Source: Escherichia phage 1-6af | Reading direction: 5' to 3' (one strand) | Sequence record: OR983333.1 | Length of the DNA stretch: 64,000 nt | Part shown: positions 1 to 64,000 of the stretch, in pieces | How positions within the stretch are numbered: the first letter of the stretch is position 1 | Layout: each line of letters begins with the position of its first letter | Position numbers and translations under genes: made by a program | Notes under the pieces: generated by a model | Databases searched by the model: none | The model's input: the letters and a program-made list of their open reading frames with translations, nothing else | Told to the model about the DNA's origin: nothing

Positions 1-1557
1 TCTGTAGACAAAACTGGCTATGTCTCAACTACTTCAGTAACTGGTAAATCTATTAAACTTACAGCTCTTCGCAAAGGTGAGATTAACATAACATGTTCTG
101 TCAGCCAAATGACACAAAGGGATTATGACGCGTTTGACGACTATCCTTGGTATCATGCTGTTATATCAAACTGTGCAGTTGCTACAACTCACTATGAAAC
201 ACCACAAGTAAAAGAATTCGAATCTGAACATTTTACTGATCTTCCGGGGTGGGGAGAACAAACAGTGGTAGATAGTGATGGGAATCCTTCAGTTAAGAAG
301 TTCAACTGGAAATGTGAAAGAGTTCGTTCTTTTAACAACAGGCTCTTTGCCCTGAATATGAGGGAATCAAATGCTTCTGGCGTTACAACTAACTACCCAC
401 TTCGTCTTCGTTGGTCTAATTTTGCTAATGAGAACAAAGCTCCTACACTATGGGATGACTTTGCCTATGATCGTTTAGTAACATCTGACTTAGCTTCGAA
501 CATAGTTGGGCAGACTGAGGCTCTGGAAAATGGTTATGCTGGTTACATTGATTTAGCAGACTCCAATGGCAGCTTGATTGATATCCTACCTCTTAAAGAT
601 TACTTGTTCGTTTACACGGAGTTTGAAACGTACATTGGTTCTCCGACTAATAACACGTATCAACCACTGATGTTCAAGAAACTCTTTAATGACTCTGGTA
701 TCCTTGCTCCTGAGTGTGCAGTTGAAGTAGAAGGTAGCCATTTCGTTGTTACTCAGAACGATGTGATCTTACATAACGGCGCAACTAAGAAGTCAATCGC
801 TTCCAACCGTGTCAAGAACATGCTGATTAATGAGATCTGTCTGGTCAACCCGTTAGCTACCAGAGTTCACTTACATCAAGATAAAAAGGAGGTTTGGATT
901 CTTTATGTAGGTCCGGGAGAGCCTAAGGAAAGTTATGCTTGTACTAAAGCTGCTGTATGGAATTACGAGTTTGATACTTGGTCTTTCCGTACTATCCCAT
1001 ATGCTCAGTGTATTGGTTTGGTTGATCCTCCTGTCCTTGAAAGGGGTCCAATTTGGGCTGACTTCCAAGAAATCACTTGGGATGACCCATCGATCAAAGA
1101 GCTTGTTTGGAGAAAGGATGCAACAAACTTCAGACAGAGGATTACGATAGTAGGTTCATTCTTGAGGGGATTCTACCAAGTGGATGTAGGCGCTCTTGAC
1201 TATTTCTATGACAGATTAAATGATGCTGTTATAGAGAAGCCTCTGGAAATGAGGTTGGAGAGGACTGGTATAGATTTTGATAATGTGACGAATGAGTGGA
1301 ATCAGAAGCATGTTAATAGATTCCGTCCTCAGACAACTGGCTCAGGCACCTATACCTTTGAAGCTGGAGGTAGTCAATTCTCAAATGAATATGGACACCC
1401 ACACACATCTAAGACTTATACAATCGGTGTTGACAGACATGTCTCGGTGAGACTGAACCATCCATACCTTTTCTATAATGTTATAGATAATGATGTTAAC
1501 AGTAATGCTGCTATCAATGGGTTAACGATAGAGTTTGCTGTTGGCGGACGGAGATAA
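1..1557 (+). CDS. virion structural protein (tail-associated), probably 5'-partial
   Basis: Frame open from window position 1 into the ORF whose first ATG is at 109; no in-frame stop and no SD before 109; Ig-like strand motif in first 36 codons; terminator follows. Confidence 0.5.
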   Translation, partial: SVDKTGYVSTTSVTGKSIKLTALRKGEINITCSVSQMTQRDYDAFDDYPWYHAVISNCAVATTHYETPQVKEFESEHFTDLPGWGEQTVVDSDGNPSVKKFNWKCERVRSFNNRLFALNMRESNASGVTTNYPLRLRWSNFANENKAPTLWDDFAYDRLVTSDLASNIVGQTEALENGYAGYIDLADSNGSLIDILPLKDYLFVYTEFETYIGSPTNNTYQPLMFKKLFNDSGILAPECAVEVEGSHFVVTQNDVILHNGATKKSIASNRVKNMLINEICLVNPLATRVHLHQDKKEVWILYVGPGEPKESYACTKAAVWNYEFDTWSFRTIPYAQCIGLVDPPVLERGPIWADFQEITWDDPSIKELVWRKDATNFRQRITIVGSFLRGFYQVDVGALDYFYDRLNDAVIEKPLEMRLERTGIDFDNVTNEWNQKHVNRFRPQTTGSGTYTFEAGGSQFSNEYGHPHTSKTYTIGVDRHVSVRLNHPYLFYNVIDNDVNSNAAINGLTIEFAVGGRR

Positions 1558-1561
1558 CAAC

Positions 1562-1590
1562 AAGGGGCTTCGTGCCCCTTTTATTGTTTT
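1562..1590 (+). terminator. intrinsic terminator
   Basis: AAGGGGC-ttcgt-GCCCCTT hairpin followed by TTTTATTGTTTT, directly after the stop at 1555-1557. Confidence 0.6.
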
Positions 1591-1600
1591 GGAGGAACTT

Positions 1601-2569
1601 ATGGGTGCAGGTGGTTTTCGTAAGAACACTGGTCGTAATAACACCACACTCCCGTACAACGTTGGGTTTCTCAATAATGTACAGGACACAGAAACATATA
1701 ACGTAGCCGTATATGACGAGCTACAGAAAGTTAGTACAGCTACTAACCAAATGTTCCAAGCTATTGATGAGATTCACGATGAGATTGATGTTCGTATCAA
1801 AGCTCTTCATGCGATGAATCTACAATTTGATGAGCTTGAGAATAGAGTTACTACAGAGATAGAGACAGCTATTGCAGATATCCAAACTCAGATGGGGAAC
1901 TTATCCACTGAAGATATTTGGGATAATTCTGTTCAACCTCCTGTAAAATTAGAAAGCACTGTATCTGGCTTTAAAACTAGTATTGAAGGTAACACAACTA
2001 AGATTCAAACGGTAGAAGGGATTGTTAACGACCAAGGTCAAGAGATCGCTTTAGTTCAGACAGAGATTCAAAATATCAACGGAAGCCTTTCTCAGTATAT
2101 GAAACTCTCTGAGTATGAAGCTACGTGGGGTGTTAACTCTACAATCAACGGAAAATATGCTGGGGTCAAGCTAACTAACAACGGAACAAACAGTCAATTC
2201 CAAGTAACAGCTAACAAATTTATTGTTGGTGATGGCAGCTCCGGTAACACTCCTTTTGTTTTTGAAAACGGTAGAGCGAAGATGGAGTTTGCTGACATAA
2301 AGAATGTCAACATTACAACTGCTATGATTGCTGACGCTAGAATACAGTGGGCACAAATTGATAATGTCAACATCACAAACGCACAGATTCAGAGTTTGTC
2401 TGCTAATAAAATTACCGCTGGTTCTATGAGTGGTACAAACTGGAGATTGACTGTTGGTGGTGATTTTGTTATGGGTGGTACTGGTGGTTCTCAGCTATGG
2501 ATGAATGGGAACAGGATAGATTTTTATGATGGAAGTGGTACACTCCGTATCAGAATAGGGAGTTGGTAA
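1601..2569 (+). CDS. tail fibre / receptor-binding-like protein
   Basis: ATG 1601 preceded by GGAGGA; coiled-coil N-terminus then repeated NVNIT-type motifs; ORF-track start 1535 overlaps the upstream gene and terminator. Confidence 0.5.
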   Translation: MGAGGFRKNTGRNNTTLPYNVGFLNNVQDTETYNVAVYDELQKVSTATNQMFQAIDEIHDEIDVRIKALHAMNLQFDELENRVTTEIETAIADIQTQMGNLSTEDIWDNSVQPPVKLESTVSGFKTSIEGNTTKIQTVEGIVNDQGQEIALVQTEIQNINGSLSQYMKLSEYEATWGVNSTINGKYAGVKLTNNGTNSQFQVTANKFIVGDGSSGNTPFVFENGRAKMEFADIKNVNITTAMIADARIQWAQIDNVNITNAQIQSLSANKITAGSMSGTNWRLTVGGDFVMGGTGGSQLWMNGNRIDFYDGSGTLRIRIGSW

Positions 2570-2570
2570 T

Positions 2571-3605
2571 ATGGCATATGGAATATGGACAACGCCAGTT
2601 GGACCGGGACCAGCTTCTCCGGCTGAGATTTTTATTGATAGTAATTCCACTTTCCCTCAATTCAAGAATAGGGTCAGTGGTAATTACAACTTTAATGGAG
2701 GTAGTAGAGATTTCCCTATTTCTGGATGGGATGGCTCAGGCCAAATTGTTGTAGTCCCAACCGGCTCTTTGTGTTGGCAATGGGAAGTCCCTCCTAACCT
2801 TGTCCCTGATGTGTATGTTGTAAATAACATAAGTATTGTGAATAACTCAACTTTTAGGGTTAGCATAAATATGAATCCCGGAAGTAACCCATTGTTTGAC
2901 GTGGCTTTCAATGTATATCAAATATGGCCTAGAGCTAATAGAAACTACGGGATAACCTTTTCAAACACAGCTGATTACTTCTCTATATCAGATGCTGGGG
3001 TTGTTGGTCAATGTATTTGGGCTTGGGAAGGAAACATTAATGGTTCTATGCAAATACCAGCCATCAGTGGTTTTGATATGTCAAGAGCTTCTGTGTTTGC
3101 TAACTGGTCTGGAGGGCAAGGTTTACTGTACGATGCAGGGAGTCGTAATATCAGAGTTTATCAAAACAGAACATACGACAATGGAAACAACAACCAAACA
3201 GGTACAATCAACAATGTGAGAGTTGCAGTGTTCTGTGATGGGGCTGGTGTTCCTACTCACAATGGTGGATTGAACATCTACTCACCTAATGGTTCTCAAT
3301 GTGTATTCTCTACTTACAGAACACCTTTTATGGTTGATCGCTTTATGGCTATGAGTGGAGGAGACACTGGACTATCCTATCCTATGATTCCTCTGACGAA
3401 TGGGGCTGGTTCAATTAGAGGCCAAGCTGGTAGTTGGTATTTCCAACACGCAAGATCTCATATAATGAACGGGTCTTCTTTTGGCACAGGGTATGGTCGA
3501 TATATGTTCCAGTGGAGTAGAAACTACGATATGGGTGGTGGTGGGGCTATCTCCCTTCAGGTTCCAGTACTAGATGCTAGGAAGATTTTTAGAAGCATAC
3601 AATAA
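2571..3605 (+). CDS. virion structural protein (putative fibre/adhesin component)
   Basis: Operon position among tail genes; Gly/Asn/Ser-rich beta-type composition. Confidence 0.35.
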   Translation: MAYGIWTTPVGPGPASPAEIFIDSNSTFPQFKNRVSGNYNFNGGSRDFPISGWDGSGQIVVVPTGSLCWQWEVPPNLVPDVYVVNNISIVNNSTFRVSINMNPGSNPLFDVAFNVYQIWPRANRNYGITFSNTADYFSISDAGVVGQCIWAWEGNINGSMQIPAISGFDMSRASVFANWSGGQGLLYDAGSRNIRVYQNRTYDNGNNNQTGTINNVRVAVFCDGAGVPTHNGGLNIYSPNGSQCVFSTYRTPFMVDRFMAMSGGDTGLSYPMIPLTNGAGSIRGQAGSWYFQHARSHIMNGSSFGTGYGRYMFQWSRNYDMGGGGAISLQVPVLDARKIFRSIQ

Positions 3606-3614
3606 GGAGAGCTT

Positions 3615-4397
3615 ATGGCAATTAGAATGGATATAGAAGAACTAGACCCGATGGTTCAACAGGCTTCAAAGAAGTATGGAATCCCAGCTGCTTTGATTCA
3701 TGCTGTAATCCAAAGAGAGTCTAGCGGACGTCCTAAGGTGGCTTCCGGAACTGGTCCTGTCGGTTTGATGCAGATCAGTAAAGGGTTAGCCAAAGACTAT
3801 GGTTACAAACTAGAAGATAGACTTGATCCAGCAAAGAATATCGACATGGGTGCTCGTTACATCAGAGACAACCTGAAAGCTTTTAATGGTGACGTTAAGA
3901 AGGCAATGGTCGGTTACTCAGAGGGAACTGGTGGTGCTAAGCAGATGTTCGCTGGTAAGAAAGGATTTACCCCTCAGGCTCTAGATTCAATGAACAACAA
4001 ACACTTTCTTCCTTTTTATGGTGATGCAGCTTCTCAGATTGCTAACCCTGTTGGAGCTTTGCAAGCTGTTCAACCAGTCAATCAGTTTAGTCCTGACTTA
4101 TTAGATAGAGAGAAGGCCGCACAAGCTCCGACTCAGGCAGAAATTGCTGCTTCTAAGACTGGTGCTTTAGGTGGCAATCCAGTAGAGTTTTACTCTGATG
4201 AAGCACAAGAAGGGGAAGATCAGAAGCCTCAACAGAACTTTGGTAATGCAGTATTAGGGGTAGCTGCTATGCTTGCTGGTAAACCTCCTACTTCTCAAAC
4301 AGTTCAGAGGGCAAGTGCACCACATGCGGCAGGTTCTCAGTACAGTCCACAAACACAAGCAGTGCTCAGACGTTTGGCTAGCATTGGTGTAAAGTAA
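3615..4397 (+). CDS. lytic transglycosylase (SLT domain), virion-associated
   Basis: SLT motifs IQRESSG ... GLMQI ... Y..G; AAGGAG RBS. Confidence 0.75.
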   Translation: MAIRMDIEELDPMVQQASKKYGIPAALIHAVIQRESSGRPKVASGTGPVGLMQISKGLAKDYGYKLEDRLDPAKNIDMGARYIRDNLKAFNGDVKKAMVGYSEGTGGAKQMFAGKKGFTPQALDSMNNKHFLPFYGDAASQIANPVGALQAVQPVNQFSPDLLDREKAAQAPTQAEIAASKTGALGGNPVEFYSDEAQEGEDQKPQQNFGNAVLGVAAMLAGKPPTSQTVQRASAPHAAGSQYSPQTQAVLRRLASIGVK

Positions 4398-4416
4398 TAA
4401 TCTTTAAGGAGGACTT

Positions 4417-5469
4417 ATGTCTTTATTTGGAAAATCAGCTTCTAGCAAAATCACAGTGGCCCCTTCCTCTCAGGTTGATGCCCTGCTGAAGCAGATTGTT
4501 GCTAATGCTCAGAATATGCAGAACAACGATCCGGGATTCATCTCCCAACAACTGGCTGGGTTTAATGGCAACCAACAAGGTGCTCTGAATAACTTAGCAG
4601 CTTCTACTACTCAGAAGCAATTGGCTGATATGTACACACCTCGTACACAGCAAGGGTTGGACCAATTAAACTCTCTTGCACAGCAGTATCAGAATATTGT
4701 CAACAGTGGTGGGGTTACAGCTGATGGTGTTAATAATTTTAGCAAAGGTTTGAACAATTCAGCTTTAGCTCAAGCTACTAGCAAAGCAGCTTCCAACGTA
4801 TCTCTCGGAAATGGTTCTGACTCAGGTTCTCTTCGTAGAGCTGCTGCTCAGGGTGCTGCTTTGAATGGTGCTAATACAAATCTATCTCGAACTATCAATG
4901 GAAAGAATATGGGAATTAATGCCCTTCAACAAGACCAAAACTTCCAGAGAGGCTTACTTGGTGCTCAGTTGGGGTTAGCTGGACAGAACCTTAATCTTGG
5001 TGCACAAGGTGTTCAGGCAACCCAACAAGCTATCCAGAATCAACTCTTGGCTGGTAATTTACAACAGCGACAAGATCAAGCTCAAGCTGACATTAATTGG
5101 CAGAATGCTATTGGCTCTAGGCAGTATGGGTGGAATCAGCTTAACAACCAGCTTAATGTATTAAACAGTGTAAGCCCAATGGCTGGGTACACAATTAAGA
5201 ATGCCGCTCCGGGTATTAACACAGGACAGCAGATTCTCGGTGCTGGTATCACTGGATTAGGTATTGCAGGTCGTATGGGTGCTTTCTCTCCTAACCAACA
5301 GACTCAGAATGCTTGGAGTTCCTATAACAACTCAGGTGGGCAATCTGGAATGGCTGGTCCTATGATTGGAGGTTCTAATCTTTCTCAACAGAAAGGTCAG
5401 TCTAACTGGTTATCCACAGCAGGTAGTAATATCTTAGGTGGTGTCTTAGGGGCATTCGGAGCAAACTAA
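4417..5469 (+). CDS. Gln/Asn/Gly-rich virion internal protein
   Basis: Low-complexity Q/N/G/A-rich ORF with AGGAGG RBS; paralogous to the next gene. Confidence 0.4.
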   Translation: MSLFGKSASSKITVAPSSQVDALLKQIVANAQNMQNNDPGFISQQLAGFNGNQQGALNNLAASTTQKQLADMYTPRTQQGLDQLNSLAQQYQNIVNSGGVTADGVNNFSKGLNNSALAQATSKAASNVSLGNGSDSGSLRRAAAQGAALNGANTNLSRTINGKNMGINALQQDQNFQRGLLGAQLGLAGQNLNLGAQGVQATQQAIQNQLLAGNLQQRQDQAQADINWQNAIGSRQYGWNQLNNQLNVLNSVSPMAGYTIKNAAPGINTGQQILGAGITGLGIAGRMGAFSPNQQTQNAWSSYNNSGGQSGMAGPMIGGSNLSQQKGQSNWLSTAGSNILGGVLGAFGAN

Positions 5470-5481
5470 AGGAGATTTAAT

Positions 5482-6450
5482 ATGGCTTTATTTGGAGGAG
5501 GGAATAGTAAAACTACTTCCCAAATGATTCGCCCTGAATACATTCAACAGTATATTGACCAGCTTAATAAGCAGATTGGTAATACCAGTTCAGGGGATTA
5601 TGTTTATCGAGATAATGTAGGGTTTAATAACAACCAGACGGAGGCACTTAATAACTTAGCACAATCTGGTGCTCTAGGAACTCTCTCACAGCAATATATG
5701 GATGCAGCAGGTCAAGGGTTAGGGTATCTGGATAATGCCTATAAAGGTTATCAGAGCCTCTCTGGACAAGGTGGGATTACTGGAGAACAGATCGGTGCTC
5801 TCGCTGGTCAACTGTATGATGACGATGCTGTGCAAGCAGCTATTACAGCTAATAATGAGCAGGTTCAACAGAACTTGGCACGTAATGCGCTTCCTCAGTT
5901 AGCTCAACAGTTTGCTGGTCAACAAGGCTCAGGTGCTCGTATGGCTAAGTCTTTTGCCCAAGGTGATGCTCTGAATCAGATGCAAGGGCAAGCAACAGAC
6001 ATTACCAATAGTGCCTATAACTCTGCTATTAGCCAAGCTGAAAGTATCCTCTCTGGTAATAGGCAGAATCAGGCAGCTGCTCTCTCAGGTCTTTCTAATA
6101 TTGGTTCTAACCTTTCTAACCTAGGTCAACAGGGTGCTAATTTGTCTCAACAGCAAATGATGAATCAATGGAATGCAGGGTTGCAGCAACAACAGCAACA
6201 ACAGAATGAATATGATAATGCCTACCAGAATGCTCAGAATGCAGCTAATTGGGGATGGCAGGATATCAACAACCAACTCGGTGCAGCAGGTGTACTTAAC
6301 GGCGCTCTCGGACAAACTACAACTACTAAAACATCTGGTGGCAAAGGTGGTTTCCTTGGTGGAGCTATGAGTGGTGCAGCAGCAGGTTCTTCCTTTGGGC
6401 CTTGGGGTGCATTAGCTGGGGGTGTAATCGGTGGGTTGGCTAGTACTTAA
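5482..6450 (+). CDS. Gln/Asn/Gly-rich virion internal protein (tandem paralog)
   Basis: Shares N-terminal pattern M(S/A)LFG...FNxNQ..ALNNLA with 4417..5469. Confidence 0.4.
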   Translation: MALFGGGNSKTTSQMIRPEYIQQYIDQLNKQIGNTSSGDYVYRDNVGFNNNQTEALNNLAQSGALGTLSQQYMDAAGQGLGYLDNAYKGYQSLSGQGGITGEQIGALAGQLYDDDAVQAAITANNEQVQQNLARNALPQLAQQFAGQQGSGARMAKSFAQGDALNQMQGQATDITNSAYNSAISQAESILSGNRQNQAAALSGLSNIGSNLSNLGQQGANLSQQQMMNQWNAGLQQQQQQQNEYDNAYQNAQNAANWGWQDINNQLGAAGVLNGALGQTTTTKTSGGKGGFLGGAMSGAAAGSSFGPWGALAGGVIGGLAST

Positions 6451-6463
6451 TTAGGAGATAAAT

Positions 6464-8119
6464 ATGCAACAGACAACTTACGCTCAGGTTAGAAGTCGTG
6501 ACCCGAGAAATACTTTCTATGGTGTTAATCCAGGAGCGGCTTCGGCCTCTCCTTATATGGCTAGACCGACTCAGACAGCAGACATTTCTATGTACCAACG
6601 TCCTGCTGTACCTTCATCTCTTGCGGGTCTTGTCTCTCAGGCAGAAGAAGATCAGAATGCTATGATTAATCCGGGATTCCAGCAACGTCTTATGGAACAG
6701 CAGAATCAAGGAACCCCTACCAGTCTTCAGGGTATTGATATTGGAGCACCAGCCCCTGTAGCGGCTAATCCTAACCTATCCACTGATCAAGGTTTACAAG
6801 ATGCAGGGCTTATGCCTAGTGACCCTCTTCCGGTAACACCTCCCCCTAAACCACTAGAAGCTGGTCCTATGGAGTTTACTCCTTCTCAGGTGGAACAGGC
6901 ACAAGGTGTGATTAACACTCTTGCTCAAGGACAAGACACTGGTGATGGAATGGCTGCTGCTACTCGTGCTAAAGATCAGGAACGTGTTAACAATGATATC
7001 TTGCAAGTTGCTAAAGCTAAAGACCCTTCAGAAGCTTGGAACAAACTACAGAAAGAACCGTTCTATCAGAACTCTAGTTTCTACACAGGTTTGATGGGTG
7101 TAGGTCTTTCAATCATGTCAGGTAAGTCTCCTATCGAAGCTTTCCAGATTGGTCAGGGAATGGCTAATCAAGATGAGACTAAGAAGCAACTGGAAGCTAA
7201 CCGTGATGCCCTGATTGAACAAGGTTTCTCTCAAGACTCGATCGCAGCTGCTATTGCTAACGGAGACCCTTCTCTGCTGAAGATGAAAGCTGTAGACCCT
7301 GCTCAGAAAGAAGCGTTGTATGCTGCTCGTGAAGAACGACAGAATGCTGAATGGGATAGACGTCAACAGATTCAAGAGCAGACTATGCGTGAGCGTGCTG
7401 AGGAAACTCGTCGAGCCGCTGAAGAAAGAGCTAATATGAACTTTGAACGTCAGAAAGAGTTGATTGGGTATCGTGATAAAGTTAAGGCTGAACGTGCTGA
7501 ACAAGCTGCTCAGAGTTTTAACTTTAACCCGAAAGAAGTTCGTCTTGCTCAGAATACAGCTGAAGGTACGGTTGCTAAGCAGTGGGCAGAGAAAGGTGGT
7601 CTGTTTAACCAGTCTAACAAAGACTTGGATTTGGCTGATAAGGCTGTTAAGGATAAAGACTATCAGACAGCTCGTTCTGCTTACATGCAGGCTATCATGA
7701 ACTCCGCAAGGGCTGAAATCGGTGCTACTCGTTCTCTTACCGAAGAAGATTTGGGGCACTTTGCAGAAGACCCATCAATCTTCATTCGTGTTGGCAACAA
7801 GTTTGCACTTAAATCTGGATGGCGTCCTACTGATTCTGCTCTTGCTTATGCTCGTAAGCAAGCTAACGTTGGTCACACCTCTGCAATGAAAGGTGTTGCT
7901 GATGCTAAGAGAGCTACGATTGAAGCTTACATCGGTTCTGGTATGGATAAGAAGAGAGCTACTGCATTGGTTAACCGTGCAATCCCTTCTGGCGGTTTCT
8001 ACGATCCTCTAGGTGTTTTCTCTGAACAAGCGGAAGAAGCAGTTGGTGGTGCAGCAACCAATCCTAAGCTTAATGGTGCTTTATCAGCTGTCGAAGACAC
8101 TAGCTGGTTCACGCAATAA
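6464..8119 (+). CDS. virion internal / ejection protein
   Basis: 551-aa ORF in structural operon; Pro-rich linker and Arg/Glu-rich coiled coil. Confidence 0.35.
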   Translation: MQQTTYAQVRSRDPRNTFYGVNPGAASASPYMARPTQTADISMYQRPAVPSSLAGLVSQAEEDQNAMINPGFQQRLMEQQNQGTPTSLQGIDIGAPAPVAANPNLSTDQGLQDAGLMPSDPLPVTPPPKPLEAGPMEFTPSQVEQAQGVINTLAQGQDTGDGMAAATRAKDQERVNNDILQVAKAKDPSEAWNKLQKEPFYQNSSFYTGLMGVGLSIMSGKSPIEAFQIGQGMANQDETKKQLEANRDALIEQGFSQDSIAAAIANGDPSLLKMKAVDPAQKEALYAAREERQNAEWDRRQQIQEQTMRERAEETRRAAEERANMNFERQKELIGYRDKVKAERAEQAAQSFNFNPKEVRLAQNTAEGTVAKQWAEKGGLFNQSNKDLDLADKAVKDKDYQTARSAYMQAIMNSARAEIGATRSLTEEDLGHFAEDPSIFIRVGNKFALKSGWRPTDSALAYARKQANVGHTSAMKGVADAKRATIEAYIGSGMDKKRATALVNRAIPSGGFYDPLGVFSEQAEEAVGGAATNPKLNGALSAVEDTSWFTQ

Positions 8120-8186
8120 GACCTAAGTCCTGCCTTCTATAATGTATATAGGGGGTAGGACATTTTTATTTATAAAAGGAGACGTT

Positions 8187-11100
8187 ATGGCTAACATTAA
8201 ACCGTGGGAAGAAGCTTCCAAAGCTCCTGCGTATCTGAATGCCTCTCCGGAGCAACAAGCTCAAATGAGAGAACAATATAAGGCAGCAGGTGGCTCTATT
8301 CCTGAGGAACAACCAGTAGCACAACCACAACAAGAAGAACGTGGTGCTATAGGTGAGTTTGCTCAAGGTGTGTCAAATGCTCTTCAATCTGGTGGTGCAA
8401 ATATTGCAGCTAGTGCTGCTAAAGGTATTGGTGGTTTAGTTGAGATTGGTGAGAATCTAGCTGGAGCACAAACTAGTTATGGTAAGCGTATCCAAGAGAA
8501 CTCTCAGAACCTTCTGAAAGAACGTATGGATAAGATTGAGGATGGGATTGGTAAAACTGTTGGTCAGTATGCTGGCGTTGCTGGTGATATTGGTATGACT
8601 GTTGCTAACCCATTGGCTGCTGCTGCTATCATCGCAGGTCGTGAGACAGGTCGTGCATATGCAGACCAAACCCCTGAAGAGGGAGAAGATAAATCTATTC
8701 TAGATGCGGCCTTAGTTGGTGGTGCTAACTATGCGGCTCAGAGAATTCTTCCGGGCGCTGTTGGTACAGCTGAGTCCACACTTGGACGTATCGGTCAGAA
8801 CGTTGCTAGTAACGCAGTGGCTGGTGCTAAAGGTGGCGCTCTTGTAGGTGCTGCTGAAGCTCAGAACAAGCATGGAGATGATACAACCTTTGCTAATGTA
8901 TTAGAGGGTGCTATCGAAGAAGGTGCTATGGGTGCTGCATTTGGTGGTGCAGTTGGTGGGGTTCATGGTTTGATTAGCCGTCCAGACTCTGCTGTCTTCA
9001 AGAATACTCCAGAGTATGCGAAGACTGATATTGCTGCTGATGACGAACTAATTCGCAGTGCTAAGAATATTGATGAATTGAAAGAAGCCTACTCTAAAGC
9101 TGAAACTGCTAACGCTGCTTCTGCTCTGAATCTTCTGGATGAGAATGGATTCCGTATTACAGATGCTGTTGCTGTAGATTCTCCTGCTGCTCAGCGTATC
9201 CTCAATACTGACCAAGCTCGCGCTGAGAAAGCTGCTTCCGTTCAGAAAGAACATTCCAACATTCCGGGCCTTAACCCTTTAGCTTCTCCTGCTAAAACTC
9301 GTGGTAAAGCATTCGCTGATAACGAGCACAACCAGAAGCAGGCTGTTGCTATGAAGGATGCAATGGCTGATTATACCAAAGACAACACGAAAGCTCTTAC
9401 AGATGTTCTAGATAATCTAGACCGTGAATTAACATCTCTCCGAGCTTCTGGTGATTTTACTGGTAGTCCGATTGATATTAAGAATCGTACACAAGCTGAC
9501 CGTGATTTCATTGATGCTTACAAGACTTTCTACAATGAAGCAAATCGATTCAAAGCTCGTGATGGTGAAGACTTTAATAACTTTGTAGAGAAAGCTGCTG
9601 AACTACAGAAGATGGCTGATAATGTTTCTCCAGAGATGAAGAAAGCTATCGGTGGGTTGAAGAAACTGAAAGGTATGCCTGAAGGTTTTAATCCTATCCA
9701 AGATGCTTACACTCTGAACAATACAGCTAAGTTCATGAGCAATCAAGACCGTGGTTGGACTTCCCTGACTGATGATGGATTCCGTGAGGCTTCTTCACCT
9801 AGTCTGGTAATGAATACTCTCGGTGCTGCTAAGTATGCTCTGAATCGCTTCTCTTCTCAGCGTGCTCGCTCTCAACGTGTTAAGCAACAAGAATCTAACA
9901 GTGAAGCTATCCGCTCTCTTGCTCGTGGTGATTTGGAAGTTGCTCGTGCTAAATCTACTGCTGATGAAGCTCGTGCTAAGATGGAAGAAGAACCAGTTGT
10001 TGATGACATTAAATTTAAGACGCAAAATGACGTGGAAACCGAACCGGTTCGGGAGTCTTCTTCTAGTACTGTGACAGAAGAAAATCCTCCTTCTTCTGCT
10101 CCTCAAGAAACTCCTCTTACAGCTCGTGATTTAGTTGCTCAAAGACGTGCTATCCGTCAGGCTGAACAGCGTCGTGCTGAAGAAGAGGCGTTGGCTGCTC
10201 AAGAAGCTCCGGTCGAACAAGCTCCACAGGCTGAACCTCTCCCTGCTCGCAACCCTTTAGAGGAGCGTCGTGCAATGGAACAGCAACGTGCTCAAGAAGA
10301 GGCCGCACAAGCTCCAGAACCAACCGTAGAGGAACCAACAGTCAAAGCTGAGCCATTACCTGCCCGTGCTCCTAAAGCTCCTAAGGAGGCTGTACAGGAT
10401 GTTAAACCGGCAAGTGGTGTAGAACGTTTAGCTGCTATGTCTAGTGCTGCCCGTCAGGCTACTAAAGATCGTGCAGAACGTTTTGCTCGTTCTCTGTACT
10501 CTAAGGCTGCTAAGGCTAAAGCTACCGCTGAAAACTTCTTGGCTTATAAAGGTGATCCTAAGGAATTGATGCGTCGTATTCGTCAGGAAGACAATGCTAT
10601 CAACACTGAACGTCATGAAGAAATGGCTCGTAACCAGCTGGCTTCACAGCAAGGTATTGCTACTGCTAAGAACAACACTGTACGAACTAATTTTGCTGAA
10701 TGGGTTAAGGAACGTGGTCTGCCAGAAGACATTGCTACTAAGGCATTACGTGCTGAAGAGAAAGGTTTAGGTGGGAACGTTACTAACTTGGATAGTCTGA
10801 AACGTCGTGCTGAAAGGTTGTATCAGAAGCAGCGTGAAGATGAGTTTGATAGATTGTATCAACAAGCTCTAGAAGAGAACAAAGCTTTCGATAATAAGAA
10901 TGCTCCTAAACTGGTTGACCAGAAGAAAGAGCTTCAGTCTGAGATTGATGCTTTGATTGATTCAGAACCTTTACGTCCTGCTCAGAAAGATGCTATGCGC
11001 AAGTTGATGAATGACTTTGTAGATGGAAAGTTTAAATCTTCAGAGAAAGCTGGTAGGGAAGAGGCTTTGGAAGTTGGTCAGATGAAGGATATTTGGGATG

Positions 11101-12608
11101 GGTTTATTAACACCTATAACAGAGAAGTGAATGCCTTCAACAAAGCCAACAAGAACTCTCAATACGAAGCTGCTGCTAAGCATTTACAGGCTCGTGAAGA
11201 ACGTCTTGCTACCCTCAGGAAAAAGGCTCAGGCTCGTTCGGATGCTAAAGCTGCTGTTGAGAATGAACGTAAAACCCTAGAGGCTATTGCAGCTCAGAAG
11301 AGTGAGATTGAGAAGATGATGGAAGGTTTACCTAAACCTGTTCGTGAGGCTCAGGAATCTCGTACATTGAAACAGTTGGCTGCTCACCACGATAAGAACT
11401 CTCCGGTTCCTCCAGAGAAGTTCCGTAGTTATATTGAACGTATTCACAACGCCGAGTCAGATTACCTTGATCGTCAGCGTCGTTTAACTGATGCAGAGGA
11501 AGATGCTCGTCAGGCTAAGTGGAATAAGATGTATGAGCAAGCGGAAGAGATGAACCGTAAGTTTGATGTGGACAAGAGAGTTAAGCGCAGTGAAGAGCTT
11601 AAAGCGGCCCAAGAGCGAGAGAATGACCTTATGGCAGTACAACGTCAACGTGATGACATTCATCGCCGTCTGATGCGTACTATGGAAGATAAGGGCATAT
11701 CTAGAGAGGATGCTGAAGCGTTTGCTGGTTCCTACATGGATAACCGTTATGCACTTCTCGAGAAGCCTATGACTCCAACTGAACATCAGAATGCTCGCTC
11801 TCGTATTGAGGCTGATGTTGAGAAGTTCGCTAAGAAGTACGAATCAATGACTCCTATCGAGAAAGAGATTGTTAAGGTTACTGGGGATACTGAAGGTAAG
11901 CTTGATAACTTGGATGCTGATACTAGGAAGGCTATTGAGGAGGCTCAGAAGGTTGACTCTGATATTAAGAAACTGCAAGAGGAAGAGTTGGAGATGGAGA
12001 AGATTCGTTCTGCTCTGCCTGACGATGAAAGATCTCAAGCAAATTCTGATATCTTGGAAAGCATTAAACAACAGGAAGAGGTCTTTGCTGATAAAGTAGA
12101 GAAAGCTTTCTTGAGTGGTAAAAGCTTGGATGAGTTGGCTAGTGTGGCTGAAGTTTTAGACAGGGTTCATGGTGCAGATAAGGCTGGTAACAACCGTCGC
12201 TTTGTACGTGCATTGCAGACTGCTGCTGAAAACAAGAAGAAGTATGGTGATAATCCAGTAGCTTGGTTTAGTGCTGATGATTATTCTGCTATTGCTAAAC
12301 TTGGTGCTTCTTCCGCAGGTGGTAACAAATCCAGAGCACTGGAGAAGATCTTTGGTTCTACAGCTGAACAGGCTAAGAGTAAGTTGCTTGGTAGGGATGA
12401 TGTAGCGAAGATGAGACGTGTAATTGAAGAGAACCCTGATATTAAGATTCCTTCTTACAAGACAACGAACCGTACTGAGTACTTGAAGTTCTTGGAGAAG
12501 TTTAATGACGAAGGGAAGCCGAAGATTAAACGTGGCTCATTGTCAGAGAAGCTTGAACGCAGTAAGCGTCAATCGAGACTCCGTGTAAGAGTTCGACCTA
12601 AGGAGTGA
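8187..12608 (+). CDS. large internal virion protein (ejection or tape-measure-like)
   Basis: About 1474 aa, Ala/Glu/Lys/Arg-rich coiled coil; ATG 8187 with AAAGGAG RBS (ORF-track start 8142 lacks an RBS). Confidence 0.45.
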   Translation: MANIKPWEEASKAPAYLNASPEQQAQMREQYKAAGGSIPEEQPVAQPQQEERGAIGEFAQGVSNALQSGGANIAASAAKGIGGLVEIGENLAGAQTSYGKRIQENSQNLLKERMDKIEDGIGKTVGQYAGVAGDIGMTVANPLAAAAIIAGRETGRAYADQTPEEGEDKSILDAALVGGANYAAQRILPGAVGTAESTLGRIGQNVASNAVAGAKGGALVGAAEAQNKHGDDTTFANVLEGAIEEGAMGAAFGGAVGGVHGLISRPDSAVFKNTPEYAKTDIAADDELIRSAKNIDELKEAYSKAETANAASALNLLDENGFRITDAVAVDSPAAQRILNTDQARAEKAASVQKEHSNIPGLNPLASPAKTRGKAFADNEHNQKQAVAMKDAMADYTKDNTKALTDVLDNLDRELTSLRASGDFTGSPIDIKNRTQADRDFIDAYKTFYNEANRFKARDGEDFNNFVEKAAELQKMADNVSPEMKKAIGGLKKLKGMPEGFNPIQDAYTLNNTAKFMSNQDRGWTSLTDDGFREASSPSLVMNTLGAAKYALNRFSSQRARSQRVKQQESNSEAIRSLARGDLEVARAKSTADEARAKMEEEPVVDDIKFKTQNDVETEPVRESSSSTVTEENPPSSAPQETPLTARDLVAQRRAIRQAEQRRAEEEALAAQEAPVEQAPQAEPLPARNPLEERRAMEQQRAQEEAAQAPEPTVEEPTVKAEPLPARAPKAPKEAVQDVKPASGVERLAAMSSAARQATKDRAERFARSLYSKAAKAKATAENFLAYKGDPKELMRRIRQEDNAINTERHEEMARNQLASQQGIATAKNNTVRTNFAEWVKERGLPEDIATKALRAEEKGLGGNVTNLDSLKRRAERLYQKQREDEFDRLYQQALEENKAFDNKNAPKLVDQKKELQSEIDALIDSEPLRPAQKDAMRKLMNDFVDGKFKSSEKAGREEALEVGQMKDIWDGFINTYNREVNAFNKANKNSQYEAAAKHLQAREERLATLRKKAQARSDAKAAVENERKTLEAIAAQKSEIEKMMEGLPKPVREAQESRTLKQLAAHHDKNSPVPPEKFRSYIERIHNAESDYLDRQRRLTDAEEDARQAKWNKMYEQAEEMNRKFDVDKRVKRSEELKAAQERENDLMAVQRQRDDIHRRLMRTMEDKGISREDAEAFAGSYMDNRYALLEKPMTPTEHQNARSRIEADVEKFAKKYESMTPIEKEIVKVTGDTEGKLDNLDADTRKAIEEAQKVDSDIKKLQEEELEMEKIRSALPDDERSQANSDILESIKQQEEVFADKVEKAFLSGKSLDELASVAEVLDRVHGADKAGNNRRFVRALQTAAENKKKYGDNPVAWFSADDYSAIAKLGASSAGGNKSRALEKIFGSTAEQAKSKLLGRDDVAKMRRVIEENPDIKIPSYKTTNRTEYLKFLEKFNDEGKPKIKRGSLSEKLERSKRQSRLRVRVRPKE

Positions 12609-12616
12609 TAAAAGAA

Positions 12617-12657
12617 AAGCCCTCAAGGAGAAATCCAAGAGGGCTTTATTTGTTTCT
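12617..12657. terminator. terminator at convergence of rightward and leftward blocks
   Basis: AGCCCTC / GAGGGCT stem followed by TTTATTTGTTT, at the point where the plus and minus gene blocks converge. Confidence 0.5.
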
Positions 12658-12971
12658 AAGTTTTAAAAACCATCAAATTCGTCATACATCCCAATTCTCT
12701 TCAGAAGTCTGGATGTTCATCTTCAAAGCATCCTGAGATGCCTCCGTAGAACCAATCTGATTTACTACCAAGAATAACAACTTCTTCATTCATATAACCC
12801 CCTAGATTGTGTTTATAAAATTAATAAGCTTCTCTTCACTTTCATCAAAAGCTTTTCCAGCTGCTTCCATCTCCCAAGTGTCGGCGTTGTTGATAAAACT
12901 CTGAGCTTCTAATAGGTCGTGGATTAAGTCGAAGAGTTTATTTTTATCTGCTTGTGTGATCATGTCAGTTC

Positions 12972-13199
12972 CTAGATTAAATCGTAATACTGAATAATAT
13001 CAGAGAGTTTGAACTCTCGAATCTCATCTTTCTCTACATCTATTGCTGTCATAATCCAACAAGGTTTGCCACCGTTATGAAAACGGGAGCTAGCAACGGA
13101 GGTTCGGAGTGGAATAACGGACCGGTCAGCAACCTCGCCTCTCCAATTGCGATAGCGAAAGCGAAGCACTTGTTGCGTAGATTTTTGATCATCACTCAT
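12972..13199 (-). CDS. hypothetical protein
   Basis: ATG 13199 overlaps the stop of the HNH gene (ATGAGTGA); the open frame extends to 13334. Confidence 0.35.
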   Translation of the reverse strand: MSDDQKSTQQVLRFRYRNWRGEVADRSVIPLRTSVASSRFHNGGKPCWIMTAIDVEKDEIREFKLSDIIQYYDLI

Positions 13200-13593
13200 T
13201 TCCTTTTTTGAATTGTTTTCTTGCATCATTCTCTTCTTTTGTTTTAATCTTATGACAAGGGTCTTTACATAGAACCTGAAAACCTTCTTTCTCACACAGA
13301 GCACGAGAGATGATTTCATCCCAAGTTGCTTCATGATCTAAGGGAACTATAGGCTCTATGTGGTCAATAGCCATATCCTTTACAGGGTGGTCAGAACCAC
13401 ACATGGCACATTTAAAGTGCATTGCCAGTCTTCCTGTCTTCGGATTAATCTTCTGCTCTGTCTTGGCGTCTGCTAGTGCATCGAACATGGGCTTCCACTT
13501 TCTAGTCAGAGAACGAATCCCTGACTTGATGAAAGAGTTGTAACGAGCTTCAGTCCACATTCCACTACAGCGAGTCTTCTCAGACTTCGCCAT
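13192..13593 (-). CDS. HNH homing endonuclease
   Basis: CxxC ... DHIEP ... C..CH zinc/HNH motifs. Confidence 0.7.
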   Translation of the reverse strand: MAKSEKTRCSGMWTEARYNSFIKSGIRSLTRKWKPMFDALADAKTEQKINPKTGRLAMHFKCAMCGSDHPVKDMAIDHIEPIVPLDHEATWDEIISRALCEKEGFQVLCKDPCHKIKTKEENDARKQFKKGNE

Positions 13594-13759
13594 AATCAGC
13601 TTCTTCCCAAACTCGTTTGTTTACACGATGACTCACTTTGCCCTCACGAGGAATACGACCAGTTCGCTGATCAAACAGTTGATGTTTAATCTTTTGATCT
13701 TTACGAGATTCACGATTGGATGAGTTTTCATCATATGAACGATAATCAAATTTACCCAT
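13580..13759 (-). CDS. hypothetical small protein (59 aa)
   Basis: Below ORF-track cutoff; ATG 13759 with AAGGA RBS; hand translation. Confidence 0.3.
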   Translation of the reverse strand: MGKFDYRSYDENSSNRESRKDQKIKHQLFDQRTGRIPREGKVSHRVNKRVWEEADYGEV

Positions 13760-13772
13760 TATAATATCCTTA

Positions 13773-14615
13773 TTACCAAGATTTATCTAACCATGTCCAG
13801 TCGAACAGGTCTTCCGGAGCCTGACCAACAAAGAGCAGCCGAGCATTCTCAAGCATCTTCTCTTCATCTTCAGTATCGAACTTCTTATAGTATTCCATTC
13901 GTACTATATGATACATGGTCCACTTATCTGTAACACCAGCCAACAATTTAGCTGCTGCCTTCTTCCCTATTCCTTGACGTCGAAGCTGAAGCTTACCGCC
14001 CCACATAACTTCTTTACGTTCCCCACATCCGGGGATATTATCCGTACCATCTCCAATCAACATTTGATAGAAGAAGTTTTGCCATGAGACTAAATCGGAT
14101 ACATAGTGAGGAGGAACTTCTTTCTGTCTTTCTCCACAAGCCCAGCGATAATGCCATCCGGGAGTTATCAACAAATCCTTGTCTCTAGTACAGATGATAG
14201 TATTCTTATCCCTACGTTGTCTTTCAGCTAGTGCATCATCAGCTTCTCTCCCAAAGACCTCAATGTATTCGTACTTGGCTTTAATGTAATCACCAACGTT
14301 TTGCCAGTGAAAAGGTCTTTCTCCGGGAGGTCTGTTTGCCTTGTAGTCTTGCTGCTTAGCAACATCAAAACGGAAGTTACCGCCTTCGCTGAAGTAGAAC
14401 ACAACCTTACTGCAACCTGAGCGAGCAATGATTGTATCTATCTTGTACTGAAGTCGTTCAATCATGAAATTGTAATCAACTGGAACACGTCCTGTGTCAA
14501 GAAAGGGATGCTCCTGAGTAAGAGCACCCACTTCATATCGAAGAACGTCAGCATCCACTATAGCAACTTCAGGGAGCTTAACTTCTTCCATAAATATCAT
14601 CCTGAGCTTGAGCAA
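13773..14615 (-). CDS. 5'-3' exonuclease / flap endonuclease (FEN, RNase H-like)
   Basis: C-terminal GDGTDNIPG motif and acidic DKD cluster typical of phage FEN. Confidence 0.7.
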   Translation of the reverse strand: MLKLRMIFMEEVKLPEVAIVDADVLRYEVGALTQEHPFLDTGRVPVDYNFMIERLQYKIDTIIARSGCSKVVFYFSEGGNFRFDVAKQQDYKANRPPGERPFHWQNVGDYIKAKYEYIEVFGREADDALAERQRRDKNTIICTRDKDLLITPGWHYRWACGERQKEVPPHYVSDLVSWQNFFYQMLIGDGTDNIPGCGERKEVMWGGKLQLRRQGIGKKAAAKLLAGVTDKWTMYHIVRMEYYKKFDTEDEEKMLENARLLFVGQAPEDLFDWTWLDKSW

Positions 14616-15467
14616 TAATCCAATCTAGATCTGAGACTGCTGATTCGATGGTTGAGTCATTAAACAGTAGATATGTTTTTCTCTGTTCGCCTTCAATATA
14701 TGAACGAGAGTCTCCATCAAAAGAGCAACCATCTCTAAGAACTTGGACAACTTGGACATGGAAATTCTTTTCTAGTTCTCGTACCTCTGCATCAAAACCT
14801 CCGTCAGTAAACACGACAATATCATCCTGACCTAGCCCTTCTTGTTTGATACTTTTTACAGCAAGATTCCCCATATGATTGTTGCCAAACATAGGTTTTA
14901 AGAAGTCTTCACTTGTAGAAATCATCAAATCTCTTACAGACTTCCCTCCCCATTCTGGTCTATGTTTTTCTTTCCATTCACGATCTTCATAGCGTGCTAG
15001 AAAATTTTCTAGAGGTATTCCTAGTGCAGCAGCAGCTACTCTGTACATTGGCTCCTTGAAGGATTTGGTTGAATATCCGTGGTGGTATGAATGGGCATTG
15101 ACCCAAGCATTGGCTATCGTATCTTTACCACAACCCGGAGGCCCATTAAGAATTACTACTAAAGGCTTATAGTGGGAATCTCCCACCATATTGGTCAGTG
15201 CTGGATTGCCTTGAGATTCCATTTCTAATTGCTCCGTGTGGTCATGTGAGTAATCTACTGGAGAAGTTTTGTTACCAGTAACTTTAGGTAAAATCGCTCT
15301 AGTTGTTTCTACGTATCTACCGCCATCAACATTGATTTGAAACTCTACAAGTTCATTCTGTAATTCATACCCTGATAAGTTGGATAGCTCCTCCAACTCA
15401 TCTCTGACGAAATTTAAATGTTTGATTTTAATTGCAAGAGCTTTCTTTAAAGCTTTTACCTCTTCAT

Positions 15468-15477
<10 letters not shown>
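14578..15477 (-). CDS. P-loop deoxynucleoside monophosphate kinase-like protein
   Basis: GPPGCGKDT P-loop and FTDGGFDAE / VQVLRDG motifs resembling T4 gp1; about 100-aa N-terminal coiled-coil extension. Confidence 0.5.
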
Positions 15478-16963
<1,486 letters not shown>

Positions 16964-16964
<1 letters not shown>

Positions 16965-17224
16965 TATTTTATTCCACGTTCTTTCAGAGCTTCTAACAAT
17001 CCATTGTGATTGGCAGCACATTCTGTGTACTGGTCCTGATACCACTCCAATGTAGTGGCTAGTGCTTTTCCTTGAGCACTCTCTAAAAGAGGTAGGTCAA
17101 CCCTACATTCAGCTTTTAGGTTTGTTGGTAAGGGCATTGATTGCCTGCTGTTGTCGCTCATTGAACAAGCTGACATACTCATCACTAGCGCAGACATTAT
17201 AAAAAACTGGTTTAGTTTTCTCAT
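16964..17224 (-). CDS. o-spanin (Rz1-like lipoprotein) candidate
   Basis: Signal/lipobox-like MSALVMSMSAC, Pro-containing periplasmic segment; overlaps the 3' part of the i-spanin ORF in another frame. Confidence 0.4.
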
Positions 17225-17459
17225 AATGCATCTCTTTATAAACGGTTTCCGTGTTCTTCTTCCAGTTAGATAAACCGGTAAGAACTCTCTGAGCAACTTC
17301 ATCAGCTGCTCTATTTCTTTCAATCTCTAACTCTTGTTGATGTTTCTCTTTATCCAGATTACTACTGTCTGTTTGGTACTCGTTAAACTTCATACCACCA
17401 AAGAACACAAGAGCTGAGAAAACGATAAACCCTAAGTTATCACTTAATGTGTTTTGCAT
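17109..17459 (-). CDS. i-spanin (Rz-like) candidate
   Basis: N-terminal TM helix then coiled coil; ATG 17459 with GGAGA RBS. Confidence 0.45.
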   Translation of the reverse strand: MQNTLSDNLGFIVFSALVFFGGMKFNEYQTDSSNLDKEKHQQELEIERNRAADEVAQRVLTGLSNWKKNTETVYKEMHYEKTKPVFYNVCASDEYVSLFNERQQQAINALTNKPKS

Positions 17460-17470
17460 GTTGTCTCCAA

Positions 17471-17495
17471 CGAAAAAAGCCACCCGGAGGTGGCT
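17471..17495 (-). terminator. intrinsic terminator
   Basis: GCCACC-tccg-GGTGGC hairpin followed by TTTTTT on the minus strand. Confidence 0.55.
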
Positions 17496-17517
17496 AAGCT
17501 ATAACAAGGAGAGTTAT

Positions 17518-17931
17518 TTATATGAATTTCTGCATACCTTTGATACGAGGGTTATCATCACCAACTCTCGATTTACAGTAAGCGATAAAAGATTCAGTAT
17601 TGAGGTTATCTTTTTGGGAACCCCACTGAAGGTTGTCTGCTCTATTGTTGCTCGGATTATCATCCAGATGCATAACAACAGCGTTAGGAAAAGGTTTATC
17701 ACCGTGAAAAGTCTCACACACTAAGATATGAATCCTTTTCTTAAACTTTCTTTTCTTGTTTACAAACACCATTCTTCCATCTTTCTCTCTATATCCGCTA
17801 TATGGTTTTCCTACGAAAAGCCTAACTCCACCATTATTCATTATGGCTGTGAAAGGCTTAATCTTAACTCTACCAAAAGATGATACGGAAAGGAAATCAT
17901 AATAGGGATGATCTTTCCAGACTTCTTCCAC
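17518..17931 (-). CDS. HNH homing endonuclease
   Basis: HxxxxN...N HNH core (HLDDNPSNNRADNL). Confidence 0.7.
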   Translation of the reverse strand: MEEVWKDHPYYDFLSVSSFGRVKIKPFTAIMNNGGVRLFVGKPYSGYREKDGRMVFVNKKRKFKKRIHILVCETFHGDKPFPNAVVMHLDDNPSNNRADNLQWGSQKDNLNTESFIAYCKSRVGDDNPRIKGMQKFI

Positions 17932-17940
17932 TATTTATCC

Positions 17941-18687
17941 TCAAAATGGGCTATCGTTGTCGTCTTCATAAGTAGAAGCAGGCTCTTTATCAATCGTAGG
18001 GATTGAAGGAGTAGCTTCTTTCTGATCTGTTTCAGAAGCACGAGTAATTTCACGACCAGCCAGAGGCATGTTCTTAGCGTCATTAGCTTGAGTAAGCAGG
18101 TTGCGCTGGAACGGGAACATCAGTTGATAGGATGCTACGTTCTCATCGGTTTCAGCATACGGTTCGAAGAATACCAGAGGACTACGAGCTTCACCAACTG
18201 CTGCACGATATTTGGTTGGGATTGGAGAAATGGTCTTGATGGAGTTTTTAACTTCACCAGCTTTGTTAGTGTAAGAGTTAACCAGAATGTTAACAGGCTG
18301 ACCTAACAGAACATCCTTGAACCAAGACAGATCACCTTTCAGTGCTTGAATACTTGGGTCAATCATCTTGCAAAGATCAAGAATACCAGAGTTCTTAGCT
18401 CGTGGGTTTACATCATAGCTCTTGAACTGGCAAGCCGGACGTGGTTCTAATGCCTTACCATCGGAATCTTTACCAGTAGCATCAACACCAATCAGCTCGA
18501 AAGCTAAATCCATACGGAAAGCCGGATTCTTAGGAGTTACTGCTTTGGTCTTCGGGTCAATCCAAGGGTCACGATTGTGAACACCCAAACCTACTACACG
18601 AACGATACGTGCTTCGTACTCACCATCAGGGATTACATCGTAGTTGGATTTACGGGAAGAAGTTGCGATAGTTGGAATCATAGACAT
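17941..18687 (-). CDS. single-stranded DNA-binding protein
   Basis: Acidic C-terminal tail ending DDNDSPF (SSB-type); sits in replication block; AAGGAAAT RBS. Confidence 0.55.
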   Translation of the reverse strand: MSMIPTIATSSRKSNYDVIPDGEYEARIVRVVGLGVHNRDPWIDPKTKAVTPKNPAFRMDLAFELIGVDATGKDSDGKALEPRPACQFKSYDVNPRAKNSGILDLCKMIDPSIQALKGDLSWFKDVLLGQPVNILVNSYTNKAGEVKNSIKTISPIPTKYRAAVGEARSPLVFFEPYAETDENVASYQLMFPFQRNLLTQANDAKNMPLAGREITRASETDQKEATPSIPTIDKEPASTYEDDNDSPF

Positions 18688-19103
18688 ATTTTAATTTCCT
18701 TATTTAATTTGAAAGATTGTTGCTCTCTTTGAGCGGTTATGTATAGTATACATTACGCTTATACCGATAAGAGTACTATATAATATAAGTATCTTTGGTA
18801 GTAGATATAACACACTAGTAATGTATATATTGTATAGCTGATAAAGTTATTGCAGGCTTGTATATTGGGCAATTCACAGAATCCCTTGCAAGTACCGAAG
18901 GGCAGGAGCCACCTGCGAGATAAAAATAGAGAATTAAGGAATCCTTGATTTAGGTTGTAGGGACTCCTAGGGACTTTGATTCTCTATTTAAAAGAATATT
19001 AATTACTTATTACCTAAATAATTAACTAACTTACTTAAACCAAATTCAAGAACAATAGATAAAAAGATTATTCCTAAGAAAGCTAAAAAGTAAAGGATAT
19101 AAG
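18688..19103 (-). promoter_or_regulatory. AT-rich intergenic control region upstream of the SSB gene
   Basis: 416-bp ORF-free AT-rich region with short inverted repeats (AGAGAAT ... ATTCTCT). Confidence 0.3.
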
Positions 19104-19352
19104 TTACCATTCAAGTAAACCTTTAAAGTTAGATTGTTCTACTATCCTCTGATAGTGAAGATTAGAATCAGCTTGTTTCTTTAACATCTCATTATATTGA
19201 TCTCTGATAGAGTCTTTATAAACTACAGGTTCTTTAAATAATGAGATCTTGTTCTTTTCTTCTTTCATCGAAAACCTTCCTAATCTCTTGCAGAGAAACA
19301 GCTTTATAATTAATTTGCTCCATTGATGTACAGAAATATCTCCAATCATCAA
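19104..19352 (-). CDS. hypothetical protein
   Basis: ORF in operon; 5' end overlaps the upstream gene, start may be internal. Confidence 0.3.
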   Translation of the reverse strand: MMIGDISVHQWSKLIIKLFLCKRLGRFSMKEEKNKISLFKEPVVYKDSIRDQYNEMLKKQADSNLHYQRIVEQSNFKGLLEW

Positions 19353-19737
19353 TTACATGATTATGGGTATGAGCATAAATATTAAACTTCCCTCTCATTT
19401 CATCAGTGTGAATAGGAATATGAGTTACCCAAAACTCTTTATATTTATAATCACCAGAGATTCTACGGAAGACTTTCATCATATCAGGGAGAAGTTCTAA
19501 CCTGTCATGGTTCCCTAAGACTAGATGCTTCTCTCCTTTTACTTCAGCGATGATATCAAGGGCATACTTTTCAAACACCCAATCACCGGTAAAGAATATT
19601 TTGTCTCGCTTAGTTACATGATCAAATGCAGCTAGAATTGCTTTGTCATGTTCTTCGATGGTTTTAAATTGCTTACGAAAACTACAGATGTTGCGATGAC
19701 CTAAGTGACCATCTCCTGCAAAATAAACTTCAGCCAT
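19234..19737 (-). CDS. calcineurin-like metallophosphoesterase
   Basis: GDGHLGH ... GDW ... GNHD metallophosphatase motifs. Confidence 0.6.
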   Translation of the reverse strand: MAEVYFAGDGHLGHRNICSFRKQFKTIEEHDKAILAAFDHVTKRDKIFFTGDWVFEKYALDIIAEVKGEKHLVLGNHDRLELLPDMMKVFRRISGDYKYKEFWVTHIPIHTDEMRGKFNIYAHTHNHVIDDWRYFCTSMEQINYKAVSLQEIRKVFDERRKEQDLII

Positions 19738-19746
19738 AAAGACCTC

Positions 19747-19962
19747 TTAGATAGTACACCCATCACAAGTTAAGTCACCTAGCAGGGATAGGGAAAGTAA
19801 TCTGGATTGCTCATCACTATATAGTTGATCAATCTCTTCTTTAAGTTTTGCCAACTCAATGAAATTGATAAGTTGACCATGTTCGAGACAGTCTGTTTTT
19901 AGTATAAATAAAACTTCAGCGTCTGTTGAATCTTCACTTGAATATTTATCAATGTATTCCAT
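19747..19962 (-). CDS. hypothetical protein
   Basis: Acidic 71-aa ORF with C-terminal CDGC; operon context. Confidence 0.35.
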   Translation of the reverse strand: MEYIDKYSSEDSTDAEVLFILKTDCLEHGQLINFIELAKLKEEIDQLYSDEQSRLLSLSLLGDLTCDGCTI

Positions 19963-20117
19963 TTTTACTCCTATTAATTATGACCAAGATTTAGCTTTTA
20001 CTTCGACGTATGTTTTAACTTCACCTTTCAAGACTTCCTGAGAAGCAATTGCACTTTCCTCAGAGTGATGTACAACGGTGATCTCTTTCTTTCCAATCTT
20101 ATAAGTGTGAATCCAAA

Positions 20118-20318
20118 TCATACTTCTTCCTCATATTCCCAATTTCTTTCATAATATCCAGAGTTGTAGTTTAGGGCGCACTTCTCAGCCTCTTCTATGT
20201 CGTCAGTGTTTAGGATATTTACCCACCCTCCAACTTCATCAAAACCTTCTTCTTCTTCGTTAAACCATACACTATACTTTTTCATCGAGAAGTTCTTCCC
20301 CAATCTTTTACATAGCAT
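20118..20318 (-). CDS. hypothetical protein
   Basis: Acidic 66-aa ORF; operon context. Confidence 0.35.
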   Translation of the reverse strand: MLCKRLGKNFSMKKYSVWFNEEEEGFDEVGGWVNILNTDDIEEAEKCALNYNSGYYERNWEYEEEV

Positions 20319-20454
20319 CGACCGTTAACCCACTTTGTCTCTGACTTAAACTCTTGAGACAATCTCACTTCACAGTCTTCTCTACTGGCATCTCCTCCGA
20401 TATCAATCAGATACAGGAATAGAGCTATACCTAAAGCCCAAAGAATTATCTTCT

Positions 20455-20847
20455 TCATCGAATCACCAAAGGCTCTTCAGAGTACACAGGAGCGGCTATT
20501 TCTACAGGAGGTGCTGCCCTAAGGTCATTAAGTCTTACACCCTTCAGCATCCCATCTAGGTGGTCCTTTTGGGGGATTCCAACAGGGAAGTCGTCAATCC
20601 AGATATCTACAAAGAAACCTAGCTGCCGACATACCTCATCCTTCTGTACACCATTGCAAAAGATGATAGGAATTTGCAAACACTCTGCATCAATCTTAAT
20701 GTCGTGATTATCATACCCATTAGGCTCTGCAAAGCGATAAGTTACAAAACGTACATCATAACCTTTGGCTTGCATTAATGCCACCACAGAGCGCCACAGC
20801 TTTTTATCTGAGGTGTAAGTGTCATCGTAATCTAAACCAATATTCAT
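20455..20847 (-). CDS. HAD-like phosphatase (nucleotidase-like)
   Basis: N-terminal IGLDYDDT (DxDxT) and WIDDF motifs. Confidence 0.45.
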   Translation of the reverse strand: MNIGLDYDDTYTSDKKLWRSVVALMQAKGYDVRFVTYRFAEPNGYDNHDIKIDAECLQIPIIFCNGVQKDEVCRQLGFFVDIWIDDFPVGIPQKDHLDGMLKGVRLNDLRAAPPVEIAAPVYSEEPLVIR

Positions 20848-20863
20848 ATCTAAATCCTTTAGA

Positions 20864-20888
20864 CAAGAAAAGCCGCCCGAAGGCAGCT
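20864..20888 (-). terminator. intrinsic terminator
   Basis: GCTGCC-ttc-GGGCGGC hairpin followed by TTTTCTTG on the minus strand. Confidence 0.5.
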
Positions 20889-20894
20889 TCTTAT

Positions 20895-21092
20895 TTAACT
20901 GTTCACTTTAGCTTCAAGTGTTTCATTTTCAATACTCAAGTCAATCACTACACCAGTAAGCTCAACGACTGCTTGGCGAAGGGCATCTTTACCCATAGAG
21001 TGTACTTGAGATAAGAAGAAAGCTTTACCTTCTTCAGTGGATATGGTTTCTTTCAGTTCAGTTGCAGTCATTCTTTTTCTCTCTCTTTCCAT
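20895..21092 (-). CDS. hypothetical protein
   Basis: 65-aa ORF; operon context. Confidence 0.35.
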   Translation of the reverse strand: MERERKRMTATELKETISTEEGKAFFLSQVHSMGKDALRQAVVELTGVVIDLSIENETLEAKVNS

Positions 21093-21248
21093 AATTCAGC
21101 CAGTTCTAAATAATATTGTGCTTCATCAGCACGTCCTTGTTCACTACAGATGGCGCTTTGACGATAACACCAATCCGATGGCATCTCTTCCACTTCAATC
21201 TCCTTGTTACGAACCAATCAATAAGAATAGTTCATTCGTCTTATTTAT

Positions 21249-21440
21249 TCACTCTGCCAATGCAGGTATCTCTAATCTCTTAATTGTGAATGCTTTGTCT
21301 GGAAACTTTCGAACTAGCTCCGCTGCTTTGCTAATTGCTAAGTTCTCTGTTTCAAAGATACAGAATTGACTATTCAGCGCGGTAATAGTGGAGCCACCAC
21401 TGAAGATGGCCCAAGATTTATAATAATCACGAACACTCAT
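21249..21440 (-). CDS. hypothetical protein
   Basis: 63-aa ORF starting right after the polymerase C-terminal exon. Confidence 0.35.
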   Translation of the reverse strand: MSVRDYYKSWAIFSGGSTITALNSQFCIFETENLAISKAAELVRKFPDKAFTIKRLEIPALAE

Positions 21441-21448
21441 AACCCACC

Positions 21449-21601
21449 TTAGTGCGTATGCATCCAGTTAAGTCCAATCTGACAATCAGATGCCAGAGGA
21501 CATTCCATGTTCAAGTACTCACCAGCTTTCTTAACGCAAAGCTCAGTGTGCTCTTTGAGTTTCTGTACATCGTTACGATTAACTGAGAACTGGCCCTCAT
21601 C
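21449..21601 (-). CDS. DNA polymerase (family A) C-terminal exon / segment
   Basis: Hand translation DEGQFSVNRN ... GLNWMHTH*; continues exon 1 as ...VIDMH|DEGQ..., restoring an HDE motif-C-like sequence and a T7-like C-terminal ...G.NW...H. Confidence 0.6.
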   Translation of the reverse strand, partial: DEGQFSVNRNDVQKLKEHTELCVKKAGEYLNMECPLASDCQIGLNWMHTH

Positions 21602-22208
21602 CATTTATGTTATTCCCAAATTACTTCGGGTATCGGACTATATCATAACAGCATAGCTAATTTGCTGTTGTTGGCGCTTCGAGGGTTTCCCTGTTAACCC
21701 CCTACTCCCGCAGGATAGTCTCTACACTTTCCACTTTCGAATCCATCTACAAGCGATTCCAAAGCTCACACCAAACCTTTCTGCAAGAGCAACACCAGTG
21801 CATTCATTGTTAAGCCAGAACTCTTTAGCAGCATTCTGTCTTTCTCTGTTTCTGCCAGTGTTTGACTCGATAGCATGTGCACTACCTTCTAAGATTTCTA
21901 GATGGTCAGTATTGCAACAAGCTCTATTCTTGCATTTATGGTTAACTTCATAACCGTCAGGGATGTTTCCAAATTTCTCTTCCATGACGTATCTGTGATA
22001 CATGACCCATTTGCCATTTATCATTTTTCGAAAGTAACCATCTTTATTTAGTTTGTGTGAGATAGGGATGATACATCCTGTGCTAGTTGTTTCTAGCACT
22101 AGATCTTTCTTAGCCATATCACCTCCTAATAGCTTAGCTCGGTATTGCCCTCAACTTAATGGTCGGGTTTCACCGAGTTCACCAACTTTTACATGCACAA
22201 TGAAGTTT
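21602..22208 (-). mobile_element. putative group I intron carrying an HNH homing-endonuclease ORF
   Basis: Exon 1 ends ...AUGCAU; intron nt 11-16 GUGCAU can pair with it (P1) giving a U.G at the splice site; intron ends in G; reading frame is restored across the junction. Confidence 0.5.
21722..22117 (-). CDS. HNH homing endonuclease (intron-encoded)
   Basis: HNH motif YEVNHKCKNRACCNTDHL; own AGGAGG RBS; lies inside the polymerase interruption. Confidence 0.7.
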   Translation of the reverse strand: MAKKDLVLETTSTGCIIPISHKLNKDGYFRKMINGKWVMYHRYVMEEKFGNIPDGYEVNHKCKNRACCNTDHLEILEGSAHAIESNTGRNRERQNAAKEFWLNNECTGVALAERFGVSFGIACRWIRKWKV

Positions 22209-23900
22209 ATGCATATCAATTACCTTAGCACAACGAACCCCATCCCTCTCAATCCACTTGTTAAGGAACATCATAGCATATTTCATAACAACAGCACCAG
22301 CACATTGCAGGAGTGTGTTAAGGGCTTTATGAACCATAACTTTACCAGTGGCATCTCGTCTCATTGTAATCTTACGACCATCAACACCAATCAAGTATCC
22401 TTGAGCAGCCTTTTCTGTCATACGATCAATGAGGATTGCAATACATGGGTTCTCTGCCAAGAAACGTGCTCGCATCACTGAACCTTCGTCAGCCCCACCA
22501 CCTACAATTGAACCAAGCTTAGCATCGCCAGCACCGTAGTTGAATGCATAGATAAACGTTTTAGCGTTGTCACGAGTAGGAAGACCAGCAAGTTTCTGGT
22601 TGTGGGAGTGGATATCACCTTCAAGGAGAATATCACGATACATAATAGCAGAAGCTAAACCACGTTCTGCCAGAGCTTTCTTAGCTGGGTTGTTCTCTTC
22701 AATTGCCTCAGCAAGCATATCCCTACACTCTTTAATGAGGTAGTGAGCGAGCATACGAAGTTCAAGCCCAGAACCATCATACCCTAAGAATACTTCTTTA
22801 CCAGCGGGTATGTAATATTTGTAAGCACCTACAGGTTTGTCTTTCTTCCCCGGTTTACCTTTCTCATAAATTACGTTAGTACCTTTTCGTATATAACAAC
22901 CATCAGGAACAACGTTAGTAATAACGAAAGGACGAGAATGATCACTGTCTGAGTTATAGTCAGACTCAAACAAACTGCGACACTCGTGACCAAACAAACC
23001 ACGGGAGGGAATATTAACCACGATACGATGTTTGAATCGAAAAGTCGGCGTAGCGCAGCTGTTAGCTTCTGCCGAAAGTTTACCATCTTCGCGTTCCTTT
23101 GCTATGAGTCCACTGATAAGACCTAGCCTGTGAGCCGCTACAACGCGTCTCTTAAGCAAACTTCCGACACTCCCTAGCTCACCCCCTAACCCTTCTTCAA
23201 GAGTCTCCTCGAGGTTTGTAGGAGCTGTAGGCCACTTGTTTGAAGTGGCTAGTGCTTTCTTAATCTCATCAAACGTTACAGGATTACGTCGATTCGGGTT
23301 TAATCCCAAACCAAACACGTAAGCCTTCATATAGTTCTTAGTTTTAAACCTAAAATGCTTTTCTAAGAACTTCTTAATATCAGCGTCAACCATCTCGGCT
23401 GTCTGCTTCTGCTTAGCATTTCCTCGCATCCAAGCAGTATACCATGCTTGGTATGTTCCATACTTTCTCATATCTTTCTTAATTTCGAAAGTATTCCAAG
23501 GCTTCTTAGATACGTTAAACTCTGGAGGAAGAAAGCCCTCATCCATAAGAGCTTCTTTAACTCGTGCATCTTTCGATGGGTCAAAGTCTACGTATTCGAC
23601 ACAGGTGAAAGCTCCACCAATGTCTTCTCTCTTCAGCCCAACTCTATCACAATAGGCTTGAGGCCACTTCTGCAAAGCTCCAGACTTCTTAAACGGCTTC
23701 ATATAAGTAGAGCCATCTAATCTCATCTTAGGTAAGAGAGGAATCAACTCTCTGTCAATATTAACAATAATCTCTTTAAGGAGGTGAACATACCACCGAG
23801 CATTTCTTCGGTTGAAACTCACTCCGTGCTTTGCTTGCTTAGAGATTATATCAGCGACAGTCATCTCTGTCAAAAATGGAAGAGCGTCCGGGTTGCTCAC
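22209..23900 (-). CDS. DNA polymerase family A, polymerase-domain exon 1
   Basis: Motif A YDGSGLELRMLAHY and motif B RDNAKTFIYAFNYGAGDAKLG; the open frame runs 10 codons into the intron to a stop at 22179. Confidence 0.8.
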
Positions 23901-23916
23901 TTTATACTCCTTTAAA

Positions 23917-24339
23917 TTATTGGTAAAGTAAATCTGTAAATGCTTGGTTATCTTCTACTACATTCAACATGGTGGCTTCATCACTATAAGCCCTAACCGT
24001 CCCGTTGACAACTGTCCAAGGAGGAGGTGGAGGTGGTGCATGGTTAGCCCTAGCTTCACGAGGTTGCTCTCGTACTAAATGAGCCACAACCCTTTGGTTA
24101 GCGACTTCTTCTCTTTCTCGGATAGCTCTTTGGATGTAAGCCAGCTTCATACCCCAAGCTTCTTCAAACTCTTGAGGGTGTTTATCACTGATAACCACAT
24201 ATTGACGTTCAGGAATACCAGATCGAATCTCCGATAATAATTCATGGAACAGATCTAGTTCGTGCTCAGTGAGATTCATTTCGATATCATCCCACTTAAG
24301 AACTAAGAAACGGTTTTGGTGTCTAGCTGGTAATGGCAT
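23917..24339 (-). CDS. hypothetical protein
   Basis: 140-aa ORF with poly-Pro stretch; operon context. Confidence 0.4.
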   Translation of the reverse strand: MPLPARHQNRFLVLKWDDIEMNLTEHELDLFHELLSEIRSGIPERQYVVISDKHPQEFEEAWGMKLAYIQRAIREREEVANQRVVAHLVREQPREARANHAPPPPPPWTVVNGTVRAYSDEATMLNVVEDNQAFTDLLYQ

Positions 24340-24342
24340 AAC

Positions 24343-24618
24343 TCAACCTTTTGGGAATGGCATTAAAGATTCCATAGCAGATTTAATTTCGTTATTGATT
24401 CGTGAGTCACGATAAGAGATAAACTTACCTTTGCTATCACGTAACATCACATTAGTTCTGGCTGTTAAATGAGGGAGTAATGTAATACTGGTTGGGATAG
24501 TATCAATCCCTACAGAACATCTGTCAATAGTTTTGCTTTCAGTTAACAAATAAGACCAAGTCTGCTCTGGATGGTTGGGGTATGTGTCTCGAATCTGTAC
24601 CATAGCTAACTTATTCAT
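24343..24618 (-). CDS. hypothetical protein (tandem paralog A)
   Basis: Shares ARTNV.LR...GKFISY....PFPKG with 24620..24877. Confidence 0.4.
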   Translation of the reverse strand: MNKLAMVQIRDTYPNHPEQTWSYLLTESKTIDRCSVGIDTIPTSITLLPHLTARTNVMLRDSKGKFISYRDSRINNEIKSAMESLMPFPKG

Positions 24619-24619
24619 G

Positions 24620-24877
24620 TTAAACTCCTTTAGGGAATGGGATGAGGTTTTCTACTGCAACACGATATTCTTTCTCTACATCTTTATTCTTATAAGAAAT
24701 GAATTTCCCATCAGCCCCACGGAGGATTACATTAGTACGAGCTGTTTTTGGATTATGACCAATCTGGTTTGCAATTAGGCTGATGTTGTGTTTGACATCA
24801 TGGTTATTAGTGAATTTCCACTTAGCCAGACGGTTAGTCCAAACATCAATGATAGTTACGGTTTTTACAATAGACAT
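24620..24877 (-). CDS. hypothetical protein (tandem paralog B)
   Basis: Paralog of 24343..24618. Confidence 0.4.
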   Translation of the reverse strand: MSIVKTVTIIDVWTNRLAKWKFTNNHDVKHNISLIANQIGHNPKTARTNVILRGADGKFISYKNKDVEKEYRVAVENLIPFPKGV

Positions 24878-24910
24878 AATTATTACCTAAGAAGTTTAAT
24901 TTGGTTTATA

Positions 24911-24940
24911 TAAAAGAAAAGGCCACCCAAGTGGGCAGCC
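24911..24940 (-). terminator. intrinsic terminator
   Basis: GGCTGCCCA-ctt-GGGTGGCC hairpin followed by TTTTCTTTT on minus; near-identical to the terminator at 25157. Confidence 0.5.
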
Positions 24941-24958
24941 TATTGTACTAGAACTGGA

Positions 24959-25144
24959 TTACTCTTCGATGACATTTAATAACAACTTCTGACGGACAAC
25001 TCTTCTCACATATCTATGCTCTTTTTTAATACCGAGAGCACGCTGTCGAACTGAACGCCTGTTTTTGTATTTGTCACACGGATATTTGTCATGACCGGGG
25101 CAGCAATTTCCAGGGTTGATAAAATTGATAATTTCTCTCTTCAT
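24959..25144 (-). CDS. small basic Cys-rich protein
   Basis: 61-aa ORF with CCPGH...C motif, flanked by two near-identical terminators. Confidence 0.4.
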   Translation of the reverse strand: MKREIINFINPGNCCPGHDKYPCDKYKNRRSVRQRALGIKKEHRYVRRVVRQKLLLNVIEE

Positions 25145-25156
25145 CTAATTGCCCTT

Positions 25157-25185
25157 TAATGAAAAGGCCACCCATTTGGGTAGCC
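25157..25185 (-). terminator. intrinsic terminator
   Basis: GGCTACCCA-aat-GGGTGGCC hairpin followed by TTTTCATT on minus. Confidence 0.5.
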
Positions 25186-25190
25186 TCATG

Positions 25191-25508
25191 TTATGATGAG
25201 CTTAAAGCTCCTTTGCGTGCTCCAGCTGCTTTTCCAGCTCGATCACCACTTTTGCCGCCGTTTGAACGGTTTGAGCTGACTGATTCAACACGTAAGTTGC
25301 TTGACGCATTAGAACCTCCAGACTTGACAGCTCGTTTGTGTCCAACGTCTTTACCTCTGACAGCAGCTTTTCCATCGCGCTTTTCAACGATGCGACGTGC
25401 ACGGTGGCGCTGAGCATCTCCGCTCTTGCTCCCAATTCCCGTTTCACCGCGCTTGATCGCAGTCCTTCTTTCTTGTGCATAATCTCTTTTTCCTACATGA
25501 TCTGCCAT
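25191..25508 (-). CDS. basic low-complexity protein (frame uncertain)
   Basis: ATG overlaps the HNH stop (TAATG) with AGGAGA RBS; an alternative overlapping frame 25202..25480 encodes a helical protein. Confidence 0.3.
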   Translation of the reverse strand: MADHVGKRDYAQERRTAIKRGETGIGSKSGDAQRHRARRIVEKRDGKAAVRGKDVGHKRAVKSGGSNASSNLRVESVSSNRSNGGKSGDRAGKAAGARKGALSSS

Positions 25509-25837
25509 TAGATTTCTCCTGATTCTCTTTGATTAAAGGTGTGGATGGCGTGGCAATTAGCACACAATATCCTGCACTTCCTCATCTCTTCTTTTACTTG
25601 AGATAAAGATCTGGTGTGCCCTTTGGAGAGTTCGAATGACTTAGTTAATGGATTTAAATGATCAAACTGAAGAGCAGATGCGTGGCCCTTAAAGCCACAC
25701 TCAGAGCATCCATAGAATGTTTTAACTCTACGAATAAAAGCTAGTTGCCTAACTCTTCTTCTCTCGTTATCTGCCTTTCTCTTATCTCTATTTCCTGGGT
25801 CGGCCCATCTACACGAGTCATTGCAAAACCTCTGCAT
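25508..25837 (-). CDS. HNH homing endonuclease
   Basis: CSECG ... FDHLNP ... CANCH zinc/HNH motifs. Confidence 0.65.
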   Translation of the reverse strand: MQRFCNDSCRWADPGNRDKRKADNERRRVRQLAFIRRVKTFYGCSECGFKGHASALQFDHLNPLTKSFELSKGHTRSLSQVKEEMRKCRILCANCHAIHTFNQRESGEI

Positions 25838-25952
25838 TATATACTTCGTTACAAATGGTACCTTACAGGTTTCACATTCCTTGTGGTAGGTTGCTATTTG
25901 GACCTCCTACTCAGTGTAAATAAAACCCTCTTCTATCATTGACTTTTGAGTA

Positions 25953-26132
25953 CTAATCACTCCACCCTCCCGGTGGTTCAAAATTTTCTTGAACATCCAG
26001 AACCTCTACATCATCACTCAGGTAGGTACTCTTGCCAAAACCTAAAAGCCAGCGAGCTTTATCAATATCTTTATAAAAATTAAGAGCTGCACTACCATCA
26101 TAACACTCACGAACTATAATACCGATTTTCAT
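25953..26132 (-). CDS. hypothetical small protein (59 aa)
   Basis: Below ORF-track cutoff; start overlaps the PhoH stop (TAATG); hand translation. Confidence 0.3.
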   Translation of the reverse strand: MKIGIIVRECYDGSAALNFYKDIDKARWLLGFGKSTYLSDDVEVLDVQENFEPPGGWSD

Positions 26133-26872
26133 TAACTGTTTACCTTTTCCATTGCTTTAACAATCGCCTTACAGAAACCAGAACGAACAATATCATCTGA
26201 CTCACCGTCTACAATCTCAGCGAACTCATACAGATCATGTTCATCAATAAAATTAGTAGCCCAAGTTAGGCCACTCTCACGACCACGCATATCATGCTGG
26301 TTAGTATCACCCATGCAGAACAGCTGAGAGGTTTCTCCCAATCGAGTCATGATTGAGAAGGCTTCATCTTTAGTGGTGTTCTGGAACTCATCAACAATAA
26401 CAATAGCATCATTGAAAGAACGACCACGGAGATATTCCAGAGGTACAAATTCAATGTTACCATTTCCGATTTGGCATTCATAGAATCCCTTACCGTATCG
26501 CTGAGTAATAACATCAATGATAGGCATCAGGTAGGGTTCAAACTTCTCGCGCATTCCTCCCGGAAGTAACCCAAGAGAGTTACCCATGCCGACCGAAGGG
26601 CGACTCAGAATGATCTTCTGAATCTTACCGCTTTTCAGTGCATCAATAACCGTGGAAGTGATTACAAAGGTCTTACCACAGCCCGCAGGAGCATCTGTGA
26701 ACACAACTTGTTTAGTCTTGATAGCATTGAGTAGCTCAGACTGAAACTGGTTCTGAGGGACTACAGGCTTTGCTAAAACCACCTCTTCATACTCTCGCTT
26801 ACCTTTACGAGTAACAAGTGCTTCTCGACGAAGGTCTTTCCGTGATTCTTTCCGTGATTGACGACGACTCAT
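26132..26872 (-). CDS. phoH: PhoH-like ATPase
   Basis: Walker A APAGCGKTF and PhoH-like architecture. Confidence 0.75.
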   Translation of the reverse strand: MSRRQSRKESRKDLRREALVTRKGKREYEEVVLAKPVVPQNQFQSELLNAIKTKQVVFTDAPAGCGKTFVITSTVIDALKSGKIQKIILSRPSVGMGNSLGLLPGGMREKFEPYLMPIIDVITQRYGKGFYECQIGNGNIEFVPLEYLRGRSFNDAIVIVDEFQNTTKDEAFSIMTRLGETSQLFCMGDTNQHDMRGRESGLTWATNFIDEHDLYEFAEIVDGESDDIVRSGFCKAIVKAMEKVNS

Positions 26873-27054
26873 TTACGCTCTCCAATTTCTTCGTAATGAC
26901 ACTCAGTAGTTAAGCAGTCTTTACAGATTGCTGTATAAACCCTGACGTTAGTAAATCGTTTGTTCTTCCCTTTGGTTGGAGAGCCTTTGGCAAGCTCTCT
27001 GATAACCTTGTTACTTAAATGAAGGTTTGTTCCTTCACATTTAGAGCACTTCAT
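26869..27054 (-). CDS. zinc-ribbon protein
   Basis: CSKCEG ... CKDC Cys pairs. Confidence 0.4.
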   Translation of the reverse strand: MKCSKCEGTNLHLSNKVIRELAKGSPTKGKNKRFTNVRVYTAICKDCLTTECHYEEIGERK

Positions 27055-27062
27055 TGTTTACC

Positions 27063-27308
27063 TCAGAAATTATAAGGGTCATAATCAAGAGAATCAAACC
27101 CATAATCTGAGCTATTAAGGTATCGGCGCTTTAATCCGAAATCTTCGTAGTGAGGTTTTCCAGGAACAGTTTTGCCTTTGGTTATGTTCGTTACTTGACT
27201 AGAAGAGAAAAGGTGAACCCCTTCAGAAGTCCTAGCAGAAGATTTTTCTCCTTTCTTAACCACTTTTCCTTTTTTGGCCCATCCTTCGAATGTTCTATAT
27301 TGCATCAA
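27063..27308 (-). CDS. hypothetical protein
   Basis: 81-aa ORF; operon context. Confidence 0.35.
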   Translation of the reverse strand: MMQYRTFEGWAKKGKVVKKGEKSSARTSEGVHLFSSSQVTNITKGKTVPGKPHYEDFGLKRRYLNSSDYGFDSLDYDPYNF

Positions 27309-27314
27309 AACTCC

Positions 27315-27515
27315 TTACCACAATGTCCATTCAGTAAGGGACCACAGAGAGTCCCCTATGTGGGTGTTGTCATGTCGGATGAGATCTTTGATTTTATCAA
27401 CATCAGTCAAGTGAGTTACATTCAAGATATCCTCAACATCTGGAACATGTTTGAATATGGCAACAATGTTATTACCATCATCAGAAAACTCCTCAAGCAC
27501 ATAAACTACACTCAT
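27315..27515 (-). CDS. hypothetical protein
   Basis: 66-aa acidic ORF; operon context. Confidence 0.35.
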   Translation of the reverse strand: MSVVYVLEEFSDDGNNIVAIFKHVPDVEDILNVTHLTDVDKIKDLIRHDNTHIGDSLWSLTEWTLW

Positions 27516-27835
27516 GCGACATTAGCCTCTTTATGAAGTCTATAAATAGCTGTCGCCATGCAAGCAACAGCCTCGTTGTGTGGGAGGTGCATCCCTGTAG
27601 AACCATCCCAATCTTTGAACTCACTGTCAAAGACTCCGGTAGGCTCTGGATACAGAGCTTGCAGCTCCACTAGATCGTTAGCAACTTGTTGCCATTTATC
27701 GTCAGACCAGATAGGGTCATCCAACCAGTAATACAAATAGGAATGGATGATCAATTGCCTTCTGTGCCGATTAATTACTTCAGCGGGACTTATCTCACTT
27801 CCATTTGAAGTCCTAAATGTATTACTGTCAATCAT
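27512..27835 (-). CDS. hypothetical protein
   Basis: 107-aa ORF; start/stop overlap with neighbours. Confidence 0.35.
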   Translation of the reverse strand: MIDSNTFRTSNGSEISPAEVINRHRRQLIIHSYLYYWLDDPIWSDDKWQQVANDLVELQALYPEPTGVFDSEFKDWDGSTGMHLPHNEAVACMATAIYRLHKEANVA

Positions 27836-28038
27836 TACGAAAATTCCCGTTCTGTTAAAGAGTGCTGAACTTCATTATCCGGAGACCAAACCTTTTCTCC
27901 ATTTACCAATTTCTTAGCATCTTCATCTGAAGCACAATCTAAAGCAGGATTATCAGGTGTTGGCTTCTTTGGAAATCTTTTCCAAGTCCAAAAATATCCG
28001 TCATCGTCTTGGCAACCAAGAGTCCACAAAGTTTTCAT
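27835..28038 (-). CDS. hypothetical protein
   Basis: 67-aa ORF; operon context. Confidence 0.35.
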   Translation of the reverse strand: MKTLWTLGCQDDDGYFWTWKRFPKKPTPDNPALDCASDEDAKKLVNGEKVWSPDNEVQHSLTEREFS

Positions 28039-28053
28039 TTCACAACCTTAAAT

Positions 28054-28296
28054 TTAAATGTTGTTGGGTGAGAATAATTCCACACAGTCAAGCATGTAGT
28101 AGGAGTAACCAAAGGGTTTGGCTGTTAAGTTGGAAACCATTTTATCAAAAAGGGATTGAGAAACATCCTCTTCTACTCCAACATCCTCAAGCTGCTGCTT
28201 TGTAGGATAGTCAGTGAAAGAGCAAAGAATTTCTGTATCCTCTCCTCTGTCTGCATCCTCAACACGACTCAGAATCCAAATATTCTTCCTAACCAT
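28054..28296 (-). CDS. hypothetical protein
   Basis: 80-aa ORF; operon context. Confidence 0.35.
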   Translation of the reverse strand: MVRKNIWILSRVEDADRGEDTEILCSFTDYPTKQQLEDVGVEEDVSQSLFDKMVSNLTAKPFGYSYYMLDCVELFSPNNI

Positions 28297-28297
28297 T

Positions 28298-28954
28298 TTA
28301 ATTCTCCAAAGTTTTCTTCAGAGCTGCCCACGAGATTGGGTAGAGCTTAGCCATCTCTTCATCTACGGATTTAGCAAACACTCGAACTTCATATTGAGCG
28401 TGAGAGGATAGTCGCTGACGGCACAACTCAAACCAGCCATACAAAGAACCAGTCCACACCCACTCAGTGATCATCCCCTGAGGAAGAACAAATCGAGCTT
28501 GCTCTGGTGCAATAAATTCAATCAACTTATCATATGCTGCTAAAGAAGCTTCATATGCATCATTAATCAACATTAATGCTTCAGCTCGCTCTCCGTCGAT
28601 GAGTTGAATCCCTGAACCTGCATGGAGGTCCGAAGGTCTCGCAAAAATCTCTTTAGGGATGAAGACTTCAACTGCTCCATCTTTATACCGCCGGGACATT
28701 TCGTTCCACGAGAATCCAACCTGATGCTTTCCCAGCTGTCTCGCAATTGCGATAGGTGCTTTGCATCGGAAACTGACTTGCGGGTGTCGGAATGGAGTAC
28801 AGTGTTTTTCCCGTGCAAGGAAGTTGATAAGTTTTGTGTCTCTCTCATTTAAGTCACCTTCTCGAACAACACCGAAAGATACTCTAGCTGCATTGACTAC
28901 AGATTTGTCACTTCCCATAGCTTCGATTAATGTTGCTTGTAGTTGTTCATTCAT
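28298..28954 (-). CDS. thyX: flavin-dependent thymidylate synthase ThyX
   Basis: Matches ThyX along its length by eye: AARVSF, HCTPF.H...F.CKAPIAIARQ, SRRY, SHAQYEVR. Confidence 0.9.
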   Translation of the reverse strand: MNEQLQATLIEAMGSDKSVVNAARVSFGVVREGDLNERDTKLINFLAREKHCTPFRHPQVSFRCKAPIAIARQLGKHQVGFSWNEMSRRYKDGAVEVFIPKEIFARPSDLHAGSGIQLIDGERAEALMLINDAYEASLAAYDKLIEFIAPEQARFVLPQGMITEWVWTGSLYGWFELCRQRLSSHAQYEVRVFAKSVDEEMAKLYPISWAALKKTLEN

Positions 28955-28969
28955 CCGTGAATATCCTTA

Positions 28970-29245
28970 TTATTTATTGCTCAGGGCTGTATCCAAAAAA
29001 GCTTTCAGGTTTGCTTCAGTCTGCATACCAGAGAGGCTGTAGTGTGCACCACTGTTACGGTCAGGCACAACGAAAGCAGGGATGCTTCGTACACCATACT
29101 TAACAGCTTGCTCACGACCATCACCTTCAAGGATGTTAATCTCTTCCACTTCTACATCAAACTCCTTAACAACCTTCTCAAAGGTAGGAGCCATTGCTTT
29201 ACATGGAGCACACTGATCACTATAAAACTTAATTACTTTAGACAT
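28970..29245 (-). CDS. thioredoxin/glutaredoxin-like protein
   Basis: CAPC redox motif in a thioredoxin-fold-sized protein with cis-Pro-type IPAF segment. Confidence 0.65.
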   Translation of the reverse strand: MSKVIKFYSDQCAPCKAMAPTFEKVVKEFDVEVEEINILEGDGREQAVKYGVRSIPAFVVPDRNSGAHYSLSGMQTEANLKAFLDTALSNK

Positions 29246-29253
29246 GTAAATCC

Positions 29254-29433
29254 TTATGCAGTCAGGAGGTGAAGCAGGAATGGGATAACAACAGCTATGA
29301 TAACCATGATGGTTGATGCTGTTTGAATCTCACCTTTCTTATCAGGGGTTTCTTCAATAAGCTTCCCAGAAGCCCAATAAATACCACCACCAATAAAGAT
29401 AGCCCAAATACCCCATACGATTGCTGATAACAT
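29254..29433 (-). CDS. small membrane protein (2 TM helices, 59 aa)
   Basis: Below cutoff; ATG 29433 with AAGGA RBS; hand translation; the ORF-track frame 29295..29567 is probably a shadow. Confidence 0.35.
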   Translation of the reverse strand: MLSAIVWGIWAIFIGGGIYWASGKLIEETPDKKGEIQTASTIMVIIAVVIPFLLHLLTA

Positions 29434-29493
29434 ATATCTATATCCTTATAAATAAGTTCGCCCCACCTCGGGTTAGGAGACAGGGCGGAGGTT

Positions 29494-30057
29494 TTAGTAA
29501 GACACATCACCACTTGAATGGGACATGTTGCTCTTGACGAAGTAGCAATACTTGCCAAGACCTTCATTAATTTCTTGAAGCATACTCTGATCGACAGGGT
29601 AGGTGGCTAAATCACCATCAAACTCATCCATCTTCTCAATAATACACATCAAGGTCATGCACATATCAGAGAGCATACCGTCCATGTCTAGATCAGCATT
29701 ACCCTCTGAGAACCAAGCATGAGAGAGGTAGTTAGCTGCTGTAGCATCCACTTTAACACAGTGGTAACGCATACGTTCAGCAATACGATCTCCTACCTGT
29801 CGTGCGTAATCTTCCAGCTCATCAAACATACCATGAACACCTTGAAATCCTGCACCAGAGACGTTCCAGTGGTAGTTTTTAGCTTTGATATGCAAGAGTT
29901 CCATGTTAGCTTGTAAGCAGCTCAGGATGTGTTCTAGGCTGTTTCCACTAATCATACCCTGCATTGTTTCAAGGCGAGAGATTGATAGGTCGGACCGGTC
30001 TAACATGCTATAACTGTCACGACCGATCTCAGGTAAATCAAAAACATTCTTATGCAT
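29494..30057 (-). CDS. Dps-like ferritin-fold protein
   Basis: Dps signature region HIKAKNYHWNVSGAGFQGVHGMFDE...IAER; start at Met 30057 with GGAG RBS (ORF track extends to 30096). Confidence 0.6.
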   Translation of the reverse strand: MHKNVFDLPEIGRDSYSMLDRSDLSISRLETMQGMISGNSLEHILSCLQANMELLHIKAKNYHWNVSGAGFQGVHGMFDELEDYARQVGDRIAERMRYHCVKVDATAANYLSHAWFSEGNADLDMDGMLSDMCMTLMCIIEKMDEFDGDLATYPVDQSMLQEINEGLGKYCYFVKSNMSHSSGDVSY

Positions 30058-30379
30058 TTGGGTTTTCTCCATCCAGTTCAACTGAGTTAGCAACATTACG
30101 TGCGATATTATCCATTACCTGCTGAGTAATTACGATGCAGTTCTGTGGGTCTACTGACTTAGAACGCCCCATTTCAGGGTCATACACCTTAACTCGCTTA
30201 GCAGTTGAACCTGTAACCTGAAGAACCTTCAACAGATATCCCTGATTACCAATAGACCAAGCAACAACATCACGATTCTTGATAAAGCGACCAAGCATAT
30301 CACGATGATAAAACTGTTGCATCACCTTGGATTTTGTAATCTCTTCAGTGGGCGGGGCCACTTTACTCAAATCTAACAT
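30050..30379 (-). CDS. hypothetical protein
   Basis: 109-aa ORF; operon context. Confidence 0.35.
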   Translation of the reverse strand: MLDLSKVAPPTEEITKSKVMQQFYHRDMLGRFIKNRDVVAWSIGNQGYLLKVLQVTGSTAKRVKVYDPEMGRSKSVDPQNCIVITQQVMDNIARNVANSVELDGENPNA

Positions 30380-30451
30380 AACTCTCTCCTGTAAAATACA
30401 AATTCTTGTTGTACTCTATATACATTTGAGAGTTACCATATCTACTACCAA

Positions 30452-30661
30452 TCAGTAATAAATTACTTTAGACATAAAAGAACCCGAGTTAGGGTCTTCG
30501 TACCAGCGATGAATGTCAGCACTTTTAACTGTTCCAATTAAAGTTTTCATCTTCTTCTTAGCAATACGAGCATCTTTACGGGTGTCAAATAATTTGATAT
30601 TATCTTTACCTAGATGGTGTCCATCTTCCCAAACAACACGAACAGCCCATATCTTTTTCAT
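30452..30661 (-). CDS. hypothetical protein (tandem paralog)
   Basis: Shares MxxxWxxxxxW start and xYY/HY end with 30661..30855. Confidence 0.4.
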   Translation of the reverse strand: MKKIWAVRVVWEDGHHLGKDNIKLFDTRKDARIAKKKMKTLIGTVKSADIHRWYEDPNSGSFMSKVIYY

Positions 30662-30855
30662 TAGTAATGTACCTTTCCGCTGATATAAACACGACCAGAG
30701 GAATACTCTCTGGCCTTATGAATGCTAATACTCTTAGTTAAGTCCATATTGAACATAGACTTTTTAAACTCTCGAGCTTGTTGGCGGGTAGGTAGTGCAG
30801 TCATAGTCATACCACCTGATGCCCACTTAATCTTCGCTAACCAGAATTGTCTCAT
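30661..30855 (-). CDS. hypothetical protein (tandem paralog)
   Basis: Paralog of 30452..30661. Confidence 0.4.
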   Translation of the reverse strand: MRQFWLAKIKWASGGMTMTALPTRQQAREFKKSMFNMDLTKSISIHKAREYSSGRVYISGKVHY

Positions 30856-30908
30856 TTATCTTTCATCCACATTAAAGGAGAGATGAAGTCTACTTCTCAT
30901 AGACTTCG

Positions 30909-31379
30909 CTAGGAGTTTTGCCTCTTCAAGAGTTTTACTCCATACACAGACTCACGTTTACCATCTTTTTGAACAGATACACAGAACGTCCCGCCCTTCT
31001 CTTGGTAGACATTCTTAACTCCTAGCTTGTTATCAACCCTTGTCTTAGCATTCTGACTGTTCTCAGAGTGAGAGCACTTTCTCAGGTTAGTTTCTTCTAG
31101 GTTTTCTCTGTTACCATCGGCATGATCTATTTGATATTCATCCGATAAATCCTCACCAGTATAAAGAACAAAAAGAATCCTATGATTATGGACACGAACT
31201 CCTCCTAAGGGAATTTGATAATACCCATCTTTTGTGAGCTTGCCATCAGGTTTACCTACTATATCATTAGCAAACTTACTAGGCTTCCTTTTCCAAGAAA
31301 GCCCTGAAGGGGATGACATGTCTATATTAAAGAGATCAACTACTTCATCATAGCATATCAGCATGATTTGTTCCACCAA
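30909..31379 (-). CDS. HNH homing endonuclease
   Basis: HNH motif YQIDHADGNRENL...N. Confidence 0.65.
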   Translation of the reverse strand: MVEQIMLICYDEVVDLFNIDMSSPSGLSWKRKPSKFANDIVGKPDGKLTKDGYYQIPLGGVRVHNHRILFVLYTGEDLSDEYQIDHADGNRENLEETNLRKCSHSENSQNAKTRVDNKLGVKNVYQEKGGTFCVSVQKDGKRESVYGVKLLKRQNS

Positions 31380-31902
31380 AAGCTTTTGTTGGCCCTTGTT
31401 GGTTATTGTATGAACCTTTAGTTGCGTAGCTATCCTCTTCCGAGGATGAGTGTTTAAAGAATTCCATCTGACCGATACGCATTCCCGGCTTGATCAGCAG
31501 AGAGTGGTGCTGTAGGACGTTCTTGAATTCCATAGTTAACTGACTGCCATGCCAACCACCGTCAGCATGACCAGCGTGCATGTGCTCTAAGAAGCAACGA
31601 CCGACAGTAGATCGTAGCATGAAGTCACAGCTAATGTTGTCTGGAAGGTTGAATGTCTCCACTGTATGAGCTAAGAAACACTCACCCGGTTTGATCACCA
31701 ACCCTTCCTCTGGAATCATAACCTCATTGAAATTAGGGGATTCTTTAGCAGAGATATCAACAACCCCATTAGCTGCACCTTCCATCAGAACACGATCTCC
31801 AATACGAACATCAATGCTGGAGGAATTAACAGCTGAGTGTGGTGCATCAATAACACCATCATCAATTAATTTATGTAACTCTGGGCTTCCTAGTAAACTC
31901 AT
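31348..31902 (-). CDS. dcd: dCTP deaminase
   Basis: Length about 184 aa and C-terminal KGSYNNQQG resemble bacterial Dcd. Confidence 0.7.
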   Translation of the reverse strand: MSLLGSPELHKLIDDGVIDAPHSAVNSSSIDVRIGDRVLMEGAANGVVDISAKESPNFNEVMIPEEGLVIKPGECFLAHTVETFNLPDNISCDFMLRSTVGRCFLEHMHAGHADGGWHGSQLTMEFKNVLQHHSLLIKPGMRIGQMEFFKHSSSEEDSYATKGSYNNQQGPTKAFGGTNHADML

Positions 31903-31911
31903 TCTTATTCC

Positions 31912-33225
31912 TTAGTTATTTGTTTCCATGTCAAAAGAGATTCCACGACCCGCTTCATCGGCAAACCGAACTGTACGGGTTTGAGGTTCTAATACTTCAG
32001 GGTTGTTGGCAATAAAGCGATCAGCGAGATTATCTACCACATCTTGGGCCACACCTTCATCAGTCCACACAGCCCTAACAGGTGCGTTGATATCACCAAC
32101 AGCAAAACCCTGACCAGAGAACTGGTGACGGCTAACAGTCAAGCCGTTTGATCGACCACGAGAAGGACTAGACATCCATTGCTCCATAGAATCACTTGTA
32201 ATACCAAGAGCTTCTTCAAAAGATGTTCTACGAGAAGAGCTTAGATTTCGTGCTTCATTTGCTCGACGTCTTGTAGGGGCTACAAACACCCCTTCAATTG
32301 CATTGTGTCGGTTAGGTTCGTCTTCTCTACCAAGCAGATCACCACCTGTATTAGTTGTTAAATTTGTCAACCCTTCAGACCAATACGCATGAATCTGACC
32401 GGAACCGTGAAGACTAGACATAATCTGAATCTCTTCATAAGGGATTCCAAAAAATCGACTCATGTCTCGGTTAACACAATATAGAGCACTTGTTGTATCC
32501 TCAATAAGAGCAACCTGACCTATTTCATTAACAAGATGACTGACTGGCTGAGGTGTAGGAAGGTATCGAGTTTGGGCCATATATTGATATGCAACAGATG
32601 GGGCTGAGAATCTTAACACTTGTGAATTAGGCCACTTTTTGTGAACGTATCTGATTTCACGACTAGAAACAACCACAGGGCAAGGGGCGGTCATAGCTAA
32701 ATACCCATGAGGGGTCATGAATAAGTTGTCAAGAGTCATCGCACCACGGCACATCATAGGAAAGTTATCCAATACCTCTTCGATAGAAGTAGGATAATTA
32801 AACATGAATTGGATACGAACCCCATTCCACTGAAACTCAATAATATCAGTGAATGTTAATTGAGAACCCCCAGCATAGGATTCGTTTGTAGCTTCAGCAA
32901 GAAGAGATGAATACTCAATATCTTGAGACTCAAGCCACTCTTTAACGTTACTTTCAACTTCTCGTCCGAGATCTTGCCACTGCTCATGACGGATGAAAGT
33001 ATTTCGAGTTCTTGGGGCCTGTCCTCTGACAATAAAGATATCAATGTCATGCGGAGCTGTGTTATTAAGCACAGCATCACGAATAGCCCCACCAGTGATG
33101 ATAGGACAAATACAGTCTGGAATCAAGTTGTTGTTAATCAGCTGTTCAATGAAGTGACGACCAACAGTGATATCCGGTTGTTGAGCAACCTTATCTTCAA
33201 TTCGGTTAATCGGGATAACAATCAT
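31912..33225 (-). CDS. Pol-beta-superfamily nucleotidyltransferase (CCA-adding enzyme / poly(A) polymerase-like head)
   Basis: GGAIRDAVL...DIDIFI NTase motif; Ser/Arg-rich C-terminal half; ATG 33225 overlaps upstream stop. Confidence 0.5.
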   Translation of the reverse strand: MIVIPINRIEDKVAQQPDITVGRHFIEQLINNNLIPDCICPIITGGAIRDAVLNNTAPHDIDIFIVRGQAPRTRNTFIRHEQWQDLGREVESNVKEWLESQDIEYSSLLAEATNESYAGGSQLTFTDIIEFQWNGVRIQFMFNYPTSIEEVLDNFPMMCRGAMTLDNLFMTPHGYLAMTAPCPVVVSSREIRYVHKKWPNSQVLRFSAPSVAYQYMAQTRYLPTPQPVSHLVNEIGQVALIEDTTSALYCVNRDMSRFFGIPYEEIQIMSSLHGSGQIHAYWSEGLTNLTTNTGGDLLGREDEPNRHNAIEGVFVAPTRRRANEARNLSSSRRTSFEEALGITSDSMEQWMSSPSRGRSNGLTVSRHQFSGQGFAVGDINAPVRAVWTDEGVAQDVVDNLADRFIANNPEVLEPQTRTVRFADEAGRGISFDMETNN

Positions 33226-33226
33226 T

Positions 33227-33784
33227 TTACATTTTCCAATATAATGAAGGTGGGTCGTAAGGGTCAAATCCTGTGATTTCACACAAGAAAAGATAAACCT
33301 TAACAGTTAAGTTAACGTCCTGTTCACAATAAGTAAACATATCTTCAGTGAAAGCATCCCATGCTTCCTCTTGCTCACCATAATCGCCCTTAAGTTCTCC
33401 TAAGAACTCACCCCACTGCTTCAAACCATGACCCCTTGGGCCACGTCTAGGGTCGCCTTTCGGATACTCAGGACTGTCACCAATACGGTCAGGTTTAAGA
33501 TATCGACTAAGACATAAAGTGTCAAAGACGTTAAAATTATATTTAATCAAAGAGGGATACATCTTCTTCAGAGCAGGTAAGTCGAAGTCAATAATATTAT
33601 GACCCACGAGCACATCTGCTTCTGTCAGTTTACGAATCCCGTCTTCGATTTGGTGAGGCCGATAGCCCCACCTTTCACCAGTTTCAACATCGAAGATATA
33701 AATACACCATACTTTAGTTATGTCATCGTACAGTGCATTACTCTCGATATCGAATGCAAACACTTTCTTCTTTTTCTTTACCAC
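33227..33784 (-). CDS. 3'-5' exonuclease (family-A polymerase exo domain encoded as a separate gene)
   Basis: Exo I FDIESNAL, Exo [14 protein letters not shown], Exo III-like YCEQDV, matching the T7 polymerase N-terminus. Confidence 0.8.
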
Positions 33785-35568
33785 GGTGAAGCTCCATCTG
33801 CTTGGTTGACGAGAGAAGCTGCATCCTCTCCATTAGTTAAAACGAATGGATTATCTTCATCAACTTCAAAGTCTTCCCTCTCTACAAGTCTACCGGTTTC
33901 ACTGATATACTTAGTATAACAGACACCTGTCTGACCGTAGTTGCGTTCTTTCAGTAATCGAATGACTGAGAGGTTCTTAGCTAAGCCGTCAGCTTGCTTG
34001 TCACGCTCAAAACCAATGATACACTGACACCAACGCATAAGAGAACGAGAGCCAGTGAACTGCACTTCACGTACCTGTCCACCTTCTTCATGAGGAGCAC
34101 CACCTGCCGGAGCATTAAGGTGAGATAACACGAAAGCGGTAAAGTCTAGTTCTTTACACATACCAGCAAGCTCGGAAGCAATCTTACTGATTTCAGTGTT
34201 AATCTCTGAAGGGGTTAAATGAGACACCAGAGCGGTAATGTTATCAAGGATGATGAACTTACACTGGTTTTCAACTACCCAGAAACGAATACACTGTTTA
34301 ATGTCTTCCCACTCATTCTGTCCGAAGTTGTCATACAAGAAGAATTTGTCTGCATAACGAAGTGCTTCATTACGCAAATCCTCCTCATCATATTCAACAT
34401 CGGGTCGGTGGAAAGGAATTGATGCTGACTTACCAGCAATGTTCTTAACAGACATGCCTACCTTCTCTTCCAAGAAGAAGCCACCTCCATTAAAACCATG
34501 CTCTAAGCACAGATGAGCAACCAGCTCGTGAGCAATGAGTGTTTTACCACTACCAACCCCACCACCAATTGCTACCACCTCTCCCCATCGAATACCGAAG
34601 GTCATCTCATTCAGAGTCTTCCACGGATATGGGATACCCCACTCCGCTTTCTTCAGAGCATCATCAAGGCAATCAAAGATTGTTACAGCTCCAGCAGGAG
34701 ATTCCCGCTTTGCTGAATACTTGAGAATGTTGAATAACTCTTGACCACGACCAGACAGAAGCATATCATTCGCATCCTTAATCTCTTTCTCCACACCGTT
34801 GTATGGGAAGGTTCCTTTAGGGATACGAGCAAACTTGACATGAGGGAATAAAGAACGACCTTTTGTTAAAGCTATCTCACCTGCATCATCGTTGTCCATG
34901 CAGAGCACAACCTCCTCAAAACCATTTACGAAGTCTCGATTACGAGACAACACAGAAGAGATTGAACCTGCACCGAACGGTAAAGAAACACAGGCTGGTT
35001 TAATGTTTGTTGCATTTGTAAAAGCTGTAAGGACATGGAAACCAGACATACAAGATAGCGGGTCTTCAAAAATGAAGAGCTTCTTGTTGTACACATCTCC
35101 ACGTTGAGCTTGTGCCATACCAAATAAATCTGCTTCTTTCACACTGCCGACATAATAAAACTTCTTATTATCTAGCAGCTTAACCTCGTAACCAACAATG
35201 TTTCCATCACGTTCGCGAGGAAAGAAGTAGCTGTCTGGAGTCTGACCGTCAGTTTGACTGAGGCCAATACGACACTCAAAACGCTCTGATACAGCTTTTG
35301 GGATTAAACGTCGAGTAAGCTCTCCCTGAGGAAGCTCTAAGCAATCATCTAAGACTTCTCTCAACTCTTCAGGGGATAACTCTTTTCTCTCGTTTGGAGT
35401 AGGTGTAGTGCCCTTTTCGAACACTTCGTAATTCCCACAACGGTTACAACTTCCCCACTCCTCACCTGTCTCTTCGTTACGGAAGAGAATCATGTGGTTG
35501 TGGGTTTTATCACGACCATGAGAGATACATTCCTTACAACCTGTGTCTCCCAAAATGATCTTTGACAT
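33778..35568 (-). CDS. DNA primase-helicase (T7 gp4-like)
   Basis: N-terminal zinc ribbon, [16 protein letters not shown], helicase Walker [10 protein letters not shown] and Walker B IILDNI. Confidence 0.85.
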
Positions 35569-35594
35569 GCTCTTCCTCCTTGGAATCCTTGAGC

Positions 35595-35798
35595 TTAGTA
35601 GAACGAACGAATTTCATCCCACACTTGTTCCTGTTCTTTCCTATAAAAAGAAAGTTGGGTCTTGAACATCTCCACTGATGATTCAAAGTTTTTGGTTTGT
35701 GCAGCTTCAACGAAACGTTCATGTCGGTTGATTTTGCACCGTAGCATTAAATACTTGGCTTCAAGTCTCCGAAGAGCCTGCCTTTTCTCAAGATTCAC
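35595..35798 (-). CDS. hypothetical protein
   Basis: 67-aa helical ORF; a second overlapping frame 35534..35722 exists. Confidence 0.3.
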   Translation of the reverse strand: MNLEKRQALRRLEAKYLMLRCKINRHERFVEAAQTKNFESSVEMFKTQLSFYRKEQEQVWDEIRSFY

Positions 35799-36207
35799 TT
35801 TTCAGATACTCTGACCAGTCGCCAGATTCAACCAGAACGTCTTGTTCTTCGTCGATGTGATAAATCCAAGCGATAACAGTTTCACCTGAGTCCATCTTAA
35901 CAGCAATCTGAGTACGCTGATAGAAGCTGTCTTCAGGGCTATGTTTGTTGTAACCTTCCAGACGGTCATACGGACCTTCCAGACCTGCTTTGTCAGTAGC
36001 AAACACTTCTACACGAACAGGCTTATTATTATTGCTGTGTGTGAGAGAGATGCTTGGGAAGTAGGAACCACCATAACGGAACAGATCGAAGTTGTCTTCA
36101 GTCCAACCTTCACCAATTGACTTAGCACCAGCTCGGTCATTAACTAAATAGTTAGCTTGACCACGACGAAGAGAACCATAAGTTGCTACGTAAATTACTT
36201 CTGACAT
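35788..36207 (-). CDS. GGCT/AIG2-like (gamma-glutamyl cyclotransferase fold) protein
   Basis: N-terminal YGSLRRG and ...AWIY pattern of the AIG2/GGCT family. Confidence 0.65.
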   Translation of the reverse strand: MSEVIYVATYGSLRRGQANYLVNDRAGAKSIGEGWTEDNFDLFRYGGSYFPSISLTHSNNNKPVRVEVFATDKAGLEGPYDRLEGYNKHSPEDSFYQRTQIAVKMDSGETVIAWIYHIDEEQDVLVESGDWSEYLKSES

Positions 36208-36276
36208 TATCTATACCTTTGTTGGTTTGTTTAGTTTATCCGAACTAGCCTCCTCTTTCGAAGAGGCTAAAGCAGA

Positions 36277-36462
36277 TTACTCTGTAATAAAGATTTTGAT
36301 TACGCCACAGATCGCTGCACTTTCAAACACTGCAATAGCTTCACTTCCTTGAAAGAAGGCCACTTTGCCATCAGTGAAGTTAAACATATCAGCATCGAGG
36401 TCCATAGCTCGCATTTCACCAGCTGCATTGGTATCTTTAAACAGAACTTTATACTTATTCAC
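36277..36462 (-). CDS. hypothetical protein
   Basis: 61-aa ORF inside the ligase operon. Confidence 0.35.
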   Translation of the reverse strand: MNKYKVLFKDTNAAGEMRAMDLDADMFNFTDGKVAFFQGSEAIAVFESAAICGVIKIFITE

Positions 36463-36707
36463 AGATAGGTCACTCCTTTGTCTTGTTGTGCTTCAGTGAT
36501 GATACGTTCTACACATTCCATAGAATACTTATCACCACGTTTCAGGAAAGTTACAATTGCAGAGAATTGATTACCAATCATTCGCTGATTAGTAATACCC
36601 CACTCCTCACACAATTTACGCAACTCTTTACGAGAGCCTACAATAAGAGGCTCTTTTTGTTCTATCATTCCATTTTGTACTAGATCTTCCAATGAAAACA
36701 TATCCAT
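36459..36707 (-). CDS. hypothetical protein
   Basis: 82-aa ORF; start/stop overlap. Confidence 0.35.
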   Translation of the reverse strand: MDMFSLEDLVQNGMIEQKEPLIVGSRKELRKLCEEWGITNQRMIGNQFSAIVTFLKRGDKYSMECVERIITEAQQDKGVTYL

Positions 36708-36713
36708 ATATCC

Positions 36714-37910
36714 TTAGTAGTTTACAACAGTGCCATCATTCAGGGTAATGCTATTAATCTGCAACACACGACCAAGCTGACGATCACTAATTGGAGCATT
36801 CCAGCCAGAGCGGTAGAAGTTACGACCGCAGAAGAAAACAATTACGTTACTTGCTACAGTTGAACCGTTTTCAGGATGCTTGATGTTAGCGATGTAATAA
36901 CCACGACGCAGATTACGACGGGTGATCGGGGTGATCTCTAACCCTTGCTCTTCAACTTGCATCGTTTCAGGAACAGGTTCCGAAGATTCTTCAGCAACTG
37001 GCTCAGCTGTTAATGCAAAGTTCTCATCATCTGCTGATTCAGCAAATTCTTCTTCCGCTTCTTCAACAGGCAGTTGGTAAGCAACACGATAGTCAGGTTC
37101 AACACCAGAGAAGCTCTTAACAAACTCAACGATATTGTGAGTGTAAGTCTCCAGAGTTGTACCAGTCAGTCCCGGAGCTGTATTTACTTCCAGAACCCAA
37201 GCGTTATTCCCTTTACTAATCAGATCAACAGCACCGAAGTTTAAGCCCAGAGCAGATACAGCTTTGTGAGCTTGAATCAGAACTTGATCAGGAGGAGCTT
37301 CAGTGAATGCGTTAGAATAAACCCAACCAGTGTGATGGTTACGAATATCTTCACGGTAGCTTTCCAGTTCACGATATCCATTACGACGAATCTTCTTCTG
37401 AACGTAAGTGATAACACCTTCAAACACATGAACACGCCATTCACGACGTGGGCCTTGAATACCTTTCGTATACAGAGGAGCACTTGCAACACCTTCTCCC
37501 GGAAGACGAACGGTGATACCTTCACCAGAGTGACCAGTTAAGGTTGCACGTTCATAAACAATTTCGGTTCGGTTCCAGTTCAGAGCTAATTCGTGATCGA
37601 TAGTGTATTCAACAGTCTTAACTTCAGCCAAACGCAATGCGTTGAACGCTGCAATCTTGTTAGCCGCTCGGTTCAGAGCTTCAACAGGGTTCAATACGGT
37701 TGCACCACCAAAGAAAGAAGCATCATAACGGCGGTTGCCATAGTTTACAACAATATCACCAGCTCGAGAACGATAACGAGAGCCTTCTGATACCAAAGAC
37801 ATTACGTTAGCATTTAAGCGGAGTTCCTGAATCTTAGTATTAATTGCAGAAGTAAGTTCACGAACTGAATCGGAAGGGCCATAAGGAAGAACACGGATAC
37901 GAGTAGTCAT
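36714..37910 (-). CDS. RimK-like ATP-grasp ligase
   Basis: ATP-grasp motifs EWRVHVFEG and FGAVDLI...WVLEVNTAPGL; acidic linker and C-terminal extra domain. Confidence 0.75.
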   Translation of the reverse strand: MTTRIRVLPYGPSDSVRELTSAINTKIQELRLNANVMSLVSEGSRYRSRAGDIVVNYGNRRYDASFFGGATVLNPVEALNRAANKIAAFNALRLAEVKTVEYTIDHELALNWNRTEIVYERATLTGHSGEGITVRLPGEGVASAPLYTKGIQGPRREWRVHVFEGVITYVQKKIRRNGYRELESYREDIRNHHTGWVYSNAFTEAPPDQVLIQAHKAVSALGLNFGAVDLISKGNNAWVLEVNTAPGLTGTTLETYTHNIVEFVKSFSGVEPDYRVAYQLPVEEAEEEFAESADDENFALTAEPVAEESSEPVPETMQVEEQGLEITPITRRNLRRGYYIANIKHPENGSTVASNVIVFFCGRNFYRSGWNAPISDRQLGRVLQINSITLNDGTVVNY

Positions 37911-37912
37911 TG

Positions 37913-38137
37913 TTAGATACCTTTAAGTTTAAGAATTTCGTTACGAGTTTTTTGAATCTGAGCTTCAATTTCGAAGTAGTCGTTGAACGCATCGTTCTCT
38001 ACTTCATCGGATGGTGCATCAATCAGACCGAAAGCGAACGGATACAGCTTTCGCTGCTCCGTTACTAATTCGATATGAACTCCCATATAATACTGTAGGA
38101 GAGTGATCTTTGGTTTCTTAGGAACCAGATTTGACAT
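37913..38137 (-). CDS. hypothetical protein
   Basis: 74-aa ORF in the ligase operon. Confidence 0.35.
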   Translation of the reverse strand: MSNLVPKKPKITLLQYYMGVHIELVTEQRKLYPFAFGLIDAPSDEVENDAFNDYFEIEAQIQKTRNEILKLKGI

Positions 38138-38351
38138 GAGGTTCTACCTTAATGCCTTTGATTTTTACATAATCAGCAAGCACGTTGTTGATCACCGTTG
38201 GGAAAGGAACCTCAACCTGTGTTTCAAGTACTTGACCAATACCAGCTTGCATCCACTTTTGGATTGCACGAAGGTTATCACATCCTGTGCTCGTCATCGG
38301 GATACGTCGAGTAGTTACAACGTTATCCAGCATCATCTTACGAATTTCCAT
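38118..38351 (-). CDS. hypothetical protein
   Basis: 77-aa ORF in the ligase operon. Confidence 0.35.
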   Translation of the reverse strand: MEIRKMMLDNVVTTRRIPMTSTGCDNLRAIQKWMQAGIGQVLETQVEVPFPTVINNVLADYVKIKGIKVEPHVKSGS

Positions 38352-38353
38352 AC

Positions 38354-40384
38354 TTAACCTCTATTCAATGAACATTTAGGAGAATTACAATAAACTTGAT
38401 TCATAGAACCAAGCGTACAACTTTCAGCATCGCGCCACGGAATCTGCTTAAAACACTCTGAGCAGTATCCAAGGGTTGACCACATGGCTTTGGTGAAGTC
38501 AGTGCTTCGGTTTCCGTCGAAGCTGACAACAGTTTTGCGGAGAGTTGTTCGTGATTCAGGAAACACACCTGCTTTCTCAGCAGGTTCCTCCTTTTTTGGC
38601 TTAGTTGAGATTGCAAAAATACTGTTGCTACGTTTCTCAACATAAGCATCAACAACATCCTCCAGAGTGATGCCTGTCTGTTTCGCTGAGGAAGGTAATA
38701 CAGTCATACGACCAATCATATCTTCAGTTACACGTAAAGCAAACTCAGGACGACGGGCGTTTGTTGTATCTGTTGCTTTAATCCATACATAACCATCTTT
38801 GATCGTAGCATTAGATACTTTCTTCTTTACCTCTACAGCGCAGGCTTTACAGATATCTTCACCGCGAAGACGACTAAGTTCATCATCGAACTCATTCTCT
38901 GTTTTAACTTCACCACAGATTTCACAAACACCAATAGGAGTCTCCTCCTCTTCTTCCTCTTTAGGTTTAGTCAAACCTTCCAGACATTCAGGATGCCAGT
39001 AGCACTGATATGCGAAGACTGCTTTAGGTGCATCCTTCCAATCAATGTGTTTGTCACAACCACCACAATCACCATGAGAATGTGCTTCCCAGAATTTACG
39101 AGTGATAGTAACGCCATTCTTGTTGACGAAACTATCATTCATGTCAAAAGGGATATCATCATCAAAGTCAGCAGTAGTAGACTCAGGCTCCTTTTTCTCC
39201 AGAGATGGGTCAACAAAACGACCTGCTGTGATCACTAAGCGAACCATAGCATTAACTTCGGAGATACAGGATACTGTCCCACGGTAAACAATTTTAGGGT
39301 CTTTCAGGGCATCCTGATAAGCCTTAATATCTACGTTATGGACATCACCTTCGATATACTCTTGAGATTTCTCATCGTAGATATAACCAATCATCTTACC
39401 ACGAGAAGGAACAGCACCAGCAGTTGCATAAGGAACAAACTCATGCGGAGTGATTTCCACAGTCATATCGCGGCGAATATCAATGTTTCGATCACTTGCG
39501 ATTTTGTTTTGACTTACCACTGCGTTTCTTCGACGAACATCTGCCGCTGTCACTCCCGGCTTCGTGTCGTAGGGATTGCTTGTACTGCTTTTTGAGGAAC
39601 TTTGATAGTTGCTTTGGCTGTAGTTGTTCGAGTAATAACTGCCCCAACGATTGGCTACCGTAAAAACCGGAAGCTCGTGGGCGACCTCTTCAACCAGAGT
39701 CATGCCGTTGTTTGACATATCAAAGATATACTCTGTACCAACTTTACATTCAAAATGCTCGTCAATACGGTTCTTATGAGACTTAGAACGCTTCAGAATC
39801 CACATCAACATATCTTCTTCAGAAGCACCAAACCAATCTCTGTTACAACGTGCGAGGTGGAAAGGACGCTCTTCGTTACGAATGATATGAAGGCGGTTAT
39901 CAGAAGCATCATGCCAGATTAAGGTGAAAGCACCATCCAGCTTTTGAATAGTCTCTGCTGCACCGATAGTGTTAATAGAGTGGCAGATGTTCTCGCTGTC
40001 TACCTCGAAGCTTTTGCTGTCAGGTAACAGATCTTGGTCCATCAAGGTTCCATTATGAACCAGAGTGATGTTACCATGTTGGAAAGGATGGGCGTTCTTG
40101 GCGTTAACTGCACCTTTCGTTGCATGACGACTGTGACCAACAATCCATGAAGGTGCTACAGTGTAAGCTGTTTCACCAGTGGTGTGCTTCTTGTACTCAT
40201 CTTGTAGGATGAATGCGAAAGAAGGAAGAGCTTCTTTATAAGTGAAGACTTCCTTAGTGCTTTTACGCTGACCAAAGATACCGGAGGAATGTTGTCCTCG
40301 GAATACTCCAGCATAAAAGAGTTGGTTGAATACGTCTAAATCAGTGCTTGACAGATTACCGCCAGCTAATACGATGCCACAAAT
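38354..40384 (-). CDS. class-II (Ntn) glutamine amidotransferase-domain protein with non-canonical start
   Basis: Upstream of the ORF-track start the same frame encodes (I)CGIVLAGG...FRGQHSSGIFG...GHSRHATKG...HNGTL; the catalytic Cys codon follows ATT; no ATG/GTG/TTG between an in-frame TAG (40388-40390) and 40045. Confidence 0.65.
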   Translation of the reverse strand: MCGIVLAGGNLSSTDLDVFNQLFYAGVFRGQHSSGIFGQRKSTKEVFTYKEALPSFAFILQDEYKKHTTGETAYTVAPSWIVGHSRHATKGAVNAKNAHPFQHGNITLVHNGTLMDQDLLPDSKSFEVDSENICHSINTIGAAETIQKLDGAFTLIWHDASDNRLHIIRNEERPFHLARCNRDWFGASEEDMLMWILKRSKSHKNRIDEHFECKVGTEYIFDMSNNGMTLVEEVAHELPVFTVANRWGSYYSNNYSQSNYQSSSKSSTSNPYDTKPGVTAADVRRRNAVVSQNKIASDRNIDIRRDMTVEITPHEFVPYATAGAVPSRGKMIGYIYDEKSQEYIEGDVHNVDIKAYQDALKDPKIVYRGTVSCISEVNAMVRLVITAGRFVDPSLEKKEPESTTADFDDDIPFDMNDSFVNKNGVTITRKFWEAHSHGDCGGCDKHIDWKDAPKAVFAYQCYWHPECLEGLTKPKEEEEEETPIGVCEICGEVKTENEFDDELSRLRGEDICKACAVEVKKKVSNATIKDGYVWIKATDTTNARRPEFALRVTEDMIGRMTVLPSSAKQTGITLEDVVDAYVEKRSNSIFAISTKPKKEEPAEKAGVFPESRTTLRKTVVSFDGNRSTDFTKAMWSTLGYCSECFKQIPWRDAESCTLGSMNQVYCNSPKCSLNRG

Positions 40385-40463
40385 TTTCTAATCCACCTGA
40401 AGGGTAAACCCTTTCATCTAATTAACCTTTAAATTGTGCCCCTTTGTCAGAGGCACCCATTGA

Positions 40464-41567
40464 TTACAGCGCTTGTTCTAACTGATTTTCCAGATGGTCT
40501 GGAATGTACCCTGTGATATTGCTATCACTGTGACCTGACTCACGTAGTAAGTCAAAAATAGCACGGATACGTTGTTCTGGAGCGTGTCTTACTTGAGATA
40601 GGTCTGCTGTACGAAGCATAACCAAAATCTCTTGATACAAGTTGTTAGCGTTCCCTCGGACATAACCAAGGAATCCATAGAAGTCTGACATAAGACGCAA
40701 GTCAACAAGAACATCTCCGTTGGAGTTGGTTCGACGTAAACGAATACGACCAGACTGTTCTACTTCATGAGAACGACAATACAAAACATCACGGGCCATA
40801 CAATAACCTGAATGCAAATCCGATTCATCCAGATTGTAATCCAGAGGAAGGTAAGGAAGCATTGGGGCAAATCGTACAGTATTTAAATGCTCAACAAACT
40901 GATCGTTGCTCATATCTGCGTTATCTAAAGCCAGCTTCTTCAGCATCAAGAAGCGGTTAACCAGATTGAGAAGTTGACCACGTTTCCACTTAGGCTCGCT
41001 GATACGGAACTCAATCGAACCGTATTGGGCAAGTGGCAGAAGGTTCAGGGATGTATACTTATCCCATGAACGAACCAGACGGTTGAAGAACTCTTCACCA
41101 TCGTAGTTAAATGCGTCAGAGGCATTCATTACCTGTGCTTGTACCACTGCAAACGCAGGGCAGAAATTGCTACGGTAACGATGGTAGCCTGAGCACTTGA
41201 ACAACATCTTTTCGTAGAAGGTCCAAGCGAGAATGGTTTTCTTGAGGATATTACTATCAGCATCCCTCATATCCATATGAACGTGAGTAGAGCAACGCCA
41301 AGTCCCCTCGGCGTGCGATTCAGCTACTGCTTCACTCAGGTTGTTGATAGCGTCTAACAACTCCTGTCCGTTGTAAGGTCGTGAACATACCATTTCACAA
41401 CCATTACGCAGGGAACCATCCTCTGTACAATCCCACATATCTGCTTCGATATGATCGGAACCTTCGAGTTCAAGTTCAATACCGACACCGCACTGAAGTG
41501 CAATTGAACTATGCGCCTCAGTTAAACGTCCTTCTCGATATCCAAAAGTTTGCGCTACAGTTGTCAT
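40464..41567 (-). CDS. GS/GCS2-like carboxylate-amine ligase (amidoligase)
   Basis: GIELELEG and STHVHMD motifs resembling the YbdK/GCS2 family. Confidence 0.6.
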   Translation of the reverse strand: MTTVAQTFGYREGRLTEAHSSIALQCGVGIELELEGSDHIEADMWDCTEDGSLRNGCEMVCSRPYNGQELLDAINNLSEAVAESHAEGTWRCSTHVHMDMRDADSNILKKTILAWTFYEKMLFKCSGYHRYRSNFCPAFAVVQAQVMNASDAFNYDGEEFFNRLVRSWDKYTSLNLLPLAQYGSIEFRISEPKWKRGQLLNLVNRFLMLKKLALDNADMSNDQFVEHLNTVRFAPMLPYLPLDYNLDESDLHSGYCMARDVLYCRSHEVEQSGRIRLRRTNSNGDVLVDLRLMSDFYGFLGYVRGNANNLYQEILVMLRTADLSQVRHAPEQRIRAIFDLLRESGHSDSNITGYIPDHLENQLEQAL

Positions 41568-42181
41568 AACGAATCCACCAACGTAATATTATAATTGCTA
41601 AGGTTTTCAGAGATGTGATGAAAATGCTCCAGAAGTCGCATCGGTTGCTGACCGTAAGAGTCACGAGGTGCTTCCAGATCTACTTGTCCTACCAGTGCAC
41701 CTTTATAATGCACCTTACCATCCGTAGGGTTGATGTAAATGTAACGAGTAACCAATCCATCAAATTCAGGATTGAACAGACTGTAAACCATTTCACCAGA
41801 GATCGAACGACCAATCCCAGGAGCGTTTCGAATCTTGTTACCCATCAAACCCTTCGCTCTCTGACGAACAGGGTTGATGTGAGTCCAGCTTACAGTGTTA
41901 CCGTTATGGAACAGATAACCAACATCAGGCGATTCAAGAATCAAGGTTGGGTCGAACACTGGAATATTCATCGTAGTGTTTCGAAGATTCCCTTGCTCAT
42001 TCTTGTACCACTGCTCTACAACAAAGTACAAAGCCTGTTCTGCTTCGTGAGAGAAGTCATCGCTGCGGAAGTTACCGCTCTGCTCAACACCAATCACAAA
42101 ACACGGAAGGTTGATATTGCCTGCCCGTTTAGCAATCCATGTACCATTATAGTAATGAGAAAAATCAGCTACTAAGCTCAC
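41564..42181 (-). CDS. hypothetical protein (ligase operon)
   Basis: 205-aa ORF; start/stop overlap with neighbours. Confidence 0.4.
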   Translation of the reverse strand: MSLVADFSHYYNGTWIAKRAGNINLPCFVIGVEQSGNFRSDDFSHEAEQALYFVVEQWYKNEQGNLRNTTMNIPVFDPTLILESPDVGYLFHNGNTVSWTHINPVRQRAKGLMGNKIRNAPGIGRSISGEMVYSLFNPEFDGLVTRYIYINPTDGKVHYKGALVGQVDLEAPRDSYGQQPMRLLEHFHHISENLSNYNITLVDSL

Positions 42182-42190
42182 GATAACCTC

Positions 42191-42997
42191 TTATGCTACC
42201 TGAAGGAGTTTGATCTGCTGGTCAGCTTCTTTAACGTTGTTCCCGTTAATGATTTCATGAAGCTTCTCAATCGGAAGGCGAGAGTGCAATGCCATCAGAG
42301 TGGACATATCACACTGCTGAACAACCTTGTCAACCTGATCGTAAACAAACTTACGGTTTTCACGATCACTAATCCAGAAGTTAGACAGAGAGCGGTATTC
42401 AATACCATAGTCTTTATAACGGATTGCAGATGCTTTACCGTAGAGTTCTTTACGGCGAGTATCTTTGTCCATAATTACTGCTGGGAGAGACAGGAAGTAG
42501 TCACACAGCACACCAAGCATCATCTGAGTTTGCAAAGTGATATCCAAAGCACCAACTACACCAAGATGTACGTGACCACCGGCAGTACGAAGCCCCTTAT
42601 TCTGGGAAGTCGGGGATGGGTTCTTCTGACCAGTGAAGGCGTTGAAATCAGGAGTGCACCCGAAGATGAACGCTGATTCATTAAAGGTCTTCATCTCTTC
42701 TTCAGTGAAGATGTGAGAGCTAACACCAGGAGCTGTTTCCATGTCCAGTTTGTTCAGGACATTATTGGTGAGATCAATACCACGTTGCATGTTATCGTTA
42801 AACGCTTCAAAACCGCTCTGTGGGTCAATATCAAACTCAGCCAATACGTTGTCCTCTTGGAGACGAACATCCTTAGCCAGAGCGATCTTATCGTCCTTAG
42901 AGCAGCCTAATAAACCGGCTACAGAAGTGATGATACCATTGCTAGTACGAACAAACATTTCAGGGTCAGAGCCGATAAGGAATTTGCGCTTAGTCAT
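42191..42997 (-). CDS. amidoligase-like protein (second GS-like paralog)
   Basis: N-terminal GSDPE and GGHVHLG motifs. Confidence 0.5.
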   Translation of the reverse strand: MTKRKFLIGSDPEMFVRTSNGIITSVAGLLGCSKDDKIALAKDVRLQEDNVLAEFDIDPQSGFEAFNDNMQRGIDLTNNVLNKLDMETAPGVSSHIFTEEEMKTFNESAFIFGCTPDFNAFTGQKNPSPTSQNKGLRTAGGHVHLGVVGALDITLQTQMMLGVLCDYFLSLPAVIMDKDTRRKELYGKASAIRYKDYGIEYRSLSNFWISDRENRKFVYDQVDKVVQQCDMSTLMALHSRLPIEKLHEIINGNNVKEADQQIKLLQVA

Positions 42998-43961
42998 TGT
43001 AATACTCCACTAGTTCAGAAAAGAGAGATGAGATTGTGTTACCAACTTCTTCAAGAGTAAGACCGGAATCTGCTCCAGTTCTCTGAATCAGTCGGGCTGT
43101 AAAGTTTTGTACTGTAATGTTTCCCAACTTGTCATCTATTGTTTCACGTTTGTGACCATAACAGTTGGACCAGAGTCTTAACCACTCTGACATTGTTTCA
43201 TACTCGTCTGGGTCTTGATCTTTAGCACGAGCAAATCTTCGTAAGGCATCTTGGTTATGGTTACGAACATAACCATGCCCGTTGTCGCCAACACCGAAGG
43301 GGTTTTGAACCCATACTTGTTTCGTGTATTCATCAGAGTCAACAACCAAAGGAAGGAATGCTGCTGCTGACATATTGTTGTTAATAACAATAGAGGTGCT
43401 CTCGCTACTCCCATTGGCTCTTCCTCGTTGAGACCATCCACCGAAGAAGTCACGACCCAACCCAGCTAACACTAGAGCGATGCCGATGCGTTTACGCTTA
43501 AGCCACTCTTCCCTGTCTTCAATTCCTTCTGCTAGGAAATCCATTCCACGATACTGCCCTTCCAGAATGCTACGGAAGAGCATGAGTCCTGTGAAGATCT
43601 GATCTGCTGGATGCTCACGAAGGTTGACAGCAACACTATTCGCTGAAGTGATCGTAAATACGTCACGATAGCAAGACATGGAGTTCATAATGTCTGCTGT
43701 TTCAACCAAATTCTTTTCAATATCAGATGTAACATGACCATGAAAAGAGTGAGTCCAGTAATTCAACATCTCCAGTTGCAAGTTGATATCACGGTTGAAG
43801 CGACGATAGCGCCCTTCTTCCGTGATAACTTCACCATTAATGTCATTTACACACTGGCCTTGCATGTAGTTGTGGATACCGAAGCACCCACGACCTAAGA
43901 ACTTCTGTTCCCCTAAATCCTGTTGAAGATTCTGAGGTACGATCGTTGTGGAGATTGACAT
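42990..43961 (-). CDS. hypothetical protein (ligase operon)
   Basis: 323-aa ORF; overlapping start/stop. Confidence 0.4.
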   Translation of the reverse strand: MSISTTIVPQNLQQDLGEQKFLGRGCFGIHNYMQGQCVNDINGEVITEEGRYRRFNRDINLQLEMLNYWTHSFHGHVTSDIEKNLVETADIMNSMSCYRDVFTITSANSVAVNLREHPADQIFTGLMLFRSILEGQYRGMDFLAEGIEDREEWLKRKRIGIALVLAGLGRDFFGGWSQRGRANGSSESTSIVINNNMSAAAFLPLVVDSDEYTKQVWVQNPFGVGDNGHGYVRNHNQDALRRFARAKDQDPDEYETMSEWLRLWSNCYGHKRETIDDKLGNITVQNFTARLIQRTGADSGLTLEEVGNTISSLFSELVEYYND

Positions 43962-43971
43962 AACTAACCTT

Positions 43972-45171
43972 TTATTTTCCTAAAAATAATCCGCTCATAA
44001 CACCATCCCACTCAGAGGATGGAATCACTGAATACTCCGAACTTTGGTCCAGAGTTCCACTACTAAATCGCTGAACAATGTTGTAGATGTTGAACAGGTC
44101 TTTAGCCTCGGCACGAATGCCATATACTAATTTATTTGCTGTTCTTTCATCTTTAGAGACACGACGAGCAAAGTTAACCAAAAGGTTATCACATTTCAGG
44201 ATTTCTGATTCACTCTCTACTAGATCGGGGTGCATTACTGGCAAGAACATTGAGTTGTTAACTCGCAATTCTGCTGTTTCGTCGTTCTCATAATGAATCC
44301 ACTTAAAGTCTTCATCACGGAAGTGACCGCATCCATCTCTGTATGACTGTTGACGCCAAGGCACTTGAAATGCTTCAGCGTATTTATCAGCCATACCAAC
44401 TGTAAATAGCGACGCTGGGAAGATACAAGCATCCCAATCATTACCAACCAGAGTTGCTTTCGTTTCACCCAAGAGGTTAGTGTAAGTGCTAACCATTCGT
44501 GAGTAAACATAAGCCTGAAGGATTGTCCAGCCTTCAACCAACCATTTGTGGAGGAAGGTTTCAACTTGACTCTCTTCATCTTCACAATAGAAGGTTCGAT
44601 CTAACATCAAATAGAATAGACAACGATCAGCAGGAACATTTTCAGTTGCTACCCCCATAAAACCTTTATCGTGCCAGCGTAAACAGGAGGGACGATCTTT
44701 GTCCACAAATGCTTCCATAGCTTCCAGTACAGCACGAGGTGTGGTTCGATGTTCAGGGTTTTTGTCGTTCCAACGTTCAATGTTATTCTTAGGGGGCGTG
44801 TCTTCATCTTCATACGAACACCAACTTAAAGCTTCAGCTACATGCTTTTCATCACGCCAACTTCTAAAGCCTAACATCTTCATATGAGTTCCAGAGTTCC
44901 AGATATGCTTGATTTTACACATATCCATCTCTCGGCTTAACAGGAACTCTTCCCCATCAGCACTACGAACGTTAGATTCTTCATGCCACACTCGAACGTG
45001 CATATTCCATCCATGAGTTGCCTCATACATGTTAGGGTCGAAGTAGTCATCATATTCTTCGTCGTCTTCATCAACGCCACCATTATAGTTGCGAAGCTGA
45101 AGGAACCCATAACAAGGAGGACTAACCGTTAAAACATTACCTTCAGTATCTTCTAATGTTACTGGAAACAT
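43972..45171 (-). CDS. hypothetical Trp-rich acidic protein (ligase operon)
   Basis: 399-aa ORF; operon context. Confidence 0.4.
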   Translation of the reverse strand: MFPVTLEDTEGNVLTVSPPCYGFLQLRNYNGGVDEDDEEYDDYFDPNMYEATHGWNMHVRVWHEESNVRSADGEEFLLSREMDMCKIKHIWNSGTHMKMLGFRSWRDEKHVAEALSWCSYEDEDTPPKNNIERWNDKNPEHRTTPRAVLEAMEAFVDKDRPSCLRWHDKGFMGVATENVPADRCLFYLMLDRTFYCEDEESQVETFLHKWLVEGWTILQAYVYSRMVSTYTNLLGETKATLVGNDWDACIFPASLFTVGMADKYAEAFQVPWRQQSYRDGCGHFRDEDFKWIHYENDETAELRVNNSMFLPVMHPDLVESESEILKCDNLLVNFARRVSKDERTANKLVYGIRAEAKDLFNIYNIVQRFSSGTLDQSSEYSVIPSSEWDGVMSGLFLGK

Positions 45172-45182
45172 TATACCAACCT

Positions 45183-45545
45183 CTATTGGTTTTTAATTAA
45201 CTCAATCGACTTACGGATATAAAGAATATCTCGGAAGTTTCGATAGTTGTTCATAAATTGATGCTTCTGGAACTCAGCTTCTTCCAGAGCTTTCTTTGCT
45301 TCTGCGTAGTTTTTACGGGCAAGATGTACAACCCGCTCTGGTAACACGTTTGCACGATGGATTAGATACTTATGAGCTTTCATGTTACTTTGCTCACGAG
45401 CAATCTTACCTTTAGCAACCTTGATACCATTTGCAATCCAAGCAAGTTCTTGCTCAAGCTCATCGTTGGACATTCCACCGAGGTTTGATGCAACCTTGTT
45501 CAGAGTTTCAATATTAACGTTGCCCTTGATGGGACGTGTATTCAT
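45183..45545 (-). CDS. hypothetical protein
   Basis: 120-aa helical ORF, first gene of the ligase operon. Confidence 0.4.
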   Translation of the reverse strand: MNTRPIKGNVNIETLNKVASNLGGMSNDELEQELAWIANGIKVAKGKIAREQSNMKAHKYLIHRANVLPERVVHLARKNYAEAKKALEEAEFQKHQFMNNYRNFRDILYIRKSIELIKNQ

Positions 45546-45547
45546 AC

Positions 45548-45700
45548 TTACTCCTGTTGTTTACACTCGTCAATAACCCACTGATAAGTGGATTGCCCAG
45601 AAAAGAAACACTGAATAAATCCAGATGTTCTCTGCGTTACCAGTGCTAGTGCACAAATCACTACCGCTGCTGCTAGCAGTTTTAAATCTAATTTAGACAT
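45548..45700 (-). CDS. small signal-peptide-like protein (50 aa)
   Basis: Below cutoff; ATG 45700 with GAGG RBS; hydrophobic N-terminus; hand translation. Confidence 0.3.
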   Translation of the reverse strand: MSKLDLKLLAAAVVICALALVTQRTSGFIQCFFSGQSTYQWVIDECKQQE

Positions 45701-45926
45701 ATTTCCTCTCGTTGAATTTAAAAAAGGACTCTCCGAAAAGAGTCAAGCTTTAAATACAAAAAGATATTACCCAATATCTGTGGATAACCTGCTCTTAAAA
45801 TATCTATCCGACGGATGTTCGAGGAATGTTCCTCTCCCTAGCATCGGCCCCATACGGGAAATATATTAAGATTAGGTTAGTTGAGTCAGAATAACTCACA
45901 TAGCCCTCCGAAGAAGGCTATAGGTG

Positions 45927-46160
45927 TTACTCGCCTTTCTTAGCACGGTCTTTGGCAGTCTTGCCAGTGCGGATGCGGTGTGAAACGTTAACCAGAGTGC
46001 CACCTTCAACTACAGTAACGCTCTTGTTTTTAGCCAGATCAAACACAGTCTTCTCTGTGCCGCCCAAGCGAATTTGCTTAGGCTCACTGAAGGTTTGGGT
46101 TGATTTAGATTGGAACTGGAATGGTTGACGGATTGCATCAATTGCGCTTACTTTAGACAT
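45927..46160 (-). CDS. hypothetical protein
   Basis: 77-aa basic ORF with AAGGAA RBS. Confidence 0.4.
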   Translation of the reverse strand: MSKVSAIDAIRQPFQFQSKSTQTFSEPKQIRLGGTEKTVFDLAKNKSVTVVEGGTLVNVSHRIRTGKTAKDRAKKGE

Positions 46161-46266
46161 AGGGGAAATTCCTTAAAAAGTCATGGCTGCGTAGAGGGAA
46201 TTCCCTACGCAAATTGGGCCGCCCACAGAGAGGCGTCATAGTACTAAAAGGAGGAGAGAAGAAGGC

Positions 46267-46383
46267 TTATTTAGCTACCTTTTTCTGTCCATTTACGAAC
46301 CAGATAATTGAACCATCAGGCTGTCGTTGACCGAAGCCTTTCTGGTTAATCATATCGTCATAAGAATATGCTTTACGTCTCAT
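46267..46383 (-). CDS. hypothetical small protein (38 aa)
   Basis: Below cutoff; AGGAAAA RBS; hand translation. Confidence 0.25.
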   Translation of the reverse strand: MRRKAYSYDDMINQKGFGQRQPDGSIIWFVNGQKKVAK

Positions 46384-46394
46384 TTGTTTTCCTA

Positions 46395-46607
46395 TTAACA
46401 GGCGTAGTTACTTAGATACACATGCCGATCTCTCAGCACCTCACCAAGAAAAGATTTGTAATCTTCTGTTATGTCAGAATAAAACTTCTCTTTAGCTTCT
46501 TCCTCAGACACTTTCCACAACTTAGAAAGTTGGTTGAACAATACTTCCTCAGAGGAGAACAGTAGGTATGCATTCTGGATGAGTATATCTTTCTCTTCTT
46601 GAGTCAT
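46395..46607 (-). CDS. hypothetical protein
   Basis: 70-aa ORF; operon context. Confidence 0.4.
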   Translation of the reverse strand: MTQEEKDILIQNAYLLFSSEEVLFNQLSKLWKVSEEEAKEKFYSDITEDYKSFLGEVLRDRHVYLSNYAC

Positions 46608-46614
46608 AGATCAC

Positions 46615-46863
46615 CTATGAAGTTAAAATAATCTCAGCCTTAATAAACTTCTCACCAACAACCATATCTCCAGACACAGGACGAACTTCTCCAGTTCCTA
46701 AGTTAACAGCTCCAGCAGGTTGACAACCTATGCTCTTAGCTGTCAGCATGTAAATCTTTTGAAGATGGCACTCTTGGAGAGTGAACACATCTGACATGTT
46801 TAGATCTTTAACACGGAGGACTGTTTCCTCTTTGCTCTTAACTTTAATATGAATAGTGCTCAT
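46615..46863 (-). CDS. small beta-rich protein (paralog family member)
   Basis: About 80 aa; shares a loose motif with the family described in findings. Confidence 0.4.
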   Translation of the reverse strand: MSTIHIKVKSKEETVLRVKDLNMSDVFTLQECHLQKIYMLTAKSIGCQPAGAVNLGTGEVRPVSGDMVVGEKFIKAEIILTS

Positions 46864-46865
46864 AA

Positions 46866-47111
46866 TTACTCCTGAACCACTGACATACGAATCATTTCAA
46901 CCTGAGTATCACTTTTCATAACACCCAGAACACCAGTCATAAGATTAACTGTAGTAATCCAACCTTCTTCGACAGAGATCTTATTGGATACATTGGTAAC
47001 TCGCATATAATACTGAGGCGATGCTAAACCTTGTTGGATTACGAAAGGGTTTCCGGGAATAATTGTATCCAGTGAAACAGTTTTATCTTTAATCTTGGGA
47101 AGGATCTTCAT
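46866..47111 (-). CDS. small beta-rich protein (paralog family member)
   Basis: LxxIPGNPF motif; tandem with neighbours. Confidence 0.45.
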   Translation of the reverse strand: MKILPKIKDKTVSLDTIIPGNPFVIQQGLASPQYYMRVTNVSNKISVEEGWITTVNLMTGVLGVMKSDTQVEMIRMSVVQE

Positions 47112-47359
47112 TATGTGTTATCCACCAAAAGTTCTGCTGACACAGGAACAACTCGGCACCAGATAGAAGGTGCTGTTACGTTACCATCGGATAAACGAAG
47201 GGTAATTGCTCGATCAGAGTTAACGGTTACATTAGGACTTTCAGACACAGACCCTTTAACATAGAGAGTAGCACTCTCAGGGAATTTAAATACTGCTCCG
47301 CTGGGAAGGGAGTTGATATCAACCGTGGTCACTTCTTCTTTCTTGTGAGTAATCTTCAT
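47111..47359 (-). CDS. small beta-rich protein (paralog family member)
   Basis: INSLPSGAVF motif; ATGA overlap with neighbour. Confidence 0.45.
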   Translation of the reverse strand: MKITHKKEEVTTVDINSLPSGAVFKFPESATLYVKGSVSESPNVTVNSDRAITLRLSDGNVTAPSIWCRVVPVSAELLVDNT

Positions 47360-47367
47360 ATTGATTC

Positions 47368-47679
47368 CTATTTAAGTTTGAGGCTAATATTAAGGTGCAT
47401 ACATGCCCTGTTCTGTACAGCAGCATAGCTTCTACCGAGCATGTCAGCCATTCTCTGAATAGACATGAACCCAGCATTACGGATAAGGAACTGGTCTTCT
47501 TCTTCAGACCATTTAACTCGGATTGAAGCTCTTGATATTCCGAATTTAGTGCAAGCTGTATTAACTGCATTCTCCGTTACATTCATAATCTGAGCAACTT
47601 CTTTAACCGAGTACTCTTTGATTAGTCTCCGAAGATTTTCAATCTGCATCGGAGTCCATATAGTTCTTCGTGCTTTCAT
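47368..47679 (-). CDS. HTH DNA-binding protein (two tandem HTH-like repeats)
   Basis: Two repeats of W..E......S..E.A.....AV pattern (sigma region-4 / Myb-like); GGAGG RBS. Confidence 0.45.
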   Translation of the reverse strand: MKARRTIWTPMQIENLRRLIKEYSVKEVAQIMNVTENAVNTACTKFGISRASIRVKWSEEEDQFLIRNAGFMSIQRMADMLGRSYAAVQNRACMHLNISLKLK

Positions 47680-47706
47680 ACATCCTCCAATTAGATATTA
47701 TTCGAT

Positions 47707-47853
47707 TTGGTTACAGGTGTAGGATTCGAACCTACGCTCGGACTCCCTAGCCATCACCAAAGGAATGCATCCAATGGGCATACGGTCATTTGACCACGGG
47801 CGACTGCTTTACCGTAGGCTCTGCATTAGTGAGCCTCATAAGCTATACCTGTA
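47707..47853 (-). other. tRNA-like element of non-canonical length
   Basis: Minus strand reads GTAGG-TTCGAAT-CCTAC (T-arm), ACCTGTA, A, CCA; the only complementary 5' acceptor (TACAGGT) lies about 147 nt upstream, so no standard cloverleaf. Confidence 0.3.
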
Positions 47854-47982
47854 ACTAATTGCCAGGGATTCCACCTGGCTCCATCTGTTTTTAAAGTCAC
47901 TCAGATATCGTCCGGACTCTTTGCTGAGGGCCGTACAGGCTACTTCAAGTAACTGCTGTAAAGATTATTCCACAGCTTACCA

Positions 47983-48081
47983 CGATGAGGAGGTGCCTCA
48001 TCAGGAGAGTACACTAGCTCTGGGCCACGCCGTAGATATCGGCCTCCCTTCTACAGCTAATCAGCTAGTGTACTCTCCTGA
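47983..48081. repeat. nested inverted repeats (7-bp hairpin plus 20-bp perfect inverted repeat with 43-nt spacer)
   Basis: GATGAGG-aggtg-CCTCATC, then ATCAGGAGAGTACACTAGCT ... AGCTAGTGTACTCTCCTGAT. Confidence 0.6.
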
Positions 48082-48327
48082 TAATTTATAAATAGGGGGA
48101 GGGGACGAATCCTCCCTTATCCTATTAATTAGTATTGCATGTAAGATCTAACAATCGGTTGCCTTTGTAGGAATAAGCGTTATGCTAATCCAGCACTAAA
48201 CTCCCGCCCCCTTAGTGGGCTGGGTTATTAAAGGGTAACGCCCTTATGGGCTAGTTACATGAATGTTAGTTTGATAGGAGATCTGAAGTCCTATCTCAAA
48301 GGACTCTCGTAAGAATCCTTCACGATA

Positions 48328-48459
48328 TTACTTATTCATCTCTCGTCGGCTATCTCTCCAAGCCAACCAAGTGTAGGTTTTCAGTTCTTCAAAGTCTTCT
48401 GGAGAGAATAGATACTCTTTGAAGGTATCACCAAACCACTTTAAAAATTCTTCAGTCAT
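48328..48459 (-). CDS. hypothetical small protein (43 aa)
   Basis: Below cutoff; hand translation; weak AAGAGA RBS. Confidence 0.25.
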   Translation of the reverse strand: MTEEFLKWFGDTFKEYLFSPEDFEELKTYTWLAWRDSRREMNK

Positions 48460-48468
48460 AATATTCTC

Positions 48469-48642
48469 TTAGCAAGACTGGTCACACGGCTGATCACCGC
48501 ATGTTTTACAAATTACTGGTGAATAACTACAGGCAGGGTAGACAGAAACCCCATCCCATGTCTCACACCCACAATCAGGACATGTGCCGTTTGATTCCAT
48601 GTCATCATCGTCATCTACTTCACCGCCACCAAAACAACTCAT
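48469..48642 (-). CDS. small Cys-rich zinc-binding protein (57 aa)
   Basis: Below cutoff; ATG 48642 with AAGGAG RBS; CPDCGC ... CKTCGD..C pattern; hand translation. Confidence 0.4.
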   Translation of the reverse strand: MSCFGGGEVDDDDDMESNGTCPDCGCETWDGVSVYPACSYSPVICKTCGDQPCDQSC

Positions 48643-48651
48643 ACAGGCTCC

Positions 48652-48873
48652 TTAGTAAACTAAACCTATAGCCTTTGCATCGGGCTGAGGGACTACCTTT
48701 GCGCTAGGGCGATAACCATCCACTGAACCATTCCAAAGGTTGACACAGGTAATATACCCATCGTCTATGATGTCTGTTTTAATCCAGAAGTGTTTATCAT
48801 GACCAAAGATACTTCCGTTTGGCAGCGTGGACAGTTCAGCGGTTTTAAGTGACTGCTTAGAGTCTAGTTTCAT
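48652..48873 (-). CDS. small beta-rich protein (paralog family member)
   Basis: LSTLPNGSIFG..KHFWI motif. Confidence 0.45.
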   Translation of the reverse strand: MKLDSKQSLKTAELSTLPNGSIFGHDKHFWIKTDIIDDGYITCVNLWNGSVDGYRPSAKVVPQPDAKAIGLVY

Positions 48874-48880
48874 AATAACC

Positions 48881-49129
48881 TCAATTATCGTAGCATGTAT
48901 TCCAATACATGTAGTTAACGTACGTTCTCGGTTTGATTCCGTACATGATGAAGTGAGTCTTCTTGATCCTTTCCTTCAGCGTGTAATAAAGGCCATCACT
49001 GAAGTTACCAATCTTTACTTGGAAGCGTAAGGAGCGAGCATCCATTCGAAGCATGGAGATTAGCTGTACCCTACTACCTCCAGCCATCTCTTCAAGAAGC
49101 TTCTTTGTATTCCAATAATGAGCTGTCAT
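48881..49129 (-). CDS. hypothetical protein
   Basis: 82-aa ORF; operon context. Confidence 0.35.
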   Translation of the reverse strand: MTAHYWNTKKLLEEMAGGSRVQLISMLRMDARSLRFQVKIGNFSDGLYYTLKERIKKTHFIMYGIKPRTYVNYMYWNTCYDN

Positions 49130-49130
49130 A

Positions 49131-49412
49131 TTACCACTCCTTACCGGTTGTTGTTACAGAACCACCACACCACTGTGCATCTGACAAGGTTTTAGTTTCC
49201 TCATCTACTGCTGCACCGTTCAGGCATGAGATACCACTGTAACGCATATCAATTTCACCAGAAGGAACCTTCTCACCTTTGTGCCAGCGAGAAACACAAA
49301 CACCTTCCACTGCTACTGCACACCATCCATCAGGACGGCTCTGTACGCAGCCTGTAAGGGCTATGCAGACAAGGAAGATACATATTAAGGATATTACACC
49401 ACCCCATGACAT
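49131..49412 (-). CDS. lipoprotein
   Basis: Signal peptide with lipobox LTGC from internal Met; GGAGG RBS; ORF track extends to 49469 over the palindromic element. Confidence 0.45.
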   Translation of the reverse strand: MSWGGVISLICIFLVCIALTGCVQSRPDGWCAVAVEGVCVSRWHKGEKVPSGEIDMRYSGISCLNGAAVDEETKTLSDAQWCGGSVTTTGKEW

Positions 49413-49420
49413 AACACACC

Positions 49421-49510
49421 TCCAAGAGCCTCTAGCGAGGATGACAGGGTTCGAACCTGCATACTCCAATTACTTCTTTAACGACCGCTTAGAAGGCGGG
49501 GAAGATACAT
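49421..49510. repeat. palindromic tRNA-like intergenic element
   Basis: 13-bp perfect inverted repeat TCTAGCGAGGATG ... CATCCTCGCTAGA enclosing GGTTCGAACC and a CCGC-CTTCTAA-GCGG stem-loop (minus sense). Confidence 0.45.
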
Positions 49511-49525
49511 CCTCGCTAGAAGCTC

Positions 49526-49966
49526 TTATTTATTATTGAAACCCTTGCTCCAGTAATACTTACCGTTGCAAGACCTACTACAAAAATGGTTTTGGTTTTC
49601 TTTGTGGACCTTGTTACCCCTTCTCTCAAAAGATGTGCCACAATTACTACAAATCAAAGTAATGACCACACCCTTAGGTCTGTTCTCTAAGGTCTTCTTT
49701 AGGTGATCATTTGTGCTTAGAATCTGAAGGTTAGATATCTCATCATTGGTTGGATTTTGATCAACATGATCTACCTCTTCCTCCGCAGTAAGATACCTCC
49801 CTACATGGCAAGACATTAAATACCTTGCATAAGAGATCGTAGTCCTATCTGTGTTAGAATTGAATAGGTCAACACGCCTCCTCCCATCCTTACTTGTCCT
49901 TAAATACCCCAACCTCCAGTCATTGATGAAGGGGTATTCCAACTCTATTTTCAATACCACCTCCAT
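49526..49966 (-). CDS. HNH homing endonuclease
   Basis: HNH motif EEVDHVDQNPTNDEISNL...NDH plus C-terminal zinc ribbon. Confidence 0.65.
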   Translation of the reverse strand: MEVVLKIELEYPFINDWRLGYLRTSKDGRRRVDLFNSNTDRTTISYARYLMSCHVGRYLTAEEEVDHVDQNPTNDEISNLQILSTNDHLKKTLENRPKGVVITLICSNCGTSFERRGNKVHKENQNHFCSRSCNGKYYWSKGFNNK

Positions 49967-49989
49967 TGAGCTAAGGGTGCTAGATTTGT

Positions 49990-50199
49990 TTAACTAAAGA
50001 TACGAATGGCTACATCGTGACCAATATGACCGGGAACTTTATGCTGTTCTATTTTCAAACAGTGTTTACAGATACGAGATACACGAGATTCTTTTCTCTC
50101 GACCGGAGTGTCTTTAGCGTGGGTGATATGTAGGTTCTCAGTGATCACCCACTCGTGTTTACATCCAGAATCTTCGGGCTTTTTCTTACGAAAGAACAT
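49990..50199 (-). CDS. small zinc-ribbon protein (tandem paralog 1)
   Basis: MFFRKKKP...CKHEW...CKHC; start at internal Met of ORF 49990..50241. Confidence 0.4.
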   Translation of the reverse strand: MFFRKKKPEDSGCKHEWVITENLHITHAKDTPVERKESRVSRICKHCLKIEQHKVPGHIGHDVAIRIFS

Positions 50200-50207
50200 A
50201 ACACCCC

Positions 50208-50372
50208 TTAGATCAGATCTGTTTTCTTGTGCAGACCACACACTTTACAGCGAGAGTAGATACGCAACCCTTGTCGCTCTCTGTCAGTAAGTTTATTTGT
50301 GATCGTCAGTTCATAAGTATGAAGATCTTCCCACTCATGGAAATGAAAGAAGCGTTTGAACCATTTGATCAT
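50208..50372 (-). CDS. small zinc-ribbon protein (tandem paralog 2, 54 aa)
   Basis: Below cutoff; hand translation MIKWFKRFFHFHEW...CKVCG. Confidence 0.35.
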   Translation of the reverse strand: MIKWFKRFFHFHEWEDLHTYELTITNKLTDRERQGLRIYSRCKVCGLHKKTDLI

Positions 50373-50381
50373 AATGATTCC

Positions 50382-50543
50382 TTAGATTACATCACGATGA
50401 CTAACATCACCACACACCTTACACTGAATAACGTAACGTGTGCCCTTGTCGTTATTCCCATCTGAATCTGTATAGACCAGAGGGCGAGTATTAATAATCT
50501 TCCAATCATGACAATGAAAGACACGCTTTAGCCACTTGAACAT
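50382..50543 (-). CDS. small zinc-ribbon protein (tandem paralog 3)
   Basis: MFKWLKRVFHCHDW...CKVCG from internal Met; the N-terminal 58 codons of the ORF-track call look non-coding. Confidence 0.35.
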   Translation of the reverse strand: MFKWLKRVFHCHDWKIINTRPLVYTDSDGNNDKGTRYVIQCKVCGDVSHRDVI

Positions 50544-50550
50544 ATTAACC

Positions 50551-50802
50551 TCAAGCACAAGCAGGGAGAGTGATGATTTTATACTGACCATCAAACTCAC
50601 TAAACAAACCCAAGAATGTAGGACTGTACGTACCAGTGCAAACAAACTCATCAAACAATGCGTTATAGCTAGGCTTAATCTTCCAAGCCCATACATAACC
50701 CATCTTGTCAATTGCAATGTAACGAGTGTTCAGAGGAACAGTCATCATCACACCGTCAACTTCGATCACTTTAGTGATTGGTGCAGCTTGAAAGTTTTTC
50801 AT
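50551..50802 (-). CDS. hypothetical protein
   Basis: 83-aa ORF; operon context. Confidence 0.35.
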   Translation of the reverse strand: MKNFQAAPITKVIEVDGVMMTVPLNTRYIAIDKMGYVWAWKIKPSYNALFDEFVCTGTYSPTFLGLFSEFDGQYKIITLPACA

Positions 50803-50984
50803 ACTTTACCTTTGATAAAAATATCATTACCACAGACACAGCATGAACGAACAACAGTAGCGCCACGCTGAACGATACGAACCTCTTCCTTAACCAGATT
50901 AATACGAGCACCGCAGCAAGGGGAGTTGACATAAGAGTAACCAGCTTGCGTATGTTTTATTGTTTGCTTAGACATTTTATTCAA
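50799..50984 (-). CDS. zinc-ribbon protein
   Basis: CCG ... CCVCG Cys clusters. Confidence 0.4.
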   Translation of the reverse strand: MNKMSKQTIKHTQAGYSYVNSPCCGARINLVKEEVRIVQRGATVVRSCCVCGNDIFIKGKV

Positions 50985-51321
50985 GATCTCTCAGTTGTTC
51001 AGCCATTTGTTCGCATTCGTTGATGCAGAAAGCTTCTGTTCTTGGAACCCCGTTAGGGTTGAACCGTGTCTTATCACCTGCATGGGCACAATCAAATCCG
51101 ATTGTATTTAAACCACCCATCTCTTCAAGGGTGTCTTGCCATGTGACACCACCATGAACACTTACATAACAAACCTTTTCCTTTCCGTTATATCCGGTGA
51201 AGTTTTTATGTTTTAAGCTGTCTGGTAGCTCTACATATCCACAAAAATGGGAGTCGTTCATGTGCATAATCACAGCACGAAGACCTGATTTAGTGACCCA
51301 ATCTTTAACCATGCGTCTCAT
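50977..51321 (-). CDS. hypothetical protein
   Basis: 114-aa ORF with His/Cys/Asp-rich segments. Confidence 0.4.
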   Translation of the reverse strand: MRRMVKDWVTKSGLRAVIMHMNDSHFCGYVELPDSLKHKNFTGYNGKEKVCYVSVHGGVTWQDTLEEMGGLNTIGFDCAHAGDKTRFNPNGVPRTEAFCINECEQMAEQLRDLE

Positions 51322-51365
51322 ATAAGCACCTCTTGTTAGTTTAAGTAAGAGTTGTCCCTTAATTA

Positions 51366-51393
51366 AAACAACAAAGGCCGCCCGAAGGCAGCC
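51366..51393 (-). terminator. intrinsic terminator
   Basis: GGCTGCC-ttcg-GGCGGCC hairpin with T-rich runs on both sides. Confidence 0.5.
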
Positions 51394-51402
51394 TTTTATT
51401 TA

Positions 51403-51543
51403 TTAACTGTTATACGTCCAACCACCTTGCTTGTTACGAATGGCTGACATTGCATGAATCCAAAAGCCTTCCAGTTTCAGAGCACCGTTAGCTACTGCAT
51501 CCATACGTTCAGGGCGGTTCATACGTTTGGTTGATACTTTCAT
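51403..51543 (-). CDS. hypothetical small protein (46 aa)
   Basis: Below cutoff; hand translation. Confidence 0.3.
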   Translation of the reverse strand: MKVSTKRMNRPERMDAVANGALKLEGFWIHAMSAIRNKQGGWTYNS

Positions 51544-51901
51544 ACCTATCTCTCTTTGTTAGTGGAGGCATTATTGCCAGTTGATATAAGGAATAGCCCT
51601 AGTCAGTAGACTAATCCTGACCGCGTACTCATTGCCGACCTTCTCTGCCTAAGAGTTCAGGTTCTAGAGCTATCTCTTATTCCAACTGGTGAAGACTCCC
51701 TACCCCTAGGAAGTCTCCTGAATCCCAAACTAATACGTACCCCTACATATCAGAAAGTCTTTCGAAAATTAACAGGTTTTAGTCTAGCACCGGATGTTCG
51801 AGCAAGCTCTCCCTAGCGGTGTGGCATATGCCTGAATTAATAAGTTAATGAGGAACACCCTCACATAGCCCTCTGATAAACACAAGGGCTATAAGTCGGT
51901 G

Positions 51902-52120
51902 TTACTTTTGAGTCAAATACAAATCAGGGCGAGGCATAACAGTGGTTGATGGATTGAAATTACCAACATAACCAGTGCTTAGATTGGCAGCCCTGCGTAG
52001 TCCATTAGAGAGATCATCATCTAGCATCAGCCAGAATTTTTGATCATAAGAGAAAACATCTCCCCCTTTAAGATCTTCCACATTTGCATATTTAGGAGTC
52101 TCAACTACTTTAATTTCCAT
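51902..52120 (-). CDS. small beta-rich protein (paralog family member)
   Basis: VEDLKGGDVF..QKFWL motif. Confidence 0.45.
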   Translation of the reverse strand: MEIKVVETPKYANVEDLKGGDVFSYDQKFWLMLDDDLSNGLRRAANLSTGYVGNFNPSTTVMPRPDLYLTQK

Positions 52121-52378
52121 CTACTTACCCTTGTTGGTAATAATAACATCATGAAGAAGAACAATCTTGCTTTTCGAGCTAAGCTTAAGGACTTGCTTAT
52201 TTGTCAGACTGAGGACGACACAACCACCATCAGAAGGCTTGGTCTCTTCAATCTGTGGGGTAAATAGCTGAACAACCATGTAGAAATCTGTTCGTGTTTC
52301 CCTGATTTGGAATACATCTCCAAGTTTGAGATCACCAACACACAAAGACGGTTCCTTTACTTCAAGATTAATCTTCAT
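52121..52378 (-). CDS. small beta-rich protein (paralog family member)
   Basis: VGDLKLGDVF...FYMV motif. Confidence 0.45.
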   Translation of the reverse strand: MKINLEVKEPSLCVGDLKLGDVFQIRETRTDFYMVVQLFTPQIEETKPSDGGCVVLSLTNKQVLKLSSKSKIVLLHDVIITNKGK

Positions 52379-52604
52379 CTTTAGCCTCTATATTGGTTAT
52401 GTGGAGATCACTGCGTACTTGGCAGACTTCATCTCGTTTAATAGGAATGAGCTTTCCAGTTACCACATCAACACAGTTCACATAATTTTCTGCGTATAGA
52501 CTGTCAGTTCTAATGTAAAAGAACCCTTTAGACTCAAACAGAACCCCCGGCTTCATGTTATTTAAGCGAAGCATTGTACGATCGGATTTAATATTAACTT
52601 TCAT
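52368..52604 (-). CDS. small beta-rich protein (paralog family member)
   Basis: LNNMKPGVLF..GFFYI motif. Confidence 0.45.
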   Translation of the reverse strand: MKVNIKSDRTMLRLNNMKPGVLFESKGFFYIRTDSLYAENYVNCVDVVTGKLIPIKRDEVCQVRSDLHITNIEAKDED

Positions 52605-52606
52605 CT

Positions 52607-52888
52607 TTAATCCACCTTATTGGTAAGTCGAGCATTATCAACTACCTGAACAACAGTATCTTTTCTCAACATTGTTATTCTATCCGAAGTGAGATCTACT
52701 ACTACCCTTTCATCAGACTTCCAACTAGCTGAATAAACGGTTGAGGAATCTAGCTTTACTGTAAGATATAATTTATTTTTAGGTGGCACAGTTTCAAAAA
52801 CACTTCCCACCTTCAGATCTTTCAGCTGCTTGACTACAGGGGCTGTATTAATATCATGCTTCATTGTTAATCTCCTGCTGCTTAGCAA
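52607..52888 (-). CDS. small beta-rich protein (paralog family member)
   Basis: LKDLKVGSVF...LYLTV motif. Confidence 0.45.
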   Translation of the reverse strand: MLSSRRLTMKHDINTAPVVKQLKDLKVGSVFETVPPKNKLYLTVKLDSSTVYSASWKSDERVVVDLTSDRITMLRKDTVVQVVDNARLTNKVD

Positions 52889-53150
52889 TAGCTACTCGCA
52901 AGTCTTCATTAGCACGAGCAAGGCGTAATACTTCATTGTTGAGGTTCTGAAGACGCTTGTTTCTGTCCTCTACTTGCATAATAAGATCGTTAAGTGTTAC
53001 TTTAACTTTCTCATTATACATCTCATCCACTCGAACTAGGGATTTATACATTCTCTCCCAGCTTGCTGCTTTGTTTCTGAGAATAATAAATCCTAGAACG
53101 CTGATAGTTAAACAGCTTACAAAAAGGAATTTATATACTTCTAAAGTCAT
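52854..53150 (-). CDS. membrane-anchored coiled-coil protein
   Basis: N-terminal TM helix then heptad-rich coiled coil. Confidence 0.4.
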   Translation of the reverse strand: MTLEVYKFLFVSCLTISVLGFIILRNKAASWERMYKSLVRVDEMYNEKVKVTLNDLIMQVEDRNKRLQNLNNEVLRLARANEDLRVAIAKQQEINNEA

Positions 53151-53350
53151 ATTATTTTACCCTTTATCAGAGATTAAAAGTAATATTATTTAAGTAAGTT
53201 ATATTTAGTAAACTTATTTTCTAAGAAATTTTCAAAGGGTCTATATACAGAGCATTACCCATAGTTCCAGAATACTGCCATCTTTTTCAATAAATTTACT
53301 AAGTGGTTGGTTTATAAAGGAATTTAGTTTGTCAAATCTGGCACTAGTGA

Positions 53351-53740
53351 TTATTCCCTAGAGCTATTATCGAACACTAAATCACCACAATACATAGGAT
53401 TGGCATACCATTTTGGCACCCCTTCGCTCTTACTCTGAAAGTAAGTCCCACTATACAGCGGAACATAATTCTTCTTAAGGGCACGTTTAGCTAACCGCTC
53501 GCTTTCTCCAATGGCTTGCTTAGTCATCGGATTTTTATCACGAATCAGCTTTACATAACGTTTATAAGGTTTCTCCTGTTTTAATAGTACCGGAATCCAC
53601 TCAAACTGGTTCTTTTGTCTTATCACCTGTTCAGCGGTCAGTTTTCGTTGGGCCATTCTATTTATCACGGTATCCGCAACTAAAGCCTTACATGCGGTTG
53701 GCTGATTCCCTGCCTCATAATAAATAGTCAATGTCAACAT
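53351..53740 (-). CDS. SleB-like cell-wall hydrolase (endolysin candidate)
   Basis: N-terminal TIYYEAGNQP...ALVADTVINRM resembles the cell-wall hydrolase (SleB-type) family. Confidence 0.5.
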   Translation of the reverse strand: MLTLTIYYEAGNQPTACKALVADTVINRMAQRKLTAEQVIRQKNQFEWIPVLLKQEKPYKRYVKLIRDKNPMTKQAIGESERLAKRALKKNYVPLYSGTYFQSKSEGVPKWYANPMYCGDLVFDNSSRE

Positions 53741-53787
53741 TAGCTGGGCCGTTGTTATCAGAACTTGCTACCTCCTGTTTTACGGGC

Positions 53788-53816
53788 ATAAAAAAGCCCC
53801 AGCCGTAGCCGGGGCA
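53788..53816 (-). terminator. intrinsic terminator
   Basis: GC-rich hairpin GCCCCGGC / GCTGGGGC followed by TTTTTT on minus. Confidence 0.5.
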
Positions 53817-53875
53817 AACCTGAAAGCAACACATGACCGTTGCTATAAATACACTCGCAAATGCACTTACAGCAA

Positions 53876-53900
53876 CGCAAAAAGCCGCTCAAAGGCGGCT
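53876..53900 (-). terminator. intrinsic terminator
   Basis: AGCCGCC-tttga-GCGGCT hairpin followed by TTTTTGCGTT on minus. Confidence 0.45.
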
Positions 53901-53956
53901 ATGCGGAAGCTTCAAATGGGGAGAGGGCACGACGCTACAGAAAGAGCGTCATAGTA

Positions 53957-54130
53957 CTAAAAAGAGAGGCTATTGGAGAGGTTACTTATTGCCTTCCTTA
54001 ATGCCTTGTTTTCTTGTTTAACCAATTCGTTTTCTTCTTGCAAGGATGCTACCAGATGGACCAGAACATCAACTACTGCATCACCTTGCCGCATCTCTCT
54101 GACTTTATTTAGAATCTCTGAATAAATCAT
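53957..54130 (-). CDS. hypothetical small coiled-coil protein (57 aa)
   Basis: Below cutoff; ATGA overlap with upstream stop; its stop lies inside a conserved motif. Confidence 0.3.
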   Translation of the reverse strand: MIYSEILNKVREMRQGDAVVDVLVHLVASLQEENELVKQENKALRKAISNLSNSLSF

Positions 54131-54570
54131 TTTACCCTCGCCTCTTTGATGGGGTCAATGTATTTCTCAACGCCCCATTTATGTTTACTATCTGCGTAGA
54201 AAACATCAGGCGCACACTGACTTGTCTTAGGGAATGCTTGCGGGTCTTTCGTGCTACCTTTAAACTTCTGCTTACCACGGGTGCGACCATTACAGAAGAT
54301 TTCTAACTTCTTCTCTTCTTCTGTTTTAGCGCCCCCGCTCTGTAACAAAGAACGTTTATGATCAGCTAACAACAACGCATCAGCACGATGGACACGATGG
54401 CCTACACGTTTTGCCACACTAGAAGGAACATGGGATTCAGCTTCAGCCTTTGCAGCACGACGTTTTAAACTACGCTTACTAACGTGATTGGTTGCCTTTG
54501 GCTTCTCTTTCTCCAATTCAGAAATAGAAAAACAACGACCGCCCTTCATGCTGATTTTAGATTTAGCCAC
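54127..54570 (-). CDS. basic protein, unknown function
   Basis: 147-aa Lys/Arg-rich ORF in a locally GC-richer block. Confidence 0.4.
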   Translation of the reverse strand: MAKSKISMKGGRCFSISELEKEKPKATNHVSKRSLKRRAAKAEAESHVPSSVAKRVGHRVHRADALLLADHKRSLLQSGGAKTEEEKKLEIFCNGRTRGKQKFKGSTKDPQAFPKTSQCAPDVFYADSKHKWGVEKYIDPIKEARVK

Positions 54571-54639
54571 AATCTTATTCCTTTCAGTGATAAGTTATAT
54601 CGGGCAAGCCCATCAAGGCGATAGGCTTGAACAAATAAC

Positions 54640-54849
54640 TTAATCAAGTAAACTAAACGATTTCCAACTACGTAGAAGGATTGTACCGTCATCCATAGTT
54701 ACACACAACTTTAGTAGTTTCTTATTGGCACTACTCACCGTTGTAATTCGTCCGGTTGTGCATTTACCTTTGTTGCTGTAAAGATATACAACACGACGAC
54801 CTAACAGTCGGGAGGGAGCTTTCTTAAACTCTGAAATATTAGTGATCAT
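54640..54849 (-). CDS. hypothetical protein
   Basis: 69-aa ORF; ATGA overlap with upstream gene. Confidence 0.35.
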   Translation of the reverse strand: MITNISEFKKAPSRLLGRRVVYLYSNKGKCTTGRITTVSSANKKLLKLCVTMDDGTILLRSWKSFSLLD

Positions 54850-55070
54850 AATGCTTGATACCTTTGGATGTGTTCAATACGGGTGGATTGAGCAAAGGAC
54901 GCTTTAACAGCCATTTTTCTAACTTCTTCTTTACGCTGATTAGCGTGTACAGTATCCCAATGATTGTCATCACGTTGGCGCTGTAATATCTTACTACATT
55001 TGCGATGGTTTCCCGTGCTGCGATGTTTCTCACAAATAGGACACTTACCAAAATTGCTACTGAATATCAT
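54846..55070 (-). CDS. basic zinc-finger protein
   Basis: CPICEKH...C motif; 4-nt overlaps with both neighbours; preferred over alternative frame 54839..55051. Confidence 0.35.
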   Translation of the reverse strand: MIFSSNFGKCPICEKHRSTGNHRKCSKILQRQRDDNHWDTVHANQRKEEVRKMAVKASFAQSTRIEHIQRYQAL

Positions 55071-55294
55071 TTTCTTAATCCCAACTTTCTTAAGATACGG
55101 CCTAACGTTGTTTCTTGCGTGATAATATAGCTGATCGCTTCACGTTCCAACGTCTCAATCTTCATTGGAGACGGATACCATTCACCGGTAATAACACATT
55201 TACATTCAACGCCATACTTTTTAGATAGGCGGTAATGTTGACCGTTGACAAGATTCCTATAGATCGTGGTATGTGTAATTAACATGATCGTCAC
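55067..55294 (-). CDS. hypothetical protein
   Basis: 75-aa ORF; operon context. Confidence 0.35.
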   Translation of the reverse strand: MTIMLITHTTIYRNLVNGQHYRLSKKYGVECKCVITGEWYPSPMKIETLEREAISYIITQETTLGRILRKLGLRK

Positions 55295-55396
55295 CTTTGA
55301 TTAGATTCTTTGATTAATGCACTGAATCAATGCACTGATAAAAGAAAAGGCGCTACCCGTTAAGATAGCGCCTTATGCTTATTTGAATTGTCTTAC

Positions 55397-56305
55397 TTAT
55401 GCCGCTTGGCGTGCCGCCATAATTTCAGCCGCTTTACGCAATACTTCTTCCTCTTCTGCTTTCGCCGCTTGTTCGGTACGGGTAGCAACCGTTGAAGAGA
55501 TACGACTGCGCAGTCCTTCTAACTTCTCCTGCATAGCTGCGATAGTCTTTTCCATTTCATCAGCGTATGAATCGAGGGATTCTAATTCCTTGCTTGATGC
55601 GTTCATCAGATAGTCATCGGAGATCGCTACCGTTGAGGCCGTTACTTTCTTGATGAGTGAGTCGAAAGACTTTTTAACCTTGCCGACTTCTTCACTTAAG
55701 GCGATAGTATTATCGCTAGTAGCGCCGTTGCGCTCATCAGCCAGCAATTTGGCTTCGATACGGATTGCATTCAAGCGTTCAACTAAAGCGTAAATATCCT
55801 GATTAAAATCTTCCTTGTTTTTCGCAGGTATTTGCAGGTGTGCCGCTACGTTGTCATTGCAACCCTTGTAAAAGTTAGGGTTATCGACTTCAATTTCACG
55901 ACCGAGGGCAAAATTTTCGAAAGCATTTGACCAGCGAGCTCGATTTTGTTCCATTTTGGCCTTAATTTGCGCTTCTTTCGCATCTTCTTTCGCTTTCGCT
56001 TCACCTTCCAGATTAATCCACTTTTTACGACCGTTTGCCGCATCAGTGTTAAACTTGATAGGAGTTAAGAAAGTAATTGCAGTGGCAATAACATCCATAT
56101 CACGGAAACGTTCAGTTAACAAGAAGTCAACCGCCGCCTGCAATACGTCCAGCTTCTTACCATTACTGCGGAAGTGCTGTAAGTGCCCTAACAGGAAGTT
56201 AGAAACATCTTGTTTGATCGCCGCGTTATTACTGCGAATGTTGTTAGCCAGAGCATTAAAACCGGATTCGTTAACCAGAGTAAAGATTTTAGCCATGATA
56301 TTCAC
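55397..56305 (-). CDS. hypothetical coiled-coil protein
   Basis: 302-aa helical ORF; AAAGGTGAA RBS. Confidence 0.45.
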   Translation of the reverse strand: MNIMAKIFTLVNESGFNALANNIRSNNAAIKQDVSNFLLGHLQHFRSNGKKLDVLQAAVDFLLTERFRDMDVIATAITFLTPIKFNTDAANGRKKWINLEGEAKAKEDAKEAQIKAKMEQNRARWSNAFENFALGREIEVDNPNFYKGCNDNVAAHLQIPAKNKEDFNQDIYALVERLNAIRIEAKLLADERNGATSDNTIALSEEVGKVKKSFDSLIKKVTASTVAISDDYLMNASSKELESLDSYADEMEKTIAAMQEKLEGLRSRISSTVATRTEQAAKAEEEEVLRKAAEIMAARQAA

Positions 56306-57118
56306 CTTTCAATTGTAAGGGCGCTATTGCCCCGCTCTCTATGAGCTTGTTTAAGTCACTATTAACTTAACTATAACCACTCGTTGTTAAGTAGTTATAG
56401 GTAAGCGGGGCGGTCTTATCAGGAGTTAACCTTGCCGCCCCCTTATCCGTGATGTTTCATCTGGTATCTTTAATTAGTCGCTATAAACGAAGCCGACCTG
56501 ATAGCGATGATCAATCATCACAATAAGGCTGTGTGTCCGACTCTAATTAGTTACATTATTGTAACCGTCGGCAATATCGTCCACTTTGCTTTCGCTCTCG
56601 CCTATCCTTTTATATCAGCTCTCTATCGCTAGTCATCGCCCACTACGGGATACTATTGCGAAAGAGTCACTAACCGCCTAATATTCCGACGTTTTATATC
56701 TTTCAGCGAGTTTACTACATTACCCGACTATGTACTTTCATCATAAGATGAATCTCAAGCCGTTCACATCGTAAACGTTCACACTAAACCTTATTGTTAA
56801 ATAGCAATTTGCCACTTTTAACCACTCCCCGCCGCCCTCAATTGGGCGTTAATTCGTCGGGATTGCCTACCCTGATTAACTTCTTTCACTGTAGCGCCTT
56901 GTTAGCGATGACCGCCGCTACCCTTAACCGTGGGCGATTAGCTTAAGCCTTTGCGTGCACTCAATGAATCCGTTTACCAGTGGTGACGTTTCCAGTAAGG
57001 GAATGTAAAACTGTTTACCCTGATAATTTAGGGAGTTTTACGCCGTTTTATCTGGTATGCTTTCCGATGGTTATTATCATCCAGCATATTCAACCGATAT
57101 AGGAGAATGTTTAAATTA

Positions 57119-57743
57119 TTAAAGAGCGGTAAATCTATCAGTGTGCTTTCTCACACTATGCAACTGTTAGCCGTTGTTACGCTTTCCTTAAGCGGTGATT
57201 TGCTTAAGTGATGCTCATTATGAATCATGTTGTTTTCGCTGTCAACCGCTTTTTAATCTTTTTTCGTCGTTCCCGCTATTGGGAGGATATATCAATCAGC
57301 TTTATTTGATTGAAGATTAAGCGGTGATGCTTAACTTATGATTCATATTGTTAAAGAGCGTTAGCCTTTTAGAGTGTCTGCTAATCACTGTCACATTTAA
57401 GGCTTACTTATTCATTAACGGGCCGCCTACACCCGAACTACTCGCTGCACTATGTGCCACTTTTCCCGCGATACGTTGATTTGGGAACTTGTTAGCGGTG
57501 TATCTGCTAACTTGTGGTTAGTATGGACTACTTTAACCACGTTTGCAACTCTTTTTATCATCTTCTTTTAATTCCTTTCCCTTATCTCGCGTGAATCTAT
57601 GCGAAAGGGCAAGATGATAAGTTTTTAAAGAGCGGGATTTTTTAAGTCATCGCTGACTATGCTCACTATATATCAGGCTGTTTTCGGTGTCAATACTCTT
57701 TTTGAGAATATTTTCACTTTCTAACCTGATTTTTAAAGAGCGG
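57119..57743. repeat. dispersed TTAAAGAGCGG repeats inside a 1.8-kb ORF-free region
   Basis: Copies at 57119, 57351, 57625, 57733 (plus strand) and an inverted GAGCGGGGCAAT copy at 56326-56338; also TWAGCGGTGW-like repeats. Confidence 0.45.
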
Positions 57744-58076
57744 GGCAATTTCTTGCCTTGTATGTTTTACATCGTACCCGATGAAATGAAGTATACGCTA
57801 ATCAGATGAGATTGCAATAGGGTAAAGCAAATTATTTTAAACTTTTTCACTATAGGAAGGTAAAAGAGCAGGCGCACGCGATACATCATAGAAAACGGCT
57901 TGTAAAGCGATATTTAGCGGCCTAAAACGCATCACAACGAGCTAAAAGGGAGTAAGGCATACACTCACCTCATAAAAGAGAAAAGCCTCACTAGGAGGCT
58001 TACAGGAAGGATTAGAGAATCAGATAGATTATGACCATAGGCATGACTACGGCACAATACAGAAGAAAGATTAAGC

Positions 58077-58442
58077 CTATGGATTTACACATTGACCGTT
58101 ACCGGATGCCATTTCATTCATAGACTCATCAAAGAGCGTCAACGATGAGCGCATCAAGTGATCGACCGTAATTTGCTTACCAGTGGTTTCATTTACCAGT
58201 TGAATAGTTTTATCATATGATTGTACATGATCGAAATCATTTACATGTAAAATAATAACTTTAGGTGACTTTTTACCAGTGTCATAGTTTTCTACAATAT
58301 AGGTGCACTGTAAACCGTCAACCGTAGCAGGGGAGAACGTTGCAGCCTTAACGCTACCCATAGCTGACAGCAGGACACCTAACAGGAGAACGACAAGGAA
58401 GAAGCCTACAATCGTTTTAACGACGAATTTAATAAACCACAT
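58077..58442 (-). CDS. membrane-anchored periplasmic protein (superinfection-exclusion-like candidate)
   Basis: N-terminal TM/signal anchor then soluble domain; early-operon position. Confidence 0.4.
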   Translation of the reverse strand: MWFIKFVVKTIVGFFLVVLLLGVLLSAMGSVKAATFSPATVDGLQCTYIVENYDTGKKSPKVIILHVNDFDHVQSYDKTIQLVNETTGKQITVDHLMRSSLTLFDESMNEMASGNGQCVNP

Positions 58443-58640
58443 AGCAATTAACCTTTAATATTGAGATTAAGCAAATCGAGAGCGGCAACAATCAGTAAAT
58501 AGTTTAAAGAAATGAAGCCCACGACAAACAAAAACAAAAACAGCACAACAGACCTTAAAGAACGTAAGAATAAAGCATGTCAGCGACGAATAACGCCACT
58601 GTAACAACGAACAAGCAACGCCAAAAATAATCATGAATCA

Positions 58641-58895
58641 TTAGTTGCCTTTACCCTTAAATAGTGCTACTCTGAGCAGTTCGATTTCTTCCAGCGATAA
58701 GAGAATCCGACGTTGCGCCAAATACTGACCAGCTAGGAGGGTATCCATGATCAAAGCAACAGCGGGAAAGCTCACCGTCTTAATATTATCGCCGACAATA
58801 AACAAGATTAGACACTTGTCAGAGTCATCAGTATATGAGAAATCAATCTCACCATAATTGTGAGTCGGAATAGTAAAGCTATGCTCTTTAGTCAT
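58641..58895 (-). CDS. hypothetical protein
   Basis: 84-aa ORF; 8-nt overlap with upstream gene. Confidence 0.4.
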   Translation of the reverse strand: MTKEHSFTIPTHNYGEIDFSYTDDSDKCLILFIVGDNIKTVSFPAVALIMDTLLAGQYLAQRRILLSLEEIELLRVALFKGKGN

Positions 58896-59139
58896 GTATC
58901 AATCTTTCACTTAACAGGTTAGCCAGTGACAAATCACCTTTGATATAGATGTCACGAAAATCAGCACGGGTAATTTCAAGGCCAGCAAATTTCAACCATT
59001 TTTTAGCTGACTGAAAATCCATTTTGCAAAAAGTGATAATAGGCACGATAAGCTGACCATCAAGCGTATTAAACATGATAGCAGTATCGCCAACAAAACA
59101 AGAAAAGTCGTTAGATAATTCAACTTCTTTAATAGCCAT
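58888..59139 (-). CDS. hypothetical protein
   Basis: 83-aa ORF; operon context. Confidence 0.4.
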   Translation of the reverse strand: MAIKEVELSNDFSCFVGDTAIMFNTLDGQLIVPIITFCKMDFQSAKKWLKFAGLEITRADFRDIYIKGDLSLANLLSERLIHD

Positions 59140-59175
59140 TATTTATACTCCCAAAAGATTGGCAAATTAATTTAT

Positions 59176-59667
59176 TCACTTACTAGCCTTAATGCAGTTG
59201 GCTAAATTAACGTGAACAGTATAAACAGCGTTGTCAGCGTTATTGTAAACAGTTGTGGCGATCATCGACTCATTAACCGGACCATAACTCACAAGATTAG
59301 TAACGGCTTTAACGTCTTCATAACGTTGTACAGTGCCAAATGTCACCATATCCATATCGTTATCGGTACGCTTAAGCACCAAATCACTGTTAGGCTGATT
59401 ATCTAGCGTTTTAGATTGAAAGAGAACGCCATCATTAGTAACGTTGCTAAATTTCATCTTTAACACGATGGAAGTGCCATCACTATCAGCACCGTTACAA
59501 ATCATCCAACCCTTATTGATGGAACTAGAGAAGACACTAGCCGCATCAGTTGCAGGAGTAGGACTAGCGATAGCCTTATCAGAAAGAGATGTGACCAGTG
59601 CACTAACACCAATCGCTGCAACTAGTGCATAACTTGCCAGATTAACTACCTGCATTGCTTTAGCCAT
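59176..59667 (-). CDS. secreted protein with signal peptide (first gene of leftward block)
   Basis: Signal peptide with AIAS cleavage-like site; GGAG RBS. Confidence 0.45.
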   Translation of the reverse strand: MAKAMQVVNLASYALVAAIGVSALVTSLSDKAIASPTPATDAASVFSSSINKGWMICNGADSDGTSIVLKMKFSNVTNDGVLFQSKTLDNQPNSDLVLKRTDNDMDMVTFGTVQRYEDVKAVTNLVSYGPVNESMIATTVYNNADNAVYTVHVNLANCIKASK

Positions 59668-59860
59668 TTCGTTACTCCTTAGATAGATTCAGTCAACTGT
59701 CATCAACTATATATTAAAGGAAAAGACTGTCAACCATCTATTTTCTAACTTTCTTGCATCCTACTGAAAACTAAAGGAATTTAATTTACTAAACTTTCCA
59801 TACTCAGAGAATCAGCTTACTTCTTATTGTTACTTTATAACACTACGGGTAACAGACCAA

Positions 59861-60330
59861 CAGACCAGGACAAACGGGGATACAACAACCGCAGGACAGA
59901 CCACGGGGAAACATGCAAGATAGTGCGGTAATAATATACCACTTAAATAATTGTATAACTCAAACATCAAAGACCATTCGCTACGCTCATGTACGCTGAA
60001 AAAAGAAAGTAATAAAAGAATATAATAACTGTTAATTACTATCTTTCCACTTAATTAATACATACATCATTATTGCACTCATAATCATTACTATTGAAAC
60101 TATTTACACTCAAACTATGGGGGGAATGCGACGCTAACGCTGCCATTGGAACGGTAACAATACGGTATTATTAGACCTGTTATGATTGTGCCTGTACTAG
60201 TTTATACAGTGCTAGCCTTTCTCTCACTCTTTAAAGGGGTACTAAATAAACGGGTAGGTAATGTATTGGGTAGTATACACGGGGGAATAATTACGGGGAG
60301 TAGGCACGGGGAAAGGTGGAACATGTAAAG
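59861..60330. repeat. CACGGGGA(A) and CAGACCA repeat cluster flanking an AT-rich core
   Basis: ACGGGGA at 59874, 59903, 60279, 60293, 60306; CAGACCA three times at 59853-59901; 300-bp AT-rich core between; divergent gene orientation on both sides. Confidence 0.5.
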
Positions 60331-60453
60331 GGAAGGTAAAGGCATTGCCAATAACCCTTTTTTAAATGAGGACTCCCCCTTTTTAGGAAACGCGCGGGAA
60401 GCGGCTAGCCCCACTCGGTCAAATCAGAATTTTAAACTCTTATATATAAGAAT

Positions 60454-60660
60454 ATGCCCCAACTTTATGTTGTGGATTTAAGCTTAAGAGAGGACTTAAT
60501 GAATCTAATTAAAGTATTTAGACGGATGAAGTGTAAGCACAATTACTATCTTCTTCGTAAAGCTTACGGGGATGAAAGAATACATGGTTTGTATCTATCA
60601 ACATGGAAGTGTAAGGAATGTGGTAAGTTGAGATTCAGTACGTGGGTGGATAAGCCTTAA
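60454..60660 (+). CDS. small zinc-ribbon protein
   Basis: CKHN ... CKECG Cys pairs; first rightward gene. Confidence 0.4.
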   Translation: MPQLYVVDLSLREDLMNLIKVFRRMKCKHNYYLLRKAYGDERIHGLYLSTWKCKECGKLRFSTWVDKP

Positions 60661-60874
60661 CGTGACATGGCCTTTATGGGGGTGCCTTAACATGAAGTCC
60701 CCTTTATGTCTTAACTTTATCAGAGGGATTTATGACTGAAGATGAATATGGTAGCTTCTCTGAAGAAGACTACGAAAATGAATACAGGTATGCTCGCGGG
60801 TGTCAATGTGAGGGTGCCTTTACGGGTAGGTCTTATGATGTGCCCTTTATACTCTTATTCAGAGGAGAAGAATT

Positions 60875-61141
60875 ATGAATTTAGTATTAGACTTTTTATC
60901 AGAGTTGATTCCACGGTTCAGAACGGAGAAATGTGCCTTCATTAAAGAATCCTCTGATAAGTATGGAGATGGTGAGATGATGGAACTCACTTGCATTGGT
61001 CGTCTGGTTGACTTAGGTGATGAAACAGATTTCGATGTTACGATGGATGTTAGCAGTTTAGGTTGGTTATTCTTCAGAGCATTCGTATCGTACAAATATG
61101 AAACATTTAAAGATTACAGCAAGGGAGGGACAGATGAATAA
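60875..61141 (+). CDS. hypothetical protein
   Basis: 88-aa ORF with AGGAGAAGAA RBS. Confidence 0.35.
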   Translation: MNLVLDFLSELIPRFRTEKCAFIKESSDKYGDGEMMELTCIGRLVDLGDETDFDVTMDVSSLGWLFFRAFVSYKYETFKDYSKGGTDE

Positions 61142-61766
61142 TAAAATAATCGCAGTTAATATGGAAGGTGTTTATGGAGGTAGCTTCCCTTCTGGTTCTC
61201 CTTTCCACACTAAAGCGATGGACCTTAACGAGTATAATTCACAGCTGTGTCGCTCTGGCTGTAGCTTACAACGTTTAGAAACTATGGGAAATGTTTCAGG
61301 ATTGGCTGTACAAGATTTATATAGTGGAAGTATTCTTAAACCAAATATTACGGAGAACAAAAACATGTTAGATTTGATTCATACTACTCGCCCTAACTCT
61401 AAAACTAAATCAGCACCATCTACTCTGGAAGTAGTTGAGTATGAGTCTACTAAACATGATCACCTCCCTGACTATGCTCGTGCAATGATTGAGATGATTG
61501 AAGAAGCTGAATATGAAATGCTCCATGATTACATTACCTCCAAAGATGAATGGCATCGTGATGTTCGAATCGAAGAAGATGGTACAGAAATAATTACGTG
61601 GATTCATAAGAGTGAGCTAGTAGACGACGCACTGCGAGACTACGAAAAATTTTTGGTCGACGGCTCTATTCTTTTAGAGGAAGAGAAGGGTGTAGAACTT
61701 CCGTGGGAAGGTGAGACGATTGCTCTAGGTAAGATGTTTAACCTGTCCGTTGGTGATTGTAAGTAA
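61134..61766 (+). CDS. hypothetical protein
   Basis: ATG 61134 preceded by AAGGGAGGGA; ORF-track start 61098 lacks an RBS. Confidence 0.4.
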   Translation: MNNKIIAVNMEGVYGGSFPSGSPFHTKAMDLNEYNSQLCRSGCSLQRLETMGNVSGLAVQDLYSGSILKPNITENKNMLDLIHTTRPNSKTKSAPSTLEVVEYESTKHDHLPDYARAMIEMIEEAEYEMLHDYITSKDEWHRDVRIEEDGTEIITWIHKSELVDDALRDYEKFLVDGSILLEEEKGVELPWEGETIALGKMFNLSVGDCK

Positions 61767-61822
61767 TATTTGCCTCCATTGGGAGGCTTTTTGTGTTGTT
61801 GATAATGTAGAAGGAGTATAAA

Positions 61823-62296
61823 ATGTTTGGAGAAAACGGAGAACTCACGCCTGCACAGGTAGCTGAGATTACAGGAAGATTACCCGGAGTAACGGAAGAA
61901 CTTGAAGGCCGTGGTATGAACCCAAGCAATGGGAAGTTTCAAAAGGGAAATAAATTCGGACGACCCAGAGGTAGTAGAGGTAAACTGACACAATTAATGT
62001 TGGACCGTGTTGCTGCAAGTCATTTGTCTCCTGATGAAGTGTTAATTCAAATTTACGAAGATCCTAATATTCCACCTGATCTTAGATTCAAGGCTGCATC
62101 AAAAGTTGCAGATCTGGTATATCCTAAGGCGGCCTCTGTTGAAGTTAAGATTGAGGAAGAGAATGTAATCAACGAAGAATCATTGAATGCACAAATCAAG
62201 GACTTCTTGACTGGAGCACTTGGTATCGACGTTATGCCTCCAGAAGAAGACAACTCTGAGGACGCTGAAAAGGGGGAGGAAGCGGACGAGAGTTAA
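61823..62296 (+). CDS. putative terminase small subunit
   Basis: 157-aa ORF immediately upstream of terL with basic N-terminal region and acidic C-terminus; assignment by position only. Confidence 0.3.
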   Translation: MFGENGELTPAQVAEITGRLPGVTEELEGRGMNPSNGKFQKGNKFGRPRGSRGKLTQLMLDRVAASHLSPDEVLIQIYEDPNIPPDLRFKAASKVADLVYPKAASVEVKIEEENVINEESLNAQIKDFLTGALGIDVMPPEEDNSEDAEKGEEADES

Positions 62297-62457
62297 GTAA
62301 AGGAAACAGGGAGCTGTCGAAGAACATCTGATTAGCAATCTGAGGATTGTTATAGTTTTATTGCCACGATGTTCTTTTACAGTGTACCCTTGTAGTGGAG
62401 AGGGGAGGTTCTTTGACGAAGGGACTTTCCCTTTTCTATTTTTAAACTGGAGGAAGT

Positions 62458-63999
62458 ATGTCATTAGATAAACAAATTTATGAAGCTCTAACTGGTAACA
62501 ACCTTAGTGTAGACGAAAAGAAAGCACTATTGAATATGTTGAAAGAGCGTGACCAATGGAGGAAGTATAATAGGATTTTGTCTTTCAAGGCGTACGACTT
62601 CCAAAAGAAATTTTATGCAGCAGGATTGAAGCATCGCTTTAGATTCTTGTGTGCAGCGAACCGTGTTGGTAAATCTTACAGCGAGGCATATGAGTTTGCT
62701 TGTCATGTCACAGGTCGCTACCCAACTTGGTGGACAGGATATAAATTTAAAAGACCTATCTTAGCATGGGCAGTTGGTATTACAGGGGATTCCACAAGGA
62801 AAGTATTGCAAAAGGAATTGTTTGGTACACCTATCGGAAAGGATACAAACTTATTGGGGACAGGTGTCATTCCTCGTGATGCTATCGTCATTGACACGAT
62901 AGAACGAGATGGTAACAAACTTCAAATCGTACAAATTAAACATCAAAATGAGAGAGGAGAATTTGACGGTTTAAGTACATTAGAATTCCGTTCAACCCAA
63001 CAGGGTGAACACACATTGATGGGTGCGACAGTTGACTACATTTGGTTAGACGAAGAAGATCCATACGAGTCTATGGCTATATTCGCACAGTGCGTCACAC
63101 GTACACTCACAACTAAAGGTCTAGTTACAATTACAGCTACACCAGAGAACGGTTTAACGGAACTGGTAGATAAATTTATGAAAGGTGAAGGGGATGAGAA
63201 CACAGGTTCTCTATATTTCCAGAATGCTTCTTGGTGGGATGCTCATGTAGACCTAGGTGGACATATCACTGACCAAGATATAAAAGATATGACTGAAGGT
63301 ATTCCAGCGTGGCAATTAGAAATGCGTTCGAAAGGTATGCCATTGTTAGGAAGTGGTTTGATATATGATGTATCGGATGACACAATTAAATGTGAGCCAT
63401 TCGAAATTCCCGATACGTGGAAACGTGTCTGTGCAATTGATATTGGTATTGATCACCCAACTGCTGCTGTTTGGACAGCTTACGACGCAAACACGGATAC
63501 TATCTATGTTTACGACTCATATAAAGAAGGTGGCTTTACTCCAGTGTATCATGCTCCAGCTATTAATGGTCGTGGTCAGTGGATTCCTGTCATCCTACCG
63601 CACGATGCGGACAATATTGAGAAAGGTAGTGGCTCATCTGTTGCTCAATTCTATAAGAATGCAGGGGTTAACGTACAGAGTGAGACCTTCTACAACAAAA
63701 TTGGAATGGATGGTAAAAAGAACTTCTTTGTAGAACCGGGAATCACAGATATCCGAGAAAGAATGATGAGTGGACGCTTTAAAATCTTTAACACAGCCGC
63801 TAACGCTAAGCTATTCGAAGAGAAAGCTAGATATCACCGTAAGGTTGGTAAGATTATTAAAGAATATGATGACTTAATGGATGCAATGCGCTATTCAGCG
63901 TGCTCTGTTACACATCGTGGTCGCTCTAAACATGATGTTAGCTACGGAAGTGCTTCTCTGTATGAGGCAAACGTAAGCAGATGGAATCAGAGTTACTAA
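62458..63999 (+). CDS. terL: terminase large subunit
   Basis: Walker A AANRVGKSY, Walker B YIWLDEED, C-terminal RNase-H-like nuclease segment AIDIGIDHPTAA. Confidence 0.8.
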   Translation: MSLDKQIYEALTGNNLSVDEKKALLNMLKERDQWRKYNRILSFKAYDFQKKFYAAGLKHRFRFLCAANRVGKSYSEAYEFACHVTGRYPTWWTGYKFKRPILAWAVGITGDSTRKVLQKELFGTPIGKDTNLLGTGVIPRDAIVIDTIERDGNKLQIVQIKHQNERGEFDGLSTLEFRSTQQGEHTLMGATVDYIWLDEEDPYESMAIFAQCVTRTLTTKGLVTITATPENGLTELVDKFMKGEGDENTGSLYFQNASWWDAHVDLGGHITDQDIKDMTEGIPAWQLEMRSKGMPLLGSGLIYDVSDDTIKCEPFEIPDTWKRVCAIDIGIDHPTAAVWTAYDANTDTIYVYDSYKEGGFTPVYHAPAINGRGQWIPVILPHDADNIEKGSGSSVAQFYKNAGVNVQSETFYNKIGMDGKKNFFVEPGITDIRERMMSGRFKIFNTAANAKLFEEKARYHRKVGKIIKEYDDLMDAMRYSACSVTHRGRSKHDVSYGSASLYEANVSRWNQSY

Positions 64000-64000
64000 A

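What the first reader, a model, noticed from the sequence alone, without database searches (positions are those of the whole stretch)
46189..46253. Repeated motif GCGTCATAGTACTAAAA(R)GAG next to a GGGAATTCCC-centred palindrome
The about 20-nt motif occurs at 46233-46253 and again at 53946-53969, each time immediately downstream of a small ORF on the coding strand. In the second copy the stop codon of the small ORF is part of the motif. Here it is followed by the 22-nt palindrome GCGTAGAGGGAATTCCCTACGC and the RBS of the next gene. Candidate phage-specific promoter, operator or RNA processing signal.
Basis: seen in the sequence. Interest (0 to 1): 0.45.

Follow-up and report, generated by a model that had tools for sequence, protein, structure and literature searches.

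The report
Probable site-specific DNA nick sites
The repeated motif is real, and its invariant core (TACTATGAC) is exactly the sequence at which related Pseudomonas phages carry programmed single-strand nicks, so this E. coli phage probably has three such nick sites; nicking here is inferred and was not measured.

Summary
The window is a phiEco32-like coliphage (Kuravirus; 100% identical to phage 1-6bf). The motif is present at the stated coordinates, twice, with none expected by chance. The genes here lie on the minus strand, so it reads CTCYTTTTAGTACTATGACGC.

It matches neither the known phage-sigma promoter (tAATGTAtA) nor a sigma-70 promoter. Across diverged relatives only A(G/C)TACTRTGACG stays invariant. 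This core equals the mapped nick consensus 5'-TACT/RTGMC-3' of Pseudomonas phage tf and WACTRTGAC of phage Rembedalsseter.

- tf and phiEco32 are true relatives: they share primase/helicase, DNA polymerase, terminase, portal and capsid proteins.
- Every Gordonclarkvirinae genome examined over its whole length has three sites. The third is inside a late gene at 10067-10075 (+).
- All three sites run in the same direction as the local genes, and the base before TACT covaries at all three.
- The 12-mer is strongly over-represented and strand-specific in Salmonella phage 7-11, Crifsvirus, Privateervirus and a Photobacterium phage.
- All these groups share one small, highly conserved HNH-like protein (window 25191-25508), which I propose as the nickase.

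Physical nicking in Kuravirus is untested. Verdict: a real conserved signal, most likely a new member of a known but unexplained kind.

The parts
46233..46253 (-). Motif copy 1 (c1), CTCCTTTTAGTACTATGACGC. The conserved 12-mer AGTACTATGACG is 46245..46234. By analogy with tf (TACT/ATGAC), the predicted nick is between 46240 and 46239 on the minus strand.
   Evidence: The core is invariant in 7 diverged genomes. It matches the tf nick consensus.
53946..53966 (-). Motif copy 2 (c2), CTCTTTTTAGTACTATGACGC. The 12-mer is 53958..53947. The predicted nick is between 53953 and 53952 on the minus strand. The TAG stop of ORF 53957-54130 lies inside the motif.
   Evidence: phiEco32 has TACTGTGAC here, the other allowed form of the consensus.
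10065..10076 (+). Third site (c3), AGTACTGTGACA, inside the 1488-aa late-gene ORF 8142-12608 (phiEco32 gene 26 homologue). It runs in the same direction as that gene. The predicted nick is between 10070 and 10071 on the + strand.
   Evidence: The same position in SU7 and 4E8 reads ACTACTGTGACG, so the base before TACT changes together with c1 and c2.
46220..46235 (-). Weak hairpin CGCCU-CUCUGU-GGGCG, starting in the 3' end of c1.
   Evidence: -7.4 kcal/mol, z = 0.26, no better than shuffles. The stem is kept with changes in phiEco32, 4E8 and SU7.
53928..53953 (-). Hairpin whose 5' arm is CUAUGACGC of c2.
   Evidence: -11.5 kcal/mol, z = -3.8, 0 of 200 shuffles fold as well. In SU7, ECBP2 and Bas86 the equivalent hairpin is followed by a T-rich tail, so it looks like a terminator.
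46189..46210 (-). Imperfect 22-nt palindrome GCGTAGGGAATTCCCTCTACGC between c1 and the RBS of gene 46160-45927. It is specific to copy 1 and is not part of the repeated element.
   Evidence: Conserved in 4E8, not conserved in this form in SU7, ECBP2 or Bas86.
53877..53900 (-). Intrinsic terminator-like hairpin AGCCGCCTTTGAGCGGCT plus T-run, 46 nt downstream of c2.
   Evidence: Conserved in all 7 genomes aligned.
53788..53815 (-). Second terminator-like hairpin GCCCCGGCTACGGCTGGGGC plus T6.
   Evidence: Annotated as a terminator in phages Paul and 4E8.
46267..46383 (-). 38-aa ORF upstream of c1 (phi32_94 homologue). It is conserved together with c1 into Suseptimavirus.
53957..54130 (-). 57-aa ORF whose stop codon lies in c2. 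It is absent from phiEco32, so c2 sits at an indel boundary.
25191..25508 (-). Candidate nickase: a 105-aa HNH-like protein (phi32_58 homologue, phrog_4590). The link to the motif is inferred from co-occurrence only.

Best explanation
The two copies, plus a third at 10067-10075, are the recognition sites of a phage-encoded, sequence-specific, strand-specific nicking system of the type described in Pseudomonas phage tf. The enzyme would recognise A(G/C)TACTRTGACG in double-stranded phage DNA. It would cut one strand after TACT, leaving a ligatable 3'-OH/5'-P nick in the packaged genome.

In this phage the nicks would fall on the non-template (coding) strand. Two would lie in the early-gene arm, about 9% and 19% of the genome length from the right end in phiEco32 coordinates. 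One would lie in the late arm.

The most likely enzyme is the 105-aa HNH-like protein at 25191-25508.

Shown here:
- the motif, its conservation, its identity to the nick consensus and its strand rule;
- the relatedness of the phage groups;
- the co-occurrence of the motif with the HNH-like protein.

Inferred:
- that Kuravirus DNA is actually nicked at these sites;
- that this protein does the nicking.

Unknown, as in all nicked phages: what the nicks are for. The upstream pyrimidine tract, the downstream hairpins and the terminators are local context, not part of the shared element.
For: 1. Core identity. The invariant part of the motif, TACT(A/G)TGAC(G), equals the nick consensus 5'-TACT/RTGMC-3'. 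That consensus was mapped by run-off sequencing, primer extension and ligase-reversible denaturing gels in tf (PMC3517423). It also equals WACTRTGAC, seen in native nanopore reads of Rembedalsseter (PMC11780129). 10 of the 12 tf GAC sites are also followed by G.

2. Relatedness. tf and phiEco32 share primase/helicase (47% identity), DNA polymerase (40%), large terminase (37%), portal, capsid, scaffold and tail proteins, and the amidoligase gene cluster.

3. Conservation. Across window, phiEco32, Paul, 4E8, SU7, ECBP2 and Bas86, both intergenic sites keep TACTRTGACG while the flanks diverge or are replaced.

4. Site number. phiEco32, SU7 and 4E8, scanned over the whole or nearly the whole genome, each have exactly three TACTRTGAC sites at the same places, all running in the same direction as the local genes; the 64-kb window shows the same three.

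5. Covariation. The base before TACT is G at all three sites in the phiEco32 clade and C at all three in SU7 and 4E8. At c3 this costs a Ser/Thr change.

6. Relatives. ACTACTGTGACG is the most over-represented 12-mer in the 40-90 kb arm of Salmonella phage 7-11. Over that whole genome, 12 consensus sites lie on one strand and 1 on the other. ACTACGGTGACG is the most over-represented 10-12-mer of Cronobacter phage A24. A24 has 8 such copies plus one ACTACTATGAC variant, 9 sites in all, every one in the direction of the local genes, in two reading frames and one intergenic position. ECO319P1 shows the same pattern.

7. Prediction tested. Two further lineages were chosen only because they encode the HNH-like protein. 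Photobacterium phage PhCF1.2 has 6 sites on one strand and 0 on the other. The right arm of Proteus phage P59 has 4 copies of GACTACTGTGACG, all on the coding strand.

Against: - No physical evidence for nicks in any phiEco32-like phage was found in the searchable literature.
- By count alone the 9-mer is not enriched in Kuravirus. There are 3 sites against about 1.2 expected.
- The three sites are on two different DNA strands. In tf all 14 are on one strand.
- The two intergenic copies share 21 nt, carry adjacent hairpins and, in Suseptimavirus, T-runs. This context is absent from tf sites and could indicate an additional or different RNA-level role.
- The Gordonclarkvirinae HNH-like protein has Gly where the others have Asp before the catalytic His, and it does not itself reach any Pfam HNH threshold.
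- The enzyme assignment rests on co-occurrence without a natural negative control.
Confidence: 0.55

Rival explanations
1. The 12-mer is a binding site for a sequence-specific phage protein (the HNH-like protein or another) that no longer nicks in Kuravirus, or never did. It would act as a protein roadblock, a pause or termination aid, a recombination hot spot or a module boundary marker.
For: - The conservation, the covariation at position -1 and the strand rule fit any sequence-specific protein.
- The Asp-to-Gly change next to the catalytic His and the drop to 3 sites in Gordonclarkvirinae could mean weakened catalysis.
- Both intergenic sites sit at homology breakpoints. The match to Suseptimavirus ends 6 nt after c1. 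The match to phiEco32-type genomes begins 7 nt before c2.
Against: The same sequence is physically nicked in two relatives that encode the same protein family. The invariant H57, N71 and N80 are retained in the window protein.
Confidence: 0.2
2. One reading: a phage-specific promoter (a -10-like TACTAT), or an RNA processing or stability signal in early transcripts.
For: - TACTAT keeps the T, A and T positions of a -10 hexamer.
- The sites run in the same direction as transcription in every phage examined.
- Both copies are intergenic and followed by hairpins.
- The early arm has several terminators, so it needs either restart or read-through.
Against: - There is no -35 element or TG extension, and the promoter scan does not call either site.
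- The motif is unlike the gp36 element and is absent from published promoter lists for phiEco32-type phages.
- A start 7 nt after TACTAT would exclude GACGC from the RNA, so the conserved hairpin could not form.
- c2 lies upstream of two terminators, not downstream of them.
- In A24, 7-11, tf and at c3 the motif sits inside ORFs in different frames.
- No Rfam family matches.
Confidence: 0.1
3. The functional unit is the hairpin: an attenuator or weak intrinsic terminator, or a lambda nut-like boxA/boxB antitermination site. On this view the conserved 5' sequence is only its upstream arm.
For: - GACGC forms the 5' arm of a hairpin at c1 and c2 in most clades, with compensating changes.
- 4E8 c1 and SU7 c1 and c2 carry T-runs. 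4E8 c1 and SU7 c2 are annotated as terminators in those records.
- c2 contains CGCTCTTTC, similar to boxA CGCTCTTTA (boxA sequence from my own knowledge).
- c2 precedes two terminators.
Against: - The window's c1 hairpin is no better than shuffled sequence.
- T-runs are absent in the phiEco32 clade.
- The 4E8 c2 hairpin is degenerate.
- The boxA-like string is not in c1 or in other clades.
- The invariant part is the 12-mer, not the stem.
- The 12-mer occurs without hairpins in tf, A24 and 7-11.
Confidence: 0.1
4. Chance repeat, or a leftover of a local duplication with no function.
For: Only two long copies per genome. The count of the 9-mer is close to random expectation.
Against: - 0 of 100 shuffles give even one match.
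- The core is invariant across genera whose flanks are unalignable.
- There is covariation at three unlinked sites.
- The same word is massively enriched in related genomes.
Confidence: 0.02

Closest known systems
Localized single-strand interruptions (nicks) of Pseudomonas phage tf and the LUZ24-like phages (Krylovvirus, Bruynoghevirus), consensus 5'-TACT/RTGMC-3' or WACTRTGAC (PMC3517423, PMC11780129)
   Same: - Identical 9-10-nt core, with both the TACTATGAC and TACTGTGAC variants and a following G.
- Sites mostly on the coding strand of the early arm.
- Linear genome with short direct terminal repeats and two convergent gene arms.
- Shared replication, packaging and amidoligase genes, and the same small HNH-like protein next to the replication genes.
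   Different: - Only 3 sites per 77-kb genome, against 8-15 per 45 kb.
- One site is on the other DNA strand.
- Recognition seems to extend two bases 5' (A-G/C).
- The intergenic sites have hairpin and terminator context.
- The host is E. coli.
- Nicks have not been demonstrated.
Nicks of coliphage T5/BF23 and of phiKMV-like phages
   Same: Programmed, strand-specific, sequence-associated nicks in virion DNA of lytic phages with terminal repeats. Their function is unknown (as reviewed in PMC3517423 and PMC11780129).
   Different: Unrelated consensus sequences (T5 R/GCGCRGG; phiKMV CGACNNNNNCCTA/CTCCGG) and unrelated phage lineages.
phiEco32 gp36-dependent middle and late promoters (tAATGTAtA)
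   Same: A short, single-element, phage-specific motif present in a few copies per genome and oriented with the genes.
   Different: Different sequence and different positions. gp36-type elements in the window are at 8140, 18747, 18819 and 30419. The motif studied here was not among the six mapped promoters upstream of genes 6, 13, 26, 40, 58 and 68.
Small phage HNH nicking endonucleases (for example Gme HNH, PDB 4h9d; also GVE2 HNH and I-HmuI)
   Different: No zinc-binding cysteines. An additional, very conserved basic N-terminal half (RDYxxERxxAIxRGETGxGSKSGDAxRHRARR). No activity shown.

Membership tests
tf-type localized nick sites (TACT/RTGMC) | Sequence matches the consensus 5'-TACTRTGMC-3' | tested here: met
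   c1 and c2 are TACTATGAC and c3 is TACTGTGAC. phiEco32 c2 is TACTGTGAC.
tf-type localized nick sites (TACT/RTGMC) | All sites lie on one DNA strand | tested here: inconclusive
   Two sites are on the minus strand and one on the plus strand. All three are on the coding strand. 7-11 has 12 against 1, A24 has 9 against 1 for TAC[TG][AG]TGAC, and tf has 14 against 0.
tf-type localized nick sites (TACT/RTGMC) | The motif is over-represented relative to chance | tested here: not met
   3 sites against about 1.2 expected per Kuravirus genome. The feature is met in relatives: 7-11 has 12-13, PhCF1.2 has 6, and A24 has 9 of a variant. In Kuravirus the support comes from conservation and covariation, not from counts.
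tf-type localized nick sites (TACT/RTGMC) | A physical, ligatable nick after the fourth base in virion DNA | not testable with these tools
   This needs virion DNA or raw reads. No report was found.
tf-type localized nick sites (TACT/RTGMC) | The phage belongs to, or is related to, the lineage that carries the system | tested here: met
   About 17 shared proteins between tf and phiEco32. The phrog_4590 protein is present in tf, Rembedalsseter, LUZ24-like phages, Kuravirus, 7-11, A24, P59 and PhCF1.2.
phiEco32 gp36 promoters | The element tAATGTAtA lies 6-8 nt upstream of the start | tested here: not met
   There is no such element at or near either copy. The matches lie elsewhere.
Sigma-70 promoters | -35 and -10 hexamers with a 16-18 nt spacer | tested here: not met
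   Neither copy is among the 42 promoter-like sites. The early promoters are at 57.2-59.7 kb.
Intrinsic terminators | A GC-rich hairpin immediately followed by a T-run | tested here: not met
   The window's c1 and c2 hairpins lack T-runs. T-runs are present at SU7 c1 and c2 and at 4E8 c1.
Known RNA families (Rfam 15) | A covariance-model match | tested here: not met
   There is no hit at either copy. The only hits are sub-threshold terminator-driven ones at 53788-53917 and a tRNA-like hit at 49436-49514.
HNH endonucleases (for the candidate enzyme at 25191-25508) | A beta-beta-alpha-metal fold with catalytic His and Asn/His metal ligands | tested here: inconclusive

The most novel reading that the evidence does not exclude
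The tf-type nicking system is not a peculiarity of LUZ24-like Pseudomonas phages. It would be an ancestral trait of a large podophage supergroup comprising Gordonclarkvirinae/phiEco32, Grimontviridae (7-11, Crifsvirus, Privateervirus), Krylovvirus, Bruynoghevirus and marine relatives. Its long-unidentified nickase would be the roughly 100-aa HNH-like protein of phrog_4590. Its specificity would have co-evolved with the sites: AGTACT in one clade, ACTACT in another, and ACTACGG in Crifsvirus. Kuravirus, with only three sites in a genetically tractable E. coli host, would then be the simplest system in which to find out what programmed nicks do.
Probability: 0.4. Interest if true: 0.75.

Novelty: new member of a known kind. 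Interest (0 to 1): 0.62.

Why it matters
Programmed nicks in phage genomes have been known for about 50 years (T5, later phiKMV-like and tf-like phages). Their function is still unknown, and the tf-type papers read here name no nickase.

If the three Kuravirus sites are nicked, three things follow:
- The phenomenon would extend to a well-studied coliphage family used in transcription research and phage therapy.
- There would be a concrete candidate enzyme with natural specificity variants.
- There would be a minimal three-site system in E. coli in which sites and enzyme can be mutated one by one.

There is also a practical consequence. Nick sites produce read-start pile-ups that can be mistaken for genome termini (PMC7291057).

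Tried and rejected
- N4-like reading. The first BLAST summary listed Gamaleyavirus, so I briefly considered N4 RNAPII or vRNAP promoters. I dropped this once the taxonomy showed Kuravirus.
- gp36 and sigma-70 promoters. Rejected.
- Operator idea based on the 8-bp palindrome TAGTACTA. The palindrome is not conserved in SU7 or 4E8.
- Lambda-like nut site (boxA CGCTCTTT in c2). It is absent from c1 and from other clades.
- Terminal repeat or duplication. Many records showed 'two places' for the c2 block. This is explained by an insertion of about 770 bp (phiEco32 genes 118-119) after the second terminator, not by a duplication.
- Small coding ORF starting at the motif's ATG. It would give 28 aa at c1 and 5 aa at c2, is not conserved and has no Shine-Dalgarno sequence (read from the sequence).
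- IMG/VR pattern scan. It added only three Kuravirus contigs. The other 21 loci were unrelated chance matches.
- Full-text search for the motif words. It returned only unrelated primers.
- The two key phiEco32 papers (PMC3275717, PMC2587145) are not held. The absence of the motif from their promoter maps is therefore taken from later papers.
- The svsR/Kuravirus paper held nothing relevant.
- A PDB sequence search with the HNH-like family profile gave no hits.

Full report
**What the window is.** The region 45.5-48 kb is 100% identical to Escherichia phage 1-6bf and 99.6% identical to phage FH3. Both are Kuravirus (Gordonclarkvirinae), the phiEco32 group of prolate-headed podophages. The ORFs overlapping 44.5-48.5 kb and 52.5-55.5 kb, and the annotated genes of 1-6bf over about 35.5-58 kb, are all on the minus strand. 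The sigma-70 early promoters described for phiEco32 and SU10 are recognisable at about 57.2, 57.7 and 59.7 kb on the minus strand. Both copies of the motif therefore lie inside the long leftward early transcription unit.

**The observation.** GCGTCATAGTACTAAAARGAG occurs at 46233-46253 and 53946-53966. It occurs nowhere else, even with three mismatches, and there were no matches in 100 shuffles. On the coding strand it reads CTCYTTTTAGTACTATGACGC.
- Copy 1 follows the 38-aa ORF 46267-46383 by 13 nt.
- Copy 2 contains the TAG stop of the 57-aa ORF 53957-54130.
- The palindrome at 46189-46210 is real but has a 2-nt bulge, and it is unique in the window.
- phiEco32 has the same two copies, between genes 94/93 and genes 120/119. 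The second reads TACTGTGAC.

**What it is not.**
- The promoters of the phage sigma factor gp36 carry tAATGTAtA and lie upstream of genes 6, 13, 26, 40, 58 and 68 (PMC8948821; PMC12276001). Matches to that element in the window are elsewhere.
- The published promoter and terminator table of the close relative SU10 has nothing at these positions.
- The sigma-70 scan does not call either site.
- Rfam has no match.

**Comparative anatomy.** I compared both intergenic regions in seven genomes from two genera: window, phiEco32, Paul, 4E8, SU7, ECBP2 and Bas86.
- The only block invariant at both sites is TACT-R-TGACG, preceded by A/G/T then G or C.
- The 8-bp palindrome TAGTACTA is specific to the phiEco32 clade. 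SU7 has AACTACTA and 4E8 has AGCTACTG.
- GACGC usually forms the 5' arm of a small hairpin. That hairpin is weak at the window's c1 (z = 0.26), good at c2 (z = -3.8), terminator-like in Suseptimavirus and at 4E8 c1, and degenerate at 4E8 c2.
- The GGGAATTCCC palindrome is kept in 4E8 but not in this form in Suseptimavirus.
- The repeated functional unit is therefore the 12-mer, not the hairpins or the palindrome.

**The key match.** The core equals the consensus 5'-TACT/RTGMC-3' at which Pseudomonas putida phage tf carries 14 localized single-strand nicks. Those nicks were mapped by run-off sequencing and primer extension. They are ligase-reversible and present in more than 90% of molecules. 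The sites are TACTGTGAC (11), TACTGTGCC (2) and TACTATGAC (1), all on one strand (PMC3517423). LUZ24, PaP3 and MR299-2 mainly carry TACTATGAC. [quoted passage not shown] In tf, 10 of the 12 GAC sites are followed by G, as in this window. The literature that cites this motif concerns only Pseudomonas phages.

**Is the match more than coincidence?** Four independent lines say yes.

1. *The phages are related.* tf and phiEco32 share primase/helicase (47% identity), DNA polymerase (40%), the separate exonuclease subunit, FEN exonuclease, large terminase (37%), portal, scaffold, capsid and tail proteins, and the amidoligase/ATP-grasp/amidotransferase cluster.

2. *Three sites per genome, with covariation.* phiEco32, SU7 and 4E8, scanned over the whole or nearly the whole genome, each have exactly three TACTRTGAC sites at the same three places; the window shows the same three. 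The third is inside the gene-26 homologue, at window 10067-10075 on the + strand, within ORF 8142-12608. All three run in the same direction as the local genes. The base before TACT is G at all three sites in the phiEco32 clade (AGTACT) and C at all three in SU7 and 4E8. At the coding site this costs a Ser/Thr replacement. Concerted change at three unlinked sites is what a change in the specificity of one recognising protein would produce.

3. *Enrichment in more distant relatives.*
   - Salmonella phage 7-11: ACTACTGTGACG is the most over-represented 12-mer in the 40-90 kb arm. Over the whole genome, 12 consensus sites lie on the early-arm coding strand and 1 on the other.
   - Cronobacter phage A24: ACTACGGTGACG is the most over-represented 10-12-mer of the whole genome. 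There are 8 copies plus one ACTACTATGACGCC. All run with the local genes, in two reading frames and one intergenic position.
   - ECO319P1 shows the same pattern.

4. *A prediction that held.* One small protein is conserved at 58-62% identity between tf, phiEco32, A24 and 7-11, better than any other shared protein. It is encoded at window 25191-25508 and corresponds to phi32_58 and tf_29 (phrog_4590). tblastn finds it in 252 phage records. These include tf, Rembedalsseter, the LUZ24-like phages, all the phiEco32-like groups, and Aeromonas, Proteus, Vibrio and Photobacterium phages. I picked two lineages on that basis alone.
   - Photobacterium phage PhCF1.2 has six (T)TACTACTRTGAC sites, all on one strand.
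   - The right arm of Proteus phage P59 (34% GC) has four GACTACTGTGACG, all on the coding strand.

**The candidate enzyme.**
- The window protein itself has no Pfam hit.
- 12 of 30 family members hit Pfam HNH (best E = 8.8e-5) and 8 hit HNH_3.
- tf_29 hits three PHROG HNH families.
- H57 and N80 are invariant, and N71/L72 are nearly so.
- An AlphaFold model built on the family alignment is only moderately confident (pLDDT 67).
- The Gordonclarkvirinae proteins have Gly instead of Asp before the catalytic His.

The assignment as nickase is an inference from co-occurrence and fold family. It has not been demonstrated.

**Mechanism proposed.** The HNH-like protein, or another conserved phage factor, recognises A(G/C)TACTRTGACG. 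It cuts the motif-bearing strand after TACT and leaves a nick in mature DNA. In this phage the motif-bearing strand is always the non-template strand, so such nicks would not block RNA polymerase. In phiEco32 coordinates the early-arm sites lie about 7.0 and 14.5 kb from the right end (9% and 19% of the genome). That is the end which carries the early promoters. What the nicks do is unknown in every nicked phage. The papers cited propose roles in packaging, gene expression, recombination and evasion of host defences.

Two local observations may bear on function. They are not evidence for any particular role.
- c2 sits immediately upstream of two tandem intrinsic terminators.
- Both intergenic sites coincide with homology breakpoints between clades.

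**Weak points.**
- No physical nick data exist for any phiEco32-like phage.
- The count in Kuravirus (3) is close to chance (about 1.2). The case rests on conservation, covariation and relatives.
- The sites are on two DNA strands, unlike in tf.
- The 21-nt identity between c1 and c2, the pyrimidine tract upstream of c1 (conserved into Suseptimavirus) and the hairpins are not explained by the nick model. They may reflect a second, transcript-level role.

I put the nick-site reading at about 0.55. A non-nicking protein site is at 0.2. The promoter or RNA-processing reading and the hairpin or terminator reading are at 0.1 each. Chance is at about 0.02.

**Verdict.** The best-supported reading is a new, coliphage member of the tf-type programmed-nick family, with a concrete candidate nickase.

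Noticed in passing
L035/L036 (Cronobacter phage A24, NC_070973.1); L039 (ECO319P1): ACTACGGTGACG is the most over-represented 10-12-mer of the A24 genome. There are 8 copies plus one ACTACTATGACGCC. All run with the local genes, in two reading frames and one intergenic position. It looks like a specificity variant (TACGG instead of TACTR) of the same signal. The second most repeated word, TATAATGTGCAATAATTA, looks like the phage-sigma promoter.
   Followed up: partly
L043/L044 (Salmonella phage 7-11); L045 (Photobacterium phage PhCF1.2); L046 (Proteus phage P59): There are strand-specific clusters of ACTACTRTGACG: 13 consensus sites in 7-11, 6 in PhCF1.2 and 4 exact 13-mers in half of P59. I found no report of this for these phages. 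In 7-11 the sites are densest in the first 5 kb from the right (early) end.
   Followed up: partly
window 25191-25508 (-): This 105-aa protein (phi32_58 homologue, phrog_4590, 'unknown function') is the best-conserved protein between phiEco32-like and tf/LUZ24-like phages, at about 60% identity. It has a very conserved basic N-terminal half and an HNH-like C-terminal half. Gordonclarkvirinae have Gly in place of the Asp before the catalytic His.
   Followed up: partly
window 49436-49514 (-): Rfam reports a tRNA at 29.7 bits, just above the gathering score, but ARAGORN finds no tRNA anywhere in the window. Relatives annotate a tRNA-Arg at the equivalent place, so this copy may be degenerate or unusual.
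   Followed up: no
window 46163-46172 and 46196-46205 (-): The RBS region of gene 46160-45927 (AAGGAATTTCCCCTATG) repeats the centre of the upstream palindrome (GGGAATTCCC). This could be a pair of related protein sites or an RBS-sequestering structure. In the MFE fold of 46150-46270, CUCCU just upstream of c1 pairs with AAGGA of this RBS.
   Followed up: no
window 53957-54130 and 53787/53781; L002 29649-30423: c2 is flanked by indels between close relatives. The 57-aa ORF upstream is present in the window and in Paul but absent in phiEco32. phiEco32 has an insertion of about 770 bp (genes 118-119, annotated 'tail protein') right after the second terminator. c1 marks the 3' end of the block shared with Suseptimavirus. 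The putative nick sites therefore coincide with mosaic boundaries.
   Followed up: partly
window 55347-55374, 53877-53900, 53788-53815, 51373-51396, 45727-45744 (-): Several intrinsic terminator-like hairpins lie inside the early transcription unit, downstream of the only recognisable early promoters (57.2-59.7 kb). Read-through or antitermination of early transcripts seems necessary. The 7-11 paper says an antitermination strategy for that phage remains to be defined.
   Followed up: no
window 8140-8148 (+), 18747-18755 (-), 18819-18827 (+), 30419-30427 (-): These are exact or near-exact matches to the gp36 promoter element TAATGTATA. The match at 8140 overlaps the first ATG of the 1488-aa ORF, so the true start of that gene is probably further downstream.
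   Followed up: no
window 45500-48000: megablast of this stretch also hit 13 Klebsiella phage records and 3 Gamaleyavirus (N4-like) records at 80-90% identity. This suggests that one of the small early genes is shared with unrelated phage groups.
   Followed up: no

What the first reader, a model, noticed from the sequence alone, without database searches (positions are those of the whole stretch)
46615..52888. Family of about eight small (70-95 aa) paralogous proteins in three tandem arrays
ORFs at 46615, 46866, 47111, 48652, 51902, 52121, 52368 and 52607 share a loose N-terminal motif [LM][KP]xG[SDAV][VIL]F followed by an aromatic-hydrophobic pair and are otherwise divergent. Small tandemly amplified early genes in lytic phages are often host-takeover or anti-defence factors evolving fast. 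Family membership is by eye and needs alignment.
Basis: partly seen in the sequence, partly recalled or inferred. Interest (0 to 1): 0.6.

Follow-up and report, generated by a model that had tools for sequence, protein, structure and literature searches.

The report
Expanded SH3-like early phage protein family
Eight small early genes of this phiEco32-like coliphage are true, anciently duplicated relatives that fold into a tiny SH3-like barrel; the family is widespread in phages, has no curated description and no known function, and most likely supplies interchangeable binding modules for host takeover.

Summary
All eight minus-strand ORFs (72-85 aa) are homologous. In leave-one-out HMM tests each left-out ORF is the top hit among 488 window ORFs (E 6e-10 to 2e-4), and PHROG cross-hits link all eight. 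No ninth member exists in the window.

The window is a phiEco32-like podophage (Gordonclarkvirinae), 99.9% identical to phage 1-6bf. By synteny the genes lie in the sigma70-transcribed early cluster.

The family is large: 292 clusters at 50% identity, including N4 gp21. It has no Pfam, NCBIfam, PADLOC or PDB sequence match, and its PHROGs are all of unknown function.

Relatives carry 4-11 copies. Tandem pairs recur in unrelated phage contigs, and fused two-domain forms exist.

Orthologues diverge faster than neighbouring early genes (68% versus 93% identity) but remain under purifying selection (dN/dS 0.20).

Function is untested. The best inference is paralogue-specific protein-binding modules for host takeover or counter-defence. 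Nucleic-acid binding is the main rival.

The parts
46615..46863 (-). m1, 82 aa family member (orthologue of phiEco32 phi32_95; phrog_12612)
   Evidence: ORF. Leave-one-out HMM E = 1.3e-7. PHROG hits. AGGAG Shine-Dalgarno upstream.
46866..47111 (-). m2, 81 aa family member (phi32_96; phrog_7431)
   Evidence: Leave-one-out E = 7e-6. Also hits phrog_8365 at 8e-6. Lies 2 nt from m1 and overlaps m3 by 1 nt.
47111..47359 (-). m3, 82 aa family member (phi32_97; phrog_7832)
   Evidence: Leave-one-out E = 1.8e-4. m4 and m8 hit its PHROG at 3e-5 and 1.4e-5. AF2 pLDDT 88.5, all-beta.
48652..48873 (-). m4, 73 aa family member (phi32_104; phrog_6570). Single copy here and the most conserved member.
   Evidence: Leave-one-out E = 5.6e-10. 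AF2 pLDDT 88.6 with five strands. tblastn matches in 71 phage records; 64 of them have a best match of at least 60% identity.
51902..52120 (-). m5, 72 aa family member (phi32_113; phrog_6570)
   Evidence: BLASTP to m4 gives 4e-10. Leave-one-out E = 4.6e-8.
52121..52378 (-). m6, 85 aa family member (phi32_114; phrog_9955)
   Evidence: Leave-one-out E = 4.6e-8. Abuts m5 with no gap and overlaps m7 by 11 nt.
52368..52604 (-). m7, 78 aa family member (phi32_115; phrog_16423)
   Evidence: Leave-one-out E = 5.1e-8. BLASTP to m4 gives 1e-4 and to m8 gives 3e-4.
52607..52864 (-). m8, 85 aa family member. It is accessory: absent from phiEco32, Bas91, EP335 and KBNP1711. Start taken as the ATG at 52864.
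   Evidence: Leave-one-out E = 1.6e-7. GGAG sits 7 nt upstream of the ATG. tblastn matches in only 23 phage records, 21 of them at 60% identity or more.
57217..59733 (-). Start of the early gene cluster, with three near-consensus sigma70 promoters (59733-59706, 57693-57665, 57245-57217) that drive leftward transcription towards the family.
   Evidence: Each promoter matches 11 of 12 consensus positions. The positions match the description for SU10 and phiEco32: one promoter upstream of the first early gene and three in a spacer (PMC4281155, PMC8948821).
51373..51396 (-). Terminator-like hairpin downstream of the m8-m5 array. A second, stronger one lies upstream at 53796-53815.
   Evidence: Function not tested.

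Best explanation
The eight ORFs are anciently duplicated, translationally coupled early genes of a phiEco32-like phage. Each encodes a soluble, stand-alone, five-stranded SH3-like small beta-barrel.

Shown here: homology among the eight; the confident predicted fold; purifying selection; copy-number turnover between related phages; wide distribution in phages.

By synteny plus literature: expression from the host-sigma70-dependent early promoters.

Inferred: the barrel is a rigid scaffold. Its conserved residues are the hydrophobic core and the turn glycines (L17, G20, V22, F23, Y30, M/I31, V44, L46, G49, V60). Its surface strands and loops differ between paralogues, especially the loop between the 'YMKT' strand and the 'VNL' strand, whose enclosing segment (family positions 30-44) ranges from 10 to 38 residues. 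On this reading, each paralogue binds a different cytoplasmic partner, most likely a host protein, and blocks or redirects it early in infection. The family would then act as a set of interchangeable binding cassettes for host takeover or counter-defence, gained, lost and swapped between related phages.
For: - Homology of the eight.
- Real genes: every member has a Shine-Dalgarno sequence and gaps between genes are -11 to +9 nt. dN/dS is 0.20, well below 1.
- Early class: sigma70 promoters at the head of the cluster; no exact gp36 element (TAATGTATA) on the minus strand between 45 and 60 kb; phiEco32 and SU10 literature (PMC8948821, PMC4281155).
- Scaffold versus surface: the high-information columns are mostly hydrophobic-core positions and turn glycines. 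Columns that differ between paralogues are still 88% conserved within orthologue groups.
- Protein binder rather than nucleic-acid binder: median pI of 146 members is 5.4, with 60% below pI 6.
- Turnover: 4-11 copies per genome in relatives. m8 matches 23 phage records and m4 matches 71. Orthologues are 68% identical versus 93% for other early genes.
- Modularity: tandem pairs in unrelated phage contigs and fused two-domain proteins.
- Precedent: the Bacillus phage counter-defence protein Nip is predicted to contain SH3-like domains and forms a complex with the SpbK defence protein (PMC11984713).
Against: - No partner, phenotype or expression measurement exists for any member.
- The SH3-like fold is equally common in nucleic-acid and ribosome binders, and the top structural neighbours (EF-P, L2, KOW, eIF5A) are of that kind.
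- The only fusion to a known domain, a Bacteroidota SprT-like protease with five repeats, has strongly basic repeats (pI 9.4-9.9), which suggests DNA binding there.
- Overall dN/dS gives no sign of positive selection. The higher dS (0.70 versus 0.38) suggests old alleles exchanged by recombination rather than an arms race.
- High conservation within orthologue groups is partly built in, because those groups are at least 65% identical.
- SU10 proteomics did not detect these proteins.
Confidence: 0.45

Rival explanations
1. The proteins are nucleic-acid-binding barrels of the LSm, KOW, EF-P domain I or Sso7d type. On this view they bind RNA, the ribosome or DNA and tune mRNA stability, translation or transcription, as proposed for the T4 GoF/MotB.1/Frd.2 'LSm-like' early proteins.
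For: - One Salmonella phage 7-11 member has a sub-threshold Pfam EFP_N hit (18.7 bits against a cutoff of 23).
- The bacterial fusion to a SprT-like protease has five strongly basic repeats.
- A Lys/Arg is conserved at position 32 (70% of sequences).
Against: - Phage members are mostly acidic or neutral (median pI 5.4). Window members range from net charge -2 to +3.
- Apart from the Lys/Arg at position 32, no conserved basic surface position stands out; the most conserved columns are hydrophobic-core and glycine positions.
- There is no sequence link to EF-P (hhalign probability 0.2%) or to T4 GoF, MotB.1 or Frd.2.
- Eight divergent paralogues are harder to explain by one generic nucleic-acid ligand.
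Confidence: 0.25
2. The paralogues are subunits that pair or assemble with one another into hetero-dimers or an Sm-like hetero-oligomer. The array would then encode one complex rather than independent effectors.
For: - Members are almost always adjacent: 3 + 1 + 4 in the window, and tandem pairs in three unrelated contigs (L013, L014, L018).
- Natural fusions of two family domains in one polypeptide exist (P0135, P0138, P0149, P0152, P0229). This is a Rosetta-stone-type hint of interaction.
- The genes are tightly translationally coupled.
Against: - Copy number ranges from 4 to 11 among close relatives, and individual members are dispensable (m8 matches 23 phage records against 71 for m4).
- N4 has a single copy in the first 16 kb that was scanned.
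- The models show no Sm-type N-terminal helix.
- Oligomerisation could not be modelled with the tools available.
Confidence: 0.12
3. The similarity is chance or compositional, or the ORFs are decaying, non-functional filler.
For: - Pairwise identities are only 15-30%, and several pairs are not significant on their own.
- There is no known function.
- The proteins were not seen in the SU10 lysate proteome.
Against: - Leave-one-out HMM and PHROG cross-hits are significant for all eight.
- 292 clusters across the biosphere match the profile full-length.
- AF2 confidence is high.
- dN/dS is 0.20.
- Shine-Dalgarno sites precede every start codon.
- m4 matches 71 phage records.
Confidence: 0.02

Closest known systems
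PHROG families 6570, 7832, 8365, 7431, 16423, 9955 and 12612 (all 'unknown function'), which include phiEco32 gp95-98, 104, 109, 113-115 and, by fold and sequence, N4 gp21
   Same: The window proteins are full-length members of these PHROGs (E 1e-27 to 1e-47). N4 gp21 matches the family HMM at 4e-17 and matches the m4 model by Foldseek with TM 0.78.
   Different: PHROGs treats them as seven or more separate families. Here they form one superfamily: 130 of 146 diverse members hit phrog_6570 and 125 hit phrog_7832. No function or fold has been recorded for any of them.
T4 GoF / MotB.1 / Frd.2 'LSm-like fold' early proteins (Kim et al. 2025, PMC12152347)
   Same: Both are groups of several small, non-essential early proteins of a lytic coliphage with a bent five-stranded antiparallel barrel. 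They share PDB neighbours (FeoA and DtxR/IdeR SH3 domains), and function is unknown in both.
   Different: No sequence relationship was detected (HMM E 0.05-0.2 in a three-sequence search; hhalign probability 0.1%). The T4 proteins have 119-141 aa with an extra C-terminal domain and are dispersed in the genome. These proteins are 72-85 aa, consist of the barrel alone, and are arrayed in tandem.
EF-P / eIF5A N-terminal KOW-like domain and other SH3-like small barrels (Tudor, KOW, ribosomal L2 C-terminal domain, DtxR-SH3, FeoA)
   Different: There is no significant sequence similarity. The functional PGKG lysine loop of EF-P is replaced by a loop of variable length. The proteins stand alone.
Stand-alone SH3 protein DUF7244 of Drexlerviridae lysis cassettes (PMC13164509), and the two predicted SH3-like domains of the Bacillus phage counter-defence protein Nip (PMC11984713)
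   Same: Both are phage-encoded SH3-like modules outside endolysins. Nip shows that a phage protein containing such domains can neutralise a defence protein by binding it.
   Different: No Pfam DUF7244 hit was found in any of 146 members. The genes lie in the early region, not beside lysis genes. Nip has 279 aa and an HU-like dimerisation domain.

Membership tests
Superfamily uniting PHROGs 6570/7832/8365/7431/16423/9955/12612 (phiEco32 gp95-type small early proteins) | Full-length, collinear profile match of a 70-90 aa protein | tested here: met
   (own PHROG E 1e-13 to 1e-47; cross-PHROG hits E 3e-7 to 1e-2). (leave-one-out). (146-sequence HMM, E 3e-15 to 3e-19).
Superfamily uniting PHROGs 6570/7832/8365/7431/16423/9955/12612 | Signature M-K-[IV] ... 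L-x-x-G-[DE]-V-F ... [YW]-[MI]-[KR]-[TV] ... V-N-L-x-[TN]-G ... V-x-P | tested here: met
   Column statistics. The window members carry it with small deviations, seen directly in the sequences: m1 has S in place of G20, and m2 has P in place of V22.
SH3-like small beta-barrel fold class | Five antiparallel strands forming a closed or bent barrel of about 60-70 residues | tested here: met
T4 GoF/MotB.1/Frd.2 LSm-like family | Detectable sequence homology of the N-terminal barrel | tested here: not met
   hmmsearch E 0.05-0.2 with alignments of 9-13 residues. hhalign probability 0.1% for MotB.1.
T4 GoF/MotB.1/Frd.2 LSm-like family | Two-domain architecture: barrel, linker and C-terminal domain, about 120-140 aa | tested here: not met
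   Window proteins have 72-85 aa and the barrel spans nearly the whole chain.
Sm/LSm/Hfq | N-terminal alpha-helix, Sm1/Sm2 motifs and ring oligomer | tested here: inconclusive
EF-P/eIF5A N-terminal (Pfam EFP_N, KOW-like) | Pfam EFP_N match above the gathering score, and the conserved PGKG modification loop | tested here: not met
   No EFP_N hit in the 8 window proteins or in 146 members. One phage 7-11 relative scores 18.7 bits, below the cutoff of 23. The loop is variable in length and has no PGKG motif.
Pfam DUF7244 (stand-alone SH3 of T1-like lysis modules) | Pfam match and position next to the lysis cassette | tested here: not met
   No Pfam hit. The neighbours are early genes, a D5-like regulator and an HNH endonuclease.
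Known anti-defence or host-shutoff proteins | Sequence or fold similarity to a characterised inhibitor, or a demonstrated phenotype | tested here: not met

The most novel reading that the evidence does not exclude
This is a phage-wide, previously unrecognised superfamily of SH3-like 'binder cassettes'. A conserved 70-residue barrel displays paralogue-specific loops. Arrays of 2-11 cassettes act as a modular, recombining repertoire of inhibitors aimed at different host hub or defence proteins. Fused two-domain forms and a bacterial SprT-protease fusion would show the same module reused as a general recognition domain.
Probability: 0.2. Interest if true: 0.75.

Novelty: new variant of a known kind. 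Interest (0 to 1): 0.45.

Why it matters
Most early genes of lytic phages are unannotated ORFans. This analysis merges at least seven 'unknown' PHROGs into one superfamily. That superfamily has 292 clusters at 50% identity and includes genes of the model phages phiEco32 and N4 (gp21). It has a confident fold, a defined signature and a clear evolutionary pattern: old duplications, cassette turnover, and accelerated but constrained divergence.

This gives experimenters a tractable target set. The proteins are 8-9 kDa, soluble and single-domain, and they occur in genetically accessible coliphages such as Bas90 and Bas91 of the BASEL collection. They are suitable for partner screens and defence-evasion assays.

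If the paralogues bind distinct host proteins, the family would be a natural library of small inhibitors. If they bind RNA, they would join T4 GoF-type proteins as phage post-transcriptional regulators.

Tried and rejected
1. I first took the window for an N4-like phage, because 'Gamaleyavirus' and Klebsiella N4-like records appeared among the hits. That was wrong. Those records match only a 60-76-nt non-coding element. N4 proteins gp1-gp32 find almost nothing in the window. The annotation of close relatives shows a phiEco32-like genome.
2. N4 gp8, the clamp-loader inhibitor, was tested as a possible member. It is not one.
3. phiEco32 gp79, an 82-aa RNAP-binding factor of the same size, was tested as a relative. 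The paper describes it in helical terms (alpha1) and its sequence shows no family signature.
4. [quoted passage not shown] T4 Ndd.1 shows only a weak N-terminal resemblance (hhalign 32%).
5. The EF-P N-domain shows no sequence link.
6. Pfam, NCBIfam, PADLOC and the PDB sequence search found nothing meaningful.
7. The search for related loci with the 146-sequence alignment failed because no stretch was conserved enough. tblastn with one distant member found nothing in cultured phages. A second homologous-protein search with the broad alignment returned no fusions and no names.
8. The afdb50 fold library was unavailable.
9. The primary phiEco32 papers (PMC3275717, PMC2587145) are not held. The early-class assignment therefore rests on secondary descriptions and synteny.
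10. A recurrent weak ORF at 63036-63203(-) (E 0.017-0.66) drops out with the broader HMM. It lies antisense to a 513-aa plus-strand ORF and was judged spurious.
11. A gp36-type promoter core (AATGTATA) at 53045-53052(-) upstream of m8 is conserved in phiEco32 and Bas91 but not in KBNP1711 or EP335. It is not among the six mapped promoters and was left as unresolved.


Full report
WHAT THE WINDOW IS

The 7.5 kb around the finding is 99.9% identical to Escherichia phage 1-6bf and about 90-93% identical, in mosaic pieces, to NJ01, EcoN5, Bas90/91, SU10, Paul and others.

Annotated relatives show the phiEco32-type genome. It has a phage sigma factor, a split DNA polymerase, and an amidoligase / COOH-NH2 ligase / glutamine amidotransferase cluster. 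A long leftward block of small genes sits at the right end. The taxonomy is Gordonclarkvirinae (Kuravirus and allies).

My initial N4-like reading was wrong and is corrected under 'tried and rejected'.

THE OBSERVATION

All eight ORFs are present on the minus strand. Homology was tested four ways:
- Pairwise BLASTP is significant for m4-m5 (4e-10), m4-m7, m6-m8 and m7-m8 (1e-4 to 3e-4), but not for m1-m3.
- In leave-one-out tests, an HMM built from any seven members ranks the omitted one first among the 488 window ORFs of at least 35 aa. E-values are 5.6e-10 to 1.8e-4, and the best unrelated ORF never beats E = 0.017.
- In PHROGs, each protein matches its own family end to end and also the families of its paralogues. 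Examples are m5 to phrog_12612 at 2e-5, m4 and m8 to phrog_7832 at about 1e-5, and m8 to phrog_16423 at 3e-7.
- A broader HMM of 146 diverse relatives finds exactly these eight ORFs and nothing else in the window at E <= 1.

The family is therefore real and complete as listed. Three details need correction:
- Sizes are 72-85 aa.
- m8 probably starts at the ATG at 52864, which has a GGAG Shine-Dalgarno sequence.
- The layout is 3 + 1 + 4.

Every member has a Shine-Dalgarno sequence, and gaps between neighbouring genes are -11 to +9 nt. There are no DNA-level repeats between members and protein identity is 15-30%. The duplications are therefore ancient.

FOLD

AlphaFold2 was run with the 146-sequence alignment. 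It gives pLDDT 88.6 (pTM 0.72) for m4 and 88.5 (pTM 0.73) for m3, the weakest member by sequence. Both models are all-beta; m4 has five strands.

FAMILY SIZE AND SPREAD

A profile search of 1.84 billion representative proteins finds 292 clusters (50% identity) at E <= 1e-3. Nearly all are 67-99 aa and match end to end.

The consensus signature is M-K-[IV]-x(9-12)-L-x-x-G-[DE]-V-F-x(6)-[YW]-[MI]-[KR]-[TV]-D-(variable loop)-V-N-L-x-[TN]-G-x(10)-V-x-P. F23 is invariant and G20 and G49 are above 90%.

None of the 146 members has a meaningful Pfam match, and nothing is found in NCBIfam or PADLOC. In PHROGs the superfamily is split over at least seven families, all of unknown function.

Foldseek against BFVD finds relatives in phages of Escherichia, Proteus, Erwinia, Klebsiella, Pseudomonas (PaP3 ORF65), Yersinia, Salmonella (7-11), Vibrio, Aeromonas, Serratia and Morganella. 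A few listed entries carry stray names such as 'Endolysin' or 'ZP domain-containing protein'; the rest are labelled uncharacterised or have no name, and none has a described function.

N4 gp21, in the block downstream of the RNAP genes gp15/gp16, is a member (HMM E = 4e-17; TM 0.78).

Metagenomic contexts:
- a siphovirus-like replication module, between Gp157 and ERF/SSB;
- a 52-kb phage where a pair sits about 2.4 kb upstream of the same amidoligase-type gene cluster as in phiEco32.

Tandem pairs occur in three of the unrelated contigs that had enough flanking sequence.

Fused forms also exist. Five proteins carry two family domains. A Bacteroidota chromosomal protein combines a SprT-like metalloprotease domain with five strongly basic repeats (pI 9.4-9.9).

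EXPRESSION CLASS

In phiEco32 and SU10 the leftward cluster is early (genes 128 down to 69 in phiEco32; CDS 69-125 in SU10). Host sigma70 RNA polymerase transcribes it from one promoter at the cluster head and three promoters in a nearby spacer. gp36-dependent promoters (tAATGTAtA) were mapped only upstream of genes 6, 13, 26, 40, 58 and 68 (PMC8948821, PMC4281155).

The window has matching near-consensus sigma70 promoters on the minus strand at 59733, 57693 and 57245. No exact gp36 element lies on the minus strand between 45 and 60 kb.

The family corresponds to phi32_95-97, 104 and 113-115. Early expression is therefore well supported by synteny, but it was not measured for this phage.

EVOLUTION

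Copy number differs among relatives. SU7 was scanned only over the fetched 18-kb early region.

| Phage | Copies |
|---|---|
| this window | 8 |
| phiEco32 | 9 (including two divergent extra types, gp98 and gp109) |
| Bas91 | 8 (two slots hold different subtypes) |
| EP335 | 11 |
| KBNP1711 | 9 |
| SU7 | 4 |
| Salmonella phage 7-11 | 4-5 |

m4 has tblastn matches in 71 phage records, while m8 has matches in only 23.

Orthologues were compared between the window and four relatives:

| Gene set | Median aa identity | dN | dS | dN/dS |
|---|---|---|---|---|
| Family members | 68% | 0.21 | 0.70 | 0.20 |
| Other early genes | 93% | 0.04 | 0.38 | 0.11 |
| Middle genes | 98% | 0.017 | 0.185 | 0.10 |

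Family members differ significantly from the other early genes (Mann-Whitney p about 2e-6 for identity and 1e-3 for dN/dS).

The genes are thus under purifying selection, which confirms they are real proteins. They diverge faster than their neighbours, and the raised dS points to exchange of old alleles as well as faster protein change.

Columns that differ between paralogues are 88% conserved within orthologue groups, against 96% for core columns. This fits paralogue-specific constrained surfaces. The test is weak, because the orthologue groups are at least 65% identical to the window member.

HOW IT PROBABLY WORKS

Shown: a compact scaffold whose most conserved positions are mostly core hydrophobics and turn glycines, with variable surface strands and loops. 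The segment spanning family positions 30-44, which contains the loop after the YMKT strand, varies from 10 to 38 residues. Charge is neutral to acidic (median pI 5.4).

Inferred: each paralogue is a soluble binding module for a different partner, most likely a host protein, deployed early in infection.

Support for this is indirect. It rests on the early class, the cassette turnover, the modular fusions, the acidic charge, and the precedent of Nip, a phage counter-defence protein with predicted SH3-like domains (PMC11984713). I put this reading at about 0.45.

The main rival is nucleic-acid or ribosome binding in the manner of LSm, KOW or EF-P barrels (0.25). It is favoured by the identity of the structural neighbours, the basic SprT-fused repeats, and the T4 GoF analogy (PMC12152347). 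A hetero-oligomer of paralogues is possible but is disfavoured by the variable copy number (0.12). Chance similarity or junk ORFs are excluded.

COMPARISON WITH KNOWN FAMILIES

The proteins are members of the listed PHROGs. No member has been characterised.

They resemble T4 GoF/MotB.1/Frd.2 in fold, temporal class and shared PDB neighbours. However, they fail the sequence test and the architecture test, so they are analogues rather than members.

They are not Pfam EFP_N or DUF7244 members.

Literature searches for a description of this paralogous family in phiEco32-like phages found none.

VERDICT

The result is a moderately interesting, well-defined new superfamily of a familiar kind: small early phage ORFans on an SH3-like scaffold. 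Its function remains open.

Noticed in passing
window 47680-48330 (minus strand): A gap of about 650 bp without ORFs lies between the D5-like regulator gene and the next small gene. It ends in a tRNA-like 3' part (GGTTCGAATCC...ACCA, about 47700-47745), but neither ARAGORN nor Rfam calls anything there. A 60-76-nt piece (about 47843-47919) is 88-98% identical to DNA of N4 (32803-32878), Klebsiella N4-like phages and Shigella phage DS8. This may be a shared non-coding RNA or degenerate tRNA. That element is what brought N4-like records into the first BLAST hit list.
   Followed up: partly
window 49436-49514 (-): Only Rfam detects a tRNA here (29.7 bits against a gathering score of 29); ARAGORN finds none in the whole window. 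Relatives annotate tRNA-Arg at this position. An HNH homing-endonuclease gene (49526-49966) sits immediately upstream, and in Bas91 the two annotations overlap.
   Followed up: partly
window 49990-50717 (-): A second small tandem paralogue set with a zinc-ribbon-like pattern (H-x-W ... C-x-x-C). The ORFs 50208-50372 and the C-terminal 53 aa of 50382-50717 are 39% identical (E = 3e-11) and share a 58-nt DNA repeat. ORF 49990-50241 is a weaker third copy (E about 0.07).
   Followed up: partly
window 53045-53052 (-): The core of the phiEco32 gp36 (phage sigma) promoter element, AATGTATA, lies inside ORF 52854-53150, about 180 nt upstream of m8. It is conserved in phiEco32 and Bas91 but not in KBNP1711 or EP335, and it is not among the six mapped promoters. 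It could give the m8-m5 array additional middle-phase expression, or it could be chance.
   Followed up: partly
L003 3583-5019 and L004 6001-7437 (Bacteroidota chromosomal contigs): A 478-aa bacterial protein fuses a SprT-like metalloprotease domain to five strongly basic repeats of the same barrel domain (pI 9.4-9.9). It sits among housekeeping genes (LpxK, ManC). This suggests the domain serves as a DNA- or substrate-recognition module in a putative DNA-protein-crosslink protease.
   Followed up: partly
L016 28102-28317 (-) (phage T4 ndd.1): T4 Ndd.1 (71 aa) shares the N-terminal 'F-K-D-V-K-V-G-E-I-F' motif with the family (HMM E = 0.007 among 187 ORFs; hhalign probability 32% over 25 columns). 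It may be a very distant member.
   Followed up: partly
L018 10001-17433; window about 37900-52900: In an unrelated 52-kb metagenomic phage contig, a tandem pair of family members lies about 2.4 kb upstream of a Peptidase_C26 / COOH-NH2 ligase / Amidoligase_2 / GATase_6 cluster. This is the same relative order as in phiEco32-like phages. PaP3, which carries related genes of that cluster, also has a fold relative (ORF65). This may be a conserved neighbourhood.
   Followed up: no
window 63036-63203 (-): A 55-aa ORF, antisense to a 513-aa plus-strand ORF, repeatedly came second in the small-HMM scans (E 0.017-0.66). It disappears with the broader HMM and is probably spurious.
   Followed up: yes

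What the first reader, a model, noticed from the sequence alone, without database searches (positions are those of the whole stretch)
47680..48330. Intergenic stretch with a tRNA-like 3' end and a 20-bp perfect inverted repeat
The minus strand shows a canonical T-arm, a 7-nt acceptor strand, discriminator and CCA (47707-47734), but the only complementary 5' acceptor strand lies about 147 nt away, so this is not a standard tRNA. It could be a tRNA with an insertion or a tRNA-like processing signal. Nearby are a 7-bp hairpin, a 20-bp perfect inverted repeat with a 43-nt spacer (47999-48081) and further GC-rich hairpins. Long stems in a polycistronic early transcript resemble RNase III processing sites.
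Basis: partly seen in the sequence, partly recalled or inferred. Interest (0 to 1): 0.6.

Follow-up and report, generated by a model that had tools for sequence, protein, structure and literature searches.

The report
Expanded tRNA-like RNA gene island
The 650-base gap in this E. coli phage's early operon is a row of conserved structured-RNA cassettes, including a 146-nt RNA with tRNA ends but a non-tRNA core, that also sit inside the tRNA gene arrays of unrelated phages and are not annotated or catalogued.

Summary
The window is a Kuravirus (phiEco32/SU10-like coliphage), and the gap 47680-48327 lies on the transcribed minus strand of the early operon.

The tRNA-like 3' end closes a discrete 146-nt unit (47853->47708): 7-bp acceptor, canonical T-arm, discriminator A and CCA around a 111-nt non-tRNA core. 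It has a fixed length, three compensated base pairs, and sits in a tRNA slot of Klebsiella schitovirus tRNA arrays. It is not a decoding or intron-containing tRNA, nor a tmRNA.

The 20-bp inverted repeat is the basal stem of a conserved ~87-nt RNA (14 of 31 pairs compensated, G.U wobbles strand-specific). Two further supported motifs flank it.

All are cassettes shared with the ORF-free RNA islands of N4-like phages. None is in Rfam.

Most likely mechanism (inferred): tRNA-type processing (RNase P, 3' trimming) releases a stable RNA, analogous to T4 RNA C, whose role is unknown. The long stem is a plausible RNase III substrate. Expression is untested.

Interest is moderate to high: new variants of a known but unexplained kind.

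The parts
47708..47853 (-). 146-nt expanded tRNA-like RNA gene. Acceptor stem is 47853->47847 with 47718->47712. Helix P2 with a 9-nt loop is 47836->47816. Three-part helix P5 is 47782->47752. T-arm is 47735->47719. Discriminator A is 47711 and CCA is 47710->47708.
   Evidence: Unique in the window and expected 0.015 times by chance. Fixed 146-nt length in 6 distinct copies from kuraviruses and Klebsiella schitoviruses. 99.5% of cells pair, with 3 compensated pairs (6:137, 20:36, 84:90), and 0 of 500 shuffles reach the covariation score. In GADU21/HS106 it occupies a tRNA slot between tRNA-Tyr and tRNA-Ser with 3-6-nt spacers.
47861..47917 (-). C2: a ~57-nt two-hairpin RNA motif, GUC-CRGA-CGAUA-UCUG-AGU-GAC, then an A-rich linker, then GCCAGG-UGGAAUC-CCUGGC. 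It lies 7 nt upstream of the tRNA-like unit.
   Evidence: Most of the 144 phage records matching module C do so through this segment: N4-like phages, Klebsiella phages, Salmonella 9NA, Shigella DS8. It also occurs in 14 E. coli genomes (the one examined lies in a phage-like region). 100% of cells pair and 4 of 12 pairs are compensated.
47928..47981 (-). C1: a conserved segment shared with Gamaleyavirus VTCCBPA_322 and with Rak2-like jumbo phages, where it lies near tRNA genes. Its structure is unresolved.
   Evidence: 81-89% matches. Changes in a possible GUAA-G-CUG/CAG-UUAC stem are G.U-compatible, but this was judged by eye only.
47998..48084 (-). Module B: a ~87-nt structured RNA. The inner helix is 48057->48050 with 48036->48029. 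The loops GAUUA and GCGUGGCCCAG are invariant.
   Evidence: 48 phage records and 14 distinct copies. 14 of 31 pairs are compensated, 96.5% of cells pair, and 0 of 500 shuffles reach the observed values. G.U wobbles (e.g. pair 19:77 is U.G in 12 of 14) pair only in minus-strand RNA.
48087..48327 (-). Module A: a ~240-nt conserved non-coding segment. It has a 7-bp hairpin at 48295->48273, a long-range helix CUAGC/GUUAG (48254->48250 with 48152->48148), and a terminal GC hairpin at 48116->48097 followed by a U/A-rich tail.
   Evidence: 102 phage records cover at least 80% of it. The first hairpin has 2 compensated pairs, and the long-range helix changes only by G.U. The terminal hairpin scores as terminator-like and is invariant, so it cannot be tested by covariation.
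47368..47679 (-). Downstream early gene for a small HTH (sigma-70 region 4-like, 'D5-like regulator') protein. RBS GGAGG is at 47688->47684. The start codon lies 28 nt after the unit's CCA.
   Evidence: PF08281, 31.8 bits.
48328..48459 (-). Upstream 43-aa early ORF that bounds the non-coding gap.
   Evidence: Homologues are annotated in SU10, EcoN5, ShigP1 and ES17.

Best explanation
The gap is an island of independent structured-RNA genes embedded in the early, host-RNA-polymerase-transcribed operon of a kuravirus. It is homologous, cassette by cassette, to the ORF-free RNA islands and tRNA arrays of N4-like phages (Schitoviridae).

The tRNA-like 3' end belongs to a 146-nt RNA. Its two ends form a canonical acceptor/T-arm minihelix with discriminator A, encoded CCA and U at position -1. 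The D-arm, anticodon arm and variable region are replaced by a 111-nt multi-helix core.

Inferred mechanism: RNase P cuts 5' of U47853. Endonucleolytic cleavage plus 3' exonuclease trimming stops at CCA (47708). T-loop enzymes may modify the RNA. The result is a stable, non-decoding RNA that uses tRNA ends as a processing and stability handle for its core. This is the same design as phage T4's unexplained RNA C.

As a by-product, excision severs the early transcript 28 nt before the HTH regulator gene.

The 20-bp inverted repeat is the basal stem of a second conserved RNA (module B). Its ~21-bp helix is a plausible RNase III substrate that would release or delimit a conserved apical domain.

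The core's function is unknown. My best guess is a tRNA or translation-factor mimic or decoy in the phage-host conflict over tRNAs.
For: Shown by tool results:
- **Identity of the window.** Kuravirus, 99.9% identical to phages 1-6bf and FH3. Genes run on the minus strand.
- **Modular make-up of the gap** across relatives.
- **Uniqueness.** The unit is the only one in the window and is improbable by chance.
- **Conservation.** Fixed 146-nt length at 94-100% identity across two phage families. Homology starts within 1-5 nt of the 5' acceptor strand.
- **Array context.** In GADU21, HS106 and IMG/VR contig L014 it lies between tRNA-Tyr and tRNA-Ser, with spacers like those between real tRNAs.
- **Covariation.** Three compensated pairs, and substitutions otherwise concentrated in loops.
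- **Sister class.** A 124-nt class with the same acceptor/T-arm/ACCA and 4 compensated pairs. The unit's covariance model scores it at 26-34 bits, against 22 bits or less for canonical tRNAs.
- **Other modules.** Module B and C2 covariation. The first hairpin of module A covaries.
- **Strand.** G.U wobbles show the minus-strand RNA is the selected molecule.
- **Promoters.** No internal sigma-70-like or gp36-type promoter on the transcribed strand.
- **Not host-derived.** No host-genome copy of the unit's interior was found in a pattern scan of 185,579 species genomes.

From the literature:
- SU10 CDS69-125 are early genes, transcribed from distant sigma-70 promoters with no terminator detected (PMC4281155).
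- T4 RNAC and RNAD come from the tRNA region and have unknown roles (PMC3014915). T4 rnaC has a 3' T-arm and closing stem.

From my own knowledge, not verified here: an acceptor/T-arm minihelix with 3' RCCA and U(-1) is sufficient for bacterial RNase P.
Against: - There are no expression or end-mapping data. Processing and stability are inferred.
- Diversity is low: 6 distinct sequences at 94% identity or more. Covariation for the 146-nt unit therefore rests on 3 pairs, and several predicted interior helices (cols 39-58, 59-70, 103-118) never vary.
- The unit is accessory. Only 10 kuravirus and 2 Klebsiella phage records carry it, and SU10, EcoN5 and ES17 lack it.
- One metagenomic kuravirus lineage has CCA changed to UCA and two mismatches in P2, which suggests relaxed selection there.
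- XT18 has C at T-loop position 55.
- The terminator-like hairpin at 48116->48097, if efficient, would reduce transcription into modules B and C.
- The window itself has no tRNA genes, so the array context is borrowed from homologues.
Confidence: 0.65

Rival explanations
1. The elements are cis-acting processing and stability signals only. The tRNA-like structure and the long hairpin would exist to cut the early polycistronic mRNA (RNase P / RNase III 'punctuation') and tune expression of the downstream HTH regulator gene. The excised RNAs would have no function of their own.
For: The unit ends 28 nt before the start codon of ORF 47368-47679. The region lies inside a long early transcript (PMC4281155). 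The ~21-bp stem length is kept across module B copies.
Against: The same cassettes sit inside tRNA arrays and ORF-free islands with no downstream cistron to regulate. The interior core and loop sequences are conserved far beyond what a cleavage signal needs. In kuraviruses the same gene is found with B only, B+unit, or B+C1+C2+unit upstream of it.
Confidence: 0.15
2. The gap holds decaying remnants of a tRNA array: a pseudogenised tRNA with junk inserted, plus hitch-hiking sequence, non-functional in this phage.
For: Patchy distribution. A variant has lost CCA and P2 pairing. The 5' linker UAUAGCU and the 3' 32 nt resemble tRNA sequence, with 84% identity to the 3' end of phage tRNA-Ser. The window has lost the tRNA-Arg that relatives carry.
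Against: Exact length conservation and compensated changes across two phage families. The 124-nt sister class is equally constrained. There is strong covariation in modules B and C2.
Confidence: 0.1
3. It is a genuine decoding tRNA, e.g. tRNA-Arg(CCU), interrupted by a ~62-nt intron that is removed after transcription.
For: ARAGORN with introns allowed reports tRNA-Arg(cct), intron at position 27 of 62 nt, with exactly the unit's boundaries.
Against: The 94%-identical GADU21 copy is called tRNA-Gln(ttg), and only at a relaxed threshold. The proposed anticodon-stem pair 25:97 is unpaired in 4 of 6 homologues, while the competing helix P2 covaries. From my own knowledge, an intron at position 27 of only ~62 nt fits no bacterial self-splicing intron class. 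The Rfam tRNA model gives no hit at E<=10.
Confidence: 0.04
4. It is the tRNA-like domain of a phage tmRNA-like (trans-translation) system, related to the SsrA-tag template cassette found next to module B in N4-like phages.
For: Schitovirus islands carry a conserved SsrA-like tag template (ANDDVVLMAA* / ANEEAYLMVA*) about 50 nt downstream of module B. The 124-nt sister unit lies in the same islands.
Against: The window and all kuravirus loci examined lack the tag template. The acceptor has C3:G70, not the G3:U70 alanine identity pair. ARAGORN and Rfam tmRNA models do not match the unit. The only in-unit 'tag' frame changes non-synonymously at compensated helix positions. The cassettes do not strictly co-occur.
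Confidence: 0.04
5. It is a DNA-level element, such as a protein-binding palindrome, an origin or a recombination site.
For: A perfect 20-bp palindromic arm pair in this strain.
Against: In relatives the stem contains G.U pairs, which would be A/C mismatches on the other strand or in a DNA cruciform. The twin phage 1-6bf already has a mismatch. Kuraviruses are annotated as virulent and no integrase was seen in the regions inspected.
Confidence: 0.02

Closest known systems
Phage T4 small stable RNAs C and D (species 1 and 2 RNAs; rnaC, rnaD)
   Same: Non-decoding RNAs of 119-139 nt, co-oriented with and adjacent to tRNA genes. rnaC ends in a canonical T-arm (CCGGG-UUCGAAU-CCCGG) closed by a terminal stem around a large non-tRNA interior. 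Their role is unknown (PMC3014915).
   Different: No sequence similarity: the unit's covariance model has no hit in the T4 locus at E<=10. T4 rnaC has only a short, imperfect closing stem and no encoded CCA. The unit here has a perfect 7-bp acceptor, discriminator A and CCA. It also moves as a cassette between phage families and, in this window, sits in an mRNA operon with no tRNAs.
Canonical (class II, long-variable-arm) tRNA
   Same: Acceptor stem, T-arm, T-loop UUCGAAU, discriminator, CCA, U(-1), a tRNA-array slot, and a 5' UAUAGCU motif resembling tRNA positions 8-14.
   Different: 146 nt long. No D-arm. The anticodon-like helix has a 9-nt loop. About 80 nt separate that helix from the T-arm. 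It is not detected by ARAGORN at default settings or by the Rfam tRNA model.
tmRNA (SsrA), including two-piece / permuted forms
   Same: An RNA whose ends form an acceptor/T-arm tRNA-like domain around a large non-tRNA interior. Related islands in N4-like phages carry an SsrA-like tag template.
   Different: No G3:U70, no tag frame, no pseudoknot series, less than half the length, and no model hit.
RNase III processing hairpins of phage T7 early mRNA (R1.1 type)
   Same: A ~20-bp stem between cistrons of an early polycistronic transcript made by host RNA polymerase.
   Different: Module B has a conserved, structured 45-nt apical domain with invariant loops. It also occurs in tRNA arrays of other phages, so it looks like an RNA gene rather than a bare cleavage site. 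Cleavage is untested.
Bacterial Y RNA-like YrlA (tRNA-mimicking ncRNA, also in phages; PMC4201824)
   Same: A non-coding RNA that mimics part of a tRNA, including the T-arm.
   Different: From my own knowledge, in YrlA the termini form the Ro60-binding stem and the tRNA-like part is internal. Here the termini are the acceptor stem with CCA. There is no Rfam Y-RNA hit, and no Ro60 gene was seen among the annotated neighbours.

Membership tests
Canonical tRNA (Rfam RF00005) | 7-bp acceptor stem, discriminator, 3' CCA | tested here: met
   TACAGGT/ACCTGTA + A + CCA. The pair at 6:137 covaries G:C <-> A:U.
Canonical tRNA (Rfam RF00005) | T-arm: 5-bp stem and 7-nt loop UUCRANY | tested here: met
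   GTAGG-TTCGAAT-CCTAC. XT18 has TCCGAAC.
Canonical tRNA (Rfam RF00005) | D-arm, and an anticodon arm with a 5-bp stem and 7-nt loop | tested here: not met
   The covarying helix P2 (18-23/33-38) has a 9-nt loop and uses the bases a D-stem would need. ARAGORN's alternative anticodon stem is broken in 4 of 6 copies.
Canonical tRNA (Rfam RF00005) | Length ~70-95 nt and a score above model thresholds | tested here: not met
   146 nt. No ARAGORN call at default settings. No RF00005 hit at E<=10.
Intron-containing bacterial tRNA | The same anticodon and exon structure are conserved among homologues, with a recognisable self-splicing intron | tested here: not met
   Called Arg(cct) here and Gln(ttg) in the GADU21 copy. 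The 'intron' is 62-65 nt at position 27. There is no group I intron hit in Rfam.
tmRNA | G3:U70 alanine identity pair in the acceptor stem | tested here: not met
   C3:G70 in all 146-nt and 124-nt copies.
tmRNA | Internal tag reading frame with a resume codon, detected by tmRNA models | tested here: not met
   None in the window. The tag template exists only in schitovirus loci.
T4 RNA C-type stable RNAs of phage tRNA clusters | Encoded within, and co-oriented with, a phage tRNA gene cluster | tested here: met
   Met for the homologues in GADU21, HS106 and L014. In this window no tRNA gene is present.
T4 RNA C-type stable RNAs of phage tRNA clusters | 3' T-arm plus terminal closing stem around a non-tRNA interior | tested here: met
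T4 RNA C-type stable RNAs of phage tRNA clusters | Sequence or model homology to rnaC/rnaD | tested here: not met
   Covariance model R1 finds nothing in the T4 locus L013 at E<=10.
T4 RNA C-type stable RNAs of phage tRNA clusters | Accumulates as a discrete stable RNA processed by tRNA-maturation enzymes | not testable with these tools
   Needs Northern blot, RNA-seq and RNase P assays.
RNase III processing site (T7 early type) | About two helical turns of dsRNA in an inter-cistronic position of a polycistronic transcript | tested here: met
   A 20-21-bp stem conserved in 14 copies. Early-operon context.
RNase III processing site (T7 early type) | Cleavage by RNase III in vivo or in vitro | not testable with these tools
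   No data.
Intrinsic terminator (end of module A) | GC-rich hairpin followed by a U-tract | tested here: inconclusive
   The consensus scan flags 48116->48097 with the tail CCUAUUUAUA. The tail is interrupted, and the hairpin is invariant so it cannot be tested by covariation.

The most novel reading that the evidence does not exclude
Virulent enterobacterial phages of unrelated families (Kuravirus, Schitoviridae, and some siphoviruses and jumbo phages) exchange a toolkit of small translation-machinery mimics as cassettes. The toolkit includes expanded tRNA-like RNAs (146, 124, 128 and 66 nt), the module B and C2 motifs, and an SsrA-like tag template. The 146-nt RNA would be a functional member. 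Its tRNA ends would give it tRNA-type maturation and access to tRNA-binding factors. Its core would act as a decoy, sponge or effector against host tRNA-targeting or ribosome-targeting defences, or would redirect a host tRNA or trans-translation factor.
Probability: 0.25. Interest if true: 0.8.

Novelty: new variant of a known kind. Interest (0 to 1): 0.6.

Why it matters
Phage tRNA arrays are currently explained by codon supply or by replacement of tRNAs that host defences cleave (PMC10264068). Nobody has explained the non-tRNA RNAs that live in those arrays. T4 RNA C and D are still described as having unknown biological roles (PMC3014915).

This locus shows that such RNAs form conserved, covarying and horizontally mobile families in well-studied coliphage groups (phiEco32/SU10-like, N4/G7C-like) that are being developed for therapy. 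There they are either unannotated or overlaid with spurious small ORFs.

The work gives exact boundaries and testable structures for at least three new RNA motifs. It also gives a tractable system of easily engineered E. coli phages, with natural variants that have or lack each cassette, for asking what tRNA-ended RNAs do.

It also exposes a possible phage SsrA-like tag template, which would be of independent interest.

Tried and rejected
- **ARAGORN default (tRNA and tmRNA):** nothing in the window.
- **Rfam at E<=10 on the gap:** only noise, CssrA at 16.5 bits and Clostridiales-2 at 13.5 bits.
- **Intron-containing tRNA:** rejected.
- **tmRNA reading of the unit:** rejected. ARAGORN at -ps80 invents a tag, ARGQMTVCPLDAFLW*, whose variable codons change non-synonymously at compensated helix positions.
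- **Host origin:** the E. coli genome search found only the C2 motif, in 14 genomes. The unit's interior is absent from 185,579 species genomes.
- **Type I-F CRISPR repeat mimic (RNA anti-CRISPR) for C1:** I recalled an 11-nt identity (GCCTGTACGGC) to the repeat from memory. It is not conserved in VTCCBPA_322 (GTCGGTACAGC) or 121Q, so I dropped it.
- **Sigma-54-like TGGCA...TTACA at the C2/unit junction:** wrong spacing and not conserved in other phages.
- **Internal promoters:** no sigma-70-like or gp36 (tAATGTAtA) promoter on the minus strand in the gap.
- **Tiny ORF in C2 (MEPGGIPGN*):** it has no Shine-Dalgarno sequence, variable ends, and changes at second codon positions, so an RNA motif is preferred.
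- **Shared UUGGACUAAG between the 124-nt unit and E. coli ssrA:** this rested on my misremembering. The real ssrA reads GACUGACUAAG, so only a 7-mer is shared.
- **Literature searches** for descriptions of these RNAs in phiEco32-like or N4-like phages found none. The csRNA catalogue in PMC10690425 may contain them unnamed; I did not check.
Full report
**What the window is.** The 1.4 kb around the finding is 99.9% identical to Escherichia phages 1-6bf and FH3 and about 93-95% identical to many other kuraviruses (phiEco32/SU10-like C3 podophages). All ORFs nearby are on the minus strand. The stretch 47680-48327 has no credible ORF and lies between a 43-aa ORF (48328-48459) and a 103-aa HTH protein gene (47368-47679; PF08281 at 31.8 bits). 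The SU10 genome paper places the homologous genes (CDS69-125) in the early class, transcribed from sigma-70 promoters far upstream with no terminator detected at the end (PMC4281155). I found no sigma-70-like or phage gp36-type (tAATGTAtA) promoter on the transcribed strand in the gap.

**Checking the observation.** On the minus strand the sequence GTAGG-TTCGAAT-CCTAC-ACCTGTA-A-CCA runs 47735->47708. The only perfect complement of the 7-nt acceptor strand, TACAGGT, is at 47853->47847, giving a 146-nt unit. I wrote a scanner for a T-arm, a 7-nt acceptor strand, any discriminator, CCA, and a pairing 5' strand 55-270 nt upstream. It finds only this unit in all 64 kb on both strands. Dinucleotide shuffles give 0.015 per window. 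The perfect inverted repeat is at 48000-48019 / 48063-48082 with a 43-nt spacer. No shuffle gives perfect arms of 14 nt or more.

**The gap is modular.** I aligned the gap with XT18, SU10 and EcoN5 and then searched each piece separately. In transcription order:
- **Module A (48327->48087)** is present in essentially all kuraviruses: 102 records cover at least 80% of it.
- **Module B (48084->47998)**, which holds the inverted repeat, is in 48 records.
- **Module C (47999->47697)** is present in only a few records and is itself a mosaic of C1, C2 and the tRNA-like unit.

Kuraviruses occur with A only (EcoN5), A+B (SU10, ES17), A+B+unit (ShigP1), or A+B+C1+C2+unit (this window, XT18). The Gamaleyavirus VTCCBPA_322 has the same order: A-like, B, C1, C2, then a 128-nt and a 124-nt tRNA-like unit, all inside a ~1.8-kb ORF-free island. 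So the window's gap is a fragment of the RNA island of N4-like phages.

**The tRNA-like unit.**
- *Distribution.* Full-length copies occur in 10 kuravirus records and 2 Klebsiella schitoviruses (GADU21, HS106), in one IMG/VR contig and in 3 metagenome contigs. A pattern scan of 185,579 bacterial and archaeal species genomes found none.
- *Array context.* In GADU21 the unit occupies 1502-1647. tRNA-Tyr ends at 1498 and tRNA-Ser starts at 1654, so the spacing is that of an ordinary array member.
- *Boundaries.* Homology between kuravirus and schitovirus copies begins within a few nucleotides of the 5' acceptor strand and ends just past CCA. All copies are exactly 146 nt and are preceded by U(-1).
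- *Covariation.* Among six distinct sequences, three pairs show fully compensated changes: acceptor 6:137 (G:C<->A:U), helix P2 20:36, and helix P5 84:90. Two more changes are G.U-neutral, and most of the rest lie in loops. 99.5% of cells pair, and 0 of 500 shuffles reach the covariation score.
- *Sister class.* A 124-nt class in G7C-like and KP8-like phages shares the acceptor pattern UAC-NNN-U, the T-arm and ACCA, but has an unrelated interior. It has four compensated pairs. The covariance model of the 146-nt unit scores it at 26-34 bits, above every canonical tRNA (22 bits or less).
- *Other non-canonical units.* The same arrays hold further non-canonical units of 66/67 nt (annotated tRNA-Undet or tRNA-OTHER), 128 nt and about 116 nt.

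**What it is not.** ARAGORN at default settings and Rfam (E<=10, all 4227 families) find nothing. With introns allowed, ARAGORN calls tRNA-Arg(cct) with a 62-nt intron at position 27. The 94%-identical GADU21 copy becomes tRNA-Gln(ttg), and only at a relaxed threshold. The anticodon stem this requires has pair 25:97 unpaired in 4 of 6 homologues, whereas the competing helix P2 covaries. The acceptor has C3:G70 rather than G3:U70, there is no tag frame, and tmRNA models do not match. So it is neither a decoding tRNA, nor an intron-bearing tRNA, nor a tmRNA.

**The inverted repeat (module B).** Fourteen distinct copies from kuraviruses, Gamaleyaviruses and Klebsiella N4-likes fold into one structure. 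It has a ~21-bp basal stem with one unpaired position, an inner 8-bp helix, and invariant loops GAUUA and GCGUGGCCCAG. 14 of 31 pairs are compensated and 96.5% of cells pair. No shuffle reaches the observed values, and slid controls collapse to about 35-47% pairing. Most copies have U.G wobbles in the stem; pair 19:77 is U.G in 12 of 14. These pair only in RNA of the minus strand, which excludes a DNA-level palindrome. The perfect 20 bp is peculiar to this strain, and the 99.9% twin 1-6bf already has a mismatch.

**C2 and module A.** C2 (47917->47861) is a two-hairpin motif that most of the 144 matching phage records carry. These span N4-likes, Klebsiella phages, Salmonella 9NA and Shigella DS8. 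It also occurs in 14 E. coli genomes, and the one I examined lies in a phage-like region between portal and terminase genes. C2 usually sits 5-10 nt upstream of another structured unit. All cells pair and 4 of 12 pairs are compensated. Module A has a covarying 7-bp hairpin, a long-range helix, and an invariant GC hairpin with a U/A-rich tail that scores as terminator-like. C1 is conserved but I could not settle its structure.

**Mechanism (inferred).** From my own knowledge, not checked here: bacterial RNase P needs only the coaxial acceptor/T-arm helix with 3' RCCA, and U at -1 is favoured. Exonucleolytic 3' trimming stops at CCA, and TrmA and TruB need only the T-arm. All of these features are present and conserved in the unit. 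I therefore propose that it is excised from the early transcript like a tRNA and accumulates as a stable 146-nt RNA. The tRNA-like ends would serve as a handle and the 111-nt core would be the functional part. Excision would also leave the HTH gene on a new 5' end 28 nt upstream of its AUG. Module B's two-turn stem is a plausible RNase III substrate. None of this is demonstrated.

**Closest precedent.** The closest known case is T4 RNA C (139 nt), which sits in the tRNA cluster with a 3' T-arm and a closing stem. Its role is still unknown (PMC3014915). There is no sequence homology to it. Because phage tRNA arrays are proposed to counter tRNA-targeting defences (PMC10264068, abstract seen), a decoy or mimic role is my leading guess, at roughly 0.25-0.3.

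**Caveats.**
- Diversity of the 146-nt unit is low, and several predicted interior helices never vary.
- The unit is accessory.
- One metagenomic lineage has CCA changed to UCA and two P2 mismatches.
- XT18 has C55 in the T-loop.
- The window itself has no tRNA genes.
- If the module A hairpin terminates efficiently, downstream expression would depend on read-through.

**Side finding.** In 12 schitovirus loci, about 50 nt downstream of module B, there is a conserved SsrA-like tag template. It has an invariant upstream ...CAUAAAU, a resume codon GCA, and a frame encoding ANDDVVLMAA* or ANEEAYLMVA*. One phage keeps the peptide through two synonymous changes. Rfam's permuted-tmRNA model hits it below threshold (33.2 bits against 47). 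A slightly relaxed ARAGORN recognises the resume consensus and tag, but borrows its tRNA domain from neighbouring genuine tRNAs. It is absent from this window.

**Verdict.** The elements are conserved, mobile RNA genes rather than local processing signals. They are new variants of a known but unexplained kind of phage RNA.

Noticed in passing
L010 (Klebsiella phage KP8) 1312-1372; L009 (PhAPEC5) 1089-1149; also L015-L018, L020-L022, L024, L025, L028: An SsrA-like tag template about 50 nt downstream of module B in N4-like phages. The upstream ...AACAUAAAU is invariant, the resume codon is GCA, and the tags are ANDDVVLMAA* or ANEEAYLMVA*. PBM-3 keeps the peptide through two synonymous changes. 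It gives a sub-threshold Rfam tmRNA_permuted hit (33.2 bits against 47). No convincing tRNA-like domain with G3:U70 was found. It is absent from the window and from kuraviruses.
   Followed up: partly
L006 (phage N4) 1567-1632; L005 1566-1631; L009 1508-1573; L010 1730-1796: A 66-67-nt mini tRNA-like gene with acceptor UCCGGUG/CGCCGGA, a T-arm, A and CCA, and only ~31 nt in place of the D-arm, anticodon arm and variable region. It is always directly downstream of a C2 motif. Some records annotate it as tRNA-Undet or tRNA-OTHER; in N4 it is unannotated.
   Followed up: partly
L027 (VTCCBPA_322) 1724-1851; L028 (JZBo1) 1907-2022: Further expanded tRNA-like units of 128 nt and about 116 nt in schitovirus RNA islands. 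The 128-nt one shares the GGUAUAGCUU and UAAUGC motifs with the window's unit.
   Followed up: no
L010 (KP8) 1120-1195 and ~1441-1463: An odd 'tRNA-Leu' that ARAGORN does not call and Rfam's tRNA model does not match. It shares its acceptor sequence (UCCCCGU/ACGGGGA) with a microhelix + ACCA that ends the tag-template segment about 270 nt downstream.
   Followed up: no
window, whole; compare L002 3548-3622, L003 3622-3697, L004 3189-3264: This phage (and 1-6bf) has no tRNA gene at all. Related kuraviruses carry tRNA-Arg(tct) in the same early region, about 1.4 kb upstream of the gap. The equivalent inter-ORF space in the window (49470-49525) is too short for one.
   Followed up: partly
L029 (E. 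coli PT62 chromosome, phage-like region) 2501-2558; L030 (Salmonella phage 9NA) 1201-1257; L035-L037: The C2 motif also occurs outside tRNA arrays, in intergenic gaps of structural-gene regions of siphoviruses and in a phage-like chromosomal region. In several of these it is followed by the conserved sequence ACACAACAGGUAAGAGC.
   Followed up: partly
window 47885-47856 (minus strand): C2 contains a tiny frame, AUG GAG CCA GGU GGA AUC CCU GGC AAU UAG (MEPGGIPGN*). Its start and loop codons stay in frame in distant copies despite indels. It has no Shine-Dalgarno sequence and its ends vary, so it is probably incidental.
   Followed up: partly
L031 and L033 (metagenome contigs CYGL01003271, CYGL01000744): A kuravirus lineage in which the 146-nt unit has CCA mutated to UCA and two mismatches in helix P2. 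This may be a decaying copy.
   Followed up: no
L020 (Mimir124), L025 (Bas96), L009 (PhAPEC5): Automated annotation fills the schitovirus RNA island with many 30-70-aa 'hypothetical proteins' on both strands, overlapping the conserved RNA modules. One neighbouring ORF is labelled as an anti-CRISPR. These small ORFs are probably spurious.
   Followed up: no
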